From positions 70,648 through 134,647 of the IMG/VR virus record IMGVR_UViG_3300042303_000041: DNA of 64,000 nucleotides. The stretch is one strand, 5' to 3'. Position numbers and translations under genes: made by a program. Position 1 is the stretch's first letter. Each line of letters opens with the position of its first letter. Shown in pieces: positions 1 through 64,000 of this stretch. Source of the stretch: a virus (Duplodnaviria > Heunggongvirae > Uroviricota > Caudoviricetes). The notes below the pieces were generated by a model, which was given only the letters and a program-made list of their open reading frames with translations, was not told the DNA's origin and made no database searches.

Positions 1-86
1 AATAATTTCTTGAGATACAAAAATCTTTTTAAATCAGAGTCAAATTCTTCTAAGCTATGACACTGGACATTATCGTAGTGATGCAT
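1..86 (-). CDS. Possible partial small ORF running off the window start (ATG at 86..84, open to position 1)
   Basis: Manual translation of minus strand gives MHHYDNVQCHSLEEFDSDLKRFLYLKKL... with no stop before the window edge. Confidence 0.2.
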   Translation of the reverse strand, partial: MHHYDNVQCHSLEEFDSDLKRFLYLKKL

Positions 87-142
87 AGCAAATAGAAGAA
101 AGTTACTTTCATTCAGTTGATCATAAACCATAATCATTATAA

Positions 143-156
143 TGGGGCATATGCCC
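143..156 (-). terminator. Perfect palindrome GGGGCATATGCCCC immediately 3' of the 163..996 ORF, followed by an A/U-rich tract
   Basis: Palindrome read directly from the sequence; lies downstream of the stop on the coding (minus) strand. Confidence 0.45.
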
Positions 157-162
157 CATTAA

Positions 163-996
163 TTAAGCAACAGTTAAAGTCACTGCACTAGAAGTCACAT
201 CAGCAGCACCAGCTGTAGAGATAACTACACGATACTTGTCACCATCTGTGGCACCAGCGCCGTCACCAGTTGCTGTAGCACCAGTAGTGTAGCTTGCGTT
301 AGTTGCAGCAGAGATGTTAGCCCATGCGCCAGCACCTTCTTGTTGGATCTGCCATTGATATGTCAAGTCACCGTCACCAGTTGCAGTAGCTACAACAGAG
401 AATGTTGCAGGTGCTGGAGCAGTAACTGATGCGTTACTAGGTTGTGTACCAATAGTGATAGCACGATCAACTGTAATAGTATCTTCAGCATCGCCAGATA
501 CAGCAGCAGTAGAAGCCAATGCAACCAAACACTCTGCCTTGTGACGAGTGCTAGACTGAGAGTCTGTATAAGTACGATAGATCCACCAGCCTGCACCAGT
601 GATACCTTTAGCCTTGTTTGCAGCAACGCTTGCTTCGTTAGAGTCAACAAAGACTACAGTTGGAGCAGTTAGTTGAAGAGTGTCTGCAGTACCTGCGCCA
701 ACAGCGGATAGGTTAATTGCAGTTCCTGCAGTTGCATTAGATGCAGTAGTTGCAAGTTTAATGCTATCGCCATTAACACGAATAGCAAAGTATGTAGTGC
801 CATCAGTCAAACCACCAATTGCAGTTCCTGAAGATTCATATGCAACTGCATCAGCAGTCATGAATCCATGTCCTGGAATTGCAATAGTCTCAGCAGTTGT
901 GTTGACAACGCTGGTTGAAGTTGCGTCGAAAGTGTTTAGTTTAGTTAGATGCTTTGGTTTATCAGCCAATGTATCTGTTTTTCCCCATAGTGCCAT
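163..996 (-). CDS. Ala/Thr/Gly-rich protein with a C-terminal Ig-like repeat (Hoc-like capsid decoration or fiber candidate)
   Basis: 277-aa ORF; C-terminal region 'DLTYQWQ...YRVVISTAGA...VTLTVA' resembles bacterial Ig-like (I-set) domains as in T4 Hoc. Confidence 0.4.
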   Translation of the reverse strand: MALWGKTDTLADKPKHLTKLNTFDATSTSVVNTTAETIAIPGHGFMTADAVAYESSGTAIGGLTDGTTYFAIRVNGDSIKLATTASNATAGTAINLSAVGAGTADTLQLTAPTVVFVDSNEASVAANKAKGITGAGWWIYRTYTDSQSSTRHKAECLVALASTAAVSGDAEDTITVDRAITIGTQPSNASVTAPAPATFSVVATATGDGDLTYQWQIQQEGAGAWANISAATNASYTTGATATGDGAGATDGDKYRVVISTAGAADVTSSAVTLTVA

Positions 997-1011
997 GGTT
1001 TTTCTCCTTAA

Positions 1012-3636
1012 TTATCTTGATGGAAGACGTAGTGAATGAGTAGCCATTCCACCTGATTCGTCTGATTTTGTTGTTACCTTCTGATTTGCACCAGACTTGG
1101 ATCCTGCAGGGCGACCACGACCACGTCTCTCTTGGGTCTTTGGTGCTTCTGCGGTGTCATTGTCGCTGAAACGACGAGTAGCTCTTACACCCTTGCCCGT
1201 ATCAACGATATCATGTCGTGCGCCAGCGCCAGTTGTGCGCTCTTTATCTGCGAATTTCTTTTTATATTCTGCTGTTCCTGGCCATAGTGCTTCCATGAAC
1301 TCTTTATATGTCATTGGCATGTCTACTCCTTCGCGCATTTGTCCGCCAAGATTTTTACTAACAGCGAACTTGTGAGTTTCGCCACCACCAACTTTACCAC
1401 CCTTGTTAGCTTGAACATGAATGTTCTTGCCATCGTTCTTAGTGACTTTACCAGAGATCTTATCACCAGTCTTAGAGTGATAGAAATCAATCTCTTGACC
1501 ACTCTTCATGTACTGCGCCATTGTTGGGTGCATCTTACCAGCTTGAGCAAACTCACGATGGTTGACTTCATCGATCTGTTCAACTTCTTCTTTAGCCAAA
1601 CGGTCAATTGCTGCGTCAACGCCATCTCTGCGTCGAACGTATTTTTCTTTGTATTTTAGAGCCTTTGCATCTGCTGCTTTTTTAATGTCTGGTTTTCTTG
1701 ATCTATCGCTTATATTATCATAGTCACCAGCATATTTGTGTTTAACTGCGGCATCTCTCATTGCTTTCTTAGCATAAGAACTTAAAGTCTTTTTGCTCAG
1801 TTCATCTAGTTCTTCAACTTCTTCTTTAACCATACCAGCATGATTAGAGTCGTGGACGATATATCCTTTTTTCTTATAGAACTTTTCGCCTACTTTCTTA
1901 GCACCCTCTTTGTTATCACTGTGTGTAACGATAACAGTCTTTTGAATCTTTTCTTTACGCTTAGAAACCATTGTATGGTCAGGATCAGAAACTGTTACAG
2001 AGATACGATGCTTCATTAAAGATGGAGCAACTGGTGCTTGTTCTTCAATTTCTTCCTCTTCTTTCAGTCTACCATCTGCTTGAGCAGATCTTAGCATGGC
2101 TGCACGATCCGCATAACTGCTACGCTTAACATCTTTAGCAGCTTTCTTCTCACCTGGAGTTGGATTCTTAACGTGCTTAAGTGGATCAAACTTTTCTTCC
2201 ATTTCTTCCTCTTCTTTACGTAAGAGTTTGAAGTCATGGGCATCAACTTTGCCATTCTTGTTCTTATCGATCTTGTGCTGATTGCCTTTGAGTTCTTCTT
2301 CGACTTCTTCAGTCTCTTCTTTGACTCCACGCTCAGCTTCTAGCTTTGCAGCAATTGCCATCTGGCGCTTCTTTTCATCGGACTTGCCAGCAAACTGAGG
2401 TGCGTCAGACTTTTGAAAGTCTTTAATAACATCACCCATAGATGCTTTGGAAAGATTCATCTTTTCCATAATGTCTTTAAAACTTAACATAGAGGTTTCC
2501 TTTTCTTCGTGGAACGATGGAGTTTTACCAGTAACACGTTTATAATTATCTGCAGATTTCTTGGCTTTTTCTTCTGCATCTTTGGCGATATCATGGTCAC
2601 CTTTGGCTTTAGCGTTCTTAGCAGCCTGAGTGTATCTACGATAATCCATGAGATGATTTTCTTCTAAATCAACTTCTTCTTTTTTAACCTTGTCTTTATG
2701 CTTCATGGCAAGTTCATGGTGTTGCTCAGCCTTCTCAGCATGCTTATCTGCTTCACCATGGCGACCTCTGCTTCCATGCCACTCAGCCATATTGTCATGA
2801 TGGTCTGCCATATGCAAGTGGTAGTCAAACGTGTTACCATACTTCTTAGCAGCGTCGGCAGAACGTTTATTTTCTTCTGCCTTTTCGAATGCGCCTTCAG
2901 TCACAAGATCTTCATTAGTCTTACGAGCACCAGTGATACGATCTAAAGCACGATCAACACCTGCCTTGCGCTTCTTGCCCATATCTTTTGCAATACGATC
3001 ATACATGTTTGGTTTAATACCAACTTTATCTAGATGTTTCTTTGTAGCAGCGCCATAGTAATCACCAGCAAGTTTAGAAGAGATCTCATCAATCTGATCA
3101 ACTTCTTCCGAGTAAGAACGACCAGACTTTTCGTCTCTGCCACCTAGTGGTTTGTATGGTTCTGCTTTATTATTGACTGGTTTAGCATTGGCTCTTGCTT
3201 CAGCTGCCTTTTTAGCCCAATGAGCTTTTTCTTCTGGACTTTGTTCGTGCTTCTTCAAGATCTTTTGCATATAGTCAGGAAACAAGTGGTGGTCTTCGTA
3301 ACCTTCTTTAACTGGTTTACGCCACTCTTTATTTCCATGATGACGATCTAGATGACGCTCTAACGCTTTCTTATCATCAGCTGTTACATTCTTGTGATAG
3401 TATGCTTTCTTTGCAGTAGCAGAGTCATACATTTTAGGATTACTTGCGATCTCGCTTGGATCTAGTGATTCATCCAATTCAATTTCTTCTTTAACATCAT
3501 CACGCTCAGAATCTTCTTTATCTTTAAAGACAATATACTTATGCGCTTTTCTTCCAGAAGGAGAAACTTTATAGTCTGAACGAGCCATCTCTTCTTTTTC
3601 TGAGATTTTCGTTAGCAGTTGTGAATACTTTAGCAT
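1012..3636 (-). CDS. 874-aa extremely K/E/D-rich, low-complexity charged protein (possible internal virion or ejected protein); function unknown
   Basis: Long ORF with pervasive KE/KK/EE tracts and almost no hydrophobic core segments. Confidence 0.5.
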   Translation of the reverse strand: MLKYSQLLTKISEKEEMARSDYKVSPSGRKAHKYIVFKDKEDSERDDVKEEIELDESLDPSEIASNPKMYDSATAKKAYYHKNVTADDKKALERHLDRHHGNKEWRKPVKEGYEDHHLFPDYMQKILKKHEQSPEEKAHWAKKAAEARANAKPVNNKAEPYKPLGGRDEKSGRSYSEEVDQIDEISSKLAGDYYGAATKKHLDKVGIKPNMYDRIAKDMGKKRKAGVDRALDRITGARKTNEDLVTEGAFEKAEENKRSADAAKKYGNTFDYHLHMADHHDNMAEWHGSRGRHGEADKHAEKAEQHHELAMKHKDKVKKEEVDLEENHLMDYRRYTQAAKNAKAKGDHDIAKDAEEKAKKSADNYKRVTGKTPSFHEEKETSMLSFKDIMEKMNLSKASMGDVIKDFQKSDAPQFAGKSDEKKRQMAIAAKLEAERGVKEETEEVEEELKGNQHKIDKNKNGKVDAHDFKLLRKEEEEMEEKFDPLKHVKNPTPGEKKAAKDVKRSSYADRAAMLRSAQADGRLKEEEEIEEQAPVAPSLMKHRISVTVSDPDHTMVSKRKEKIQKTVIVTHSDNKEGAKKVGEKFYKKKGYIVHDSNHAGMVKEEVEELDELSKKTLSSYAKKAMRDAAVKHKYAGDYDNISDRSRKPDIKKAADAKALKYKEKYVRRRDGVDAAIDRLAKEEVEQIDEVNHREFAQAGKMHPTMAQYMKSGQEIDFYHSKTGDKISGKVTKNDGKNIHVQANKGGKVGGGETHKFAVSKNLGGQMREGVDMPMTYKEFMEALWPGTAEYKKKFADKERTTGAGARHDIVDTGKGVRATRRFSDNDTAEAPKTQERRGRGRPAGSKSGANQKVTTKSDESGGMATHSLRLPSR

Positions 3637-3637
3637 G

Positions 3638-4099
3638 TTAGTCCTCGATCTTTAAGCATGAACGAATCATCCACGCATGCTTTTTATGTTTGTCTAATCT
3701 TGATGCAGCGTAGTCAGCCATGCCCTGTTCATTAGCAGAAGAAGCAACATCGAATAATTTATTTAGGTTTGCTATTAACTCTTGATTGTCTTTGTTTAGG
3801 TTTCCAAGCATGCCCATTACAGTGCTAGGCTTAAAGGTATCTTCGTCAATAGATTTATACTCATATAGTTGCATCACGGACAGCGGTGCATATTCACCCA
3901 ATACTCTTAGGTACTCTGCCACAGGATCTACTTGAGCATAAACATCAGAATAGATCTCTGCAAAGAAGTCGTGGTATTCGTTGAAGTTAATACCCTCAAC
4001 ATTCCAGTGATACGATTGCGCTTTAAAGTACATGACAAACTGATTTGCCATTAGTACCTTTAGCGTTGCTTTTAGTTCATCCATATTTAGCAGTTCCAC
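3638..4099 (-). CDS. dps: Dps-like ferritin (DNA-protection-during-starvation family)
   Basis: 153 aa; motif 'SYHWNVEGINFNEYHDFFAEIY...DPVAEYLRVLGE' matches the Dps ferroxidase-centre signature (HWNVxGxNFxxxH...D..AER..LG). Confidence 0.7.
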   Translation of the reverse strand: MELLNMDELKATLKVLMANQFVMYFKAQSYHWNVEGINFNEYHDFFAEIYSDVYAQVDPVAEYLRVLGEYAPLSVMQLYEYKSIDEDTFKPSTVMGMLGNLNKDNQELIANLNKLFDVASSANEQGMADYAASRLDKHKKHAWMIRSCLKIED

Positions 4100-4905
4100 T
4101 TTCTAAGAGCCAGAGCTTTACGTGTTGGCTCTCCGTTTGGTTTCTTCATCGAGCCTTCCATACCACCCATACGTGCGCAGAAAGACTTACGGCGATTAGC
4201 AGCTTTGCTACCAGCTTTTAGCTTTGATGGTGGAGTAGTAACTGCCATCTTTAAGTTACCACCAGTCTTAGCATTGTAAGCATCAACACCCTTTTGTGTT
4301 AAACCACCTTCAGAAGACTTGTGTCCTTTTTTATCGATAGCATATTCTAGCAATTCAGTATCGTCAACTGATTCTAAAGCTTCCCAGATAGCTTCTGAAT
4401 CAAGACTATGTTCTTTAGCTAATTCCTCAACAGTTTCTTCAATAACATCAAATTGCTCGTCCGCAGATAGTTCTTCTTTAATAGAACTTTCTGACTTTCT
4501 ATTATCCAATTTGGTAAACGCTTTAACAAAATTAGGACCACTTTTCATGCGTTTTGCGTCACTGCGTTTTGTGGGATCCATTCTGTGCTTAAGGTTATCT
4601 TTATCTAATTTTGTTAGATAACTGGTTAGCGTAGCATCACTAACTTCCGCCACAACTTCTTCATTTGCTGCTTTGAATGCTGCATCAGTAGGAGCACCTT
4701 TGCTACCTGGCTTACGCATTTTCTCGCCAGAGCCAGCTTTGATACGCTTGCGCTTAGCGTGGATATTATCCCATAAGCCACGTTCGCCTTCGCCTAATTG
4801 TTCTTTAACGCAAGATCCAGGTGCGCATGGCTTTGTTCCAGGAACACGTTTGTGTCCTTTCCAGCAGTCACATGCTTCTTTTAAGTAGTCTTTAAATGAA
4901 TTCAT
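4087..4905 (-). CDS. 272-aa lysine-rich protein with an N-terminal Cys cluster (CDCW...C..GSC); function unknown
   Basis: ORF track; basic and charged composition; ATG overlaps the downstream gene's start region. Confidence 0.45.
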   Translation of the reverse strand: MNSFKDYLKEACDCWKGHKRVPGTKPCAPGSCVKEQLGEGERGLWDNIHAKRKRIKAGSGEKMRKPGSKGAPTDAAFKAANEEVVAEVSDATLTSYLTKLDKDNLKHRMDPTKRSDAKRMKSGPNFVKAFTKLDNRKSESSIKEELSADEQFDVIEETVEELAKEHSLDSEAIWEALESVDDTELLEYAIDKKGHKSSEGGLTQKGVDAYNAKTGGNLKMAVTTPPSKLKAGSKAANRRKSFCARMGGMEGSMKKPNGEPTRKALALRKWNC

Positions 4906-4914
4906 AATTGTTCC

Positions 4915-7155
4915 TTACATTGCTACACTTGGTGTAGATTGCGTATACTTAGTGTGAGACAATCTAGCCTTTTCCATTTTACGTACACGTGGAGCCAGCT
5001 TCATAGCAACTCTATTGATAGTATCTTTACGCTTTTCTAGAGTTCTTTCAATTCTTTCTTTCTCACCTACAGATAGTTTATTGATATCGCGACCACGAAC
5101 CATACGCTGCTTCATTAACTTAATGGCAAGACGTCTTGCTCTTTTGTTAATTGTTGCAGGTGGGGAGTAACGCTTTAGTGCAATTTTAACGGAACGTTCA
5201 CGCTTTGATTGGGTCTTAGCCAAACGCACACGAGCACGGATTCTTTCTGCTCTAGAAAGAACTTCCATTAAGGTAGATTCTTTGATCTTTTTATTTTCTT
5301 CGTCATCTTCGATTTCTTCACCAGTGTCATCATCGACTAGAGAAAACTCATCATCTTCATATGCATCATAGTAGTCATCGTCAGACATCTTTTCGATATC
5401 GTCATCGAAGTTGTCATCAAAGTCTTCTTCTGGGGTGTGAATTGCAGGCATTTCTGGTGTGTTGTTTACAAATGCATCTTGAGCTTGACTAACTGTTCCA
5501 AGCATTTGAGAGTCATCTGGTAACTTAACTGCTTTACCTTCGATAGTCTTTTCGCCTAATTGTTTTCTAATCTTTGCAAGACGAGCATGATCACTACCTA
5601 CTACTGCAGGATGTAAAGTATGACCAGTCTTCATTTTATGATTGTGTTGGATTGCATCTTGCTGAACCATCAGTAGATCTTCTTCATTCTCTTCTTTTAG
5701 CTTTTGTGGCTTAAGAGTTCCATCAAACTTAATACCAACATCAGTAGCTAGTTGAAGCATGTTGTCTAAGATCTTCAATGCTTCTGCGTTTAGAGCTTTA
5801 TTCTTTACCTTGCGTAAGGCAGAATTAACCAACTGTTCTGGAGAACTTGACGCTTCAGCATTCTCAGTTCCAAGCATAGTTGCTATCATACGAGCAACTT
5901 TTACTTTGTCAGTTGATTTTAATGTCTTGTTTGTTAATTCTTCGTTCATATCTTCCTCTATGGATTCTTGGAATTCTGCTTTACCAGTTTCTGCAAAGTC
6001 ACCAAGCATAGCTTCCAATTCGTGTTGATGCATATGCCAATAATCCATATGATGCATAAATTCTCCGACTCTGTCTAGAGATTCTTTGGCTTTATCGTGA
6101 GCAGCTTTCCAATCATTAACTTCGTCTGGTTGTGGACCTTCACCATATCCAATATGGGAATCGTTCAAACCCATATATGTATCAGTTGCTTTGATAGCAT
6201 TTAAGACTGCGATTGGATCGGCAGCGCCAGCACGTTCAATAGTTTGCATAAATGCTTTTGCAGCATCAGGAACGTGGTGGAAATTCTTTGTGGTATAGCC
6301 CTTAAATGTAATTTCATCTGGAGCATAGCCTACAGGAACATCTTCTCTGATTTTAGTTTTTGCTAAAACTACATCATGTAACCACTTGCGGTGGGTATTT
6401 CCTACAGAGTCAACAACTGTTAGATAGTTAGCGCCTCTGTCTAAGATCTCATATGTAGAACCACCACTTTCTACAAATTGTCCTATTTGGAATATCTTAC
6501 CTTTGTGATACTTCTCACGGATAGCATCAACTGTAAACTTTACTTGTTCTTTAACAACGTCTAGACCCATACCTTGACGAACGTCATTCATCAAACGACG
6601 ACCATCAATGTCTCTCATAGAAGAAGGTAAACCCTTCTTGAACTGAGCATAGTCACCTTTAGAAGCAACAGCACGCATCTTAGAAGCAGACATACCTGAT
6701 GCGTCATCAGAGTCTGGATCTCGTTCACCTGCAGAAATAACCATTACCGAATCGAAATGAAACTCTTGACCATTATATCGGTTCAAGAGTTTCTCGTATT
6801 CAGGAATTCGGTCGCTGCCAGCAACCATGATTAAGTTCTTATACTTTTTATTAAGTTCTTTTGCTGCTTCAATAAACGTACGAACAGTTGCACTTGCTGC
6901 AACGAATTTGGTGTCAGGGAACATAAGGTTCAAATAGTGAACCTTCTTTTCTACAGTTAGGGGATTCTTTTTAGCATCTAGAGTTTTAGATGCATAGATG
7001 GCGTGAGAAGCATTGTGAGTCTTAGCTAATTTCTTAACTGTCTTGACTAATAGCTCGTGCCCAGATGTGGGTGGGTTGAATCTACCGAATGCGAAAACAA
7101 CGGTATTGGAAGGCAACTCTCGGACTAACTGATTAAACTTTTTCATTGTTTCCAT
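4915..7155 (-). CDS. NMNAT/NadD-type nucleotidyltransferase domain (N-terminal) fused to a ~550-aa charged and acidic C-terminal extension
   Basis: 'FGRFNPPTSGHELL' is an (H/T)xGH motif and 'SGMSASKMR' an ISSTxxR-like motif of the cytidylyl/adenylyltransferase superfamily; C-terminal DD/EE tracts. Confidence 0.55.
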   Translation of the reverse strand: METMKKFNQLVRELPSNTVVFAFGRFNPPTSGHELLVKTVKKLAKTHNASHAIYASKTLDAKKNPLTVEKKVHYLNLMFPDTKFVAASATVRTFIEAAKELNKKYKNLIMVAGSDRIPEYEKLLNRYNGQEFHFDSVMVISAGERDPDSDDASGMSASKMRAVASKGDYAQFKKGLPSSMRDIDGRRLMNDVRQGMGLDVVKEQVKFTVDAIREKYHKGKIFQIGQFVESGGSTYEILDRGANYLTVVDSVGNTHRKWLHDVVLAKTKIREDVPVGYAPDEITFKGYTTKNFHHVPDAAKAFMQTIERAGAADPIAVLNAIKATDTYMGLNDSHIGYGEGPQPDEVNDWKAAHDKAKESLDRVGEFMHHMDYWHMHQHELEAMLGDFAETGKAEFQESIEEDMNEELTNKTLKSTDKVKVARMIATMLGTENAEASSSPEQLVNSALRKVKNKALNAEALKILDNMLQLATDVGIKFDGTLKPQKLKEENEEDLLMVQQDAIQHNHKMKTGHTLHPAVVGSDHARLAKIRKQLGEKTIEGKAVKLPDDSQMLGTVSQAQDAFVNNTPEMPAIHTPEEDFDDNFDDDIEKMSDDDYYDAYEDDEFSLVDDDTGEEIEDDEENKKIKESTLMEVLSRAERIRARVRLAKTQSKRERSVKIALKRYSPPATINKRARRLAIKLMKQRMVRGRDINKLSVGEKERIERTLEKRKDTINRVAMKLAPRVRKMEKARLSHTKYTQSTPSVAM

Positions 7156-7209
7156 CTATAAAAATATATCTACTATTATTTAGTCATTTTAAATTCTGAC
7201 TTATACATA

Positions 7210-8631
7210 CTAGTTATGTTCTTGCCAGTTTACTATACCAACAGCATCATCATTGTTAGTAGTGGCGATTGCTGCTAAGCACCATATGTCTGACACACCT
7301 GCTATGGTTCTACCTAATTGTTGGCTAAAGTCTATGTCATTGGAAGTAACCTGAGCAGATCCACCCTTGTTAGATCCTACAAATACACCTTGTGTTATTA
7401 CTTTTCCACCAGAAAGAGCAGTTGCAGAAATGTCATATTCTACTGTGCTATCTGTACCAGCAGAAGTCCAATTGGCTCCCGTGAGAGTTGGATTAAGAAT
7501 AATACGATATGCAAAAGCTGCTAGTTGTAATCCAAATACATCAAATGCGGTTGGAACTACAATAGAGTCTATAGCAGTTGACGCCAATCTTAAACATACT
7601 AAAGGTCTATAAACTGTGTTGCTAAGATCTTTACCAGTCAGTGCTGTTCCTATGGCACGGGTTTCGCTACGATTCATATAGCCACCCTCTGATATAACTG
7701 TGGAACAGATCGCTCTCATTGAAGCTGCTGGTCCAGTACTAATAATTTCATATCGTAACGGTAATGTAGCAGTGGTCATATAGACTTTGTTTGCTATATT
7801 AGCATGATGAAAAGTATGACACACAATAAACTGTCCATCTATAACAAATCCGCAACGAACCGATCCTACACCTAACCATTCAATGTCACACCAAAAAATC
7901 TGTGCTTTAGAAACATCTAATGTTATTCCACTAGCTCCAGTCCCATCTAATTTATCACCATTCCAAGAACTTTGAGCGAACTTTTCTGTAGTGTCATCTA
8001 CTGAACCAGAAGTATATTTTCTAATAACAAGATTTTTTGTGGTTCCTGCTACTTCAAAATAGATTCCGTTCTGTGCTCCAAAATATCCAGCTCGTTGAGT
8101 AACTCCAGCAGTAGGAGTATTCATAACAAAAGTCAACATACTTAATAAACTTTTTCCAGGCTGATAGGAAAACACTTGTTTACTCTGACGAATAGCTGAT
8201 CCTGCGCCAGTGGTTGCCATTAATATAGAACTTTCATTTGGCAAGAAAGTTGAAGCTGCTGCACCAATATCCTGTTGATCCCACTTAAATGCGTTGTCCG
8301 AAAAGCGCACACCCCCATCAAATAAAGTATATGGATTACTCACACGCAGTCTACCGAATGCATCTGATTGAGTTGGAGCAAAGAAACTCGAGTCAGAAGT
8401 TCCCTTAACAAAGATTGGATTTGTATCAGAATTGGTTGATGTATTCTTAGATACTGGAATTGGATTACCAGAATCATTTTTAATCTCTCCATCAAATACT
8501 GCTGGAATAGTTAGACCAGTATCAACAAAGATTGGATTTTCTGAAGAGTTTACTGTAGTGTTCTTTGATACTGGTAATGGATTACCAGTATCATTCTTAA
8601 CTTCTTGATTGTTTGTGAACAAATATGTCAT
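7210..8631 (-). CDS. 473-aa protein with an N-terminal tandem ~27-aa repeat (NDxGNPxPVSKNTxxNSxxNPIFV); putative virion or fiber-associated protein
   Basis: Two near-identical repeat units in the first 80 aa; 4-nt overlap with the upstream 297-aa ORF suggests translational coupling. Confidence 0.4.
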   Translation of the reverse strand: MTYLFTNNQEVKNDTGNPLPVSKNTTVNSSENPIFVDTGLTIPAVFDGEIKNDSGNPIPVSKNTSTNSDTNPIFVKGTSDSSFFAPTQSDAFGRLRVSNPYTLFDGGVRFSDNAFKWDQQDIGAAASTFLPNESSILMATTGAGSAIRQSKQVFSYQPGKSLLSMLTFVMNTPTAGVTQRAGYFGAQNGIYFEVAGTTKNLVIRKYTSGSVDDTTEKFAQSSWNGDKLDGTGASGITLDVSKAQIFWCDIEWLGVGSVRCGFVIDGQFIVCHTFHHANIANKVYMTTATLPLRYEIISTGPAASMRAICSTVISEGGYMNRSETRAIGTALTGKDLSNTVYRPLVCLRLASTAIDSIVVPTAFDVFGLQLAAFAYRIILNPTLTGANWTSAGTDSTVEYDISATALSGGKVITQGVFVGSNKGGSAQVTSNDIDFSQQLGRTIAGVSDIWCLAAIATTNNDDAVGIVNWQEHN

Positions 8632-9521
8632 ACGATTCTCCAGCCATTGCGATATATCATCTGAATGGCACCATTGTTAATTTGAATTATAAATCCGCCA
8701 GCATCATTGTCAACATTGCCGAGGACAGTAATAGGGTTTGTTTCTGCATCACCATCTTCATCTTTGATGATCAACATACGACCAGAATTTGCAGATGTTG
8801 GTAGGGTTATGGTAACTGGACCAGCATAGTTGACACCAATGTAGTAATCAGTATCCTGAACAGTATAAGTTGTAGTAGTCACTTCAGTTGTATTATATAC
8901 AACTTCATATGGATTGATGTCATCAAATACAAATTTCTTGCGAGCACCATCATACTTTAACCAACGACCATCAGAGATTGTTTCTCTTGCAACGTCGTCT
9001 AGATAGCGAAGGTTTACTTCACCACCACCTGGACCAGCATTTTGAATCTTACTAATCCACTGTTCAAGAAATTTAATCTTGTCCTTTACAGTTTTAATAT
9101 CACGTTGCGTGACATCTGGTTCTTGTTTCTGCGGTGGCAGATATGATGCAACATCTGGCAGTTGTGCAGCAGGTGGGACAACTCCGATAGGTGTTGGTAG
9201 TGGAGCAACTTCAATAAGAACTTCTTCAACGATAGGTTCAACTACTGTTTCAAGTTCTTCTTTCTGCTTCTTTAGAGAAGATAGTTCTGCGAAAACATCA
9301 TTCAGATCGAACTCAAGTTTTTCTTTGAGTTGACTCTTGATCTCTTTAGTTTTCTGAACCTTAGGATCTTGACTCTTGATGATAGATATCTCTGAGAATA
9401 AACTTCCCAGATCTGTCTTGATGTTTTCTTTGATTTCCTGAGAACGAATGGCAACTGGGTCTTTCTTTTTACCCTCTGCCATTAGTTTCAGAAAATCATT
9501 TAATTCGCTCATCTCTGCCAT
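8628..9521 (-). CDS. 297-aa coiled-coil protein with a foldon-like motif (DGRWLKYDGARKKFVF) and a beta-rich C-terminal domain; fibritin-like fiber candidate
   Basis: N-terminal heptad-like K/E-rich segment; the 'DGxW..YDG...V' pattern resembles the T4 fibritin foldon (DGQAYVRKDGEWV). Confidence 0.35.
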   Translation of the reverse strand: MAEMSELNDFLKLMAEGKKKDPVAIRSQEIKENIKTDLGSLFSEISIIKSQDPKVQKTKEIKSQLKEKLEFDLNDVFAELSSLKKQKEELETVVEPIVEEVLIEVAPLPTPIGVVPPAAQLPDVASYLPPQKQEPDVTQRDIKTVKDKIKFLEQWISKIQNAGPGGGEVNLRYLDDVARETISDGRWLKYDGARKKFVFDDINPYEVVYNTTEVTTTTYTVQDTDYYIGVNYAGPVTITLPTSANSGRMLIIKDEDGDAETNPITVLGNVDNDAGGFIIQINNGAIQMIYRNGWRIV

Positions 9522-10744
9522 CCTTTAATAACATCGGAAGAGAAGTTAGCTTTACTAAATTCCATACGATTAACAATCTTAACAGCACCACCTGATAGGT
9601 GATCAATTGCCACGAAACCTTCTACGCCAGTAACTTTGAATCCAGAAGCAGTCTTAATAAAGGTAGAGATATGACCAGCTTCGTTCATCTTGTTAATAAT
9701 CATTTCCTTGATGGCTGTTAGCTTCTCGGCTATCTCAAAGATCTTAACGATCTCACGCTTGTCGTGATTGGCAAAGAATGCCAGAATCTTCTTACGCTTT
9801 TCTTCTTGAACGTCTTTACCCTTTTGAGTCTTCTTGGTATCAATTTCCTTCTGGAACTTGTCATGAATATAATTGAAAAGTCCAGTGACATGTGCATTGA
9901 TGTCAGTGATTGGTGTGTTGGCTTTGATCTTGGAGTTGTTGTAGGTCTTAACCTGCATCAATAGATCTTCATCACGGGAGATTGCGTTGAGGGTTAGTGG
10001 GTTCATTGATTGAAACATGGAACCTACATCAGAAAGCATTTTAGTTACTGCAGCAGTCTCTGACTTAGTAAACGTTGCAGTTCCAGAATAGTCTTTATAG
10101 TTTGCATCATCCATCCATATGGTAGAAACATCCTTGAACTTTTCTACGATACCTTTACCAAAGGATGCTGACATAGTCTCAAAAGATTTACCTTCGTAGG
10201 TAGTGTGCCAAACGATACCAATCTTAGCTGAACGAATCTTAGCACCTAGTTCGCTAGAGTAAGGGATAGCGTAAACAATAGTGTTTGGATGGAAGGTTAC
10301 GTACTTCTCACCATCAATAGTCTCGATCTTTTTATCATCGGTGAACATAAGGTCACCTTGATAAACACCAGACTTGATGCCTAGTTTCGAGAACTCCGAG
10401 AGTGCAATTTTAAACTTGTCTGCTAGATCACCAGATAGTTCAGCGTCAATTTCAGCTGCGGTCTTGTATACTTTAGGCTCTTTGTTGAAGATACCTTTCT
10501 TAGCTACAAAGAACTTTCCATCTCTTGGATCTATACCAGCAAAGATAGCTGGTGCGCCATCCCACTTAACAGTGGCAGTGATCTTAGAAGTAGAGTTACC
10601 AGCAAGCATATCGCGAAGGTCACGCAAGAAATTGATAGCTTTGCGGGCGCCAGCAACACCTTCATTGAAGACTAGGTCTTCAAGGTGCTCCATATGAGTA
10701 TTCTTTTCCTCAATGATAAAGGACTTTAATGATTTCATTACCAT
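9509..10744 (-). CDS. Polynucleotide (RNA/DNA) ligase-like nucleotidyltransferase
   Basis: 411 aa; 'TATVKWDGAPAIF' fits the KxDG adenylylation motif I of covalent nucleotidyltransferases. Confidence 0.45.
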   Translation of the reverse strand: MVMKSLKSFIIEEKNTHMEHLEDLVFNEGVAGARKAINFLRDLRDMLAGNSTSKITATVKWDGAPAIFAGIDPRDGKFFVAKKGIFNKEPKVYKTAAEIDAELSGDLADKFKIALSEFSKLGIKSGVYQGDLMFTDDKKIETIDGEKYVTFHPNTIVYAIPYSSELGAKIRSAKIGIVWHTTYEGKSFETMSASFGKGIVEKFKDVSTIWMDDANYKDYSGTATFTKSETAAVTKMLSDVGSMFQSMNPLTLNAISRDEDLLMQVKTYNNSKIKANTPITDINAHVTGLFNYIHDKFQKEIDTKKTQKGKDVQEEKRKKILAFFANHDKREIVKIFEIAEKLTAIKEMIINKMNEAGHISTFIKTASGFKVTGVEGFVAIDHLSGGAVKIVNRMEFSKANFSSDVIKGWQR

Positions 10745-11652
10745 GGATCTCCAGATAGTTTTACTGAAGATGCCATCTTTTCTGATTCGAATTTGAAACG
10801 GATCTTCATGATTTTCTTTTCACCTGCCTTGACGCCAATAGACTCATTGCCTGTTTTTTCAAGAGTGACTTTATATTTTGCTAGTGCGTCCAACTTTTCA
10901 TTCTTTGTTGGATCCATTGCAACTGCTCTGTATGGTTCTTTGTTACCTTGACCAGTGACTTTGATGTAAGGTGGCTTGACGATCTCCGCATCCATCCAGT
11001 CACTTAGTAGATACTTTATTAGTTCAGGTTGTTTGAATTTGTTTAGACGAACTAACAATTCATCACGCATTGCAGCTAAAATCTGAACACCGATTTCTTC
11101 AGTTTGTTTCTTTATACCTGGATTAGAACGAATGTGTAACTTTCGTGCAGCAGAGGCTTCAGGTAATGCAAATTTTCTAATAGTTTGTTTAAGTTGGTTG
11201 TCGTATTCTTGAGCCAACTTCATATTTAAGTTTCTATCAACAGTACCTAGTCCTGGATTTTTAAATCCAATATCACCGCTACCTTGCGTAGCTTTAGCAG
11301 ACAATCCAAGGAAACCGTCAGATGGTCCTGATGTAAATTTAACTAGTACGTCAGTTGGATTCTTTTTCTGGTCGACTGGATAGCCAACTGCTCTAGTCAT
11401 AGAGTTTGGTCTAGCAGTCCACCAAACATCTCTAATAGGTGTCTTATATCCATTGGCTTTAGCCCATACGATAAACTCTTGTGCCATTACCCTAGCTTTA
11501 CCAATAGCATCAGCTACCTCTGCGGGCGTGGCTTGTTTGGCACGCATATTGAATTGTTCTTTTGCGTCGTTATCAAACCATTTTTCTCCAGCTAGGAAAT
11601 ATCCTGTCTGGATTTCATTAATGTCGGATAGAATTGTATTAGCAGTAGCCAT
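10738..11652 (-). CDS. Hypothetical protein (304 aa)
   Basis: ORF track; no recognisable motif. Confidence 0.4.
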   Translation of the reverse strand: MATANTILSDINEIQTGYFLAGEKWFDNDAKEQFNMRAKQATPAEVADAIGKARVMAQEFIVWAKANGYKTPIRDVWWTARPNSMTRAVGYPVDQKKNPTDVLVKFTSGPSDGFLGLSAKATQGSGDIGFKNPGLGTVDRNLNMKLAQEYDNQLKQTIRKFALPEASAARKLHIRSNPGIKKQTEEIGVQILAAMRDELLVRLNKFKQPELIKYLLSDWMDAEIVKPPYIKVTGQGNKEPYRAVAMDPTKNEKLDALAKYKVTLEKTGNESIGVKAGEKKIMKIRFKFESEKMASSVKLSGDPW

Positions 11653-11677
11653 AGTGTAACCTGATAGTTATAACCTA

Positions 11678-12385
11678 TTATTTAGGCTTCTTCAGCACAC
11701 GATGATACTTACGCTCCCATTTACCTATTTGCTGAATAATCTTAGGGATAGCTTCATTGTTACGATAGTCGTAGTTGAAGGTTTTAAGAAAATATCGTAG
11801 GGTGCTGGAATCGTGACTTGTGTTTGAACGAGCAAGCAGATCTTCTATGGAAAATTTTGGACGAAAAGATCTATAATCTATCCATACGCAATGAGCATAG
11901 GCTTGGATCTCATCAAAACCAGATAGATATTGTCGCTCATCATCTACTTGTTGTTTACCAATTTTTTTATATGGAACTATGTAGTTACTCCACTCATCTC
12001 CACGACGATCAAACTGCATAAAGTGAATGATCTCATGCATAAGAACCTGTATAAGTTTATACTTAAACCTGTCCCATGTAGGAGGAGTAAAGGGGAATGT
12101 ATCGTAGTATATAGTTCGAATCTGTAGAACACATTGACGCACATCAGGGTCGTATTCTCCGCCAACAGCAATATACTTCTCGTATATTTTGGCTTTAGAT
12201 ATCTCAGGCGTAAACTCTAGCCGAGTTCGCCACTTTTTAAAATAATTGGAAAGACCCCGTTCATCATTCTTATAACGATCTAGATCTTTCCAAACTTTTG
12301 CGGGGATGAATTTAGCCCTAAATGGACGCTCATGAAAATTGAGCATATCCATCCAATTGAAATTAGCTTCTTCTAGGAATTTCAT
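11678..12385 (-). CDS. HExxH-motif protein (putative zinc-dependent hydrolase)
   Basis: 235 aa; 'VLMHEIIHFMQFD' contains HEIIH. Confidence 0.4.
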   Translation of the reverse strand: MKFLEEANFNWMDMLNFHERPFRAKFIPAKVWKDLDRYKNDERGLSNYFKKWRTRLEFTPEISKAKIYEKYIAVGGEYDPDVRQCVLQIRTIYYDTFPFTPPTWDRFKYKLIQVLMHEIIHFMQFDRRGDEWSNYIVPYKKIGKQQVDDERQYLSGFDEIQAYAHCVWIDYRSFRPKFSIEDLLARSNTSHDSSTLRYFLKTFNYDYRNNEAIPKIIQQIGKWERKYHRVLKKPK

Positions 12386-12407
12386 CGTATTCCAGAAGAC
12401 TCTTACG

Positions 12408-12947
12408 CTATGCTAGATGGGAATCCAGAAACGCTAGAACCTTCGCTTGCTCCTCTAAGTTAGTGTTTGCAAACTCAGTAATATAGGACATCAATTCAAA
12501 ATTTGAAAGCAGATTACTATATTTAGTCGCCCTGCCTTTTAGGAAAACCTCCGACTGATCAGAGCCACGTTCGGCATATCGTTCCTTAAGCATAGTATCA
12601 GGAACCTTTAGATATACAACTTGCAAGTCTCTGTTGGGCAGAGCCATGCAGAACTCCAAAAAGGATTGATTGAAGATTCTATCGCCTTCGAATAGGACAT
12701 TGCACTTAGTACCAGCTACAAACTCTTGCGCTGCTGGTTGGACTGCCATTGATAAGCGATCAGTTCCAGCAAAGGTTTCTCCGTCCTCGTACTTACCTAA
12801 GACATAAGTATCGATCTCTTCGCAATACATAGCATTGAGTAGTTTCTTAGGCTCGCACTTATTCCAATCGTAGTTATCGATAAACTTACGGAAAAGAGTA
12901 GTTTTACCAGTTCCTGGTTGACCACCAACAGCAATAATCTTTTTCAT
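12408..12947 (-). CDS. P-loop kinase (candidate DNA-base or nucleotide kinase, 5-HMUDK-like by context)
   Basis: 179 aa; Walker A 'GGQPGTGKTT' at the N-terminus, small kinase size; adjacent to other modification-type enzymes. Confidence 0.5.
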   Translation of the reverse strand: MKKIIAVGGQPGTGKTTLFRKFIDNYDWNKCEPKKLLNAMYCEEIDTYVLGKYEDGETFAGTDRLSMAVQPAAQEFVAGTKCNVLFEGDRIFNQSFLEFCMALPNRDLQVVYLKVPDTMLKERYAERGSDQSEVFLKGRATKYSNLLSNFELMSYITEFANTNLEEQAKVLAFLDSHLA

Positions 12948-13963
12948 CCAAACATCTCCAATCCAATATGTTGAGGCTCTTCATCATCAAAGAACCAGTC
13001 TAAGTTTTCTATTCTACCTGATCTAATAAAGTTAGGATACTTTTCTTTATTGATTCCTCGTTTATGGTCTAAGCGAAGGTCAATAGTTTCGTTTCTAGCT
13101 TGCCATAGAACATCCCAATCGATACCGTACCAACCATCTTTCTCGCATTGCATAACTTCTTCAGCTTGACGATCAAGATAGTAACCAAGATAACGACCAT
13201 GCTTTTCTCTAAAGATCTTCTTGAAAGAACACAGGCAGGTTTCCATTGTAAAGAAGTCAACTTGATTCTTTAACTCAGGGAATCTTCTGATGGTTTCTTC
13301 TAAGATTTCTCTGGCTTGACTTTCAAGAGATACATAAGCTGCTCTGTCCAGTTTCTGATCGTACTTGTCATCTTCGCCGAGGGCAAGATGCAACCCATTA
13401 CGGTGAGAGCGAGACCCATCATAATCGTCAAGCATGAGACTAGTAGGGCTAATCCGAACATCAGCGGTATGCTTAAGATGCTGAAGATAAAACCAAGTAG
13501 AATAACGACCAAATTTATGCAGCTGTGTCTTAGCACTTTCCCACAAATTATCAAATGACTTTTCCTCGTTGTCTCCATAATGAGCCTCCATAACTTCACG
13601 TTGAGATTTGCCACCAATAAACTTCTGATATGAAGCAAACATGGTAGGTAAGTGACCTTTGTTCCACTTTGTATCTGTTTGATATCGCAGTCGCTTGTAA
13701 TTAGTAGTGTTCCACTGCTGCATACGATCAACTGTTGCCAACTCAAAGTCAGGGAACTCGTTCATCAGAACCCATGCAGTTGGTAAGTGGTATGTATTTC
13801 CATAGAGCCAGCAAAGCCAGAGTCGTTGCTCATCGTTGTGCTCGTAGCGTTTGTTGAGATAGTTAGTAGCCCATACAGCTGGATCGCAGTCATCATACTT
13901 CAATGACCATGCGTACCAGCGGATGAATGCTTCACGACGATTTTCTTTTAGTCTGTAATCCAT
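12944..13963 (-). CDS. Trp-rich 339-aa enzyme of unknown family (candidate aGPT-Pplase-like base-modification transferase by context)
   Basis: ORF track; 4-nt overlap with the kinase gene; family assignment is context-based inference only. Confidence 0.3.
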   Translation of the reverse strand: MDYRLKENRREAFIRWYAWSLKYDDCDPAVWATNYLNKRYEHNDEQRLWLCWLYGNTYHLPTAWVLMNEFPDFELATVDRMQQWNTTNYKRLRYQTDTKWNKGHLPTMFASYQKFIGGKSQREVMEAHYGDNEEKSFDNLWESAKTQLHKFGRYSTWFYLQHLKHTADVRISPTSLMLDDYDGSRSHRNGLHLALGEDDKYDQKLDRAAYVSLESQAREILEETIRRFPELKNQVDFFTMETCLCSFKKIFREKHGRYLGYYLDRQAEEVMQCEKDGWYGIDWDVLWQARNETIDLRLDHKRGINKEKYPNFIRSGRIENLDWFFDDEEPQHIGLEMFG

Positions 13964-13965
13964 AA

Positions 13966-14643
13966 TTATATAAAAGATGCTAAGTCAACTGGCTGTGTTT
14001 CTTTATATGACGATGCAAGACTTCCCTTGCGTCCACTGTATAATGCTCGTTGTAAGATTGGATCAGCATCGTTGTAAAGTCCTTCATTGATACTACCAAC
14101 AACTTTAAACATACTCAAACTACATCCAGACTTTTGTAAACCCCAGAACTTAAACCCAATACTCTCATAAAACACTACAGCATCAGGCTCCGCAGACACT
14201 CTAAAGTATACTGATCCACGGGAAACGACATCGTTATAAGAAGCTAAGGTCAATTGCTTTCCTATACCCTTACGTCTATGTTTAGCAAAAGTATGTAGCA
14301 GCTGTAGGTTTGCCACACGGGGATTAGTCTTTCCAAGAGTGGTAATGATTGCACCCATGAGCTCACCGTCAGCATTAAAGGCACCAAGACATTCATCCCA
14401 TTGATCCTGCATATCTGCTTTGGCTCTGAATGTCTTGGCGAAACCGTCAGCTTTATCATCAGTGATTGCTGCTACGAATTCGTCTCGGGTGCATTTACGC
14501 AACAGCAAGGTATTCGCGTTGTTTGTTACCACGTTCTTTATCCCACTTTGTCTTTTCCCAACCAACATACTCATTAAGATCCCATACGAATGGAGGGAAC
14601 TTATAGTTATCTGCAGCAAGGATTTCTTTGACGCTTGGTCCAT
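13966..14643 (-). CDS. GNAT-family acetyltransferase-like protein
   Basis: 'HRRKGIGKQL' matches GNAT motif A (R/QxxGxG); the 5' end overlaps the amidoligase 3' end by >=80 nt. Confidence 0.5.
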   Translation of the reverse strand: MDQASKKSLLQITISSLHSYGILMSMLVGKRQSGIKNVVTNNANTLLLRKCTRDEFVAAITDDKADGFAKTFRAKADMQDQWDECLGAFNADGELMGAIITTLGKTNPRVANLQLLHTFAKHRRKGIGKQLTLASYNDVVSRGSVYFRVSAEPDAVVFYESIGFKFWGLQKSGCSLSMFKVVGSINEGLYNDADPILQRALYSGRKGSLASSYKETQPVDLASFI

Positions 14644-15376
14644 CGTTCAATGCAGCTTCAATAAACTTCTCGGCAAAACGGAACTGGGCTTCCATCTCGT
14701 CACGCTTAGTTGTTGAGCGGAAACAACGGAACTCGATAGTACCAGTATGCTTCATGCAGTATGTATTGATGGCGTATCGGAATGGACGACCCATTGATAC
14801 ACCATCTTTGCCAGCAGCATGCAACTTGATAAAGTGTTCAAAGTCTGTTGCCAGATTGACGATATTGTCACACATATATTCTGGCATTTCTCGTCCGCCG
14901 TCATACTTGAGATACATCTTAGCACCCTTGCATGATTTCATTTGAGATGCTTCGTAGAAACCATAGCATGCTTCAATAGTATCTGTTTGATTGGCTTTGA
15001 TATAAGAGACTAACTTCTTAAGTGTAGCTACATCATCTTTAAGACCAGGAACAAACACATGAAGGTGACCATGGTTTACACAAGAAGCAGAAGGCTTATT
15101 GCCAGCATCAGCAAAGAAGCTATGTATCTCCATGACTCGATCCACTTGTTCTTGCCAAGTATTAGTTGGCTTAGTGTTAATCTCACCACCCATGTATGGA
15201 TCAGTACCAAGAGGATCACAAGCGATATATTTAAAAGGTTCATGAATGTTTACAATATCAGTTTCAGCGAATTCCCACTTACCAAGATGTTCGGGAACGA
15301 CTAGTCTACGATCTACATCACCCCATTCAATCTCATAGCCCCATGTGTATTTGTTAGACGGATAATTCATAATCAA
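14495..15376 (-). CDS. Glutamine-synthetase-like amidoligase (carboxylate-amine ligase, 'putative amidoligase enzyme' family)
   Basis: 293 aa; N-terminal 'YTWGYEIEWGDVD' (ExE) plus 'CVNHGHLHVF' and 'RCFRS', as in phage GS/GCS2-like amidoligases; located next to a class-II GATase. Confidence 0.45.
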   Translation of the reverse strand: MIMNYPSNKYTWGYEIEWGDVDRRLVVPEHLGKWEFAETDIVNIHEPFKYIACDPLGTDPYMGGEINTKPTNTWQEQVDRVMEIHSFFADAGNKPSASCVNHGHLHVFVPGLKDDVATLKKLVSYIKANQTDTIEACYGFYEASQMKSCKGAKMYLKYDGGREMPEYMCDNIVNLATDFEHFIKLHAAGKDGVSMGRPFRYAINTYCMKHTGTIEFRCFRSTTKRDEMEAQFRFAEKFIEAALNDGPSVKEILAADNYKFPPFVWDLNEYVGWEKTKWDKERGNKQREYLAVA

Positions 15377-16052
15377 CCCTTTGTAAGTCTCGTTTATTTG
15401 TCTTTACTATTTGCATATCGAATGTAAGACTAGAATCAATAGTCATATAAGTGTTCATGGGAACTTCCATAGTAACACCATCGACTCCTGCTCGTCTTGC
15501 AATATTAGTTGTAGAAGTAATTATACATCCATCTAGCATAGAAGTCAAATATAATGGACGCTTACCATTACGATATGTAATTAGTTTTTTATCAGCCCAT
15601 AACTCACATGCAGCAATAGAAGAATCAGGGAATTCTTCTAATGGTGAAGGTGAGTGTAAAATCAATTCACTATCATTTTTAGTTTCACAAACATATTCAG
15701 GAAACAAAGTCTTCCAGTTCTCAGGTAGTTCTTGTGTAACAACACCGTTGTGTACGATAGAACATTCCTCGTTTGCTAGGGGTTGATTATATTCCAGATC
15801 GCTAGTGCTGTAACGACAATGACCAATAAGATATAAAGTACCGTCATGATTTACCATTTCCTCCAAAGAATCTAAATGAACAAACTTGTCTGCAGAGACA
15901 GGTTCTTTGAACGTCATAATTTTATTATCAAATAATATAGACATTCCTGTAGCATGCATTCCACGAATCTTTGACTCATGGAATACACGTCGTATCATAT
16001 CAAAGTGATCACTCGTAGGGTTACGGATGATCGCACCAATAATAGAACACAT
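15354..16052 (-). CDS. Class-II (Ntn) glutamine amidotransferase domain protein
   Basis: 232 aa beginning 'MCSIIGAI': Cys2 nucleophile directly after Met, characteristic of class-II GATase and Ntn hydrolases. Confidence 0.55.
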   Translation of the reverse strand: MCSIIGAIIRNPTSDHFDMIRRVFHESKIRGMHATGMSILFDNKIMTFKEPVSADKFVHLDSLEEMVNHDGTLYLIGHCRYSTSDLEYNQPLANEECSIVHNGVVTQELPENWKTLFPEYVCETKNDSELILHSPSPLEEFPDSSIAACELWADKKLITYRNGKRPLYLTSMLDGCIITSTTNIARRAGVDGVTMEVPMNTYMTIDSSLTFDMQIVKTNKRDLQRVDYELSV

Positions 16053-17353
16053 TAAAAGAATCCTTCCAATGAGTTTGATTTTACAGAGTCGGGATGATAC
16101 TTCTCAAGTGTATCACGACCTAGTTTTTGCTCACAGAAGTCATACCATTCTTCGCTGTCCCACATGCTAGGTGAAACACCGTTCCATAGTTGACGCCATT
16201 CTTTATGTTCTTTATTCAGTCTGCGAGACTCAACAAAGTCAAAGCGACATTCTTCGTACTCTTTAGTTCCCAACTCTAGCATTTTCTCTCTAAAGTAAAC
16301 AACTAGGGAAATGCGTTCAGAACCTTCTTGGCAAACAATAGGTGTATTACCATGCATAACTTCATGGTTGTTAATCAACAGCAAGTCACCTGGACGAACG
16401 TTTACAGCAATACGATACTCTGGTGCAATAAGATAACCACCAGAGTAGTTACCATCATTGGACAATGTCAGCAAGTTAGACAAACCAGAAGTCAAGTCAC
16501 CAGCATCGTAATGCGCAGCTGTACGGAAAGTCTTATTGACAGTTACTGTAGTGAATGGAGTTCCAGGAACTAAGAATGCAGGATCAAGTTTCTTTGCAGC
16601 TTCCATTTGGTTATTGTATCTCCATGGAAGAAGATCTTTAAAACCCTTGGCAAGATTTTGTAAGAATGGGAATGCCATGGCAAACTTCTCTGGATTCTTT
16701 GAAGTATATGCAGTGGCACGACCATAAGGAATACGTGGATAACGATCGAACCATCCAGCGATGCCAGAGTTTACAGAGTTAGCATACGTAGTAGCGCAGA
16801 TTAACTTATCAGCTACATGCGCTGCACTTGCCTGTTGTTCTTCTTGGGGTAACAGTTTAGTTTTGTTAACCCAGTCTTCGAATTTAAACTTCTCTTTCTT
16901 AACACGTTCAATAGACCAAACGTTGGCACGATTAGAGATTGAATCTTTTTTATTGCCGTACTTCTTACGAATTTCTTCGATTGGATCTTCACCAAAAAGA
17001 TTCTCAGTAGGCTTCAAGAAGTAGTCTACAATTTCGTACTCGTACTCAGTAACCCACTCACGATTACCAAGTTTATCTGCACGTGGTCCTGCAGCTAGTC
17101 CACGATTCTGTGTTTCAATTGCAGCTTCACGCAAGCCAGCGTATGCTGCATCTTGCTGTTCTTTGGAAAAGTAGTTCTTGCGGAACTTAAAGACGATACG
17201 ATCTTCTGGATATGTTTCGTCGTCACCAACAGGTAGTGGCATGTAAACGTCACAATCCTCTTCAACCAACAAGTCATAGTGACTCTCATCAACAAACTGC
17301 CCTAGCAAATGTTCGCTGTTATACTTTCTATCAGCAACAATAATCTTAACCAT
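16052..17353 (-). CDS. 2OG-Fe(II) dioxygenase (TET/JBP-like nucleic-acid base oxygenase candidate)
   Basis: 433 aa; 'HYD'...~50 aa...'HGNT'...'RIS' gives the HxD...H...RxS facial triad and 2OG-binding pattern. Confidence 0.55.
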   Translation of the reverse strand: MVKIIVADRKYNSEHLLGQFVDESHYDLLVEEDCDVYMPLPVGDDETYPEDRIVFKFRKNYFSKEQQDAAYAGLREAAIETQNRGLAAGPRADKLGNREWVTEYEYEIVDYFLKPTENLFGEDPIEEIRKKYGNKKDSISNRANVWSIERVKKEKFKFEDWVNKTKLLPQEEQQASAAHVADKLICATTYANSVNSGIAGWFDRYPRIPYGRATAYTSKNPEKFAMAFPFLQNLAKGFKDLLPWRYNNQMEAAKKLDPAFLVPGTPFTTVTVNKTFRTAAHYDAGDLTSGLSNLLTLSNDGNYSGGYLIAPEYRIAVNVRPGDLLLINNHEVMHGNTPIVCQEGSERISLVVYFREKMLELGTKEYEECRFDFVESRRLNKEHKEWRQLWNGVSPSMWDSEEWYDFCEQKLGRDTLEKYHPDSVKSNSLEGFF

Positions 17354-17362
17354 ATCTACTCC

Positions 17363-18772
17363 TTAAAATTTAAAATCAGCGAACCCAGTATTACTAGGTA
17401 GTCGTTTGCCAAAATCACTTTGATCGAAGAGAGGCTTGTCTTCTTTCATACTATAAGATTGACCAGCGTCTGACAAGTTCTGTTGAGCAGAGGCTTCTAC
17501 ATCATATAACTTCATCTTTGATCTATCAATACCAACAACGAATCGTTTATAAAATCCTGGATCGTTGTAACGATTCTTCAGTTGTTTGACAATGATTTGA
17601 TTCAGTTGTTCAAGTTCTTCATTGGATACCAAAGCAAACATAAAGTCAGCAGTAGCTGGTAAACCAAATGATTCTGACGTATCTTCCAACCCTGGATCAC
17701 TATTGGTAAAACCACTACGAGTAGTTTGGGTTGCAGACAGAATCGGCACATTATACTCTACAGCAAGACCACGTAACTCTTCAGCAATCGACTTAATATA
17801 TGTATAAGAATTTACAGAGCCACCTTGCTTGACACGCTGAGAAGAACAGATGTTTAGATAGTCAATCATGATAATATCTGGTCGGAAGTCACGCTTCATC
17901 TTCAATTCTTCAAGCAAAGCACGAAAGTGACCAGCATGGGCAGATGCAGTTGGATATTCTTTGACGATTAGCTTGCCTTGAGTTTTCTTAGCCAATTTAT
18001 CCATTTTAGAATCAAAGATATCTTTATCGATGACCTTCAATTCATCCATGGTAATATTCAATAGGTTTGCATCAATACGTTCAGCAATACGTTCTTCTGC
18101 CATTTCCATGGTAATGTAAAGAACATTCTTACCCTGCATCAAACTAGATGCAGAAACGTGACACATAAACAGAGACTTACCAACACCAGTACCAGCAAGT
18201 GCAATGTTCAGAGTTTTCCTGGAAAGTCCACCCTTAGTGATAAGGTTAAACATCTCAAGATCAAAAGCAACCTTTTCTTCAATTCTATGATAGAATTCGA
18301 AACGCTCATTAGCATCGTCTATGTAATCATGACCAATGTGGCTATCAAAACTTACAGCAAGTGCATCAGATAAGATGGATGGAATCGCATCTTGGTTGTG
18401 CACTTTATCTTTACCATCAATAATTTTAATCGAAGCCAGAATCGCATTGTATACTGCTCGGTCTTTACAAAACTTTTCAGTATTCTCTAGTAACCAATCA
18501 GGATTGGTCGTCACATCACACACGAGTGATTTCGCATACTCATGCAATTCTGGAACTTCTTTATCAGTTAGCCCTGGAAGATTAGTTACCTCAATGGCAA
18601 TAATCTCTGATGATGCAGGTTTGTTATACTTCTCAAAGAAAGAAATCAACAGAGCAGCAATTGTCGAATCCTTGCGATCAGCAAAGTACTCTTTCTTGAG
18701 GTAAGGAATTACCTTTCGGCAATACTCCTCATTATGAATAAGATTAGACAGAATGGCTTGTTCAATACGCAT
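17363..18772 (-). CDS. 41: DnaB-family replicative DNA helicase (T4 gp41-like)
   Basis: 469 aa; Walker A 'GTGVGKS', RecA-like C-terminal domain; lies at the T4 synteny position after uvsX and 40. Confidence 0.85.
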   Translation of the reverse strand: MRIEQAILSNLIHNEEYCRKVIPYLKKEYFADRKDSTIAALLISFFEKYNKPASSEIIAIEVTNLPGLTDKEVPELHEYAKSLVCDVTTNPDWLLENTEKFCKDRAVYNAILASIKIIDGKDKVHNQDAIPSILSDALAVSFDSHIGHDYIDDANERFEFYHRIEEKVAFDLEMFNLITKGGLSRKTLNIALAGTGVGKSLFMCHVSASSLMQGKNVLYITMEMAEERIAERIDANLLNITMDELKVIDKDIFDSKMDKLAKKTQGKLIVKEYPTASAHAGHFRALLEELKMKRDFRPDIIMIDYLNICSSQRVKQGGSVNSYTYIKSIAEELRGLAVEYNVPILSATQTTRSGFTNSDPGLEDTSESFGLPATADFMFALVSNEELEQLNQIIVKQLKNRYNDPGFYKRFVVGIDRSKMKLYDVEASAQQNLSDAGQSYSMKEDKPLFDQSDFGKRLPSNTGFADFKF

Positions 18773-18780
18773 TAAAATTT

Positions 18781-19113
18781 CTACCCTTCAATACCACCAG
18801 TATATGATATGTTGTTTTCATTAATACCAAAAATTATAAGGTCTCTTAAGAAGTCACCAAGGAATTCTTCGAAGACAGCTTTCTGCTTTGCACTAAAATC
18901 TTTGCCAGCATAATCATGCACGTTATACTCAAACTGCATATGTGCATGTTCTTCTTCTGCATCCCCAACGATCTTATCAAAAGATACCTTACCATAAGAG
19001 AATATTATACCCTCATATGGACTCACAAGCAACTTTATTGCCTGTGTTTTGTCCACCTTATTTTCTAAAACTACATGGGCAGGTAGTTGGAAATCTTCAG
19101 GTACTTCGTACAT
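18781..19113 (-). CDS. Small protein at the T4 gene-40 position (head-vertex assembly chaperone-like by synteny)
   Basis: 110 aa (T4 gp40 is 114 aa); located between uvsX and gene 41 as in T4. Confidence 0.35.
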   Translation of the reverse strand: MYEVPEDFQLPAHVVLENKVDKTQAIKLLVSPYEGIIFSYGKVSFDKIVGDAEEEHAHMQFEYNVHDYAGKDFSAKQKAVFEEFLGDFLRDLIIFGINENNISYTGGIEG

Positions 19114-19114
19114 A

Positions 19115-20176
19115 TCATCCTTCTATTGCAGCAAGTTCTGCATCAATGTCTTCACCTTGCATAATATCACCAGTAGAGATTGCATACTTATTCTTGACGA
19201 ACTCATTGAATGTCTTTGAAGTTACAACTGACATCCAGAAGTCTTTGGTATCAGTATCTTTCAAACGATACTTCTTGTCTTCAACAACTCCATCAGAGTC
19301 AACCTTTGAGTACCATCCGTTGCTTGGCTTAACCACATGCCCTGACTCGAGTGCGATGTCCAATAGACCAGACCAACGACTAATGCCACCATCAAAAGAT
19401 ACGCTAACAGGTATCTTAGATTTTTCTTTAACATAACGAGATTTTTCCACATTGATAATAAAATTGTAACCAACGATTTCAGTGCCTTCTTTTTCTTGTT
19501 GACGACCCAAGATAAAGATGTTGTCAGCTGAGTAATAAGAACCAGTACCACCACCAACGATGTCTTTAGGATACAAACCAATTTCTTTGTAAGTATGATT
19601 GACAACTACCATTGGAATGTCTTTCATAGTCAAGTGTGGTGTAACCATACGGAACAAAGACTTCATCTGTTTAGCACGAGACATATCAGCAACAGACTTT
19701 CCATCCATGGCATCTTCAACTTCTTTCTTAGAAGCAAGGTTACCAATAGAGTCAATGACAATCATCATCTTGTCAGTGCGCTCGATGCCAGCTAGTTGCT
19801 GCATAATATCAAACTTCAATTGCTCAACGTCCATGATTGGAGTATGAACAACTCTATTGGTGTCAATACCAAAAGAATCAAAGTAGGATTGAGGTGTGCC
19901 AAACTCAGAGTCGTAGAACAATAAAGCAGAATCTGGATACTTATCCATATAAGACTTAGCCATTAGCAAAGAGAATGCAGTCTTAAAGTGTTTTGATGGA
20001 CCAGCCCACATGGTAAGTCCAGGAACAAAACCACCATCAAGTCGACCAGAAAATGCTACGTTGATAACAGGAATGGTCGTAGCAATCATATCTTTCTTTT
20101 GAAAGAACTTAGAGTTTGCCAAAATCGCAGACTCTTTGATCGTTGAATTCTTTTTAATCTTATCTAAAATGTTCAT
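19115..20176 (-). CDS. uvsX: RecA-like recombinase UvsX
   Basis: 353 aa; Walker A 'GPSKHFKT'; RecA-fold core. Confidence 0.85.
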   Translation of the reverse strand: MNILDKIKKNSTIKESAILANSKFFQKKDMIATTIPVINVAFSGRLDGGFVPGLTMWAGPSKHFKTAFSLLMAKSYMDKYPDSALLFYDSEFGTPQSYFDSFGIDTNRVVHTPIMDVEQLKFDIMQQLAGIERTDKMMIVIDSIGNLASKKEVEDAMDGKSVADMSRAKQMKSLFRMVTPHLTMKDIPMVVVNHTYKEIGLYPKDIVGGGTGSYYSADNIFILGRQQEKEGTEIVGYNFIINVEKSRYVKEKSKIPVSVSFDGGISRWSGLLDIALESGHVVKPSNGWYSKVDSDGVVEDKKYRLKDTDTKDFWMSVVTSKTFNEFVKNKYAISTGDIMQGEDIDAELAAIEG

Positions 20177-20177
20177 A

Positions 20178-20429
20178 TTAACCTTTCAAAAAGTCTAGCA
20201 ATTGTGCTTCGTTCATAGAACCTACACGTCGTTTAATCTCTGCATTATTGTCGTCAATCAAAATCATGGTTGGAACGCTACGGATTCCATAGTGCATGGC
20301 AATATCAGATTGAGCATCAATGTCAACTTGCTCAACAGGCACAGTTATCTTATCACCAGCTTTGATGATAACTTGGGTTAGAGTTTTGCATGGATTGCAC
20401 CACTCAGCAGAAAATTTTAATAGTTTCAT
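20178..20429 (-). CDS. Thioredoxin/glutaredoxin-like protein
   Basis: 83 aa; 'WCNPCK' CxxC active site. Confidence 0.7.
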   Translation of the reverse strand: MKLLKFSAEWCNPCKTLTQVIIKAGDKITVPVEQVDIDAQSDIAMHYGIRSVPTMILIDDNNAEIKRRVGSMNEAQLLDFLKG

Positions 20430-20437
20430 ATTTGTCC

Positions 20438-21049
20438 TTATAGGTAATGGCAGTATGTGGATATAATATACTTAGAGTTACTAATTGGAGGCATACCCTT
20501 GTGTGGGTACATCCACATAGGAGGGAATATTACTATTCTACCTCGTCTAGCATTTATAGTCAAGTTTGTTTTATCATCGTATGTAACATCGTTGAATACG
20601 GTTTGTCCACCTTCTTCAACATCGTTTAGGTAATAGAACATAACAAGAAATCTTTTTGCAGATGCATAATCCCCAACATCAGTATGCCAACCGAACTGGT
20701 CAATACCATTTGGATCGTATCGTTTCATTCTTGCATCTTCGTACCCAATTTTACTAGGCATAAATTCTACATTATTTTTATCAATGTAAAACTTAAAAAG
20801 ATCTTGTGTTAGATCGTAAAACAACTTAGACTCTTCTACAAAGTCCTCATGTTTTGTAATGTTTAACTCATGGAAGTTCATCATATGATTACCCCATGTG
20901 TTATTAGTTAGTTTTTGTTCTTGTTTCTCGAATCGTTCAATCAATGAGTTACAAAAGTCTTCTGTCAATACATGATCAACAATCATTACATAGTCAGCTA
21001 AGTTTTTCAAAAGAAATCCTCCAATGATGCTTTTTCTTCGGTATGCCAA
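20438..21049 (-). CDS. Prolyl-4-hydroxylase-like 2OG-Fe(II) oxygenase
   Basis: 203 aa; 'WHTD' (HxD)...'PHKG'...with a DSBH-like core, typical of P4H-type oxygenases in marine T4-like phages. Confidence 0.55.
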   Translation of the reverse strand: MAYRRKSIIGGFLLKNLADYVMIVDHVLTEDFCNSLIERFEKQEQKLTNNTWGNHMMNFHELNITKHEDFVEESKLFYDLTQDLFKFYIDKNNVEFMPSKIGYEDARMKRYDPNGIDQFGWHTDVGDYASAKRFLVMFYYLNDVEEGGQTVFNDVTYDDKTNLTINARRGRIVIFPPMWMYPHKGMPPISNSKYIISTYCHYL

Positions 21050-23496
21050 CCAAGTGGCTCAATTACGGTTTGTAGTGCATCTAAAAATGTTTTCTCGAAT
21101 TGGAGATCATAATCAATGAATCTATTTAGACCAAACTCTTCAGGTAAGGTTTGTGAGAAAGAAATCACATCCTCTTGGAATGGATTTGGCTTCTTTACAT
21201 AAACAAACTTGATCTTATCTCCATCACGAATAGGTTGGTAAACTTTATCCAACTGCATCTTCTTTAGATAGTGGTTGTGTAGCAATGCACCACGAACATG
21301 AATTGGAGTTCCCTTTGTATAGATTGGTGAACCTGCATAGGTCTTTATTCCATTGACACCTCGTGGGAATGCAATCTCTACAACTGAGAATGATTTATAT
21401 TCACTACGAAACTTTTCAATAAAATCATGCAGCTTACTTTGATCACCATCTAGAATAACAGGAATAGATTCTTTAAGTTTATTGCGAATGATTGAAGGTG
21501 TAGATGACTTGACCATTTCCAAACCCATGACCTTGACCTTTGGCTTTGCAAACTGAACACCCTCAGAGTTATGCACGTTAAGAATGTATCGTTTCTTAGC
21601 AGTCCAGATACCTTTATCAGCCAGAACCTCTCGCTTCATAATCATCTTTTGCGAGTAAGCATTCATATACTCAGACAGCTTCTTATATGTATTATCAATA
21701 AAAGGCTGGAAGATTTCTTCACAGATCTTGTCCATGTACTTGATCTTACCTATCGTATCCTTATCAGCTGCGACGGTTTCAACCAGTTGCTCAAGTGTCA
21801 AATAGATCGAGTCAGTATCAATGGCAATAACGTAATCAGCGTCCTTGGTCTTAAGCAACTTGTTCATGTATGCATTAAACTCATTAGCCATCCAACGAAT
21901 AGACAACTGACCAGAAGTTGTAATACCCTCAGCCATGCGTAGATCAAAGTACCTAAAGTATTGATTACCCATAGCACCATAAGCAGAGTTCAATGCAATC
22001 TTCATAGCCATCTGAAGGTTATTCAATCTGGAGATATCCTTTAGCAAGTGCTTCTTGCTTTTATCATCTTGATACTCTTGCTCAATCTTCAACATCTGTT
22101 TCTTAAACTTAGATCGATCCTTGTACATGTTTTCCATCAACTGAGGCATAAACCCTTTGATGTCTTTACGATAGCACCACCCATTTGCAGTCATGGACAG
22201 CTCATTGTTCTTAGCATATGAAGTATCAATCTCTTGATTCAATAGCTGATCAACTGTACAAGAAATCTTCTCGTGTGTAAGAGTCTCTGGACTGATGTTG
22301 TATTGCATAATCAAATGTGGATACAGCGAGTTCAAGTCGAATGAAGCAACCCATTTGTGCATACCAATTAGCGGATCTTTAACATACGCACCTTCAAATT
22401 GAGCATCTTTACCACCAAAGATATTCTTTGCGGGGATAGCAATGCGCTTTTCACGCAAGTGGTTATAGATGATGGCGTCCCACATACGAACCTGTGAGAA
22501 TACATCTTCAAGATTAATCTTTGCGTTGTACGCCATAGTCAAACACAGTTCAATTAGGCGCATCTTGTCTTCCATACGGTCGACCAACTCTACGTCTTGG
22601 ATGTTGTATTCAACAAACTGTTGCCAGTGATTTGTGTAGAAATCCTTGAATGATTCTCCAGGGTTTTCTTTCTTCTTATCGCCAAGTTCTTGCTCAGCAA
22701 TATAGTCAAGTCGATATGATTCTTGCTTGGTGTAAGTAAACTTCTTGTACAGGGCAAGAAAGTCCAAGTGCGCAATACCATGGATGTCGTAATGAATCTC
22801 TTCGGAACCTTTAATGAAAGTCTTGCGTTCGTTGTAGTATCCCCATGGAGATAGTTTCTTGGCATAAGGCTCGCCAAGTTCACGCTCAATACGTCGAACA
22901 AGATAAGGCACGTCAAAGAATTCTGTATTCCAACCAGTGATGATATCTGGATAGTTCTGTTGCCACCAAGCTACAAACTCTCGCAACAGATGCGTTTCGC
23001 TTTCGCAATGCAGATAAACTACATCGTCTCTACTATTCACATACGTTTTAGTTCCGAATGTGATAACCTTTTTACTGGCAAGATCCTTGATTGTGATTAG
23101 CAAGATATCTTCATTGGCAGTTTTGATATCAGGGAATCCACTTTCGGTTTTAGTCTCGATGTCAATCGTGTATACCTTAATGAGATCCATGTCCCACTTG
23201 ATATCACTTTCATAAGTATCGCTGATATACTGGCAAACGTAATTAGTGTTACCATAGATATCGAACCCTTTGACATCTTCGTATCGTTTGACAAACTCTT
23301 TGGTATCTTTGACACCTCCAGGATTGACCACATCTACTACAGTTCCATCAAGTGTGCGCCAATCACTGTCGTGCTTCTTTGAAGGAACGTACAGTGTTGG
23401 GTAAAATTCCACCTTATGTGAAAAAGGGCGACCATTGTCGTAACCACGTACGAACATCTGATCGCCAAAGGGAAATACGTTAGTATAAAAATGCAT
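21007..23496 (-). CDS. 43: Family-B DNA polymerase (T4 gp43-like) with an intact 3'-5' exonuclease domain
   Basis: 829 aa; Exo I 'IDIETK', Exo II 'NTEFFDVPYL', Exo III 'YNIQDVELV', Pol C 'IDTDSIY'; N- and C-termini alignable to T4 gp43. Confidence 0.9.
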   Translation of the reverse strand: MHFYTNVFPFGDQMFVRGYDNGRPFSHKVEFYPTLYVPSKKHDSDWRTLDGTVVDVVNPGGVKDTKEFVKRYEDVKGFDIYGNTNYVCQYISDTYESDIKWDMDLIKVYTIDIETKTESGFPDIKTANEDILLITIKDLASKKVITFGTKTYVNSRDDVVYLHCESETHLLREFVAWWQQNYPDIITGWNTEFFDVPYLVRRIERELGEPYAKKLSPWGYYNERKTFIKGSEEIHYDIHGIAHLDFLALYKKFTYTKQESYRLDYIAEQELGDKKKENPGESFKDFYTNHWQQFVEYNIQDVELVDRMEDKMRLIELCLTMAYNAKINLEDVFSQVRMWDAIIYNHLREKRIAIPAKNIFGGKDAQFEGAYVKDPLIGMHKWVASFDLNSLYPHLIMQYNISPETLTHEKISCTVDQLLNQEIDTSYAKNNELSMTANGWCYRKDIKGFMPQLMENMYKDRSKFKKQMLKIEQEYQDDKSKKHLLKDISRLNNLQMAMKIALNSAYGAMGNQYFRYFDLRMAEGITTSGQLSIRWMANEFNAYMNKLLKTKDADYVIAIDTDSIYLTLEQLVETVAADKDTIGKIKYMDKICEEIFQPFIDNTYKKLSEYMNAYSQKMIMKREVLADKGIWTAKKRYILNVHNSEGVQFAKPKVKVMGLEMVKSSTPSIIRNKLKESIPVILDGDQSKLHDFIEKFRSEYKSFSVVEIAFPRGVNGIKTYAGSPIYTKGTPIHVRGALLHNHYLKKMQLDKVYQPIRDGDKIKFVYVKKPNPFQEDVISFSQTLPEEFGLNRFIDYDLQFEKTFLDALQTVIEPLGWHTEEKASLEDFF

Positions 23497-24071
23497 TATT
23501 CTTTAGATTTTCCATACATTAACATCATTGCATCAAGTGCGCAATCATGCACAGGGTGATGTTTAATAACTTCGTGCCGATCAAACCCGTCGTAAACTAC
23601 ATCACAGTATCCGTTTGTGGATCCTGTAAGAATATCTACTGCAGTTCTAATATCTCTCCATGCAGCATAGCTAGTGATTTGTTGCATTTCACAGCGAACT
23701 GCAAGGCTATCAATTGCCAGCTGATCTAAAGACCCACGTGCCCACATGGTATGCTTTTGAGCATTCTGGATCCTGTTCATATAGTTATGCAGCATGATAA
23801 TACCATCCTCAGCTTTTATATCAGTAGAAGATGGGCGCAAAGAAACTTGCTGAACATACTCATGCTGATTTTCCCACCACTCTAAAGTAGATGGATCAAT
23901 AGTTCGATTCAATCTTTGAATCTGATCTCTTGCATTGAACTTAACAAACAAGGCAGACTCCAATAGATCTTTATAACTTGGACGCTGTTCTGGATCAAAA
24001 TAAATCAAAGCTGCGCTAAGAACAACCGCAGTTGACTCAACACCAAGAGTTTCTATATCAAAAATAAACAT
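23496..24071 (-). CDS. dexA: Exonuclease A (DexA-like DnaQ-fold 3'-5' exonuclease)
   Basis: 191 aa; 'FIFDIETLG' (T4 DexA has 'FIIDFETMG') and C-terminal 'HHPVHDCALDAMML' (T4 'HDSIHDCAKDILMM'). Confidence 0.7.
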   Translation of the reverse strand: MFIFDIETLGVESTAVVLSAALIYFDPEQRPSYKDLLESALFVKFNARDQIQRLNRTIDPSTLEWWENQHEYVQQVSLRPSSTDIKAEDGIIMLHNYMNRIQNAQKHTMWARGSLDQLAIDSLAVRCEMQQITSYAAWRDIRTAVDILTGSTNGYCDVVYDGFDRHEVIKHHPVHDCALDAMMLMYGKSKE

Positions 24072-24361
24072 TATAGAACTACCTTTTCATCTTCTCTAGT
24101 AAAGAAGGCATTGATCTTTTGTTCTTCAGTCCAACCCAAACAATAGTCATTGTCGGTATCGCAAAACTTGAGAGCTTCTGCTTCACTCATAACTCTATGA
24201 GAAATAATGCTCTCAGTTATATGTTCTTGACTAAACTCTTTAGCCTCATTCATTGTCACAGTGTCAAGTGCATACTCTGGATTGGCAGCAGGTGCCTCAA
24301 CCATATAACGCATACGAAACATCGAAACACACTCAACCATTACCCATACTTTATCAGTCAT
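24071..24361 (-). CDS. Hypothetical protein (96 aa)
   Basis: ORF track; packed in the operon. Confidence 0.4.
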   Translation of the reverse strand: MTDKVWVMVECVSMFRMRYMVEAPAANPEYALDTVTMNEAKEFSQEHITESIISHRVMSEAEALKFCDTDNDYCLGWTEEQKINAFFTREDEKVVL

Positions 24362-24779
24362 CTCCGTACCTTTCTTTCATATCTTTTTGACGTTCTGTTT
24401 CATGTTCGTCACACAACGTTCTAATCCAACCACCACTACGACTCACACCACGATTCCCGCAAGTCTCGCAGCTATTACTTGCCCATGATTCTGCCATACG
24501 AACCATACCATACACCTGTTCGTCTCCGCCTGAATAATAAAACCGTAAGCCTCCAAACTTTTCTTTTATTTGAAGAACAACTACTTGCTCAACTACAGGA
24601 TGCTTCTCATGATTCTTATTCTGCCAGTCAATATAATGTTGAATTTTAGCACAAAGACGTTCAATGATCAACCACCAACCTTCACTGACAGCAAAGCCAC
24701 CGTATGGTTGTGCAAACATCTTTGGGTATTTTTCATGCATGCTTTTCTCGAAAGCATCATACTTAACATCTTCGGTCAT
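24354..24779 (-). CDS. Hypothetical protein with a C-terminal zinc-ribbon-like motif (CETCGN...LCDEH)
   Basis: 141 aa; Cys/His cluster at the C-terminus. Confidence 0.4.
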   Translation of the reverse strand: MTEDVKYDAFEKSMHEKYPKMFAQPYGGFAVSEGWWLIIERLCAKIQHYIDWQNKNHEKHPVVEQVVVLQIKEKFGGLRFYYSGGDEQVYGMVRMAESWASNSCETCGNRGVSRSGGWIRTLCDEHETERQKDMKERYGDD

Positions 24780-24780
24780 A

Positions 24781-24975
24781 TCAAACCTTTAAGAATTTAA
24801 AAATAAGTTTCTCTTTAATCATGTCAGGAACAGTGAGGTGTGGGAATTCCAATGCAAATGGACATCCTTCTTTACCCCATGCCTTTGTTTTAAGATAACG
24901 AGTAAACATCTCAATATCTTTTTTTGAGTTTACATCAAAGCATCGTTTACTACGAACAATAGTTTCAAGTATCAT
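24781..24975 (-). CDS. Hypothetical small protein (64 aa)
   Basis: ORF track; abuts the neighbouring genes. Confidence 0.3.
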   Translation of the reverse strand: MILETIVRSKRCFDVNSKKDIEMFTRYLKTKAWGKEGCPFALEFPHLTVPDMIKEKLIFKFLKV

Positions 24976-26273
24976 TTAATATCCTTACTAGAATCTGCAA
25001 CTTCTTTATCATCACGAATCTCTAAAACAATGGGAAGGAACAAAGATTCTTCTCCAGCTTTGTTCTTTATTCTCATATTATACTTGATAGCAGCAATTCC
25101 GTCAAGTAAATTTTGCTTCATCAATTCTTTGCGTTGTTCATCAGAGAATCCAGAGCCAACACTAACCTTAATCACACCATCTGCAGATTCACAAAGAATT
25201 GCGCCAAGCATACCATCATACTTGCCTGTACCCATTTGCACACCAACAATACGTAGATCGCATTCTAGTTCACCCTTAAATTTGATCTGAGACTTGCTGC
25301 GTTTGTCTTCCCAAATTCCATCACTAGACTTCAGAATAATTCCTTCTAGTCCATCGGCAAGATATGATTCAAAAATACTTTGAGCCATATCAAGAGTTTG
25401 TACAAGATCAGTTTGTACAAGATTAACCTTTGCTGGAGAGCTTTTCTGAATCATGCGTTCAAGTCCATTTAGTCGAGTGGCATAATCAACTTTACAGATT
25501 CCAGAAGCAAACGCATCAAAAGGAATAACATCCCATACAGTGGCACGAACTTTACGTGCGTCCAAGTCAGAGATTGTACCTTTGTTGGCTTTATTTAAAA
25601 TACCATTGCCTGTTTGCCGATCAAGAATCACACCCTTGTCATTTACAAGAAGTTCACCATCAAACACCATATTAAATCCAGCTGCCATCTTGATAAAGTC
25701 TGTTTCTAGAAACCCAAGCAGCTGTATCTCTTTACCATTACGACTACGGAACTCGCACTTACCATCTTTTACGATTGCATTGAACCGCATCCCATCCATC
25801 TTCAACTGGACGTAAGCTGGGAACTTGATTTTGTTTACCAGTTTCTCGTCGAATGGACTGCACAGCATGACTGGATATTCGTGCACCAAGCCAGTCCACA
25901 CTGCGTTTGCGGTCGAGACTTGCACTCCACATTTGAGATCCTTTTGAATGATTCGTTCAATAACCTTGGCATTATCTGCAGTGATGTTCTCAAGAACGTA
26001 TTGTAGATGCTCAATGGCAGCATTACCTGTAACCTTACGACTTGCTAACATAGTTAGCAGTTGATCCAATGCCCAATCTAAGTTGTCGCCTAAGGGATTA
26101 TTGTTCGGGGTATACTTTGGAATCTTCCGTTGATAGAACTGAGTGAAAGGATCGAGAGCCAGCCTAACAACTTCGCGCAAGGTTTCGTTATCGCTGTTAG
26201 CCGTTAGTTGTTCGATTTTAAAATTACGGGATGCGTTGTCAGCTAGACTATTAAAAAACTTATTCAGATTCAT
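24972..26273 (-). CDS. ATP-dependent DNA ligase
   Basis: 433 aa; motif I 'LKMDGMRFNA' (KxDG) plus an OB-domain-like C-terminus; lies between regA and 43 near the replication genes. Confidence 0.8.
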   Translation of the reverse strand: MNLNKFFNSLADNASRNFKIEQLTANSDNETLREVVRLALDPFTQFYQRKIPKYTPNNNPLGDNLDWALDQLLTMLASRKVTGNAAIEHLQYVLENITADNAKVIERIIQKDLKCGVQVSTANAVWTGLVHEYPVMLCSPFDEKLVNKIKFPAYVQLKMDGMRFNAIVKDGKCEFRSRNGKEIQLLGFLETDFIKMAAGFNMVFDGELLVNDKGVILDRQTGNGILNKANKGTISDLDARKVRATVWDVIPFDAFASGICKVDYATRLNGLERMIQKSSPAKVNLVQTDLVQTLDMAQSIFESYLADGLEGIILKSSDGIWEDKRSKSQIKFKGELECDLRIVGVQMGTGKYDGMLGAILCESADGVIKVSVGSGFSDEQRKELMKQNLLDGIAAIKYNMRIKNKAGEESLFLPIVLEIRDDKEVADSSKDIK

Positions 26274-26455
26274 TTCAATTCCTTAAAGGTACGGTAGCGA
26301 GTGTCAAAGCGAATAGGCTTGGACATCTTGGTGACTTTCTTTGTAACTACATTATAAAAAGCAACCAGCTTGGACTTGTCGTCAGTGAGATAGTAGATAT
26401 GATTTGGGCATGGGTGTGCCCAATCTTTAGTGGTCTCAAGAAACGCACGCATCAC
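26270..26455 (-). CDS. Hypothetical small protein (61 aa)
   Basis: ORF track. Confidence 0.3.
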   Translation of the reverse strand: MMRAFLETTKDWAHPCPNHIYYLTDDKSKLVAFYNVVTKKVTKMSKPIRFDTRYRTFKELK

Positions 26456-26664
26456 AGAGACTTGGAAGGATAGCCAGTAGCAAAACCAGAGGTGCCAGTG
26501 CGGAACCCACGTGAGTTTTTACCTAGCATTTTTGGAGTTGGAGATTTGCGTGCTTTGACGACTTGGACTTGTCCACCACGAGCAAAGAATTGCTGCAGTG
26601 CATCAGAAGATTGCTCACGGACTTGAGATTTGTAAACGACGTTCATAATATATTCCTCTTTCAA
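26452..26664 (-). CDS. Hypothetical small protein (70 aa)
   Basis: ORF track. Confidence 0.3.
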   Translation of the reverse strand: MKEEYIMNVVYKSQVREQSSDALQQFFARGGQVQVVKARKSPTPKMLGKNSRGFRTGTSGFATGYPSKSL

Positions 26665-26865
26665 TTAAACAAAATCAAAGGCAGATTCTTCGCCAACACG
26701 GGAAAGGATAATGCCACAACCAAGAATCTTTAGCAAAGCTGTTTCAATCTTAACAGCTTCTTTGACAGAGCACTCAACAAACAGAGTACCACAGGTAAAC
26801 GCTGCTTTACGATCAGACTTCATAACCTTAGCAACTTCAGCCAGAACCACTTTTTCGAAACCCAT
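26665..26865 (-). CDS. Hypothetical 66-aa protein (start refined to MGFEK, downstream of the promoter cassette)
   Basis: The N-terminal 82 codons of the track ORF run through the promoter and terminator and look non-coding; an RBS-like 'AAGGG' precedes the ATG at 26865. Confidence 0.4.
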   Translation of the reverse strand: MGFEKVVLAEVAKVMKSDRKAAFTCGTLFVECSVKEAVKIETALLKILGCGIILSRVGEESAFDFV

Positions 26866-26895
26866 TTCAGAACCCTTTCTAATCATCATAAGACT

Positions 26896-26925
26896 ATTAT
26901 ACATCAGAACCGAATTAAAGTAAAC
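26896..26925 (-). promoter_or_regulatory. T4-early/sigma70-type promoter (GTTTAC -35, 18-nt spacer, TATAAT -10); copy 1 of a repeated cassette
   Basis: Minus-strand sequence GGTGTTTACTTTAATTCGGTTCTGATGTATAAT read directly; nearly identical to the copies at 35469 and 37888. Confidence 0.6.
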
Positions 26926-26940
26926 ACCTAAATGAAAAAA

Positions 26941-26957
26941 CCCTACACTCGGTAGGG
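26941..26957 (-). terminator. Stem-loop CCCTAC-n5-GTAGGG immediately upstream of the promoter cassette (terminator for the preceding gene)
   Basis: Inverted repeat read directly; same architecture as the cassette at 35501. Confidence 0.45.
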
Positions 26958-26989
26958 TTATTCTTGAAAAGTAAACTTTTGGGTTACAT

Positions 26990-27301
26990 TTAAGGGCGTA
27001 TAAGAGCGGATGCAGGTGCGACGACGATCCCAGCACCAAATAGTCGGTTGTATTCGTTTTCCATCTGGCTATCGGCTTGAGCCTCGACGATGACCCCTGA
27101 TTTGTTGAGATAGATCTTTCCAGAAGTATACGCAAGGAAAGGAGCTAAACCAACGCCCATACCTTCTTGAGTACGCTGAACCATCACGATAGCGGGATCT
27201 TCTAGATACCAACCAACATCTGACCCACTGGTAACTTTAGAAATCAATTCTTCACCAGTAATCAATTTAAACACTTTAATCATTTTATTCTTTCTCTGCA
27301 A
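26990..27301 (-). CDS. Hypothetical protein (103 aa)
   Basis: ORF track; protein-like composition. Confidence 0.4.
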   Translation of the reverse strand: MQRKNKMIKVFKLITGEELISKVTSGSDVGWYLEDPAIVMVQRTQEGMGVGLAPFLAYTSGKIYLNKSGVIVEAQADSQMENEYNRLFGAGIVVAPASALIRP

Positions 27302-27491
27302 TATTATCTAAAAAGTCAGCAGCATCATTTTGATCATCAAAAAACTGCACAAGGCTTTTATCTAAATCAAAGTAGTGTCTTGCCACAACAAGTATAGTTT
27401 TATTTTTGTAAACGGATACTTTTAAGATCCAGTTTCCTCTACGCACTGTAACAAACGAAATTAAGTTAGGGGATATTTTCGGTTTCATCAT
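27285..27491 (-). CDS. Hypothetical small protein (68 aa)
   Basis: ORF track. Confidence 0.35.
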   Translation of the reverse strand: MMKPKISPNLISFVTVRRGNWILKVSVYKNKTILVVARHYFDLDKSLVQFFDDQNDAADFLDNIAEKE

Positions 27492-27502
27492 ACAAGTATT
27501 TA

Positions 27503-27520
27503 GGGGATCCGAAGATCCCC
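27503..27520 (-). terminator. UUCG-tetraloop hairpin GGGGAUC-UUCG-GAUCCCC, 12 nt upstream of the next ATG (terminator or RNA-stability element)
   Basis: Read directly; an identical hairpin core recurs at 45587-45602. Confidence 0.5.
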
Positions 27521-27615
27521 ACAGGTATGATTAACGCTTCATGTTATCTTCTTTTGCTTTTTTAATAGCATCTAAAGTTTCATTGGTGAATGAGACCCAC
27601 CAAGAAAATGCACGT

Positions 27616-28125
27616 TTACAGCTTTGTAGTAATTTCATCACGTTCCTCCTCAGTTAGAAACTGCTTCTGACCTTTGGTCTTTACAGCTACTTTCTTTGGC
27701 TTCTTTTCTTCTGGTACAAGACGCTCAAGAGCAATCTTTAACATACCATTAAAAAGTTCTGCATCCTTGACTTCGATTTGATCATCAATGGCAAAGGCAC
27801 GAGTGAATGCACGATTAGCAATACCTTTAAAGAGATAATTGCTAGCTTGTTCTGCGCTAGTTTGAACATTACCCTTGACTATCAACTTGCCACCATCGAT
27901 CTCGATGTCGATTTCGTTTTGACCGAAACCAGCAACAGCGATCTCAATAGTGTAAGAGTTCTCCCCATTCTTACGAATGTTGTATGGAGGATAGTTTGGG
28001 ATGTTTTTAGTTACATCGTCATGCAATTTCTGCATTTGTGTAACTTGGTCATCAAAGCCAACAAAGAATTTGTCGAAGTCTTTGAAATGTTCTTGCCAGA
28101 TGGCAGGTACGAATTTTGCGTTCAT
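27616..28125 (-). CDS. Small heat-shock protein (Hsp20/alpha-crystallin family)
   Basis: 169 aa; alpha-crystallin-domain-like 'YTIEIAVAGFGQNEIDIEIDGGKLIVKG'. Confidence 0.7.
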   Translation of the reverse strand: MNAKFVPAIWQEHFKDFDKFFVGFDDQVTQMQKLHDDVTKNIPNYPPYNIRKNGENSYTIEIAVAGFGQNEIDIEIDGGKLIVKGNVQTSAEQASNYLFKGIANRAFTRAFAIDDQIEVKDAELFNGMLKIALERLVPEEKKPKKVAVKTKGQKQFLTEEERDEITTKL

Positions 28126-28145
28126 AAGTTTCTCCTATTAAGCGA

Positions 28146-28164
28146 GTTAAGTTAAAAATGATAT
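28146..28164 (-). terminator. Hairpin with a UUCG loop followed by AUUUUUAAC, ~100 nt downstream of the 65-aa gene
   Basis: Minus strand GATATGCC-UUCG-GGATATC followed by ATTTTTAAC. Confidence 0.4.
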
Positions 28165-28270
28165 CCCGAAGGCATATCTGTCCCAGCTTACTTTATACTG
28201 GAGCAATTAACGTATGCTAGTCCAATTGTACGGACGCCTTAACCGTGACGGCAACGTTCCCAAGGTAGGG

Positions 28271-28468
28271 TTATGGTAGCATTTCTTCTGCAGGAGTTTC
28301 TGGTGCCGCTGGTGCTGCTGCTTGTGCTGCCTGCATTAATGCAGTTGCTTGTGGCTCGCCTTGCTGTTTGATCTTAGTGATCAAGTCTGCTACTTCTTCG
28401 AATGGAGCTTTACCCAAAGAACGAAGAATAGAGTTAACTTCTGCAATGCTTAATTGTAATTGAATCAT
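28271..28468 (-). CDS. Hypothetical small Ala/Pro-rich protein (65 aa)
   Basis: ORF track; 4-nt overlap with regA. Confidence 0.35.
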   Translation of the reverse strand: MIQLQLSIAEVNSILRSLGKAPFEEVADLITKIKQQGEPQATALMQAAQAAAPAAPETPAEEMLP

Positions 28469-28899
28469 GTATTCACCTCAGTTTTAATTTTCTTACCAAT
28501 GTTATATTTAGGAACAAGTTCCCAGTTTGCTTTGTCTTTATAAGACACAACTTTTATTTGAGACATAGATGCTTTTGGTTCTGCCTTAGCAGCAACTACG
28601 ATCTTTAATAGATCCCAATCCTGTAGCAGTACAGCAATAGCATTTCTGCGCTCAATATCTTCAATAGAAATATTCGACTCTTTACCGTCAAGAGCAAATA
28701 GTTCTTTAAAATGTACAATAAAATATCGACCTTGCTTATGTAAAATATGGCAAGATTGATATAATCTGTTATCCTTTTTTGAAGCGATTCCAATTCGTGT
28801 TAGTGTTTCTCTTACCTTCAGAAAGTTATCTGGTTCAGGTAGAGTGATCTCTAACATAGAATCAGGCTTCCAATCGTAGTAAATCATTTCGATTGTCAT
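28465..28899 (-). CDS. regA: Translational repressor RegA
   Basis: 144 aa; 'FLKVRETLTRIGIASKKDNRLYQSCHILHKQGRYFIVHFKELF' aligns to T4 RegA; lies downstream of gene 62 as in T4. Confidence 0.8.
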   Translation of the reverse strand: MTIEMIYYDWKPDSMLEITLPEPDNFLKVRETLTRIGIASKKDNRLYQSCHILHKQGRYFIVHFKELFALDGKESNISIEDIERRNAIAVLLQDWDLLKIVVAAKAEPKASMSQIKVVSYKDKANWELVPKYNIGKKIKTEVNT

Positions 28900-29276
28900 C
28901 GTCCACCTTTATATAGTTTTTCTTCTATTGTTTTCAATTGATCACTCGAGAGGATACTTAGAACACCTCTCGCCTTTTCGATGGAATAACCATAATATTC
29001 CACTACCAGATTCAATGTATGAGCATCGTCTTTTTTATGCCACTTGCTCATACGGCGCTTTCTGGGTATACTATTTAGTAGAAAATCAAACTGCCATTCC
29101 TTGGGGATATGGTGGTTGACGTTCATCTCATTAGCATACAGGACGGTATCATGAAAGTAAGATAAACCTCTGTTTACGATGAATGGGACGTAATCCTTAT
29201 TTGATTGTGCTGGATCCTCATCAAAGAGGTTTTCTTTAGAGTCATTAATGGCATTTAGGAAATCGAATGGTGTCAT
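28896..29276 (-). CDS. 62: Clamp-loader small subunit (gp62-like)
   Basis: 126 aa; 'IPRKRRMSKWHKK' resembles T4 gp62 'VPRGKRYGKWAK'; synteny 44-62-regA. Confidence 0.55.
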   Translation of the reverse strand: MTPFDFLNAINDSKENLFDEDPAQSNKDYVPFIVNRGLSYFHDTVLYANEMNVNHHIPKEWQFDFLLNSIPRKRRMSKWHKKDDAHTLNLVVEYYGYSIEKARGVLSILSSDQLKTIEEKLYKGGR

Positions 29277-29596
29277 TTGAAACCTACCTCTTTAAGATTA
29301 GCTTCAGGACATGCAAAAACCACACCAGGAAATCGACTCTTAAGTGCTTCTTCAAGTTCGTTTCGTGTATTTCCCTGTGCCATAAATGAGTTGTCTTCTA
29401 GGTTATAGACGAAGAATGTAGACTCAACCTTCTCAATAGAGATCTTAATATGTGTAGGATAGTCAGAATCATCGTCTTCCATATCCTCAAGTTCATCGAT
29501 CATATTTTTAATACGATGAACTGCTATAGTCTCTCGTAGCATCCACCCCGAGATAAAGCCACATACGAATACAATTACATAATATAAAGACTCCAT
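29273..29596 (-). CDS. Small protein with an N-terminal TM helix, inserted between genes 44 and 62
   Basis: 107 aa; hydrophobic N-terminus 'YYVIVFVCGFISGWML'. Confidence 0.4.
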   Translation of the reverse strand: MESLYYVIVFVCGFISGWMLRETIAVHRIKNMIDELEDMEDDDSDYPTHIKISIEKVESTFFVYNLEDNSFMAQGNTRNELEEALKSRFPGVVFACPEANLKEVGFK

Positions 29597-29603
29597 AGCT
29601 GAC

Positions 29604-30551
29604 TCACTTGAATTTGCATTGTGACATAACCTCAGTCAATGCTGCCATGATATTTAATTCATGATCAGCAACGAATGCAGCTTTGTATTGATAGTCTGCT
29701 AGGATAAGTACCAGTTGAGGAATAGAACCTGCTTCAAGCATATTGTTAGATTGATCATACAGAGTACGGAAAAGAGTAGTAGAATCTCCATCACTGGATT
29801 TTGCTACCCACTTACGAGTCTCAGTATAGTTCTTTTCTTTAAGAGCTTTGAATAGTTCTTTGTAAGTCTGATCAGACAGGTTAACCAGAATACCACTATC
29901 GATCTTTCCAGATACAGAGTAACGTTGCAACTCATTGAGAATACGACGATAGTCTGGAAAGTGCTTCATCACCAACTCGGCAACGACCTTAGAATCAAAG
30001 TCAATACCTTCTTGCGTCAAGATTTGAGTAGTGCGTTTAAAGAAAGTTGCTGCAATCTCTTGTTGTTCTTTCTTATCGATTTTAAATTCGATAACTGCGC
30101 AACGAGAGTGGATGGCATCCAGCAACTTGTTCTTAAAGTTACACGTGAAGATGAATCGGCAGTTGCTACTAAACTCTTCAATGAACGCACGCAACGCTGG
30201 TTGAGTAGAGTTAGGATTTAGGTAGTCTGCCTCATCTAGGATAACTACCTTCTTGGAATCTGTTAGAGAAATTGTTGAAGCAAACCCTTTGATTTTCGTA
30301 CGCAAAGTATCAATACCTGATTCTTCAGAACCGTTAATCATTAGATACTCTGCACCGATCTCATTACACAGTGCTTTTGCAACTGTGGTTTTTCCTACGC
30401 CTGCTGTTCCGCAGAACAAAAAGTGCGGGAGTTCTCCCTGAGCGATGTATTGTTTAAAGGTTGCTTTCAATGATTCTGGCAAAACACATTCATCAATTTT
30501 TTGTGGACGGTATTTCTCTACCCACAAAAACATATCACGTGATTCAATCAT
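29604..30551 (-). CDS. 44: Clamp-loader ATPase (gp44-like, RFC family)
   Basis: 315 aa; 'KYRPQKIDECVLP', Walker A 'GTAGVGKTT', 'SRC' motif; colinear with T4 gp44. Confidence 0.85.
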   Translation of the reverse strand: MIESRDMFLWVEKYRPQKIDECVLPESLKATFKQYIAQGELPHFLFCGTAGVGKTTVAKALCNEIGAEYLMINGSEESGIDTLRTKIKGFASTISLTDSKKVVILDEADYLNPNSTQPALRAFIEEFSSNCRFIFTCNFKNKLLDAIHSRCAVIEFKIDKKEQQEIAATFFKRTTQILTQEGIDFDSKVVAELVMKHFPDYRRILNELQRYSVSGKIDSGILVNLSDQTYKELFKALKEKNYTETRKWVAKSSDGDSTTLFRTLYDQSNNMLEAGSIPQLVLILADYQYKAAFVADHELNIMAALTEVMSQCKFK

Positions 30552-30554
30552 AAT

Positions 30555-30848
30555 TTAGTCTTTCAAAAATTCAAATAAAGATGCTGTGGATTTTTCTTTA
30601 GTCTCTTTATATTTACCATTGGTGGCAATATAGCATTTAGCATGGTATGGTCTCATATGAGAACCATGCTTACGTTTAGGTTTACTTTCTTTGTAGGCTT
30701 CTGACAAATAAACATCTTCACCACAAACTTTACATTTAACTGTAGTAAACTCTGCCTTACCATAAACAGTCATATGTTTATAGGAATCAGGGGACTCTCT
30801 CCACAACTTCGCATCCAAGTCTTTCAACTTAGGCATAATATATTCCAA
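30555..30848 (-). CDS. Small zinc-ribbon-like protein inserted between genes 45 and 44
   Basis: 97 aa; 'CKVCGEDVY...HAKCY' Cys/His cluster, basic. Confidence 0.4.
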   Translation of the reverse strand: MEYIMPKLKDLDAKLWRESPDSYKHMTVYGKAEFTTVKCKVCGEDVYLSEAYKESKPKRKHGSHMRPYHAKCYIATNGKYKETKEKSTASLFEFLKD

Positions 30849-30856
30849 AAGGTTAA

Positions 30857-31519
30857 TTAGGCATCAAAAGTAGAGTCAGCTTCAACAGCAACATAGTAAA
30901 CTAAGTCACCAGTGATGCTCTTAAAGCGAGAGATTTTCTTGCTGGAAATACTTACAGCATAATCACCTGGAAGCATCTTTAGGTTATCAACCTTTAGGTT
31001 AACGTGGAATGTTTTATCAGTTGCACCAACTGGTTCTGAGAAGGAGTTGCTTGATGCATTCTTCTTATCACCAACTTGGATATCCAAGACAGTTCCGTCA
31101 CCGATGATAGAAATATCTTCAGAACGCAGAACAGATGCAGTACGCTTGATCATTTCAAGCATAGATGCAGTTAGGGTAAAGTTAACCTCAGCTTCTGGGA
31201 AGTTGATGCTTTTTGTAGGTGCGGTTAGAACAGATGGTTCTGCACCGTAGAATTTGATACGGCGAGAGCCTTCTTTGATAGTTACAAACTTCTCGGTAAA
31301 GTCAAGTTCAGGATCATTGAACAGCGACATTGCACCAAGGAATTCATTTAAGTCATAGATACCAAAAGTCTCTGGGAAGGTTTCAGCAACAGTGGCGTCA
31401 GACATAACGTTTTTCTGTGCAGAAATGGTTGAAATCTTATTGCCTTCTTTAAGCAAAAGATTATTGTTGACTTGAGCAAAGTTCTTAAAGATTGCTGTAG
31501 TTTCTTTGGATAATTTCAT
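30857..31519 (-). CDS. 45: Sliding clamp (gp45-like)
   Basis: 220 aa; N-terminal 'MKLSKETTAIFKNFAQVNN' and 'YDLNEFLGAMSL' align to T4 gp45; C-terminal 'YYVAVEADSTFD' matches T4 'YVVALEADSTHDF'. Confidence 0.85.
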   Translation of the reverse strand: MKLSKETTAIFKNFAQVNNNLLLKEGNKISTISAQKNVMSDATVAETFPETFGIYDLNEFLGAMSLFNDPELDFTEKFVTIKEGSRRIKFYGAEPSVLTAPTKSINFPEAEVNFTLTASMLEMIKRTASVLRSEDISIIGDGTVLDIQVGDKKNASSNSFSEPVGATDKTFHVNLKVDNLKMLPGDYAVSISSKKISRFKSITGDLVYYVAVEADSTFDA

Positions 31520-31595
31520 AGGGGTTCCTTTTCATTAGTTTCATTACTATGTATAAACAATTATGCCCTAAAACAAAGTTTAGGGCAAATTTATT

Positions 31596-32393
31596 TTACT
31601 TAGTCATCATTAGTGCATTGAAGTTGCTAGGCACGACAATGGTTTGTACCTTACCAGTTTTAATACCTTCAGAGATATTCAACATAGCTTGGGCTTGCAT
31701 AAAGGCGATAGAACTACCAGAGTTGTTAGCCAATGCTGCCATACGACGAGACTCAGCTTCAGCAGTCTTAACTTCTACTTCTTTCTGCTTCAATTCATTC
31801 TTAGCTTTGACTAATTCGTTGGCACTTGCAACAACTGAGTCAGCTGGAACTACGTTACGAATCAACACTTGGCTAATAGTAATAGAACCATCCAGCTTTT
31901 CTTCTGCAAGGTTACGAGTGATTTCGTCCTTGATAAAGTTTTCCATATCACTACGTGCATCTGCCATATCCAATGCTTCGTACTTACGAGCTGCTTTGTA
32001 GATAGAGTTACGAGCATTCTGCACAATGTAATTATACATCACATAGGTGTCACCTTTGATTTCAGCGTGGAAACTTTTGTTCTTAGTCGAATACAATTCA
32101 GCAACTTGTCCTGGATTGACGTTATAGACTACGACCGCATCTAAGTCTTTCATGGTGGAGTTATCCTTAGTGACTGGTGTCATGTCGTTAAGCACAACGT
32201 TCACATCCTTGATAGGGAATGTAAGTATATCACCAATCAATACCTGATTGAACGAACCTGGAAGCAATTCTCCACTTTGGACTTGCTTGTCAAAGCCAAC
32301 ACGCACACCAACTTCACCAGTCTCGATTCGAGTGCATGCTTGCAAAGAAGCAACAGCCAAAATCAATGCACCAATTTTCATAAACGATTTCAT
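31596..32393 (-). CDS. SPFH/band-7 (stomatin/prohibitin-like) lipoprotein
   Basis: Signal peptide plus lipobox-like 'LQAC'; SPFH-like core with a C-terminal coiled coil; the track start (TTG at 32399) probably should be the ATG at 32393. Confidence 0.6.
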   Translation of the reverse strand: MKSFMKIGALILAVASLQACTRIETGEVGVRVGFDKQVQSGELLPGSFNQVLIGDILTFPIKDVNVVLNDMTPVTKDNSTMKDLDAVVVYNVNPGQVAELYSTKNKSFHAEIKGDTYVMYNYIVQNARNSIYKAARKYEALDMADARSDMENFIKDEITRNLAEEKLDGSITISQVLIRNVVPADSVVASANELVKAKNELKQKEVEVKTAEAESRRMAALANNSGSSIAFMQAQAMLNISEGIKTGKVQTIVVPSNFNALMMTK

Positions 32394-32402
32394 AATCAAC
32401 CT

Positions 32403-32579
32403 TTAAAATAAAACAACAATACCAACAAGGAATGCGATAACAACAAGAGATAAAGCCATACTGTATGAGAAAGTCTTAGCAGCATCCCATTTTTCAGATT
32501 TGGTCATTTTGTTGAATGCTTCAATACCAAAATAGAACGCAGCAAAAACTAAAACAAACGCTAGTAAAATTTTAATCAT
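32403..32579 (-). CDS. Unannotated 58-aa two-TM membrane protein (NfeD-like partner of the SPFH protein?)
   Basis: Manual translation MIKILLAFVLVFAAFYFGIEAFNKMTKSEKWDAAKTFSYSMALSLVVIAFLVGIVVLF; stop lies 10 nt before the SPFH ATG; below the ORF-track size cutoff. Confidence 0.5.
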   Translation of the reverse strand: MIKILLAFVLVFAAFYFGIEAFNKMTKSEKWDAAKTFSYSMALSLVVIAFLVGIVVLF

Positions 32580-32915
32580 TTAGTTTTCCACAGAGTATTT
32601 CACATCATGTTCGTACAAGAAAAACAAACAGCACATAGCATGAGCCAAGTGGTGGATATTAGATTCTGGATCGATTTGTTCGCCAGCTTTCCATGCCCAA
32701 ATATGTCTTTCCATTGCATCAAAATAACGACGCTTAGAATCTGGGACATTCTTCCAATTGTCTGGTTCGTATTTCTCTGCGCCAAAGGTCAATACCTTGA
32801 CCATCTCTGCCATAGCAAGTGGTGGGATAAGTCCATACTGGAGTTTGCCTCCATCGAACTTACGCCCACCACTACTGGCTAATTGAGATCGTTTAACTTC
32901 TTCCAATGTAGCCAT
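32580..32915 (-). CDS. Conserved phage domain protein (resembles the N-terminal domain of dATP/dGTP diphosphohydrolase family proteins)
   Basis: 111 aa; 'KFDGGKLQYGLIPPLAMAEMVKVLTFGAEKYEPDNW' pattern recalled from that family; assignment tentative. Confidence 0.35.
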   Translation of the reverse strand: MATLEEVKRSQLASSGGRKFDGGKLQYGLIPPLAMAEMVKVLTFGAEKYEPDNWKNVPDSKRRYFDAMERHIWAWKAGEQIDPESNIHHLAHAMCCLFFLYEHDVKYSVEN

Positions 32916-32924
32916 GATTTATTC

Positions 32925-33173
32925 TTAGGCTTGGAACGCACGAGTACCAAGAACTCGATTTGCAACTGCAACCATACGCTTGCTTGGAGTGCCAATGCGG
33001 TACTCTACCGTGTCAGCGCCAGCACGACGATTGCTGTAAATGCAATGCCCTTGATTGCGCAACTTGTAAATTGCATCGTGAGGATTGGTCAAGCCAAAAC
33101 CAGAAACGATATCTCGTGAAGTTACGGTGTGACCTGTAACCAAGTAATTAAGCAGCTTTGTTTGTTTAGTCAT
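32925..33173 (-). CDS. Small helix-turn-helix/winged-helix DNA-binding protein
   Basis: 82 aa; basic, 'LLNYLVTGHTVTSRDIVSGFGLTNPHDAIYKLRNQG' HTH-like. Confidence 0.45.
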   Translation of the reverse strand: MTKQTKLLNYLVTGHTVTSRDIVSGFGLTNPHDAIYKLRNQGHCIYSNRRAGADTVEYRIGTPSKRMVAVANRVLGTRAFQA

Positions 33174-33218
33174 AAAATTCCTATATGGATTATAAAATGG
33201 GACAGGATGTCCCAGGGA

Positions 33219-33701
33219 TTATTCTACTTCGATACCATTCTCGCGAAGGATAGCGTTGAAGTCTTCGTAGTCCTGATCAAAAGTCTCGGACTGACCGATT
33301 ACATCTTGTAGACGATTCTTATCAGCAACAGGGGCTGATGCGACCTTAGAGGTCTTCTTGGCTACCTTTGCAGTAGCCTTAACTGCTTTGACCTTTGGAG
33401 TCTTAGCAACTTTCGCAGCCTTCACAGGCTTCGTTGCTGCATCTTTCGTGTATTGAGAAAGTTCAGCAGCAGTCGGCACGGGGAATGCGTACACACCACG
33501 GTCGACTTTGTTGGGACCAAACAACCAGTTTGGATAACCAACCTTTGCGCCACCAGAGTCTCGCTTGGAAGCGAGTTCAGCAGCAATTGAATTGACTTCT
33601 TTCAGAGTGATTTGGGCACTCTTCTTCAGAGAAGGATTGTGCTCAACGTAAGCAACAACCATCTTTTTCTGGGACATGGACAAGTCAGCGAATTTCAACA
33701 T
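33219..33701 (-). CDS. Histone-H1-like DNA-binding protein with K/A/P-rich repeats
   Basis: 160 aa; 'KPVKAAKVAKTPKVKAVKATAKVAKKTSKVA' repeat tract; N-terminal motif 'VDRGVYAFPVP' shared with the CobS-like ORF. Confidence 0.5.
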   Translation of the reverse strand: MLKFADLSMSQKKMVVAYVEHNPSLKKSAQITLKEVNSIAAELASKRDSGGAKVGYPNWLFGPNKVDRGVYAFPVPTAAELSQYTKDAATKPVKAAKVAKTPKVKAVKATAKVAKKTSKVASAPVADKNRLQDVIGQSETFDQDYEDFNAILRENGIEVE

Positions 33702-33736
33702 AATATATTCCTTTGAGTTTCAAGTTTTGATAAGTT

Positions 33737-33766
33737 ATTATACAACAATTACGAATTAAAGTCAAC
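33737..33766 (-). promoter_or_regulatory. Sigma70/T4-early-type promoter variant (GTTGAC-18-TATAAT) upstream of the H1-like gene
   Basis: Minus strand GGTGTTGACTTTAATTCGTAATTGTTGTATAAT; paralog of the cassette at 26896. Confidence 0.5.
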
Positions 33767-33775
33767 ACCTTCTTG

Positions 33776-34918
33776 TTAGAAGGGGATTTCTTCTTCAGTT
33801 TTGTATTCTGGTGCACTAGGTGCAACAGCTACAGGCTCAGGGGTAGAAACCTTCTCGAACAGATCCAAGAATGCAACTTTCGTAGCAGCGTCAAAACGAT
33901 TGCAACAAAGTTGCACTGCCTTGGTGCGATCCTTGAAGATTGCAAAGGCACGAACAATGTGAATCATACGACGTGTAGTGATTGTCTCGTCGACACCACC
34001 GTCCTCGAAAGTACGGCGAATTGCTTCTGCCCACTTTACAAGGGTTTCTGCGAAATCCTCATCAACTGCATTAAAGGACTCCATCAGATTCTTAATAATT
34101 TTGACTTCGATTTTTGCGGAAGGATATTCCTGTTCGAATGTAACAGCGAAACGTTCCAAGAATGCTTCGTTCAGCACGTTAGTACCGATGTAACGACCAT
34201 CGTCTGAACCTTTACCCTTAGTGTTTGCAGTGGCGAAAACGTTGAATCCAGGAGCAGGAACTACCATCTCGTTCTTGAGTTTAAAGTAGTATGGCTTACC
34301 TTCAAGAATAGGTTGCAAGCACAGCAAGGTGTTTGCGGAACCAGCATCGATCTCGTCAAGCAACAGTGCGGTACCATTGCGCATTGCAATCAGCACTGGA
34401 CCTTCGACAACTTCTACGTTACCATCGGTCAAAGTCTTGGAACCGATAAGTTGTTCCTCGTCTGTCATCATGTTCAGGTTAACACGAATGAGAGGACGTT
34501 TGTGCTTGGCACAGATTTGCTCAATCATAGTGGACTTACCATTGCCAGTAGGACCAGAGATATATGCAGGATAGAAAATTTTGGACTTGATAATGTTCTC
34601 TAGGTCTGGGTAGTTACCAAATGGAACAAAGTTCGAATCCTTCTTAGGGATCAAAGAATCCAAGTTGCTGTAGTCTACAATGAAGGACTCAACAACTTCT
34701 TCTTTGGGAACTACTGCAAGATTAGTTGCACGACCAGGCAAGGCATACACGCCACGACTGACTCGGTTTTGCATCAACCAACGTGGTTGTTTCTTAGTGT
34801 CAAGTGCACGCATCGTATCCAGCAATTGCTGGTTCAATACAGTACCAGACACAGCCACATCGGGGAACATCTCATACAGTTTACCCTCGAACTCAGTCAC
34901 AAAATTTGCATCACTCAT
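33776..34918 (-). CDS. cobS: MoxR/CobS-like AAA+ ATPase
   Basis: 380 aa; Walker A 'GPTGNGKST', Walker B 'LLLDEID', compact AAA+ core of CobS/MoxR type; paired with a vWA protein. Confidence 0.65.
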   Translation of the reverse strand: MSDANFVTEFEGKLYEMFPDVAVSGTVLNQQLLDTMRALDTKKQPRWLMQNRVSRGVYALPGRATNLAVVPKEEVVESFIVDYSNLDSLIPKKDSNFVPFGNYPDLENIIKSKIFYPAYISGPTGNGKSTMIEQICAKHKRPLIRVNLNMMTDEEQLIGSKTLTDGNVEVVEGPVLIAMRNGTALLLDEIDAGSANTLLCLQPILEGKPYYFKLKNEMVVPAPGFNVFATANTKGKGSDDGRYIGTNVLNEAFLERFAVTFEQEYPSAKIEVKIIKNLMESFNAVDEDFAETLVKWAEAIRRTFEDGGVDETITTRRMIHIVRAFAIFKDRTKAVQLCCNRFDAATKVAFLDLFEKVSTPEPVAVAPSAPEYKTEEEIPF

Positions 34919-34940
34919 AAAATCTCCATAACAAAAACAT

Positions 34941-34970
34941 ATTATATATCAAGTCACAATTAAAGTCAAG
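34941..34970 (-). promoter_or_regulatory. Sigma70-type promoter variant (CTTGAC-18-TATAAT) upstream of the CobS-like gene
   Basis: Minus strand GATGCTTGACTTTAATTGTGACTTGATATATAAT. Confidence 0.45.
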
Positions 34971-35172
34971 CATCTTTTTCCATGCGCTCTCTAGCTTGTC
35001 GTAAAGAGCGCATCACTTCAGCTTGCTTATGCTTTGGCAAGTCTGCAACCAAACCTGCGATTATCGACTCGTAGGTGCCAGTCACGTAAGAATACGTGGC
35101 GTAGGTATCCATACACAGCTGCGAAGTGACACGCAATTCGGCAGCAACATCGCTATAAGTAACTTTAGACAT
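34966..35172 (-). CDS. Hypothetical small protein (68 aa)
   Basis: ORF track. Confidence 0.35.
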   Translation of the reverse strand: MSKVTYSDVAAELRVTSQLCMDTYATYSYVTGTYESIIAGLVADLPKHKQAEVMRSLRQARERMEKDA

Positions 35173-35186
35173 TCTTTTCTCCTAAT

Positions 35187-35438
35187 TTAAGCAGCAACCA
35201 CTTCACGAGAGTACCAACCATTGCGTTCGATTTTGCGTTTCGCAGACATCATTTTCTTACGAAAAGCCATGAATTCTGGAGTGGGATCTGCGTTGATACC
35301 ACCAAGAGCCATCATAGCCAACAGAGCAGCATCACGTTTGGCATAAGTTTCAACAGCATGCAGAGGGATCAACACTTGTCGAGCCGAACCATGGCCATGG
35401 GCATCTTTAAACACAGGGCTGGTATAGATCACTTTCAT
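35187..35438 (-). CDS. Hypothetical 83-aa protein (start refined to MKVIY; the track ORF begins inside the promoter -10)
   Basis: RBS-like 'AAAGGAAACGAA' precedes the ATG at 35438; the leader is paralogous to the 26865 gene leader. Confidence 0.4.
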   Translation of the reverse strand: MKVIYTSPVFKDAHGHGSARQVLIPLHAVETYAKRDAALLAMMALGGINADPTPEFMAFRKKMMSAKRKIERNGWYSREVVAA

Positions 35439-35468
35439 TTCGTTTCCTTTTCGATTCATCATAGAGTT

Positions 35469-35498
35469 ATTATACATCAGAACCGAATTAAAGTAAAC
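35469..35498 (-). promoter_or_regulatory. T4-early-type promoter (GTTTAC-18-TATAAT), cassette copy
   Basis: Minus strand GGTGTTTACTTTAATTCGGTTCTGATGTATAAT, identical to the 26896 copy. Confidence 0.6.
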
Positions 35499-35500
35499 AC

Positions 35501-35517
35501 CCTACTACCAGTAGGGT
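35501..35517 (-). terminator. Stem-loop CCCTAC-n5-GTAGGG followed on the coding strand by a U-rich tract (UGUUUACUUUAAUU) that overlaps the -35
   Basis: Read directly; follows the stop of the 712-aa gene. Confidence 0.5.
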
Positions 35518-35535
35518 TATTCGTTTACTTTCGTT

Positions 35536-37674
35536 TTAGGCTACGTATCCAATAAATTTATTCAAGAGCACTCGAGAAGTCATTTTATTGTTAAGATGTT
35601 TAGTCAAACTACGTGCAATTGCTTTAGCAGTTTGATCGCCATTAACACTAAGTTCATCAGTATTAGTTTCCAGCTTATTAGTTGGAACAATAAACAAGTC
35701 ATCACGACCAGTATTCTTTAAAGAAGCAAAGCCATTAGTACGAATTTCGGTACGCATAATCTCTATCATAGTATCAAAGTTACCCTTAAAATCAGGAATA
35801 TTACTTTTAATTGCTTGAGACAAAACTCGACGAGAATTATTACAAACATAAAACCCAATAGTATTAATGTTGTAACGATCTTTAATCATTTTAAGAATCG
35901 CATGAGTTTGCACAGATCCGTCACGACTAATAGGATAATTCTTTTTAGTTACAGGGTCTTGCAAAAAGTTTTTGCAGTTAATCTTCTTTGAAGAAGTATA
36001 ACTATAACGATATGCATCAAGATTACTACCATCAGAGGTTACTAATGAACCACCTTCGCCATCTGTAAGAGTAATAAGAGACATTTTCTCTACATTATTC
36101 TTTTGGATAAACGTATTGATATATGGAACCATATATGCCAGTGCTTCATTCAGTGGTGTACCACCTGTAGAATATTCCCCATTTTTGCAATAACGCAATT
36201 TATGGAAACTATTTAAACGACGAATCATAGTATTGAATTCTACATTAGACATTTTGTTAGAGAAGAACTCCATCAAAGCAAATGTATGTACAGCATTACT
36301 TAACTTCTTATCAGTATTGGGAGAATAAAAAGCATTACGAATATCATTCATTTTACCTTGTTCACCAGTTAACAGTGGATCATATTGCGTAGTGAAAGCA
36401 AATACCTGATAAGGAATCTGAGCACGCTGGCAAAACATAGCCAAGTTAATAACCTGTTTAATGGTATCATCCAAAACATAATCCATTGAACCAGACCAGT
36501 CCAGCAAGAAAATCATACCATGATTTTTACCTTGCTGAGTAGTAGTCATACGTTTGAACAAGTCATCTTTGAGTTTGTATGCCCAAACTTTCTTCATATC
36601 CAACGAACCGATACGAGATATTTGGGCACGTTTGTAGCTGGTAGCGGACTTGCGCATCTCAAATTCTTTAATCAAATACCCAACTACCTTAGAAGAATCA
36701 TCTTTGTAGGATTGAATATTCTTTTTCTCATACTCAGAAATATCTTCATCGATTGGAGCAGTATCAGCAATAACTTGTTTATACGCAATGATAGGATTAA
36801 ATTGATAATTCTCATCCAGAGTATAGTAGTTATACTCAGTGTTTTCATCAGCATAAACTTCAAGATTCTTAGAGAAGGTTTTCTCAGTTACAGATTCTAA
36901 TTCTTTTTCAATCTGTTCTTCAGTGACGTTCTCACGAACCTGTACTGCTTTACGTGCACGTTTTGGTTCATCGCTTTGTTCAGTTTCAGTTTCATCGTCG
37001 TCTACAAAAACAATTTCAGACTCGTCATCCTCGTACTCAGAATCATAGTCATCTTCTTCGTTATCTTCTTCGTCTTCATCCTCAACAGTATTCTGAATTA
37101 TCAGTTTACGCACAGCAGCTGCTGCCTTAGAATATTGATAAATTTCTTCAGCCAATTGATGAACTTCAGGAATAGTTTCTGTTTTCTCAGCACGATTAAC
37201 AAAGTCGCATTCATCGCTATTGAACGATACACCACAATCGTATCCAGCTTTGAAGTAAAGGTTGATTCGATCGATAAGGTTCAGAGTAGACATATCTGAA
37301 ATTTTAGATACACCAAAGAAGTCTCGTTCATTGAGTTCTTTGTAACCTTCGTGCATGGTTTTACGAATGCCAGGGAACTTGCGCTTCATCAACTTCTCAA
37401 TACGCACGTCTTCCAGCACGTTGAGATAACCTTTAATGTTACGGTTAGTCTCCATTGGGGTGATGTAGTCTTCAGTCGTGTAAAGTGCGTGACCGACTTC
37501 GTGACCAATAAGCATACCCTCCATGGCTGGAGTCATGTCTTTCCATTGGGGAAGTGACAGCACACGAGACTTGATGTCAAACGATGCAGTGCTAACACGT
37601 GCACGAACAACGGTGATGTTCTCAGCTGCAAGCAAACGTGCAGCGATGTCGGAGGAGTTCAGTTTAGTAGTCAT
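35536..37674 (-). CDS. cobT: CobT-like von Willebrand factor A (vWA) protein with an N-terminal HEVGH zincin-like motif and a central acidic tract
   Basis: 712 aa; MIDAS 'LLDWSGSM' in the C-terminal half; 'HEVGHALYTTEDY...LNVLED' near the N-terminus; 'DEDEEDNEEDDYDSEYEDDESE' acidic stretch. Confidence 0.55.
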   Translation of the reverse strand: MTTKLNSSDIAARLLAAENITVVRARVSTASFDIKSRVLSLPQWKDMTPAMEGMLIGHEVGHALYTTEDYITPMETNRNIKGYLNVLEDVRIEKLMKRKFPGIRKTMHEGYKELNERDFFGVSKISDMSTLNLIDRINLYFKAGYDCGVSFNSDECDFVNRAEKTETIPEVHQLAEEIYQYSKAAAAVRKLIIQNTVEDEDEEDNEEDDYDSEYEDDESEIVFVDDDETETEQSDEPKRARKAVQVRENVTEEQIEKELESVTEKTFSKNLEVYADENTEYNYYTLDENYQFNPIIAYKQVIADTAPIDEDISEYEKKNIQSYKDDSSKVVGYLIKEFEMRKSATSYKRAQISRIGSLDMKKVWAYKLKDDLFKRMTTTQQGKNHGMIFLLDWSGSMDYVLDDTIKQVINLAMFCQRAQIPYQVFAFTTQYDPLLTGEQGKMNDIRNAFYSPNTDKKLSNAVHTFALMEFFSNKMSNVEFNTMIRRLNSFHKLRYCKNGEYSTGGTPLNEALAYMVPYINTFIQKNNVEKMSLITLTDGEGGSLVTSDGSNLDAYRYSYTSSKKINCKNFLQDPVTKKNYPISRDGSVQTHAILKMIKDRYNINTIGFYVCNNSRRVLSQAIKSNIPDFKGNFDTMIEIMRTEIRTNGFASLKNTGRDDLFIVPTNKLETNTDELSVNGDQTAKAIARSLTKHLNNKMTSRVLLNKFIGYVA

Positions 37675-37677
37675 AGA

Positions 37678-37863
37678 TCAATTATACTCCAACTCTTCAT
37701 TAAAGTCAACAGGGAATGCTTCGTTGTACTCGTACTCTTCGAGTATGCACTCAACTTCTTCTCGATTCACAAGAGTCAGTCGTCCACTGATTACAGCGTA
37801 GTCCTGCAAGCCATACTCTCCAGCCAGCTGGATAAGCTCGAAGTCATTAAAATCATCCCACAT
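37678..37863 (-). CDS. Hypothetical small acidic protein (61 aa)
   Basis: ORF track; own promoter and RBS 'GGAG'. Confidence 0.4.
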   Translation of the reverse strand: MWDDFNDFELIQLAGEYGLQDYAVISGRLTLVNREEVECILEEYEYNEAFPVDFNEELEYN

Positions 37864-37887
37864 AGTAATCTCCTAATCAATACAGCT

Positions 37888-37917
37888 ATTATACATCTGC
37901 AGCGAATTAAAGTAAAC
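37888..37917 (-). promoter_or_regulatory. T4-early-type promoter (GTTTAC-18-TATAAT), cassette copy
   Basis: Minus strand GGTGTTTACTTTAATTCGCTGCAGATGTATAAT. Confidence 0.6.
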
Positions 37918-37928
37918 ACCATGAAAAA

Positions 37929-37949
37929 TGCCCCTACATTTCTGAGGGG
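37929..37949 (-). terminator. Rho-independent terminator (GCCCCT-n9-AGGGGC followed by AUUUUU) after gene 46
   Basis: Read directly; sits between the gp46 stop and the promoter cassette. Confidence 0.55.
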
Positions 37950-37977
37950 CATTCTGGAGAGATCGTTTACTTAAGAA

Positions 37978-39693
37978 TTACTTAACGATTATAGAGAAAT
38001 CATTACGTTTCTCAAACTTAATAACCGATCTAAACTTATCAAATAACTGGTCACCTTTATGGCTAATAACAAAGATATTAGTTTTGTCGCCGAATTGATC
38101 CATTAGATTTAAGAAGTAATCAGTTCCTGCAGTATCTAAAGAAGAATCAAAAATCTCATCTAACAATAATAGATTGGTATTTACAGAGTTCTTCATCTTA
38201 GCTATTTGCCTCCATGTAAAGAGAATAGCTAAATCAATACGCATTTTCTCACCTTCAGAGAAACTTGCATATGTAAAATCATCACGATGACGAGACTTAA
38301 TAGATTCATTAAATGATTCGTCTAACTCAAAGTGAATATAAGTATCCATGGCGTTTAGATACTTGTTGATTAACTTATTCATAATCGGAAGATACTCACG
38401 AATAATGGCAGTCTTAATACCAGTATCTTTAAGTAAAGAAGAAGCCACATCCTCGAGGTTTCTAGTTTCTAATAATTGAGTTTTAGTCTTAATCTTTTCT
38501 AAAGCATTTTGTGCCAACTCTTTTAACTTACGTTTCTCTTCATCGACATTATGCGTATCTGCTTTATGACTTTCAATCTCCGTAACTAATTCTTTATTCA
38601 TTCGATTCAACATAGTAATGTTTGCATTATATGTAGAAACAGATATATTCAAATCAGTAATCTCAGAAAGAATAGTATTCATTAAAGAAAGATCAGCATT
38701 TAGTTTATGGTGGATATCTTCCAGTTCAGTTAAACGTTGATTCTCAGATTCAATTTTAGCATTCAATTCGTGTAAAACACTTTCCTTATGCTCATGTGGT
38801 ATACCCTGCGTGCAGGATGGGCAAATACTATTCTCATTGAAGAATTGTGCCTCATGGTTCCATTGCTCGACTTTGGAAAGCAATTTAGTTTTCCACCCCT
38901 TCGCTTCTTCAATGTCGTTATCGACTTTACCCTTCTTCGCAACTCGTGATTGTAGTGTGGTAATCTTAGCAAGTGTTGTAGCCACCGAACTTTCGCTTCG
39001 CTGTATTTCTGAGTTATTATTTTCGACTTTAGATAGTAACGATTCAATAGCTTCTGACTTGGCAGTTTTAAGAGTGTTAATGAGAGTTGTCTGTCCTTCC
39101 ACCGCCAGTTTCGCCACAGAAACTTCATTTTCGATGCGTGTAATACTCGCCTTTGTCTCATTAGCTTTTTCTTTCAACAACTGATTCATGGTAGAGAAAA
39201 TACGAATATCCAATATATCTTCAATAACTTCACGACGTTGGTATGAAGTTAGTTGCATGAATGGAACAAACGATGCGCTACCAAGAATAACAACTTGTGT
39301 AAATGTCTTATAGTTTAGACGAATAATTTGCTGCTCAAGAACCTTCTGGTAATCACGTGCTGCTGCATCTTGATTCATTAATTCGTCATTGACATAAATC
39401 TGAAACACATTAGGCTTGATACCTCGAACTACTCGATACTCTTTACCAGAAATAGAAAATTCAATAGTGACTAGACATCCCTTGCCATTGATTGAATTGA
39501 TCAATTGACCTTTATTGATATTGCGGAAAGGCTTGCCGAATAAGGCAAAGCAGAGAGCATCAAGAATAGTAGACTTACCTTCACCATTCTTACCGATGAT
39601 AAGAGTCGTAGTAGACCTATCCAATAAAACAGTATTGGGCGAGTTGCCTGTAGATAAAAAGTTTTGCCAAGTTATAGACTTGAATATAATCAA
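37978..39693 (-). CDS. 46: Rad50/SbcC-like recombination ATPase (gp46-like)
   Basis: 571 aa; N-terminal Walker A 'GKNGEGKST', long central coiled coil with a CPSC zinc hook, C-terminal 'LLLLDE' Walker B/D-loop. Confidence 0.8.
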   Translation of the reverse strand: MIIFKSITWQNFLSTGNSPNTVLLDRSTTTLIIGKNGEGKSTILDALCFALFGKPFRNINKGQLINSINGKGCLVTIEFSISGKEYRVVRGIKPNVFQIYVNDELMNQDAAARDYQKVLEQQIIRLNYKTFTQVVILGSASFVPFMQLTSYQRREVIEDILDIRIFSTMNQLLKEKANETKASITRIENEVSVAKLAVEGQTTLINTLKTAKSEAIESLLSKVENNNSEIQRSESSVATTLAKITTLQSRVAKKGKVDNDIEEAKGWKTKLLSKVEQWNHEAQFFNENSICPSCTQGIPHEHKESVLHELNAKIESENQRLTELEDIHHKLNADLSLMNTILSEITDLNISVSTYNANITMLNRMNKELVTEIESHKADTHNVDEEKRKLKELAQNALEKIKTKTQLLETRNLEDVASSLLKDTGIKTAIIREYLPIMNKLINKYLNAMDTYIHFELDESFNESIKSRHRDDFTYASFSEGEKMRIDLAILFTWRQIAKMKNSVNTNLLLLDEIFDSSLDTAGTDYFLNLMDQFGDKTNIFVISHKGDQLFDKFRSVIKFEKRNDFSIIVK

Positions 39694-40751
39694 ACGACCT
39701 CCGTATTAATAGCTTCTGTATGAAGACTCTTCAAGAAATTTTTAATTTGTTCTTTGTCAACGTCAGTGTTAAGAGAATCAATATAATTAGAAAGAACAGA
39801 TACTGTATCTTCTAAATTTATTTCCTCACCAAGTTCACCGTCACCAAATTCTGATAAGTCTTCAATGATTTTTATTTCATGACAACCTTTAGTATACAAC
39901 TTCTGAACAAACTTATCAAATTTATAATAGTCAGTCTTATTAGTTACAACTAATCTCACATAACAATCGTTTAAATCGTAAGCGTCGAGGTCGATGGGGT
40001 CTTGCTCTTTATCGTCGTACTCGAGTCTGGCGAACATCGTATAACTATTGTGAACGAATTCAAGCTGTCTTGTTTGTAAGTCGAACAGATGAAACCCTCT
40101 GGGATCGTTATAGTCCTGCCATGTAAGTTCATAGGGATTTCCGAGATAGTAAATATGACTATCGTTACTACGGTGGTGATAATGACCAGAAAAGACAAGA
40201 TCAAACTTCTTGAAAATGTCTTTAGAAAATCCTTCATGGCTTTCCATTCCTCTATACATTGAGAACCCTGCGATCTCAAGATGCCCCATGCATAGTTCAG
40301 CGTTAGTGTTGTTTAATGTATCTAAACTTTGTTGATAATTATCTGGACAAATCCATGGAACCATACAGATAGGAACACCATCTACATAAATTGTTTCAGG
40401 AGAACTAATAACATCGATGTTAGAATACTCAGCTAAGATCAACTCTGGAGAGTTAACTTCATTAGTATTTTTATAGTAAGTGTCGTGGTTTCCAGCAAGC
40501 ATATGAACACGAATTCCTCGCTCCATCAACTTATCGAAAAACATCTCACGTGCACGATGCAAAGAATAAAAGTTAATATACTTGCGTCGATCAAACGTAT
40601 CACCAAGAATCAATACAGTGGTAATACCTTCCCTATCTAATGTAGGGAAAAAGATATTATCATAAAACTTTTGAAAGAAGTCTAGGAAAGCAACGCTATC
40701 ATTCCTTGCACCAAAATGCTGATCAGTTATGATTGCTACTTTCATATTCAA
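39690..40751 (-). CDS. 47: Mre11/SbcD-like nuclease (gp47-like)
   Basis: 353 aa; calcineurin-like phosphoesterase motifs 'ITDQHFG', 'GDTFD', 'GNHD', 'GHYH'. Confidence 0.8.
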   Translation of the reverse strand: MNMKVAIITDQHFGARNDSVAFLDFFQKFYDNIFFPTLDREGITTVLILGDTFDRRKYINFYSLHRAREMFFDKLMERGIRVHMLAGNHDTYYKNTNEVNSPELILAEYSNIDVISSPETIYVDGVPICMVPWICPDNYQQSLDTLNNTNAELCMGHLEIAGFSMYRGMESHEGFSKDIFKKFDLVFSGHYHHRSNDSHIYYLGNPYELTWQDYNDPRGFHLFDLQTRQLEFVHNSYTMFARLEYDDKEQDPIDLDAYDLNDCYVRLVVTNKTDYYKFDKFVQKLYTKGCHEIKIIEDLSEFGDGELGEEINLEDTVSVLSNYIDSLNTDVDKEQIKNFLKSLHTEAINTEVV

Positions 40752-41953
40752 ATAAACCCCATCTTTCTATTGGTAATAGATTTTTCCATGTTGCGGGTTT
40801 GTTCATTGAACACTTCTGCAATAGTGTAACGTTCAGCTTCTTTACCACGTGGACGAACTGGAAGTTTAACTTCGAGTTTATCTGCCAGGGCTTGTGCTTG
40901 TTCAACCTTTAGATTATCAAATGATAAGATATCAAAGCAACGACCTGGACGAACAAGAGCAGAGTCAATATCACGGATGCTTGGGAGATTAGTAGAGAAG
41001 ATCATCTTCTTACCCTTTGTAGTCACGAGACCATCACCAACGTTAAGGAAACGGTGCATCATAGTATTACCATCTGTTCTTGGCTTCAAGAAAGCATCGC
41101 TGTCTTCCAAAACCATAACGCTGGCGTCGTCTTCAATAAACCGTGCAAAGAGATAATCCTTTTCAAGGATAGTGGCGTCATAGGTTACCATGGCGCTAGA
41201 ATTTGTATGAGCCAACAGTCCCCGAATGAATGTTGTCTTGCCAGTTCCAGGTGGACCGATCAGCAATAAAATATTTGCTGAAGATTCCATATAACGCTCG
41301 TAGTAAGATCCAAGAGTCTCACCATTCAAGAATGGATACATCTCTTCGCAAGGCATTCTATCACGATTTAGTGGAACGTTAACAGAATTACCATCAGAAG
41401 AATAGATCCATTCGATGTAAGAAGTAACGACATCGAAATGATTCTCAACTAGATCAATGATAGATTCTGCAAATTCAGTATCACCAAAAGCTCTAACGGT
41501 GGTAGAGTTAGAGTTAACACTGTATGTAATGTAGTTTAATTCTTCTTTGAATATAACAAACCCATTAGAGGAACTGCTTTGTACAAACAAGCAAGTTATA
41601 AATTGATCTTCTGCCCAAGATGCCCACTTTTGTCTGTTACACAAAACTGTAGTTTCACGATGAATAGTTTGTTTGCCGAGAGCAACTCTTTGATCTAAGA
41701 TCTGAGATGTGATCAAGTCATCGAAATCAGAAACACCGAGAAATATCTTTTTATCTTCCATAATATCTTTCAAATTAAACATGTTGTCTGTAGAGTCCCA
41801 AGTAAATCTCTTGAGAAGTCTAGTTGATCCTTTTGCTATGTTGCGCACCTTGCGTCCAGCTGCTGTACTAATACCTCTTCGAGAAATCGCTGGTCTAGTG
41901 CCTGAACGTAAATCTGCAAGCAATTTATCTATTGAGTTCGCCATCGGGTTCAC
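40748..41953 (-). CDS. AAA-family ATPase (classic AAA with an N-terminal extra domain; Bcs1-like architecture)
   Basis: 401 aa; Walker A 'GPPGTGKTT', Walker B 'VLEDSD', SRH 'ALVRPGRCFD'; occupies the T4 alpha-gt position between 47 and 55. Confidence 0.6.
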   Translation of the reverse strand: MNPMANSIDKLLADLRSGTRPAISRRGISTAAGRKVRNIAKGSTRLLKRFTWDSTDNMFNLKDIMEDKKIFLGVSDFDDLITSQILDQRVALGKQTIHRETTVLCNRQKWASWAEDQFITCLFVQSSSSNGFVIFKEELNYITYSVNSNSTTVRAFGDTEFAESIIDLVENHFDVVTSYIEWIYSSDGNSVNVPLNRDRMPCEEMYPFLNGETLGSYYERYMESSANILLLIGPPGTGKTTFIRGLLAHTNSSAMVTYDATILEKDYLFARFIEDDASVMVLEDSDAFLKPRTDGNTMMHRFLNVGDGLVTTKGKKMIFSTNLPSIRDIDSALVRPGRCFDILSFDNLKVEQAQALADKLEVKLPVRPRGKEAERYTIAEVFNEQTRNMEKSITNRKMGFI

Positions 41954-42467
41954 CTATAAAATTATCAAGTGGAGCAGCTGCAACTTTCTTTACTTTCTTC
42001 TTTGATTCAAACATTTCAAAGTTTTGAGTTGGTTGCATGTAATCATTATACAAGTTCTTCATGTGCATGTCATCGTCTTGGTCTTGGGTATCAAACATAT
42101 CAAATGGCATCTCTTGAATCAACTTATGTTTGATGTAAGAGTGTTTCTTTTCTTTTTGAATTCTTCGCAAAAAAGCATAGTAAATAATTTGAGTAAAGTA
42201 TGCAAATGGATTGCTACCCTTGTCGGGATCAAAGTTATCAATGTACTCAATACAATTTTCAATACCATCAAGAATCATATCGTCACGATACGTGTAGTTG
42301 ATGAAGTTTGGTTTGTAAGATAAGTGCGTTGCGATTTTAAGAATACACTCTCCAATGTAGTTGCTAAGAATAGGCTTTTCTTTTCCCTGTTCTTCGGCAT
42401 CTTTAACTTGGAGTTTATAATCCTTTAGGGCTTGTAAAAAATCAGCGTTGTTAACGTATTGTGCCAT
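41925..42467 (-). CDS. 55: Late-transcription sigma factor (gp55-like)
   Basis: 180 aa; 'QYVNNADFLQAL' and 'NPFAYFTQIIYYAFLRRIQKEKK' align to T4 gp55; synteny 55-47-46. Confidence 0.75.
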   Translation of the reverse strand: MAQYVNNADFLQALKDYKLQVKDAEEQGKEKPILSNYIGECILKIATHLSYKPNFINYTYRDDMILDGIENCIEYIDNFDPDKGSNPFAYFTQIIYYAFLRRIQKEKKHSYIKHKLIQEMPFDMFDTQDQDDDMHMKNLYNDYMQPTQNFEMFESKKKVKKVAAAPLDNFIGEPDGELNR

Positions 42468-42499
42468 GGAGTCCTTTGTTTTTCTTGTGTCATGGTGTA

Positions 42500-42528
42500 A
42501 GTATACACGTTATATGAAAAAAAGTCAA
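42500..42528 (-). promoter_or_regulatory. Sigma70-like promoter (TTGACT-17-TATACT) upstream of gene 55
   Basis: Minus strand TTGACTTTTTTTCATATAACGTGTATACT lies in the 150-nt intergenic gap. Confidence 0.45.
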
Positions 42529-42618
42529 GTTTATCTTAAATGCATTTTGCAAAGAAAATTTACTTGACTTTTATTTGACACAGCAGTAAAATAGCTATGT
42601 TCCCTTATGATGATTACA

Positions 42619-43080
42619 TTAGTTAATACTATCTGATCCTTCAACGAAGAATGTATCTCTCTCTGGTTCCTGCGTATCGATTCCCAAAATCATTGCAAGT
42701 TTGTCTACCTTTTCTTTGAATTCATCTACTGTTGTTGCTGGTTTATCTAGCTTTGATACAGAGCCATCATGATTTCTTTTAACAAGCACTTGTTCGTGAT
42801 TCTTTAGCAGATTTAAGTAGTTAGGCACTAATGCTTGGTGTAACTCTTTTACAAACATAACATCTTTTCTTTCTATCGTAAAGTAGTCATCTGCTGCAAA
42901 TGGGCAGAATGGTGTAGCAATCATATGCTCTTTACCGACTCCACCATCAAACGTTTGTATAGAACGAATCAACATCGGATACTTCAACTCAAGAAGATCC
43001 GAATTCTCATAGTCTAGGATAGACATAACGTTTTCTCCTGACACTAGCTTTACTACTACGTATTTAGTTTCTTCGTTCAT
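42619..43080 (-). CDS. Hypothetical protein (153 aa)
   Basis: ORF track; overlaps the uvsW stop by 4 nt. Confidence 0.4.
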   Translation of the reverse strand: MNEETKYVVVKLVSGENVMSILDYENSDLLELKYPMLIRSIQTFDGGVGKEHMIATPFCPFAADDYFTIERKDVMFVKELHQALVPNYLNLLKNHEQVLVKRNHDGSVSKLDKPATTVDEFKEKVDKLAMILGIDTQEPERDTFFVEGSDSIN

Positions 43081-44558
43081 AGGTCTACCTCTACCACTTT
43101 TATTTCAAATTGTTCTTCGGCATAGACTTTGTATCTTTCAGCTGCATGATTTAATGTATGATTCTTCCATGACTTCCAATGTAGATCATCGGCAAGATCA
43201 TATAAGTTACAATGCGTCTTTCCATTGTTAAGTCTCAAGCCACGACCAATACTTTGTAGGTTTCTAATTTTACTCTTGCTTGGTGATGCAAATATTACGT
43301 TCTCAATAGAAGGTATGTTAATACCTGTAGAAAAAGTTCCGTAAGATGCTATGATGATTGCATCACTTTCGCCTTCGGTGATATGTCTAATTGATTCACG
43401 ATCAGCTGTCTCAGTTCCACCATACACGAAAAAGATTTTACGTTTAGCGTGAGCTTTGTCTTTGATCATCTCATGTAAAACTTTTCCATGCTTCTCTACA
43501 TACTGGAAAAGCACTAAGGTGTTTCCACTACTATTTATAGCTAGGTTACGAATGAATCTATTGCGGTGCGGATGCTGTACGATGAAGTCCATTTCTTCTT
43601 GGTACTGCATGTTCTTATTAGCTTTACGAGTCACCTCATCATACTTTAATACCACGCACATAATCTTTAGCTTTGCTAAACGATCACTGTCCATAAGTTG
43701 CTTTGTAGTAGTGACACGATGCACTGGACCAAATATACCTTCAAGAACAAGACGGTGTATCTTTTTATTGTCCAACGTTCCAGTGGTTCCAACTCTGTAT
43801 CTTACTGTGTCTAATTTTTCCATGACAGTAGTAAGAGACTTTGCTTTAAACTGATGTGCTTCATCTCCAAAGATTACATCGAAGTTTTTAAACCAAGATT
43901 TTGGCTGCAGGTATATTGACTGCCATGTAGTAATCAATACATCTTTGGTAAAGTCTTTAGTGAAACCAGAGTAGAGTTTTTGACAGTAAGAGCTAGTCTT
44001 CCATCCATTGGCACTAGAGTAATCTTCAAAATCAGCATACAGTTGCTCAACAAGAGATGTTGTTGGAACTATAATGATACATTTTCTATTGTGTTGAAGA
44101 TGCCACCTTAACGTTGTATAGATTATGAACGACTTACCTGAAGCTGTTGGTGACAACAGCAATGTACGTTCTTTATCTAATGCAGTCTTAACTGCTTCAA
44201 CTTGGTAATCACGAATCTCAATAGGGTTACCACGACCCATTGGTTTTAACCACTCTGCAAACTCTTGAACTATCTCATGCGTTATACCTGCGCTTATATT
44301 TAAGTTTGTGGTGTATGTTACATTATATCCATTGCGCTTGGCAAATTCTTCTACGTATGGAGCTAGACCAAGATATAAAGTTTTTCTTAGTTGATCATAC
44401 AGACGAACTTTACCATCCCATAGTCTTGCTTTAAATTTTGGAGTAAATTTTGCGCCTGGATATTCATACGTAAAGAAGTCGCATATCTCTTGTTCAATCG
44501 ATGGGTCAGAGAAAACTCGAACATATACTTCATCCAATTTTTCTATTGTTATATTCAT
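43077..44558 (-). CDS. uvsW: SF2 DEAH-box DNA helicase UvsW
   Basis: 493 aa; Walker A 'SPTASGKS', 'FGDEAHQF' DEAH box; lies next to uvsY. Confidence 0.8.
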   Translation of the reverse strand: MNITIEKLDEVYVRVFSDPSIEQEICDFFTYEYPGAKFTPKFKARLWDGKVRLYDQLRKTLYLGLAPYVEEFAKRNGYNVTYTTNLNISAGITHEIVQEFAEWLKPMGRGNPIEIRDYQVEAVKTALDKERTLLLSPTASGKSFIIYTTLRWHLQHNRKCIIIVPTTSLVEQLYADFEDYSSANGWKTSSYCQKLYSGFTKDFTKDVLITTWQSIYLQPKSWFKNFDVIFGDEAHQFKAKSLTTVMEKLDTVRYRVGTTGTLDNKKIHRLVLEGIFGPVHRVTTTKQLMDSDRLAKLKIMCVVLKYDEVTRKANKNMQYQEEMDFIVQHPHRNRFIRNLAINSSGNTLVLFQYVEKHGKVLHEMIKDKAHAKRKIFFVYGGTETADRESIRHITEGESDAIIIASYGTFSTGINIPSIENVIFASPSKSKIRNLQSIGRGLRLNNGKTHCNLYDLADDLHWKSWKNHTLNHAAERYKVYAEEQFEIKVVEVDL

Positions 44559-44561
44559 CTA

Positions 44562-44999
44562 TTAATTTCCAGCCAAGAACTTCTTCCATTCGATGCCATT
44601 TTTAATCTGCCACTCACGTGACTTGATTTGTTGCATTATAGATTCAAGCATATAAACCATCGTGTTTAAATACTCAACACGTAGTTGTAGTTTGTTTAAC
44701 TCATCATCACCAGTAAGAAATTCATCCATCTCATTTTTAAGTGGCTTGATACCTTGCCATTGATCCCACTCAAGAGATTCTAATTCAGTACGTGAGAGTT
44801 CCCCACGGTAGTAACGAAACTTGTTCTTACGTAGGATGTTGTACTCAGATTGCATTTTTATCTGCATGAGTTTTTTGTTGATCAATATCTTTATATATTT
44901 TGCGTGTAACTTTGGAGTAGTTGTTGATGCTTCTCCAAGGTAATTGTCGTCTATTGCAGAATCGACATCCCACATATCTTGTAGCTCTTCAATATTCAT
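44562..44999 (-). CDS. uvsY: Recombination mediator UvsY-like
   Basis: 145 aa; N-terminal 'IEELQDMW' and 'KFRYYRGE' resemble T4 UvsY 'LEDLQEEL...YYSG'; adjacent to uvsW. Confidence 0.55.
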   Translation of the reverse strand: MNIEELQDMWDVDSAIDDNYLGEASTTTPKLHAKYIKILINKKLMQIKMQSEYNILRKNKFRYYRGELSRTELESLEWDQWQGIKPLKNEMDEFLTGDDELNKLQLRVEYLNTMVYMLESIMQQIKSREWQIKNGIEWKKFLAGN

Positions 45000-45027
45000 A
45001 ATAACCTCACAGGGAATAATAATCTAT

Positions 45028-45561
45028 TTATTCGAATTTATAGTACCCGTATCTAAAAGTAGCATTACCGATAAGATACTGCACATCGTTGTTGTCTGAT
45101 TGAAACACCAATGAGTCAATAGTGACTGGAAACATATCTATAAACCTAATTGTCTTGATTACATTATTGCTAGATCCTAGAATAGATAGCGTTGCGTCAG
45201 AATAGTTTGCTGCCAATTCACTAACAACAACTCTTTGGTCGTCATTAAAGTATGTAATATACTGGTCGTATGTTTGTGGAAATCCAAGAGCAACGATCCA
45301 GTTATAGATCGACTGATAGTTTTCCATTGCTTCGTCTACCATAAACTTAACATTCAACGTATCATATACTAGTGTTTCACCAGGAATAGGTTGTAAGTTA
45401 AATGGGTTTGCGAATTCTGGGGCACCAAGTGTGATGCCAGGTAGATTAGCTTCTTGACAAAAGAATGTTATAGAAGGTAATTTCTGGATGGTGAACATGA
45501 ACCCATTTGGAGACAATGGATTGATGTTTGCTGGGATGGGACATGAAAGTGTATTTGCCAT
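45028..45561 (-). CDS. Tail-tube-fold protein (gp19 paralog; possibly a tube initiator or terminator)
   Basis: 177 aa; 'FFCQEANLPGITLG' and 'NVKFMVDEAMENYQSIYNWI' parallel motifs of the gp19 homolog at 51378 ('FLCKAAQLPAATIE', 'WTITVYNDTDFAIRNAMETWSNGI'). Confidence 0.5.
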   Translation of the reverse strand: MANTLSCPIPANINPLSPNGFMFTIQKLPSITFFCQEANLPGITLGAPEFANPFNLQPIPGETLVYDTLNVKFMVDEAMENYQSIYNWIVALGFPQTYDQYITYFNDDQRVVVSELAANYSDATLSILGSSNNVIKTIRFIDMFPVTIDSLVFQSDNNDVQYLIGNATFRYGYYKFE

Positions 45562-45586
45562 ACTATTATTTAGTAAAATAAAAAAA

Positions 45587-45602
45587 GGGATCCGAAGATC
45601 CC
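45587..45602 (-). terminator. Strong rho-independent terminator after the major capsid gene: GGGAUC-UUCG-GAUCCC followed by U7
   Basis: Read directly; UUCG tetraloop; identical core to the hairpin at 27503. Confidence 0.7.
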
Positions 45603-45644
45603 TTTGAAGTACCGCTTCTTGCGTCGGTTTACTTACCTTGACTA

Positions 45645-46955
45645 TTACATCAAGTTAGTAACCTTAACTCTACGGTAGTAGTAGTTTTCGTTAGCAGTCA
45701 AGCCACCAGAACCATCCAATGAAACGAATGGGTTAGCAACCATGCCGTAACGAGTCTTGAAACCAATCTTAGGCTGGAAAGACTCTGGGTCAACAGCACG
45801 AACTAGTTGCAATGGAACGTATGGGCAGTAGAACAAGCCAGCGTCAAAAGCAGAAGTGCCTTTGTATCCGCAAACAAAGTACTGAGATGCAGACACGTTT
45901 GCAGTGTATGGATCAACATAAACTTTGTACTTGCCGTTTAGAATACCAGCGAAAGTAGTAGAAGTGTCATCTACGTTCAAACCGTTATTGCCAGCCAAAG
46001 CAGGAGTGTAGTCAAGAACACCAGCCATCGCTAGAGCAGACGCAACGTCAGCTGAAGTGATGATGAAGTTACCACGACCACGACGTGTTTGCTGACCAAT
46101 AGCATTGGCTTCACGTTCGATTTGGAACATCAAGCCTTTGAACTTTTCAACAGACCAACGACCGTTAGCATCAACGTCCAAGTCGAAAGTACCAGCAGTA
46201 GCAGTACCAACAACAGCACCTGCCTTAGCAGTAGCGTATACAGTACGAACAACTTCACGGTTAATTTCTGCCAAAATTTCTGTAGACAGAATGTTAGACA
46301 GTTCGCCTTCAGCGTCTAGACCATGCACAGAGCGCAGATCTTGAGCCAATTCAACAGAGTATTCTGCCTTCAAAGCACGAGTCTTTGCAGTTACAGAAGT
46401 CTTTTCGATAGAGAAAGCCATTTGACCGAAAGCACCGTCACCAGAACCGCCTTGACCTAGACGTTCTGCAGCAGCAGTAGTCAGACCATTACCAGTAGTG
46501 AACGTGCCATCAACTGGGTTAGAACCAGCGTGAGCAGGAGATGCAGCACCAGAGAAATCAGTATCTGCTTCGTTGAACAACGCTTCAGTACCATTTTGGT
46601 TGGTGTAACGGCTCTTCATCGCGAAGATCAAGCCAGTAGGCTGGGTCATTGGCTGAACGCCAGCGATGTCATAAGCGATAAGTTGTGGCATAGAGCGACG
46701 TACTAAGCTGATCAGAACTGGGTCATAGCCAGCCATTTGAGCATTAGAACCTGCACCACCTAGAGCAACACCAGTACCACCGAAGTTGGTAGGAGCAGCT
46801 TCAAACAATGCCTGAGCTTGCTTGCTCATTTCGCGTTCTTGGTTTTCCAAAAGAATCGCAGTTACTTCTTTACGGTAGTGATCCTTGATAGGAGTGCTAC
46901 TTTCGTGCTCCAGAATCGGAGCCCATTTCTTTAATAGATCTTGACGATTAGTCAT
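45645..46955 (-). CDS. 23: Major capsid protein (gp23-like, HK97 fold)
   Basis: 436 aa; follows the scaffold and protease genes in the T4 order; strong terminator downstream; sequence agrees with the T4-like gp23 family. Confidence 0.8.
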   Translation of the reverse strand: MTNRQDLLKKWAPILEHESSTPIKDHYRKEVTAILLENQEREMSKQAQALFEAAPTNFGGTGVALGGAGSNAQMAGYDPVLISLVRRSMPQLIAYDIAGVQPMTQPTGLIFAMKSRYTNQNGTEALFNEADTDFSGAASPAHAGSNPVDGTFTTGNGLTTAAAERLGQGGSGDGAFGQMAFSIEKTSVTAKTRALKAEYSVELAQDLRSVHGLDAEGELSNILSTEILAEINREVVRTVYATAKAGAVVGTATAGTFDLDVDANGRWSVEKFKGLMFQIEREANAIGQQTRRGRGNFIITSADVASALAMAGVLDYTPALAGNNGLNVDDTSTTFAGILNGKYKVYVDPYTANVSASQYFVCGYKGTSAFDAGLFYCPYVPLQLVRAVDPESFQPKIGFKTRYGMVANPFVSLDGSGGLTANENYYYRRVKVTNLM

Positions 46956-46968
46956 TTTATTTTCCTTT

Positions 46969-47952
46969 TTATTTACGGTTGAGCATGTTCAGATAAGCAT
47001 TCATCTTAGCGTCAACAACTTTGTCTTCGCTTAGCATTTCTACTGGGCTATCTGTTACAACAGATTTAACATCTGCATTTACCTTGGTTGTGAAGTAGTT
47101 TTCACGAATTGTCTGAACTTTATTTTCGAAAGTAGATTCGTCTTCGTATGATAGTTCTTCAACAAGTCCAGTGAACTTTTCTACTTCAGTATCAGTCAAA
47201 CCTTCGCTAATAGTAGCAATGATTTGTTGACGCTTCATAATAGAAACAGTCTTAGCCAATTCAATATTGGATGCGACTTGTTCATTCAACTTTGTTTCCA
47301 AAGTTTCAACTTGCTCTTCTAAAGAACCAAGAACATCGAACTTCTCTTCAGGAACTTCAATGTAGTGTTCTTCAAATAAACTCTTCATACCAGAAACAAA
47401 ACTTTCTAGAATATCAGACTTCATACCACGTTCAAGGGCGATCTCATTCTGTTCCATCCACTGCTCAACTACGTAGTTGAGATATCCATCAACTTGTTCA
47501 ACTAGACCCTCAATATTCTGCGCCGCAGCTTCTTCTAGCTTGGCTTCGAATTCTTCTTCTAAGCGTGCAACTTCAGAGTTGACACGGCTCATTACAGCAG
47601 CTTCAAAAATGGTAGCAGCTTTTGTTCTGAATTCTTCAGACAATTGCTCTTCACCATTCATAAGTGCATCAATATCTTCTTTCATTCTGCCAGCTGCTTC
47701 TGGAGCAGATGCATTAGCAGTAACTTTGTTTGGCTTCTTTGAAGTTCCACCCTCTGCTTCCTTTTCATTATCCACGTTGTTACGTGCATTATCTGGGTTT
47801 GGAGTTTCAGGTGCTGGCTTTACAGCTTCTTCTTCTATCTCGTCTTCTTCAAGTACTTCTTCAGCAACTAGATCATCAGCGTTAGCTTGTTCAGCTAATT
47901 TTGCTTTTCTAGATTCTGCTAGAAGTTCAGCGATTTTTTGTTCGATTGACAT
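46969..47952 (-). CDS. 22: Prohead scaffolding protein (gp22-like)
   Basis: 327 aa; acidic, coiled-coil-rich (E/A/K heptads); lies between the protease and MCP genes. Confidence 0.6.
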   Translation of the reverse strand: MSIEQKIAELLAESRKAKLAEQANADDLVAEEVLEEDEIEEEAVKPAPETPNPDNARNNVDNEKEAEGGTSKKPNKVTANASAPEAAGRMKEDIDALMNGEEQLSEEFRTKAATIFEAAVMSRVNSEVARLEEEFEAKLEEAAAQNIEGLVEQVDGYLNYVVEQWMEQNEIALERGMKSDILESFVSGMKSLFEEHYIEVPEEKFDVLGSLEEQVETLETKLNEQVASNIELAKTVSIMKRQQIIATISEGLTDTEVEKFTGLVEELSYEDESTFENKVQTIRENYFTTKVNADVKSVVTDSPVEMLSEDKVVDAKMNAYLNMLNRK

Positions 47953-47995
47953 CGTTGTATCTCCTTAACTGGATTAGTTCTGTATTATTTATTAT

Positions 47996-48649
47996 TTATC
48001 TGATTTTACTCAGGAAATTCTGGAAAGCACGTAACTTTGCTTCCTGTAAATTTTTAGAAGAAGTTCTACGAATTTCACGTTGTTGTTCTTCTATATCTCT
48101 TTGCACGTACTTTCCATCAACAAATGCCCACTCGCAACTTTCCATAATGCCTCTTACGAAAGCATCAGGAGCAGATGGGTCAGCAACGATATCTGCTGCG
48201 GTTGACAGCATGAAATCGTCTTGAACAATTTGAACACCTTCTCTGTTTAACTTCAGAGAGCCCAAGGCTCTGCTTGAAACGCCGAGATTAGCTCCTCCAT
48301 CAAGAAGCCCTCTTGCGATATTACCCATAGGTGTTTCCATGATTTTTGCTTTGCCAACATAATTGGTGCCTTCTTTACGTAGGTCAACAATCATGTGGGA
48401 TACTCTATCTAAATTAATAGATGGACTATCTGGGTGTCCTAGTTCGCCATATGCTCTGTTTAATTTAACAGACTCTTTGATATAGCGAGTAACTTCGTTA
48501 TCCATAACAGACTCTGGGTACATGCGTCCATTACGGTTCTTTATATCGGATTGAAGAAAGATTCCTTCAATGTAATAGTCTTTCTTTTTGCCGTCTTTTG
48601 ATTCAACGACAAAGCTGACTGACTCTGTTACTTCTTTGATTAGTTTCAT
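47996..48649 (-). CDS. 21: Prohead maturation protease (gp21-like)
   Basis: 217 aa (T4 gp21 is 212 aa); lies immediately upstream of the scaffold and MCP genes. Confidence 0.6.
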   Translation of the reverse strand: MKLIKEVTESVSFVVESKDGKKKDYYIEGIFLQSDIKNRNGRMYPESVMDNEVTRYIKESVKLNRAYGELGHPDSPSINLDRVSHMIVDLRKEGTNYVGKAKIMETPMGNIARGLLDGGANLGVSSRALGSLKLNREGVQIVQDDFMLSTAADIVADPSAPDAFVRGIMESCEWAFVDGKYVQRDIEEQQREIRRTSSKNLQEAKLRAFQNFLSKIR

Positions 48650-48650
48650 T

Positions 48651-49082
48651 TTAGCTTCCTACTACAGATTCGTTATCTTTAGATCCAAATTGTGCAGTCT
48701 CAACCTTAGGTGCGTAACCAGAAACCTTGCGTAACTTTAAATACATTTCTACGTTACCGCTGCCTGTTTGAGTTACAACAATATCATGAGTAGCGTTGAC
48801 ATTTTCTGGAGGCATTTCTTGTCCGTCAAACAACATAGTATCAGATGCATCTGTCGGTAGGGTTAAAATTCTAACAGCATTTCTGTCGATAGCTAGAACG
48901 TTTGTTAACTCGCCACCCCAACGAACTGCAGTAATAGTAACAGTTTGAGTTGCGCCATCAAGTGCTTGGTTTGTATCTAGCAAGTCAGTCTGCAGATCAA
49001 TAGTGCTTGTGCCAGCAGCACCAGAAACTTTTACTACAGTTTCAGTTTCTGTCATTCTTATAATTGTTTTCGTTAGTGCCAT
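48651..49082 (-). CDS. Prohead core protein candidate (gp68 position)
   Basis: 143 aa (T4 gp68 is 141 aa); lies immediately 5' of gene 21 as in T4. Confidence 0.35.
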   Translation of the reverse strand: MALTKTIIRMTETETVVKVSGAAGTSTIDLQTDLLDTNQALDGATQTVTITAVRWGGELTNVLAIDRNAVRILTLPTDASDTMLFDGQEMPPENVNATHDIVVTQTGSGNVEMYLKLRKVSGYAPKVETAQFGSKDNESVVGS

Positions 49083-49083
49083 T

Positions 49084-49629
49084 TTATTCCTCTAGCTGTT
49101 CAAGAACATGCAGAAAATTCTCTTTTGATTCTCTCATGTATTCTACTATTTCTTTTTGATTAGACAACAAGTTATTTAGTCTTATTTGCGTAGCTTCATT
49201 TATAGCAACTACAGAGTTGTCGCTTAATTTATAATGTATTTTGTTCTCAATGATAGTATCTACTTTGTTAAGTTTACGTATCTCATAGACAACTGGGTCT
49301 ACGTTGAATAGGTTAGAAGAAGCAAGTTCAATGTATGATTCAATTAATGTGTCAGTAACTTTGATATCGTAGTATTCTTTTATTATTTCTGCTATCTTAT
49401 TTTCTGATAAGGATTCGTATATTTCGTCTGTTACTTCTTGTGCTATATTTTCTGATGTAATTTTAGATTTTATATATTTTCTTGCTTCTTCTAAATTCTT
49501 GAACTCAGTTTTAAGAGAATTGATAGCTACAGTACCATCTTCTAATTTTTCAAGTGTGTTACCATAAGACCTAATCGTCTCAGCGACATTAGGTCTAGTG
49601 ATACTCTTAATAAACTGATTGTATTGCAT
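49084..49629 (-). CDS. Acidic coiled-coil protein (additional prohead core or scaffold candidate)
   Basis: 181 aa; E/K-rich; lies between the portal and protease genes. Confidence 0.35.
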   Translation of the reverse strand: MQYNQFIKSITRPNVAETIRSYGNTLEKLEDGTVAINSLKTEFKNLEEARKYIKSKITSENIAQEVTDEIYESLSENKIAEIIKEYYDIKVTDTLIESYIELASSNLFNVDPVVYEIRKLNKVDTIIENKIHYKLSDNSVVAINEATQIRLNNLLSNQKEIVEYMRESKENFLHVLEQLEE

Positions 49630-49805
49630 TACTCGTCAGAAGTATCTTCTGGTGTATCTTGCGGGCTAAACATAGTTGATGCTACCTCGATGCGCTTGTC
49701 TGCAAGGCGTGCATAAATTTTATCACCCATTGCAGCATTAAATGCTGCTTCAGTTTCCATAGCATCACCCTTTGCGATAGCTACGATTAAATCTTGTACA
49801 CTCAT
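49629..49805 (-). CDS. 67: Unannotated 58-aa ORF, suggested as a gp67-like prohead core protein
   Basis: Manual translation MSVQDLIVAIAKGDAMETEAAFNAAMGDKIYARLADKRIEVASTMFSPQDTPEDTSDE; ATGA stop/start overlap with the portal gene and TAATG overlap with the next gene; T4 order is 20-67-68-21. Confidence 0.5.
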   Translation of the reverse strand: MSVQDLIVAIAKGDAMETEAAFNAAMGDKIYARLADKRIEVASTMFSPQDTPEDTSDE

Positions 49806-51361
49806 TGTTTAGCTCCTGTATTATCTTGTTGTGGCTCTGGAAGTTGATCCTGCATAGCAGCTTGTCTAGTTCCGTCCATAGTTCCCATGTGATCAGAGTA
49901 GTCTATTTGCATAGGCTTTTCTGCTTGGATTTCTTTATCAATTTCTTCCTGCTGTTCTTCAGGAATACGCAGAACATTTTTAGTGATCCACGCTTGAGAG
50001 TAGTACTTACCAATGTAAGGATCCATCTGTTGCAGCATCTGAATACGCTGTAAAAGAATTTCGTTATCTTTCAATTCGCTAAAGTAGTTGTCCTTCTGGA
50101 AGTCATAGCGTACATATTGACGCATTTCATCCCATTCTTCTGGACGTACAATACCTTTAGCAACTAACTGAACACGCATTGCGTCAGTGAATAGGTTTGC
50201 AAATTTCTTACGAACACGTGTAACAAACTTATTGAACTTAAGTTCTTCACGAGTAATCTCAGTAGAACGACCTAAGTTAAAACCACTAGTCTGTTGTAAA
50301 CGTCCAATAGGAACGTTCAATGCTTGATATAGTTTTTGTTGGAAGTATTGAATGTCTTGGATCTCACCAAGATTCTGACCACCTGGTAAGGTAGTAATCT
50401 CAGTACCTTTACCACCTTCACGGCGAGGCATCCAAAAGTCTTCCATCATGGACAAGTGTTTACGATCATCTCTGGTTTCGCCAGTAGTTGCGTCATAAAC
50501 GATCTTGTTACGAAACTTATTCATAATGTCATTAACGTATTGCTCAGCTTTGAGCTTTGGTAAGTTACCTACGTCAATGTAGAAAATTCTGCGCTCTGGT
50601 GCGCGAGAGATACGATAGATAACAACTGCATCTTCGATCATCTTTAATTGGTTAACTGGCTTAATTGCTTTGTGCAGATGACTCATCATCATGCCAGTGT
50701 TTGCATCCATCAATCCCGATGGGCAATAGATTACAGAATCAATGGACAACTTAACACCCTGTGCTGTTTGTTCTGTAATACCTTTATCATTGTAGATATA
50801 ATATTCTTCAATGTCTTTAATTACATCAACACCAGCTTGAGTTCGTTCTTTCTTGATCGTTTTAATCTTGCGGATTTTACGTGGATCAATGAAACGAAGT
50901 TCTTGGATGCCAGACTTGACATTGTTTGTATCTAACAAAATGTTATAATATAATCTACCGTCAATGTACCATGATCTAAAGATCTCATGACCTTTTTCTT
51001 CAAACTTAAGTAGACGCATAATGGTCTGGAATTCATCACGAATTTTTTTCTTGATAGGATCTGATACTTTAAGATCGTCAAGGTTAATTTGTATAGGTTG
51101 ATCATCGTCAGATGTTATTGACTCATTGACGATGTCTTCAATTGCTGCGTCACAATCAGCGTATTGTGCTACTTCACGATATCTGCGAATAAGATCGTTT
51201 TCGTTCTTAATGATACCTTCGATATCCATCACCATCCCATAATAGGATGATGATGAACTCGTGAAGATAGCCGTGCCGTCATCAGAGGTAGGTGTTACTA
51301 CATTACCTATCTCTGAGTCGTTCTTCTTTTTACGCTGGATCTCAAATCCAAAAATTTGCAT
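49802..51361 (-). CDS. 20: Portal protein (gp20-like)
   Basis: 519 aa (T4 gp20 is 524 aa); lies between the tube gene and the prohead core/protease genes. Confidence 0.8.
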   Translation of the reverse strand: MQIFGFEIQRKKKNDSEIGNVVTPTSDDGTAIFTSSSSSYYGMVMDIEGIIKNENDLIRRYREVAQYADCDAAIEDIVNESITSDDDQPIQINLDDLKVSDPIKKKIRDEFQTIMRLLKFEEKGHEIFRSWYIDGRLYYNILLDTNNVKSGIQELRFIDPRKIRKIKTIKKERTQAGVDVIKDIEEYYIYNDKGITEQTAQGVKLSIDSVIYCPSGLMDANTGMMMSHLHKAIKPVNQLKMIEDAVVIYRISRAPERRIFYIDVGNLPKLKAEQYVNDIMNKFRNKIVYDATTGETRDDRKHLSMMEDFWMPRREGGKGTEITTLPGGQNLGEIQDIQYFQQKLYQALNVPIGRLQQTSGFNLGRSTEITREELKFNKFVTRVRKKFANLFTDAMRVQLVAKGIVRPEEWDEMRQYVRYDFQKDNYFSELKDNEILLQRIQMLQQMDPYIGKYYSQAWITKNVLRIPEEQQEEIDKEIQAEKPMQIDYSDHMGTMDGTRQAAMQDQLPEPQQDNTGAKQ

Positions 51362-51377
51362 TATAAACCTTCAATTA

Positions 51378-51965
51378 TTAAAGAATTGGAATATTACCGA
51401 TTGGAGTTCCAATGTTAATACCAACTTGGTTAGAGGCACTAGCAGCAGAAGTGACCCAGTAGTTGTATGTGAATGTAACAGTGAATGTTTCAATCGCATT
51501 ACCATTCTCATAGTCAAGTTCGATAGTACCAACTTCTGTTGGATATGCATCGATAAAGCTATAAGACTTGATAACAGCGCCAGAACGATCCAACTGGTGT
51601 ACGTTCATTTGTGCTTGATAGTCGTTAGGGTTAACAATACCGTTTGTACCGCTGACGTTTTGGATACCGTTAGACCATGTTTCCATAGCATTGCGGATTG
51701 CAAAATCAGTGTCGTTATAAACAGTAATTGTCCATGGAGCGAATGTACGCTCACCAGCAAAATTTACTGGACGACCACGATATTGTACAGCGATGTTTTC
51801 AATAGTTGCAGCTGGCAATTGAGCAGCCTTACATAAAAACATAGCCTTTGTTCCAACGATAGCACCAGTATTAACGAATGCTGGGAACCCTAGTTCAACT
51901 CTGAATTGGTTGGCGCGAGCACCACCACCAATCATCATTGATTTGAATTCAGAAATGTTTGCCAT
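51378..51965 (-). CDS. 19: Tail tube protein (gp19-like)
   Basis: 195 aa; 'FLCKAAQLPAATIENIAV...AGERTF..WTITV' aligns to T4 gp19 ('FQCKATALPAGIVEKIPV...AGDRTFDDWTVTV'); C-terminal 'IETFTVTFTYNYW'. Confidence 0.8.
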   Translation of the reverse strand: MANISEFKSMMIGGGARANQFRVELGFPAFVNTGAIVGTKAMFLCKAAQLPAATIENIAVQYRGRPVNFAGERTFAPWTITVYNDTDFAIRNAMETWSNGIQNVSGTNGIVNPNDYQAQMNVHQLDRSGAVIKSYSFIDAYPTEVGTIELDYENGNAIETFTVTFTYNYWVTSAASASNQVGINIGTPIGNIPIL

Positions 51966-52003
51966 TTAATTTATCTCCTTGAGTATATTTATTGCTATTA
52001 AAA

Positions 52004-52023
52004 GAGGGGGAATTAACCCCCTC
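52004..52023 (-). terminator. Rho-independent terminator between the sheath and tube genes (GAGGGGG-n6-CCCCCTC followed by UUUUAAUAG)
   Basis: Read directly; followed by the RBS AAGGAG of the tube gene. Confidence 0.6.
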
Positions 52024-52028
52024 CTGTT

Positions 52029-55000
52029 TTATAGCCCAACAGTCTCAAAACTTACGCCAGTCTTAGTAGCAATAAAGTTCAAAGTGATGTAATTGATAGA
52101 ACGGTTTGGCTTGATATAGATATCAGCGATAAACTCGTTTGCATCAATTACTGCAGGTGTGTTGTTTGTAGTGTCACACTTAACACGGAAGTCCACAATA
52201 CCACGACGACCTTGAACATCACGCAGGAATGGCTCAACTAGGTTCTTGAATTGTGCACGAGTAAAGTCATCGTTGAATTCAAACAACTGATACTTAGCAG
52301 CGTTGGCAACAGCTTTCTCAAGAACGATAAACAAGCGACGAACGTTGATACGATCGAACGCAGAGGATTTCTTCTGCATTGTCTTGTCACCGTAAAGGAT
52401 AGTTCCTTCACCTGGGAATGTAACGACTGGGTTGATACCACCAACGTACAGCAAGTCACGTTGTGCTTGTGTAGGGTTAAATGCCAACTTAGTTACATTC
52501 TTGATTTGACCACGATTGAAACCGCCTGGAGAGAACCATGCATCAGATACATTATCTGTATAAGCACATAGACCAGCAACGTCACCGTTCAATGGGATCC
52601 AACGGAACACATCGTTGTAACGATCGTACTGATATTTCCAACCAGAATCCATTACACCGTAAGAAGCAAGTGCATCACCAACGTCAATAGAGTCACGGTA
52701 TTGAACCATCTCAGTAGCAATATCAGAAGCAGTTCCGATTAGCAGAGGAGCAGAAACGAATGCAACTACGTCCTTACGAAGAGCAGCTACGTTCTCGATG
52801 ATCCATGCTGCAGTATTAGCAGAAACATTACCTGTAGGCATCAATGAGATGTCGAATGCAGATGCATCGCTAAACATTTCGTATGCGTCCATGATGTTTG
52901 CTTCAGTTAAAGCATCACCATCATCACCACCAGCTAATGTTACGTCTGGGTTATTTGCCAGCGCATCAAAGTTGTTGTTCTTAGCAACAGAACCCCAGTT
53001 TGCACGACCAAGAATGTCTGCAGTGTCTGGAGCATCTAACCACCAGATCCAACCAGAATTATTGATCAGATTCTTATAGTATGAAGAAGTTCCATTACTT
53101 GACTTAGCATCTGCTGCTTTAGAAGCACCTTCCCATTTCTGGATAACAGTACCAGCAGCACCAGTAATTAAACCACTAGTATCAATCAACAGCATATGGA
53201 CTTCATCGTTTTGTCCACCAACGTTAGCTGCAAAGGCAGACGTACCTGGAGCACGAGTAAATTCTTTACTGTATCTCCACTCACGATCGCAAACAGCGTT
53301 AAGTGCTTCTGCTTTGTTGTTTCCAACCATGTTTAAAACTTCAGTCTTTTCAACACGGCGAATAGCACCAACGTTAGCAACAGTACGCACAGAACCGCTA
53401 CCAGTCAATGCTTTTGTAGCAGTGAATGTAGTTCCTGGGTTGTTGTTTGCAGCACCAGCTAGTGTAAAGTTTGTAGTTCCAGCAACGTTGATAGTGTAGC
53501 TATAACCTGCAACCAACTGGTTTGCAGTAACGATTCCATTAGCAATTTGTGTGATACTTAACGCATCAGTACCAGTTGTAGATAGAGTTAATGCAGCACC
53601 TGCTGTGTTAAGTTTGATATAGAAACTTTGAGTGTCAATGACAAAATCATCAACTCTAGTGTCCCAAACTTTAGCATAACCATCAAAGGTTCCGATTACA
53701 GTTGCAGCCAAACCAGTACGGTTCAACACAACGTTTGCATTTGCCAGTACAGGAGTAACGAATGGAGTGTTTGGAACACCCTTTAAGTATGGATTAACTT
53801 TAGCTAATGTAACTTTAATAAAAGTACCAGCTTCTACTGAACGAACTAATCCTAACTCAATGTTAGCATAAGATTGATTACCACCAGCGGCACCAGATTC
53901 TCTTGTGTTAGAAGCAGAAGTTCTTACAACTTTACCAACAAAGGTAGAAGAAGCTGCAGTGAACGTAGATGTTGCTGAAGAACCAGGGAATGCCGCTGTG
54001 ATCACTCTACGTACTCTAGAGATTTCTGTATTAGATTCAAAACGCTCAACACGAGTTCTTGCAAAGAAACGACCATCAACAGTAGTGTCATAAGTGGCAC
54101 TATCTGCCATTGCAAACAGCAATGAGTTACCCAATGAACCTGCATACTTTGCCGCTACTGGACCAAAGTTACCTTGTCCGTCAATATAGGTTTGCTCATA
54201 GTGATTCTTGTTACGAATCTTAATACCAACTGGTAAAATAACAGCTGTACCTGTTGCTTGCGTAGAACCACCGCCACCAGTAATAGTAACAGTTGGAACG
54301 CTAGTGTAACCAGAACCTTCAACAGTTACGTTGATTGATTTTAGAACAGATGTTCCAACTGGAATTGGGTCGTGCGTGAATGTGTTAATATTAACAGTAG
54401 ATCCGTCTGGATTGGTAATACCAATTACAGTAGCTGGAGCTGTATAACCAGCACCAATGTTGGTAATTTTAATTTTTGCAATACCAGTACCAACGGTAAG
54501 TTCTGCAACTTCACCTAGAGCTGTAATTACTTGTTGTGTAACAACACCGTTATCATCAGTAACGTCTATGGTTTGCTGTGGTGCGCTGAACAAAACCTTC
54601 ATACCAACAGTGAAACCAGTACCAGCAGCAGTGATTAAGCTGACTGGTAAATAGTTTGAACCGCCAGCGGCTTCGACCAGAACGCCAGCACCTTGACGCA
54701 CTGCAACTGCAATTGCTTGTTGTCCGTCAAATGTATCTGGTGCGCTTATCTGTACTGTTGGATTGCTAGTATAACCAGCACCAGCAGTTACAAGAGTGAT
54801 ACTCTCAACACTAGATGATGGTTTTGCAACTGCATTCTTTAGGTTAGCAGAGTCTGCACGGTTAACGTACATACTATTAGAGTATTGCAGAAAGTTTGCT
54901 GCGGTAAAGAAAGACTCGTATGTGTCATTGTTTGGTTTACCGAATACGGTTACCAACTCAGGTTCATTAGACACCAACTGTGGATCCAGTACTGGTCCCC

Positions 55001-55106
55001 AGTTAAATCTTCCAGAGTATGCTCCACGTGAAGTAGAAACTTTAGGAACGATCTGAGTTAGATCCTTCTCTATTACTTGCACGCCTGGACTTAATAAATT
55101 AGCCAT
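52029..55106 (-). CDS. 18: Contractile tail sheath protein (gp18-like) with large inserted repeat domains
   Basis: 1025 aa; N-terminal 'LLSPG...WGP...NFLQY' and C-terminal 'YQYDRYNDVFRWIPLNGDVAGLCAYTDNVS...FDRINVRRLF' align to T4 gp18. Confidence 0.9.
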   Translation of the reverse strand: MANLLSPGVQVIEKDLTQIVPKVSTSRGAYSGRFNWGPVLDPQLVSNEPELVTVFGKPNNDTYESFFTAANFLQYSNSMYVNRADSANLKNAVAKPSSSVESITLVTAGAGYTSNPTVQISAPDTFDGQQAIAVAVRQGAGVLVEAAGGSNYLPVSLITAAGTGFTVGMKVLFSAPQQTIDVTDDNGVVTQQVITALGEVAELTVGTGIAKIKITNIGAGYTAPATVIGITNPDGSTVNINTFTHDPIPVGTSVLKSINVTVEGSGYTSVPTVTITGGGGSTQATGTAVILPVGIKIRNKNHYEQTYIDGQGNFGPVAAKYAGSLGNSLLFAMADSATYDTTVDGRFFARTRVERFESNTEISRVRRVITAAFPGSSATSTFTAASSTFVGKVVRTSASNTRESGAAGGNQSYANIELGLVRSVEAGTFIKVTLAKVNPYLKGVPNTPFVTPVLANANVVLNRTGLAATVIGTFDGYAKVWDTRVDDFVIDTQSFYIKLNTAGAALTLSTTGTDALSITQIANGIVTANQLVAGYSYTINVAGTTNFTLAGAANNNPGTTFTATKALTGSGSVRTVANVGAIRRVEKTEVLNMVGNNKAEALNAVCDREWRYSKEFTRAPGTSAFAANVGGQNDEVHMLLIDTSGLITGAAGTVIQKWEGASKAADAKSSNGTSSYYKNLINNSGWIWWLDAPDTADILGRANWGSVAKNNNFDALANNPDVTLAGGDDGDALTEANIMDAYEMFSDASAFDISLMPTGNVSANTAAWIIENVAALRKDVVAFVSAPLLIGTASDIATEMVQYRDSIDVGDALASYGVMDSGWKYQYDRYNDVFRWIPLNGDVAGLCAYTDNVSDAWFSPGGFNRGQIKNVTKLAFNPTQAQRDLLYVGGINPVVTFPGEGTILYGDKTMQKKSSAFDRINVRRLFIVLEKAVANAAKYQLFEFNDDFTRAQFKNLVEPFLRDVQGRRGIVDFRVKCDTTNNTPAVIDANEFIADIYIKPNRSINYITLNFIATKTGVSFETVGL

Positions 55107-55183
55107 GTATTTTCTCCTTGCCTTGTTTTATCATTATGCGCTTTTAGGCGCCAGCCTACAACTTATTTATCTATTTTCAGATT

Positions 55184-56764
55184 TTAAAAATTGTAGAGAG
55201 TTTCTGTATCATTGCCGTCGTTATAAAATCCAAACGGCGTCAACTGTTCTTCTATAGCTTTAATTTTCTCATCGTACATTAATTGCCTTAGATTAATATT
55301 ATTTAGGTCTTTAAAATACGCATTCGAAGTTAACCAGCTGAATAAAACTAAACACATGACTAAGTCATCGTGGTATCCGTCATCCGCTTCGTAGCTATTC
55401 TTCGTCTCGATAAATGTCGATATCTCAGAGATGATATCAGCATCCATAATAAGTAGTTTATTCTCTTCTACAAGAGACTTAAAGTTATGACATCCAACTC
55501 GTTTAACCTTTTTGTCAGTCACAACTCCATATTGTAAAGTAGAGCCAGCGAATCCACCAGATACATGCTGGGATCCACCTGCTCTAGAAACAAACAGCAT
55601 GTTTTCATACTCTAATTCTTGATAGAGGATGTGTGCCACTTGTTCAGATATATTGGTTTCTAGTAAAACATAAGCGTTGTTATATTCTTTTGCAACTTTG
55701 TAGATTACGTTAGGGTACAACAATGGACTGATGTTATTGTTTCTATATTTAGCTATAACTTCATAGGGTGCTGCAGTAATATCAACTACACAGAATGCTG
55801 AATAGTCGCCACCTACACCCTTTGCTACGTCTGCCACAATCACATATGTATGATCTCTGGTTGGTTTCTTATAAACGTCCAAACCTTCATTACTAAAGAT
55901 TGCGTTATTGTAAGACAGTCGTGCAATAACGTCTGCGTTAATTAGAGTTAGTGCAGAACCAAGGAACTTACATAGAACCTCTTGATTATACTTGAGATCA
56001 CCAAGCTGACGTTTCTGTTCAAGTGCCCACTTTTCGTCACGCCCAGGAATTTTCCAATAGGGAATAAACATAGACTTAAAGTCATTTCGACCATTCTCAG
56101 CATCGTTCCAGAACTTCCAAAAGTGGTTATAACCAAGTGGAGTAGAAGTGATAAGAATCTTAGAAGTAGTACCCGCAGAAATAGTAGGGTAAACAGATGT
56201 AAAGAATTGCTCAGCCACTGTGTTTGGAATGATCGCAGCTTCGTCGATGTATAGTAAGTTAACAGACTTAGAACGAATACCAGCTGCAGTTGTAGCAGCA
56301 GTAAATACTTTAGATCCATTTTCTAGTTCAATGTCACCTTTGTTCCATGTCTTGATACCTTGCTGCATCCAGATTGGTAGATTCTCATACATAAGCTGGT
56401 AACGTGAAAGAATTTCACGAGAAGTTGATGCTTTGTTTGCCAGAATCGCTACGTTCTTTGATTCATTAAAGATCGTATACCAAAGAATATATGCAGCAGA
56501 TGTAGTAGTTTTGCCTTGCTGACGACCCTCCATAAGAATAGTCTTACGGTTGGAGTGTATAAACTCAACCTTTTCTTTCTGACAGTCGTATAGCTTGAAT
56601 GGTTGAAGACCGTGGTCAATCGTTACGATGTAGCAGTAGTTATCAATAAAATATACAGGATCTTGAGAACACTTATAGTATTCTTGTACCTGTTCCTCAT
56701 CGAACTGTATCGATACACCGATGGGTTTTAAATTGGGATTAGCGTTATAGCCAGTTTCAGCCAT
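55184..56764 (-). CDS. 17: Terminase large subunit (gp17-like)
   Basis: 526 aa; Walker A 'GRQQGKTT', ATPase followed by an RNaseH-like nuclease architecture. Confidence 0.85.
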   Translation of the reverse strand: MAETGYNANPNLKPIGVSIQFDEEQVQEYYKCSQDPVYFIDNYCYIVTIDHGLQPFKLYDCQKEKVEFIHSNRKTILMEGRQQGKTTTSAAYILWYTIFNESKNVAILANKASTSREILSRYQLMYENLPIWMQQGIKTWNKGDIELENGSKVFTAATTAAGIRSKSVNLLYIDEAAIIPNTVAEQFFTSVYPTISAGTTSKILITSTPLGYNHFWKFWNDAENGRNDFKSMFIPYWKIPGRDEKWALEQKRQLGDLKYNQEVLCKFLGSALTLINADVIARLSYNNAIFSNEGLDVYKKPTRDHTYVIVADVAKGVGGDYSAFCVVDITAAPYEVIAKYRNNNISPLLYPNVIYKVAKEYNNAYVLLETNISEQVAHILYQELEYENMLFVSRAGGSQHVSGGFAGSTLQYGVVTDKKVKRVGCHNFKSLVEENKLLIMDADIISEISTFIETKNSYEADDGYHDDLVMCLVLFSWLTSNAYFKDLNNINLRQLMYDEKIKAIEEQLTPFGFYNDGNDTETLYNF

Positions 56765-57510
56765 TAGAAATTATCAATCCAGCTTTCATTCGTAACTGTA
56801 GATGTGCTAGAGTTACCAGTTGCATTATATGTTTTATAAGGCGAAGACCCATCTGGATTTTCTGACAAATTGACTCCTGCTTCTGCAATAACTTTATTAT
56901 TTTCAACAGCACCATACAGATTAGTCTTCAGTGTAAAGTTCAAAGTATGTGTAACGAATCTACGAGTTTGAAAATCACCATCATAATCATCTTGAACACT
57001 AACTGAATTTAATATAACAGGAACATCTTGAATGATGTTCATTTCAGGTAACACTTTTACAGAAAGAGTGTATTCTGGAGTAAAGGTTGGAAGTATTTGC
57101 TCGATGATTTGTAAGCCATCTTCTTGAGTCTTTGTTAGAATATACAAGGATATTTCAATATTATATGGTGATGGAGAATATACAAAATTCATACTGTCTA
57201 CGCCATTACCACAAACTATCTTTTGCATTCTGTTTGTTTTGCGGGATGCGTCATATGTATAGCCAAGAATTTCAAAGGACATTCTTGGTAAAGATGCATA
57301 CACATTACCAGATAGATCTGGATCTTGTTCTAAACGAATCAGCCACTTTTCTTTGGGAGCATAAGCCAGCGGCACTTGTAATCGCTGAACAGTAGTTCCT
57401 GCCACAGAGTCGCCTTCTTTTCGATCAATATAAATCGAACTGAATAGAGATCCGAAAACTACAATAGTTTTTCGAATTATTCCGTGATAGAATACGTTAT
57501 TGTTTAGCAT
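56764..57510 (-). CDS. 15: Tail sheath stabilizer/tail completion protein (gp15-like)
   Basis: 248 aa; 'LQIIEQILPTFTPEY' matches T4 gp15 'FQIVEQILPYFQPHF'. Confidence 0.75.
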   Translation of the reverse strand: MLNNNVFYHGIIRKTIVVFGSLFSSIYIDRKEGDSVAGTTVQRLQVPLAYAPKEKWLIRLEQDPDLSGNVYASLPRMSFEILGYTYDASRKTNRMQKIVCGNGVDSMNFVYSPSPYNIEISLYILTKTQEDGLQIIEQILPTFTPEYTLSVKVLPEMNIIQDVPVILNSVSVQDDYDGDFQTRRFVTHTLNFTLKTNLYGAVENNKVIAEAGVNLSENPDGSSPYKTYNATGNSSTSTVTNESWIDNF

Positions 57511-57896
57511 TATAGAGCAGCAATTCTAGTTTTAAAATTAGCAAAATCGGTTGAAGCAGCAACAACAGTTTTTAATGATGACAGACTTATATAACCACTT
57601 GGGTTAGTTGCATTATATGGAGTGAATCCTAATGCAGTAGTGACATTACCTGAAGTTATACCAGTCAAATAAGTGCTAGTATCAAGTGCCCATGTATTTG
57701 CTGCTGATTTCTTTAGGAAACCAGTAGTACCAGCTAGTGCAGCGATTGCAGTTAAGTCGGCATCCGCAGCTTGTTTCGTTGCAACAGAATCATACAACTC
57801 TGTAAAGTTTGCATTAGTCTTAGTAAACGCTGTTCTTAGTGGATCACCAGTTCCATCATTAACTGCTAAACCAATTCCTATTACTTGTTTAGGCAT
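57510..57896 (-). CDS. Short fiber-like protein with a conserved phage-fiber N-terminal motif
   Basis: 128 aa; 'IGIGLAVNDGTGDPLRTAFTKTNANFTELY' resembles N-terminal anchoring motifs of phage tail fiber/whisker proteins. Confidence 0.4.
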   Translation of the reverse strand: MPKQVIGIGLAVNDGTGDPLRTAFTKTNANFTELYDSVATKQAADADLTAIAALAGTTGFLKKSAANTWALDTSTYLTGITSGNVTTALGFTPYNATNPSGYISLSSLKTVVAASTDFANFKTRIAAL

Positions 57897-57905
57897 TTTT
57901 TATCC

Positions 57906-58904
57906 TTATCCTGCATCTGCTGTTATTGATCGATCTGCAGTATATGCTATTGAATCTGCAGTTGTTAAGTATACTGGGGCTGGTGTGACACTCGGCATGA
58001 TATAATTTGAAACATCACCAAATGGGTTTGACTCATTCAAAATATAGTTAGAGCCTTCTTGCTTGAATGAGTTATTATCACCAAACGAGTCTACGTTATC
58101 AATAATAGTACCTACAACTGCAACTGCTTTTGCATTACCTGCAATAGTAACAGTTGGTAAAGTTTCATAACCAGCACCGCCATTTGTTACAACAACAGAA
58201 ACTACCTTATTTGCATTGACGCCAGTTCCAAGAACTGCCTGTGCAGTAGCACCTGTTCCACCACCTCCAGAAATTGTAACTGTTGGAGTTGTTGTATAAT
58301 CACTTCCACGAGATGTTACATTTATAGAAAGAACTTCACCATATTGAGATCGTGTAGTATCTGTTGTAAAAGTCTTCAAAGTCTCAAACGCATCAATTTC
58401 TTCTACGCCAGTATCGATACGTTCTGAAGAGTATTGGAACAATTCAACTTGCAACTTATATACATACAGCTTGCCTAGCTGATAGAATGGATCTTGATGC
58501 TGAACAAACTTAATCTCAAACAATCCTTTTGAGAGTGGAAAGTATAGCAAGTCCCCTTCGCATGGACGGTTTGGTAAAATCGTTTGACCCCAACGTCCAA
58601 CTAACTGTTCCCAACGACGTCTAGCCATTGTTAGTGTTGCTGTCTGTTCAACCATTAAGCCGAACTTTTGCATAAATGCACCTTGACCCTCGAATCCATC
58701 AGAATTTTCTAAATACATTTCAATTGGATACGCTGTCTTAAATTCACTTAAGCGATCTTCTCCAAGAATGTTATCTTTAGAAACAAGTGTTCTTGGAATG
58801 TAGTAAAAGTCTTGCCCATAAATGGCAAGTGATTCAACGATAATATCCTCTATAAGGAACTGTTCGTTTTTAGTTCCATGAGAGAAGTAGACATTTCTTG
58901 CCAT
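57906..58904 (-). CDS. 14: Neck protein (gp14 position) carrying an inserted Gly-rich repeat domain shared with the sheath
   Basis: 332 aa; synteny 13-14-15; internal 'YTTTPTVTISGGGGTGATAQAV...GGAGYETLPTVTIAG' repeats. Confidence 0.45.
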   Translation of the reverse strand: MARNVYFSHGTKNEQFLIEDIIVESLAIYGQDFYYIPRTLVSKDNILGEDRLSEFKTAYPIEMYLENSDGFEGQGAFMQKFGLMVEQTATLTMARRRWEQLVGRWGQTILPNRPCEGDLLYFPLSKGLFEIKFVQHQDPFYQLGKLYVYKLQVELFQYSSERIDTGVEEIDAFETLKTFTTDTTRSQYGEVLSINVTSRGSDYTTTPTVTISGGGGTGATAQAVLGTGVNANKVVSVVVTNGGAGYETLPTVTIAGNAKAVAVVGTIIDNVDSFGDNNSFKQEGSNYILNESNPFGDVSNYIMPSVTPAPVYLTTADSIAYTADRSITADAG

Positions 58905-58905
58905 A

Positions 58906-59643
58906 TTATCCTAGGAAGAAATCCAAAGGTGCAGACTTAGTCATTAAGTCATTCTCTAAGTCATCAATTTCTTTAGTGGCTTCGTCATACAAACCATTAC
59001 CATCCAGTGTAACACCACCTGGCAACTGTAGACCTTGAAACTTTTTAAGGTTTACAGCCCACTGCTTTTTAAATAGTGCTGTCACATAGTGCTTTAGCCA
59101 GGATTCATTCCAAACTTTGCTATATTCAGCTGGATCAAGAGCACGATATGCTTCTACTACTACGAATTCATTTACAATGATATCACTTTCCCAGTTGATA
59201 TCTAAGTATAACCTATTCTGTCTACGGTTGAATCTAAACATAGTCGCCCCGTTCAACTCTAAATCTAGTAGAGCCAAGTGACTCATTACAGTTTTGTAAT
59301 AGATTAGTGAAGTTGATGTTAGATCATATAAGTCGTTTAGTCTAAGTTGATATTGCAGATCAAATAGATTCTTAGATGAGGATCCTTGATTGTATGGAAT
59401 CACACGAATGATACCATACACTAGATCTGGGAATTCTATGTACTTATTTGTTATATTTTGCGCAGTAACTTGGTGTTTTAAATAAACTTTCTCAACACCA
59501 TCTGGGTGATATTGTCTCCAATATTCTAATGCTTCTTCGATGCGATCTTCTAGTTGTTCGTCATCTACGTTAATTTCAAGCACAGGTGCACCCAATGCAC
59601 GCAGGCAATATTCTTTTAGTTGTTCTTTAGTGGTAACTGGCAT
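58906..59643 (-). CDS. 13: Neck protein gp13-like
   Basis: 245 aa; N-terminal 'KEQLKEYCLRALGAPVLEINVDDEQLEDRIEEALEYWRQYHPDG' and C-terminal 'LQLPGGVTLDG...LDFFLG' align to T4 gp13. Confidence 0.75.
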   Translation of the reverse strand: MPVTTKEQLKEYCLRALGAPVLEINVDDEQLEDRIEEALEYWRQYHPDGVEKVYLKHQVTAQNITNKYIEFPDLVYGIIRVIPYNQGSSSKNLFDLQYQLRLNDLYDLTSTSLIYYKTVMSHLALLDLELNGATMFRFNRRQNRLYLDINWESDIIVNEFVVVEAYRALDPAEYSKVWNESWLKHYVTALFKKQWAVNLKKFQGLQLPGGVTLDGNGLYDEATKEIDDLENDLMTKSAPLDFFLG

Positions 59644-59685
59644 TATTTACCTTAGGTAGATTCTTTGTTATATTTATAGTTTCTA

Positions 59686-62112
59686 TTATATGCCATATCG
59701 ACTTCTTAATGATTGAAAGTTTCTTGTAAGATCACTTGCACTAAGTGCTTGATTGTGTACTCGTACTACAGATATTCTTCCACCCCATCGTTCACCGTCA
59801 CCAGAACTATGTCCACCAATTCTCATAAAATCCCAATCTGTTGGATCTTCAAATGTGCCACCAATAAATTGTTGATCTCCGTTAACTTGATATAATATTC
59901 CTGATCCATATGTATGAGATGCTGCAACATAAACCCACTGATTGCGTGGAACAGTTAATGTCGATTGTGTCGATGGCCACCATTGAAGATAATTAGATGG
60001 ATTAACATATAATGCATCATCTCCAGCCACATTATTTTGTACTATCGATCTATAGTTAGTATCAGAACTTGAGTCAAAGACCCATGCTTCAATAGTACAA
60101 TTAGTGATTGTTGTTGCATTAAAAGGTATAACATCAATATAATCATCTACATTATCAAAAGAAAAAGATCCACTATCACTTGAATTATATACTGCCCCAA
60201 ACGGTATACCAGTTATATCATTGCTAGCAGTGTCGCCCCAATTTAAAAACCCTGTTGGTGTGAAAGTTCCAGAGCTAGTAAACGTATGAATTGTATATCC
60301 ACCAGAAGATGTTATAGTTCCACCAGTTGCTCTTTGTGAACCGTAGTATCTAACTATAACGATACCAGATCCTCCATTTCCTCCATCACTATCCCAATGC
60401 GATCCGCCACCACCTCCACCGCCAGTGTTTGCGCCAGCATTACCACCAGTCCCGTTATTTTGACCAACTCCATTGGCACCAGCATTGAGTGCACTTCCTC
60501 CACCAGATCCAGGCGTGTAACCGCCATATGCAGAACCACCACCGCCACCACCCAAGCCTCCATCACCACCTCTAATAGTGTGACCACCACCGCCACCGCC
60601 TCCACCCCAGTAAAGAGATGTACCGTTTATATCAGATAAGAAACCTTGACCACCCTTACCACCATAGCTATCGCTACCGCCTCCACCTCGTTGACCAGCA
60701 CCGCCACCGCCTCCAGCTGAATATTGACCAAACCAACTTTGACCACCACCTTTATAACCTTGACCAGCTATACCAGATCCACCACCGCCTCGTCTTCCAT
60801 ATCCATGTTGTGTAGCATCTCCACCACCAGATCCACCTGATTGACCTTGACCACCTAATACTGTAAAATAATGTCCACTACCACCGCCTCCACCACCAAC
60901 TGCTCTAAGATTGCCAAAAATACTATCAGCACCAGATGATCCAGCTGCCTGACCACCACCATATGGTCCAAGTGATCCAGCACCTCCAGCACCAACTGTA
61001 ACTACAATAGGCACATTGATTGGAGCAGAATAATTCTTCTTATAGATTACTCCTCCTGCACCACCGCCACCACCCATGTCCATACCACCCCCAGCGCCAC
61101 CAGCGACTACTAAAACCTCAACCGAACTAGACTTTGGGTTACCAGCGTCTATTGAAAGAATTAGAGAACTTAACGGTGTTACACCAGTATTGTTAAATGT
61201 AGACAACCCTTGTGTTTTTAAGTAACGAATAACAACAAGCCCTGAACCACCATTACCACCACGATTATTTCTCATGTAGTGAGAACCACCGCCTCCACCA
61301 CCACCAGTGTTAGCACCACCATGACCACCTTCGCATTGAGCCCATGTACCTGGTAGCCCACCGCCACCTGGTTCACCAGAGTTAAGAGCAGATCCACCGC
61401 CTGGTTGATACCCTATTGCACCACCACCTCCACCACCGATTCCGCCATCTCCACCTCGATCTGAATAACCAGATCCACCACCGCCTCCACCCCAATAGTA
61501 GTTCACGCCCAGTATACTATTTAATACACCAGCACCACCGTTTGGTTCATTAGGTCCATCACCACCAGCTCCTCCAGCACCACCGCCACCACCAGAGTAA
61601 TATGATCCACCTCCGCTATTTCCACCACGGTTACCCTGTCCTGAAATACCAGTTCCACCAGAAACTGTGGCGCCTGCAGTATATCCTGTTGCACCTCCTC
61701 CACTACCACCATTACCACCAACGCCAGTTAGAGTATAACCATAATAACTACTACCTCCAAAACCACCACCTGTGGCAGTTATGGATCCAAATACAGAATT
61801 TCCACCTTGAGTAGCATTCACACCAAATTGATGTGCGTCAGCTTGCCCCTGAGTACCACCTTCAGGTGCACCATTTCCTCCTGCGCCTACCAATACTGTA
61901 TATGATGCTCCTGCAGTAACAGCTAGTACTCCAGATAAAACACCACCGCCTCCTCCTCCTCCACCCATATCCATACCACCACCACCGCCTCCAGCGACTA
62001 CAAGATAATCAACGTTACCATTAAAGTTAGGAACGAATGTGCCAGAAGTAGTGCAAACATGATAGTTATAGAGAGCACTATTAACACTGCTTGGTCCTGA
62101 TGAAACACCCAT
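59686..62112 (-). CDS. Glycine-rich tail fiber protein with two Gly-rich domain (GRD) units and a C-terminal LamG/ConA-like domain
   Basis: 808 aa; repeated 'LVVAGGGGGGMDMGGGGGGGGV...YTVLVGAGG' units; C-terminus ends '...RNFQSLRSRYGI', shared with the next two ORFs. Confidence 0.6.
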   Translation of the reverse strand: MGVSSGPSSVNSALYNYHVCTTSGTFVPNFNGNVDYLVVAGGGGGGMDMGGGGGGGGVLSGVLAVTAGASYTVLVGAGGNGAPEGGTQGQADAHQFGVNATQGGNSVFGSITATGGGFGGSSYYGYTLTGVGGNGGSGGGATGYTAGATVSGGTGISGQGNRGGNSGGGSYYSGGGGGAGGAGGDGPNEPNGGAGVLNSILGVNYYWGGGGGGSGYSDRGGDGGIGGGGGGAIGYQPGGGSALNSGEPGGGGLPGTWAQCEGGHGGANTGGGGGGGSHYMRNNRGGNGGSGLVVIRYLKTQGLSTFNNTGVTPLSSLILSIDAGNPKSSSVEVLVVAGGAGGGMDMGGGGGAGGVIYKKNYSAPINVPIVVTVGAGGAGSLGPYGGGQAAGSSGADSIFGNLRAVGGGGGGSGHYFTVLGGQGQSGGSGGGDATQHGYGRRGGGGSGIAGQGYKGGGQSWFGQYSAGGGGGAGQRGGGGSDSYGGKGGQGFLSDINGTSLYWGGGGGGGGHTIRGGDGGLGGGGGGSAYGGYTPGSGGGSALNAGANGVGQNNGTGGNAGANTGGGGGGGSHWDSDGGNGGSGIVIVRYYGSQRATGGTITSSGGYTIHTFTSSGTFTPTGFLNWGDTASNDITGIPFGAVYNSSDSGSFSFDNVDDYIDVIPFNATTITNCTIEAWVFDSSSDTNYRSIVQNNVAGDDALYVNPSNYLQWWPSTQSTLTVPRNQWVYVAASHTYGSGILYQVNGDQQFIGGTFEDPTDWDFMRIGGHSSGDGERWGGRISVVRVHNQALSASDLTRNFQSLRSRYGI

Positions 62113-62114
62113 TG

Positions 62115-62501
62115 TTATTCTCCAGAAGGAAGAACTGATGAAGATTGAATCACAGATATCGAGTCCTCACCAGAAGGAAGCACTGATGCAGATTCAATCC
62201 AAGATAGAGATTCCTCGTTCCAAATGTAATTTTTATCACCATCTGGTTTTTGTGTAGGTGCATCCCATTTACCATTGACTTCATCTAAGATCCATGACTC
62301 AAAAGTTTTTGGTGGTACAAACATATCAAGATCTGGAAAATACACATATCCAATACCAGCGTAATTTTCACGAATGGTTGAGTTATAAGAAGTTTGCACC
62401 CACGTTGTTGGGTCTCCAGCTGCACCAGATTCGATAAAATCTTGTTCTGCTACAATCACATTTGTGACTATGTTATTTTCTATTTTTGCGTAATGTGCCA
62501 T
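62115..62501 (-). CDS. Hypothetical protein (128 aa), possibly a fiber-associated or assembly protein
   Basis: ORF track; lies between two fiber genes; C-terminal duplicated 'SVLPSGE'. Confidence 0.35.
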   Translation of the reverse strand: MAHYAKIENNIVTNVIVAEQDFIESGAAGDPTTWVQTSYNSTIRENYAGIGYVYFPDLDMFVPPKTFESWILDEVNGKWDAPTQKPDGDKNYIWNEESLSWIESASVLPSGEDSISVIQSSSVLPSGE

Positions 62502-62502
62502 A

Positions 62503-63648
62503 TTATATTCCGTACCTTCCTCTTAATGCTTGAAAGTTTTGCTGGACTTCTGCTGCTGATAGAGATCTAGTATATCTCGACACTGTTGCAATAGAACCAG
62601 GAAAATATCCTGCCCATGATCTACCAATAACATCAACAGGATTATTATTGCCAGAAGTTGAGTTTGCAACATTGACGTCCAGTATACCATCAACATACAT
62701 GTCCATGGTGTTGTTACTGTAATTCACCCAAGTTAACATGTGCCAATTGTTATCATTTACTGTTCTTACTCCAAGTTTTTGGACCCATCCACCTTGATAA
62801 GTCCAATAAACAATTTTTCCACTATTAACACCTAACATCGAGTAAACTGGACCACCACTAATATTTGAAAGTATTGAACCACCACCTAAATCATTTGTGG
62901 TAGTTGTAGTTTTCATCCAACAACTAACTGTCCATTCAACGTTTCCATTCCCTAATGTAGTGTTTGGTATAGAGAGATAATTAGAACTACCATTAAAACT
63001 AAACGTACCATCAATTGCGTATGTTAAACTGGTTGCTGTGATTGTGTTGTTGTTCGTGAGGTCTCTGATTGCTTGGGTGTTACTTCTAGATCCATTGACG
63101 AATGGAGTTACATAACTACTTGCTTCAATTTGTGGCATTGTAACTTCCCAACTAGAATTATCAGCATTATTTGTACCACCCCAACATATTAAATAAAATG
63201 TCATTGACGTTGTAGTGCAATTTAGAGTAATACTAATGCGCTGCCATTGTCCAGGTAGTGTTCTATTAGTAGCACTTGCACTATCTCCTCCACCCCATCC
63301 TGAGATATAAACAGCACCACCAGTTACATTACTAGAACCACCAATCCATTTAATCCATGCAGAGAATGTATAAGTGCCAGTAGATGGAACCGTAACTGAT
63401 TTGTACACTCCGTTCCAAGATCCCACATTATCCATACGATAACCAGTAGTACCAAACTGAGTTACGAATTGTGCTGGTGTTCCATTAGCAGTATTAGAAT
63501 AGTTATTCCAACCAGCCATCGTGTCTGCGTTTGCGACGTAATTCGTGGTAGGTTGACCTTTCCAAGACTTCTGTGTATTGGACATGTCTGTGTATAGCAC
63601 TAGACCATTAGTGACTACTGAGGGTGAATGAATTAAACTCATTACCAA
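62503..63648 (-). CDS. Putative fiber/receptor-binding protein with a C-terminal LamG-like domain
   Basis: 381 aa; C-terminus '...AAEVQQNFQALRGRYGI' is paralogous to the 808-aa fiber C-terminus. Confidence 0.5.
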   Translation of the reverse strand: MVMSLIHSPSVVTNGLVLYTDMSNTQKSWKGQPTTNYVANADTMAGWNNYSNTANGTPAQFVTQFGTTGYRMDNVGSWNGVYKSVTVPSTGTYTFSAWIKWIGGSSNVTGGAVYISGWGGGDSASATNRTLPGQWQRISITLNCTTTSMTFYLICWGGTNNADNSSWEVTMPQIEASSYVTPFVNGSRSNTQAIRDLTNNNTITATSLTYAIDGTFSFNGSSNYLSIPNTTLGNGNVEWTVSCWMKTTTTTNDLGGGSILSNISGGPVYSMLGVNSGKIVYWTYQGGWVQKLGVRTVNDNNWHMLTWVNYSNNTMDMYVDGILDVNVANSTSGNNNPVDVIGRSWAGYFPGSIATVSRYTRSLSAAEVQQNFQALRGRYGI

Positions 63649-63664
63649 AGTTCCTTAGGACCTG

Positions 63665-64000
63665 TCATATACTAAATCTTCCACGCACTGCATTAAAATT
63701 TTGTAAGATCTCAGAACTTGATAAGACTCTATTATATAAACTATAGCACGGCATAGCTCCAACAAAGGCGTAATTGCCATTAGAATATCCTCCTACACTA
63801 ACTCCATTGGTTGTATTTTGTCCTGCAATAAAATTATTGTCACTCAATATTTCAACACCATTAAAGTATAATTTTCTAGTGTCTCCATTGTGCGTAGCGA
63901 CTATATTAGACCAAGCATTTACGTATGATGTACTACTATATGAAGACGTACCATCACTACCGCCTGTTCCTTGTGTCCTAAACACTAATGGAGAACAGTA
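63665..64000 (-). CDS. Partial gene (N-terminus beyond the window) encoding a third paralogous LamG-like C-terminal domain
   Basis: The frame is open to the window edge; C-terminus '...SSSEILQNFNAVRGRFSI'. Confidence 0.45.
   Translation of the reverse strand, partial: YCSPLVFRTQGTGGSDGTSSYSSTSYVNAWSNIVATHNGDTRKLYFNGVEILSDNNFIAGQNTTNGVSVGGYSNGNYAFVGAMPCYSLYNRVLSSSEILQNFNAVRGRFSI

Follow-up and report, generated by a model that had tools for sequence, protein, structure and literature searches.

The 6.3 kb between gp45 and gp46 of this phage genome raises two questions, namely whether the genes found there are one system, inserted together as an island, and what the CobS-like and CobT-like proteins encoded there may do. 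In the 64,000-nucleotide stretch that was analysed (the window), ten minus-strand ORFs lie between gp45 (30857-31519) and gp46 (37978-39693), where an earlier note had counted about 11 (Table 1). The interval is this lineage's copy of the cobS/"peptidase" (cobT-like) pair of marine T4-like phages, which is long known and functionally unsolved, and the pair is flanked by several unrelated small gene cassettes.

Homologues of the 712-aa CobT-like protein are present in 464 phage records, mostly annotated as "peptidase", and hundreds of GenBank cyanophage records use that name for it. The gene order is gp47, gp46, small ORFs, peptidase, two hypothetical genes, cobS, gp154 and gp45 in cyanophage S-RIM8, and gp46, three hypothetical genes, peptidase and cobS in pelagiphage HTVC008M. 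Homologous pairs also occur in ~1,160 plasmid records, mostly of about 100-115 kb and from E. coli, Klebsiella, Yersinia pestis and Salmonella. The pair adjoins replication genes in T4-like phages and dnaE in phage-plasmids. The protein family corresponds to PHROG 459, also annotated "peptidase"; Liu et al. 2021 (PMC8651126) named the homologue cobT and listed cobST among the cyanophage core genes, and a 2026 preprint describes an M48C-like peptidase fold for the N-domain of true CobT. The locus is thus not undescribed, as had been supposed.

Five metagenomic relatives (L004, L006, L007, L008 and L009) keep nearly the whole block in synteny, with CobT-like proteins 55-84% identical to the one studied here. 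Given this conservation, we consider the block inherited and not a recent island. The earlier description of an accessory island inserted between gp45 and gp46 is also at odds with the pair following gp46 in S-RIM8 and HTVC008M.

Table 1. Features of the gp46-gp45 interval and its borders, from gp46 towards gp45 (window coordinates).
Feature	Position	Strand	Remarks
Stem-loop after gp46, then UUUUU; PeSL terminator half	37927..37954	-	-18.6 kcal/mol, z -3.8
Early-type promoter P1, GTTTACTTTAATTCGCTGCAGATGTATAAT	37888..37917	-	Directly behind strong hairpin
61-aa acidic protein	37678..37863	-	Homologues in L004, L008, L009, 52-89% identity
Early-type promoter P2, drives cobT-like gene	37681..37710	-	Within 3' end of 61-aa ORF
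CobT-like adaptor, 712 aa	35536..37674	-	Four parts
HEVGH, aa 58-62	37489..37503	-	First long helix after three-stranded sheet; invariant in two alignments
Segment aa 345-382	36529..36642	-	Near-invariant sequence, mostly pLDDT <50; low pLDDT at 353-359, 366-382
MIDAS motif DWSGSM, aa 392-397	36484..36501	-	T506 and D538 complete site
PeSL: stem-loop ACCCTACTGGTAGTAGGGT and early promoter P3	35469..35517 (P3 35469-35498)	-	Hairpin -16.2 kcal/mol, z -3.7
Small ORF listed as 96 aa	35187..35477	-	Variable slot; present in L006, 93% identity
68-aa protein	34966..35172	-	Homologues in L004 and L006 only
Early-type promoter P4, drives cobS-like gene	34941..34970	-	-35 overlaps 68-aa ORF stop codon
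CobS-like MoxR-class AAA+ ATPase, 380 aa	33776..34918	-	AAA_5/CbbQ_C, PHROG 249
Early-type promoter P5	33737..33766	-	Weak hairpin 33768-33783 ahead, -8.2 kcal/mol, z -1.8
160-aa protein	33219..33701	-	Three parts: N-domain, K/A/P-rich linker, C-terminal peptide EDFNAILRENGIEV
Stem-loop then UUUUAUAAU, terminator-like	33198..33214	-	After 160-aa gene; -9.8 kcal/mol, z -2.0
82-aa winged-helix protein HTH_39	32925..33173	-	Conserved in 5/5 relatives
111-aa protein	32580..32915	-	dATP/dGTP diphosphohydrolase N-terminal domain (PF18909)
58-aa protein	32403..32579	-	Two hydrophobic segments (hairpin membrane); directly upstream of SPFH gene
SPFH/Band-7 lipoprotein	31596..32393	-	265 aa from ATG; PF01145, PHROG 200 "lipoprotein"
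Stem-loop after SPFH gene	31564..31587	-	Ahead of gp45; -14.2 kcal/mol, z -4.3

The CobS-like ATPase and its CobT-like partner

The identification of the 380-aa protein as a CobS-like AAA+ ATPase was confirmed by matches to AAA_5/CbbQ_C in Pfam (E 1.8e-17) and to PHROG 249 (E 4e-104) and by Walker A (GPTGNGKS) and Walker B (LLLDE) motifs. Its N-terminal extension, of about 60 aa, is phage-specific. Residues 51-361 of the protein align to residues 2-320 of a solved CobS (9ujv_A; E 5.9e-28), which is also the best full-length match, with 101 bits compared with 64 bits for CbbQ and 42 bits for NorQ.

The 712-aa partner consists of a zincin-like N-domain (aa 1-195), an acidic disordered linker (aa ~195-260, with 32 D/E in 66 residues), a conserved segment ahead of the vWA domain (aa ~345-382) and a vWA/MIDAS domain (aa 383-~665), and the MIDAS motif, acidic tract and HEVGH seen earlier were all recovered. 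Residues D392, S394, S396, T506 and D538 are invariant in an alignment of 45 sequences. HE..H is present in 240/240 homologues examined, and HExxH together with an N-x-x-E-D helix is invariant down to 23% identity, phage-plasmid proteins included. Judging from these motifs, H58, H62 and E88/D89 may be metal-site residues. The zincin fold that the earlier note had suspected is predicted by an AF2 model of the N-domain (pLDDT 90), in which one helix and three strands are followed by further helices; its nearest folds include the ArdC antirestriction protease, CapP, IrrE/PprI, Spartan, M48 enzymes and minigluzincins. The C-terminal part has vWA matches, NorD among them.

True CobT has the same order of N-domain, acidic linker, pre-vWA segment and vWA/MIDAS domain, and the N-domain model matches CobT_N as described in the 2026 preprint. 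In that literature true CobT has a "shaft" that enters the CobS ring, and we propose that aa 345-382 are its counterpart, given their position, conservation and low pLDDT. In contrast to the phage protein, B. melitensis CobT_N lacks HExxH, and a NorD-like relative has HAxxH in its place. The 712-aa profile finds an E. coli phage-plasmid protein (E 1.6e-9) that in turn matches CobT (E 4.5e-27) and CobT_C (E 3.7e-82) in Pfam, as well as Desulfacinum L028 (E 5.9e-10), which matches TIGR01651 (E 9.5e-13) and solved CobT (E 4.9e-4). The N-domain profile does not match B. melitensis CobT_N when the two are compared directly (probability 0.3%), and a search of PDB sequences with the 712-aa profile recovers no CobT; homology to true CobT therefore holds only transitively and at the level of fold.

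The 160-aa protein, whose family comprises 87 representative clusters, had been taken for a histone-H1-like protein with AKP repeats. However, the AKP-rich tract is a variable linker, absent in many homologues, and the C-terminal peptide is conserved. Its N-domain matches the N-terminal extension of the CobS-like protein (hhalign probability 97.1%, E 6e-11) and is, at the level of sequence, a paralogue of it. Because of this homology, it alone among the remaining genes is tied to the core.

Early-type promoters and small gene cassettes

Early-type promoters, as described for the block, were found. Five fit the consensus (G/C)TT(T/G)ACTTTAAT-N12-TATAAT, and ACTTTAAT-N12-TATAAT has six copies in the 64 kb window (0.03 expected), five of them inside the block; ahead of the wHTH/PF18909/58-aa/SPFH operon there are a hairpin and a -10 element, but no -35 that fits. 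Promoter positions are common to the block and the five relatives: P5 is conserved in position in 5/5, P2 in L004, L006, L008 and L009, P4 in L004, L006, L007 and L008, and at the position of P1 there is a promoter in L004 and L006, with related ones in L007 and L008. The synteny of the genes outside the pair is stable across the five relatives and could still reflect a functional link. P3 is identical at 30/30 positions to a copy at 26896-26925, and an alignment shows the composite of stem-loop and promoter to be repeated three times. These terminator-plus-promoter units are PeSLs, the known shuffling cassettes of T4-like phages. A hairpin before each unit, as had been described, was not found, since only P1 and P3 stand directly behind strong hairpins and the fold check placed none directly ahead of P2 and P4.

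The lipobox SPFH protein was correctly recognized (PF01145, E 1.9e-18), and its N-terminal LILAVASLQAC fits a PROSITE-style lipobox pattern. Its 58-aa partner is encoded next to it in L004, L006, L007 and L009 as well. An SPFH-NfeD operon logic had been proposed, but the 58-aa protein has no similarity to NfeD. The two genes are a separate mobile cassette, which stands alone in another genomic context, with no cobST neighbours, in phage BUCT-ZZ01; L008 has neither gene. The winged-helix assignment of the 82-aa protein holds, with HTH_39 only just above threshold (Pfam E 1.4e-4, 22.1 vs 21.3 bits) and a match to PHROG 4973 (E 1.5e-11). The 111-aa protein, formerly counted among the small acidic proteins, is by sequence similarity a PF18909 nucleotide pyrophosphohydrolase-like protein (dGTP_diPhyd_N, E 1.5e-35; PHROG 801, E 1e-46), with 75-96% identity in the five relatives. 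A GIY-YIG gene replaces the 61-aa gene in L007. The 96-aa ORF as listed begins inside a -10 box, and its start is likely M14 at 35438, giving 83 aa; the ORF is absent from L004 and L009, and its slot holds unrelated genes in L007 and L008.

Possible functions of the pair

From its architecture, we think that the phage pair is probably a motor and its adaptor, like true CobST and NorQD, which are described as such systems. The CobS-like ATPase would form a ring that serves as the motor, the N-domain of the CobT-like adaptor would bind the ATPase lid, and the conserved segment ahead of the vWA domain would enter the ring pore. The MIDAS face would hold a client protein, which ATP hydrolysis would then remodel or metallate. 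Given that the phage adaptor, unlike true CobT, keeps an intact HExxH, its N-domain is expected to be metal-binding and may have cleavage activity as well. We favour a client other than CobN, because homologous pairs occur in enterobacterial phage-plasmids and a SAR11 phage; enterobacterial and SAR11 (Pelagibacter) hosts are not known to encode CobN.

Liu et al. 2021 (PMC8651126) proposed, in what is the common "AMG" interpretation, that the pair joins host CobN, which many bacteria have without their own CobS/CobT, and raises cobalamin or pseudocobalamin for B12-dependent nucleotide metabolism. It agrees with the ATPase having true CobS as its nearest relative of solved structure, with the domain order of the adaptor, and with the CobSTN complex, where the MIDAS face lies against CobN. 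However, both proteins are far below equivalog cutoffs (TIGR01650 gives the ATPase 94.5 bits against 558, and the 712-aa protein has no match to the CobT equivalog model), and the window ORFs of at least 280 aa include neither a cob gene nor an RNR gene, whatever its class. The pairs in plasmids and HTVC008M, whose hosts are not known to have CobN, also count against such a hijack of the chelatase, and the invariant HExxH missing from true CobT suggests that the phage protein does something additional or different; we consider the hijack unlikely. A tentative alternative, suggested by the motifs, is an AAA+-coupled protease, in which the CobT-like protein would be a putative zincin peptidase whose vWA/MIDAS domain would capture a host protein, for example a defence or replication factor, which the CobS-like ring would unfold or position for cleavage early in infection. 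The invariance of HExxH and the N-x-x-E-D helix, the loss or alteration of the motif in true CobT and the NorD-like relative, the peptidases among the nearest folds, the early-type promoters and the adjacency to replication genes or dnaE are consistent with such a protease. Yet conserved HExxH motifs occur also in non-catalytic metal-binding domains, PADLOC matched 0/10 block proteins to any defence or anti-defence model, and the adjacency may merely reflect gene order in these genomes.

That all ten genes are one host-takeover or counter-defence system inserted as an island, the ensemble of the earlier note, seems very improbable to us, even though gene order is kept in the relatives and the genes all lie on the same strand and have early-type promoters. 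In cyanophages and HTVC008M the cobT-like/cobS pair is present and the other block genes are not, and S-RIM8 genes at matching positions have no detectable relation to those here. The SPFH pair has no cobST neighbours in BUCT-ZZ01 and is missing from L008, the relatives vary in the small genes that separate cobT-like from cobS, and GC (0.33-0.46 within the block vs 0.34-0.41 outside) gives no clear island signal. Apart from the 160-aa gene, we regard the remaining genes (PF18909, wHTH, the 58-aa/SPFH cassette and small variable ORFs) as separate modules in a PeSL-punctuated hyperplastic region.

A role of the block in host takeover or counter-defence is possible. Returning to the motor-adaptor reading, we suspect, with somewhat more confidence than doubt, that this is a freshwater T4-like lineage related to cyanomyoviruses, pelagimyophages and the Methylophilales phage Melnitz, and that the block is its inherited, early-transcribed gp46-gp45 interval with a motor-adaptor core.

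Gene content and transcription signals of the gp45-gp46 interval

Ten ORFs lie between gp45 and gp46, all of them on the minus strand, as is every gene in 30857-41953. Assignments are based on Pfam, PHROG and NCBIfam (table). The listed start of the 96-aa ORF falls within its promoter's -10 box; M14 (35438) is the more likely start. The 111-aa protein, overlooked as such in the earlier note, belongs to PF18909 (Pfam E 1.5e-35; 121.5 bits against a gathering cutoff of 27; profile positions 3-91 of 99). An Rfam scan of 30500-40000 returned no RNA family, and PADLOC gave zero matches across the 10 proteins. A scan of genome contigs for a clue to the host yielded none that was reliable; the best matches were phage contigs binned into MAGs (e.g., an Aquiluna MAG, 43%).

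Genes of the gp45-gp46 interval and its flanks, with the ten ORFs in transcription order between gp46 and gp45
Feature	Coordinates	Strand	Remark
gp46	37978-39693	-	
61-aa acidic protein	37863-37678	-	first in transcription order
CobT-like protein, 712 aa	37674-35536	-	
ORF listed as 96 aa, no identification	35477-35187	-	
68-aa ORF, no identification	35172-34966	-	
AAA+ ATPase, 380 aa	34918-33776	-	
160-aa protein	33701-33219	-	
Winged-helix protein, 82 aa	33173-32925	-	HTH_39
PF18909 protein, 111 aa	32915-32580	-	dGTP_diPhyd_N
Small membrane protein, 58 aa	32579-32403	-	
SPFH lipoprotein (predicted), 265 aa	32393-31596	-	Band_7
gp45	30857-31519	-	

Elsewhere in the window, a DNA base-modification toolkit adjoins replication genes at 9509-17353 (-). 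It includes a DUF6267 protein (9509-10744), an ADDT amino acid:DNA transferase (PF18724; 12944-13963) and a Tet/JBP dioxygenase (PF12851; 16052-17353). The PF18909 protein of the block might be an associate of this toolkit.

Five early-type promoters in the block fit the pattern (G/C)TT(T/G)ACTTTAAT-N12-TATAAT, with -35 ends at 37917, 37710, 35498, 34970 and 33766 (P1 to P5). Chance would give 0.03 copies of the core pattern in 64 kb, and the window has 6. The sixth copy, at 26925 (26896-26925), is identical at 30 of 30 positions to the 35498 copy (35469-35498). Promoters of the same kind stand at matching relative positions in five related metagenomic contigs, which is good evidence that they are real. 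The promoter of the cobT-like gene (37681-37710, -) is embedded in the coding 3' end of the 61-aa ORF, and it is kept there in four of these relatives (L004, L006, L008 and L009).

Strong hairpins follow gp46 (-18.6 kcal/mol), the 712-aa gene (-16.2 kcal/mol) and the SPFH gene (-14.2 kcal/mol), with z below -3.7. Behind the 160-aa gene there is a moderate hairpin, and behind the ATPase gene a weak one. The proposal that each gene has its own terminator and promoter goes too far: no hairpin accompanies P2 or P4, and the final four genes share one tightly packed operon without an early -35.

At sites 26925, 35498 and 37917 a CCCTAC...GTAGGG stem-loop is joined to the promoter. These composites are PeSLs, the name given to the terminator/early-promoter composites of T4-like genomes (Arbiol 2010, PMC2839356; Comeau 2014, PMC4122927), whose cassettes mediate gene shuffling in T4-like hyperplastic regions (PMC2839356, PMC4122927). 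Their likeness to the PeSLs of coliphages and vibriophages is one of layout: a stem-loop with an early promoter, repeated almost identically at the three sites and bordering genes that vary between relatives. The pattern differs in that two of the five promoters, P2 and P4, lack a stem-loop. The third composite copy spans 26896-26975 (-).

Inheritance of the block and its separate modules

The block is inherited and not, as the earlier note had it, an inserted island: the pair follows gp46 in both S-RIM8 and HTVC008M, and the order of the block is kept in five relatives. A tblastn search with the 712-aa protein matched 464 phage records. Synechococcus and Prochlorococcus myoviruses make up nearly all of them, and Pelagibacter phages are among the few others; most of the matches are annotated as 'peptidase'. 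The genes of S-RIM8 run gp47, gp46, small ORFs, peptidase, a pair of hypothetical genes, cobS (labelled 'porphyrin biosynthesis'), gp154 and gp45, and those of HTVC008M run gp46, three hypothetical genes, peptidase and cobS. In cyanomyoviruses, cobS has already been treated as a core gene (PMC3037559, PMC2984593, PMC9983427).

The window pair resembles the cobS/'peptidase' (cobT) core pair of T4-like cyanomyoviruses and pelagimyophages (PMC3037559, PMC8651126) in consisting of PHROG 249 and PHROG 459 members, with 33-37% identity to the cyanophage proteins. The cobT-like gene likewise precedes cobS, the site lies after gp46 and, in S-RIM8, before gp45, and the HExxH and MIDAS residues are invariant. 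Unlike the phages that carry the cyanophage pair, the window phage falls in a separate clade, apparently freshwater and known only from metagenomes. The genes between and after the pair also differ, with a 160-aa paralogue of the CobS-like N-terminal region, a winged-helix protein, the PF18909 protein and an SPFH cassette here, and DUF3310 and others in cyanophages. Two possible correspondences with S-RIM8, of the PF18909 protein with the DUF3310 gene ahead of gp45 and of the 160-aa protein with a 179-aa gene, were rejected, as similarity was not detected in either case.

The nearest isolates by gp46 are strains of Methylophilales phage Melnitz (50.5% identity). No cobST genes lie between gp46 and gp45 of Melnitz, where the interval holds DUF1599, peptide deformylase, Hsp20 and DUF3310 genes. 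A DNA search with the block against 50,697 phage records gave nothing beyond a 129-bp match inside cobS. Homologues of the 712-aa protein are found in metagenomic contigs at 84, 67, 58, 57 and 55% identity. The order in these five relatives is cobT-like, variable small genes, cobS-like, a 137-172-aa protein, winged-helix, PF18909, the 58-aa and SPFH pair, and gp45, with the 58-aa/SPFH pair missing from one relative only (L008). The contents of the slot between the cobT-like gene and cobS vary, and the 61-aa protein is kept in three relatives and has a GIY-YIG gene in its place in a fourth. As sequence the finding is real; it is this lineage's own version of an already known phage gene pair, placed in a hyperplastic region of a known type. 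For the window itself the practical outcome is modest: the annotation is corrected, the 'island' is shown to be inherited and the block is divided into separate modules. Beyond gp46, a 401-aa AAA protein directly upstream of gp47 (40748-41953, -) has a conserved counterpart of 368-402 aa at that position in each of the five metagenomic relatives.

One of these modules is the 58-aa/SPFH pair. Its genes are both present or both absent in the relatives, and they are adjacent again in the freshwater Synechococcus phage BUCT-ZZ01 (8793-9801 of the retrieved locus, L013; 37% and 45% identity), where the neighbours are NadM/NAMPT genes unrelated to the block. Joint presence or absence and the recurrence in BUCT-ZZ01 thus indicate a mobile two-gene cassette. 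As in bacterial SPFH-NfeD operons, a small membrane protein is encoded beside a membrane-associated SPFH protein, and gain or loss affects both together. The SPFH-NfeD logic suggested earlier nevertheless fails for the partner, which is only 58 aa long, has no NfeD or OB-fold region and matches nothing in Pfam, NCBIfam or PHROG; the SPFH protein differs too, as a predicted lipoprotein.

The family of the 160-aa protein is small, with 87 representative clusters in a set of 1.84 billion proteins. By hhalign (probability 97.1%, E 6e-11), its N-terminal ~85 residues are homologous to the phage-specific extension at the N-terminus of the CobS-like ATPase. This N-domain (gene at 33219-33701, -) and its paralogue, the ATPase extension (34739-34918, -), share PxWL..N.V.RGVYxxP. 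Across 45 homologues the K/A/P-rich tract is variable and often missing, so the label 'H1-like' describes composition only; the protein has no Pfam or PDB match, a globular linker-histone domain included. The last ~14 residues are conserved as (D/E)(D/E)F..xLR..GIxV.

The CobS-like ATPase and its CobT-like partner

The 380-aa ATPase has Walker A (GPTGNGKS) and Walker B (LLLDE) motifs and matches Pfam AAA_5 and CbbQ_C as well as PHROG 249 'porphyrin biosynthesis' (E 4e-104). Its residues 51-361 align with residues 2-320 of the solved Brucella CobS (9ujv_A), the whole length of CobS (E 5.9e-28). An AAA_5 ATPase with a CbbQ_C lid beside a vWA/MIDAS adaptor is also the arrangement of the NorQ-NorD and CbbQ-CbbO pairs, but the window ATPase is closer to CobS (101 bits) than to CbbQ (64) or NorQ (42). 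Midasin outscores CobS only because it carries several AAA domains. The score against the curated CobS model TIGR01650, 94.5 bits, is far below the equivalog cutoff of 558.55, which by sequence marks the ATPase as CobS-like and not as a CobS equivalog. Unlike true CobS, it has an additional N-terminal domain of about 50-60 aa.

Homology of the 712-aa protein to CobT is supported by sequence only through intermediates. Against NCBIfam the protein has no match at E up to 0.1, TIGR01651 included; PF06213 gives E 0.47 and at best matches 5 of 45 family members, and PF11775 matches none. Profiles of the whole family and of its N-domain retrieved no CobT from PDB sequences, and direct hhalign comparison of the N-domain profile with the B. 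melitensis CobT_N sequence was not significant. The family profile does reach a protein of an E. coli phage-plasmid (E 1.6e-9), which matches Pfam CobT (E 4.5e-27) and CobT_C (E 3.7e-82). It also reaches a Desulfacinum protein (E 5.9e-10), which matches TIGR01651 (E 9.5e-13) and the solved CobT 9uka_G, with LNVLEDVRIERLM paired with FDAVEQARVEAIG.

Pfam gives no match for the 712-aa protein, but PHROG 459 'peptidase' covers it from end to end (E 6e-175). A full AlphaFold2 model, built on 45 homologues (pLDDT 76, pTM 0.67), predicts that the N-domain is folded, that residues 199-246 are acidic and disordered, that residues 314-353 form a long helix and that a vWA domain is present; the stretch 353-382 is modelled with low confidence yet is almost invariant in sequence. 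Foldseek with this model retrieves vWA domains, including NorD of NorQD complexes, and the MIDAS residues D392, S394, S396, T506 and D538 are invariant. Modelled alone (pLDDT 90, pTM 0.86), the N-domain consists of a helix (7-17), strands (21-25, 31-33 and 38-42), a helix bearing HEVGH (49-65) and further helices, and Foldseek links it with weak E-values to the ArdC, CapP, IrrE/PprI, Spartan, M48 and minigluzincin families. The predicted structure of the N-domain is that of a zincin fold.

A preprint on Brucella CobSTN (bioRxiv 10.64898/2026.07.21.739949) describes true CobT as an N-domain like that of peptidase M48C, made of one helix, a three-stranded sheet and eight helices, followed by ~90 disordered linker residues, a 'shaft' inserted into the CobS ring and a vWA domain with its MIDAS towards CobN. 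Judged from the AlphaFold2 models and this description, the 712-aa protein shares the architecture of true CobT: a peptidase-like N-domain, a disordered acidic linker of 65-90 residues, a pre-vWA segment and a vWA domain with a MIDAS, in the same order. The segment before the vWA domain would be the counterpart of the shaft.

The HExxH motif sets the phage protein apart from true CobT. H58, E59, H62, N85, E88 and D89 are invariant from the window phage to phage-plasmid proteins at 23% identity, and HE..H is present in 240 of 240 homologues retrieved. In the N-domain model, H58, E59 and H62 lie on helix 49-65, after the strands of the sheet, and the long helix that comes next carries E88 and D89, the candidate third metal ligands. 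HExxH is missing from the N-domain sequence of Brucella CobT, as taken from the PDB alignment, and the helix at the equivalent place reads TRGLGDSMALRQARHN. In Pararobbsia alpina (2875-5455 of locus L034), the gene after that of a CbbQ/NorQ-like ATPase encodes a vWA protein of 600 aa, which has the same LIEDVRIERLM helix as the window adaptor but a degenerate HAIGH (HAxxH) in place of HExxH. The mobile-element versions therefore keep a motif that was lost in at least one metabolic relative.

Relatives of the pair are also found on plasmids, those of the ATPase in 4,460 plasmid records. A tblastn search of plasmids with the 712-aa protein gave no match, and the link was reached through the ATPase match and hhalign. 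In the adaptor of an Aeromonas plasmid, HEVGH and CSGSM are both present, together with a very long acidic linker, and relatives of this adaptor occur in 1,161 plasmid records. Most of the adaptor-bearing plasmids are non-mobilizable, about 100-115 kb in size, and from Klebsiella, E. coli, Yersinia pestis, Salmonella and Acinetobacter. In both plasmids inspected, which are phage-plasmid-like replicons (Aeromonas L012, 3330-6957; E. coli L014, 4983-8422), the pair lies just upstream of dnaE and HExxH is intact. The records annotate such pairs as 'cobalamin biosynthesis protein CobT' or 'porphyrin biosynthesis protein'. The enterobacterial and Aeromonas pairs share with the window pair HEVxH, (L)ED..(I/V)E(R/K), a very long acidic linker and D.SGSM, and the adaptor gene precedes the ATPase gene. 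They differ in adjoining dnaE and not gp45/gp46, and in the much greater similarity of their adaptors to true CobT (Pfam CobT_C, E 3.7e-82). Their N-domains are just about 23-26% identical to that of the window protein.

Possible functions of the pair

By analogy with CobST and NorQD, the most likely mechanism is one in which the AAA+ ring would hold the vWA/MIDAS adaptor and act on a client protein. If the analogy with CobST extended to the client, the pair would serve cobalt chelation together with CobN. A search for cobN among the large ORFs of the window did not find it and, in contrast to CobSTN, no CobN partner of the phage pair is known. To our knowledge, the plasmid hosts and SAR11 lack CobN, which argues against a general role in cobalt chelation. 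A non-CobN client seems to us likelier than the chelatase model.

Proteolysis at the retained zincin site is a live possibility for what happens to such a client. We suspect, tentatively and with more doubt than conviction, that the cobST-like pairs of phages and phage-plasmids are not B12 genes but AAA+-driven zincin machines. In this scenario HExxH would have been kept in working order, the MIDAS face would seize a host protein, and the ring-bound complex would cleave or dismantle it early in infection; the 160-aa paralogue would act as a regulator of, or decoy for, the partner of the N-terminal extension.

Nearly all marine cyanomyoviruses carry cobS in single copy, and the gene is routinely listed as a B12 'auxiliary metabolic gene'; its role has never been demonstrated. 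The question is made more testable by the architecture of true CobT occurring together with a zincin HExxH that true CobT lacks, and by homologous pairs in elements whose hosts, as far as we know, have no CobN. The versions on E. coli phage-plasmids offer a genetically tractable test system.
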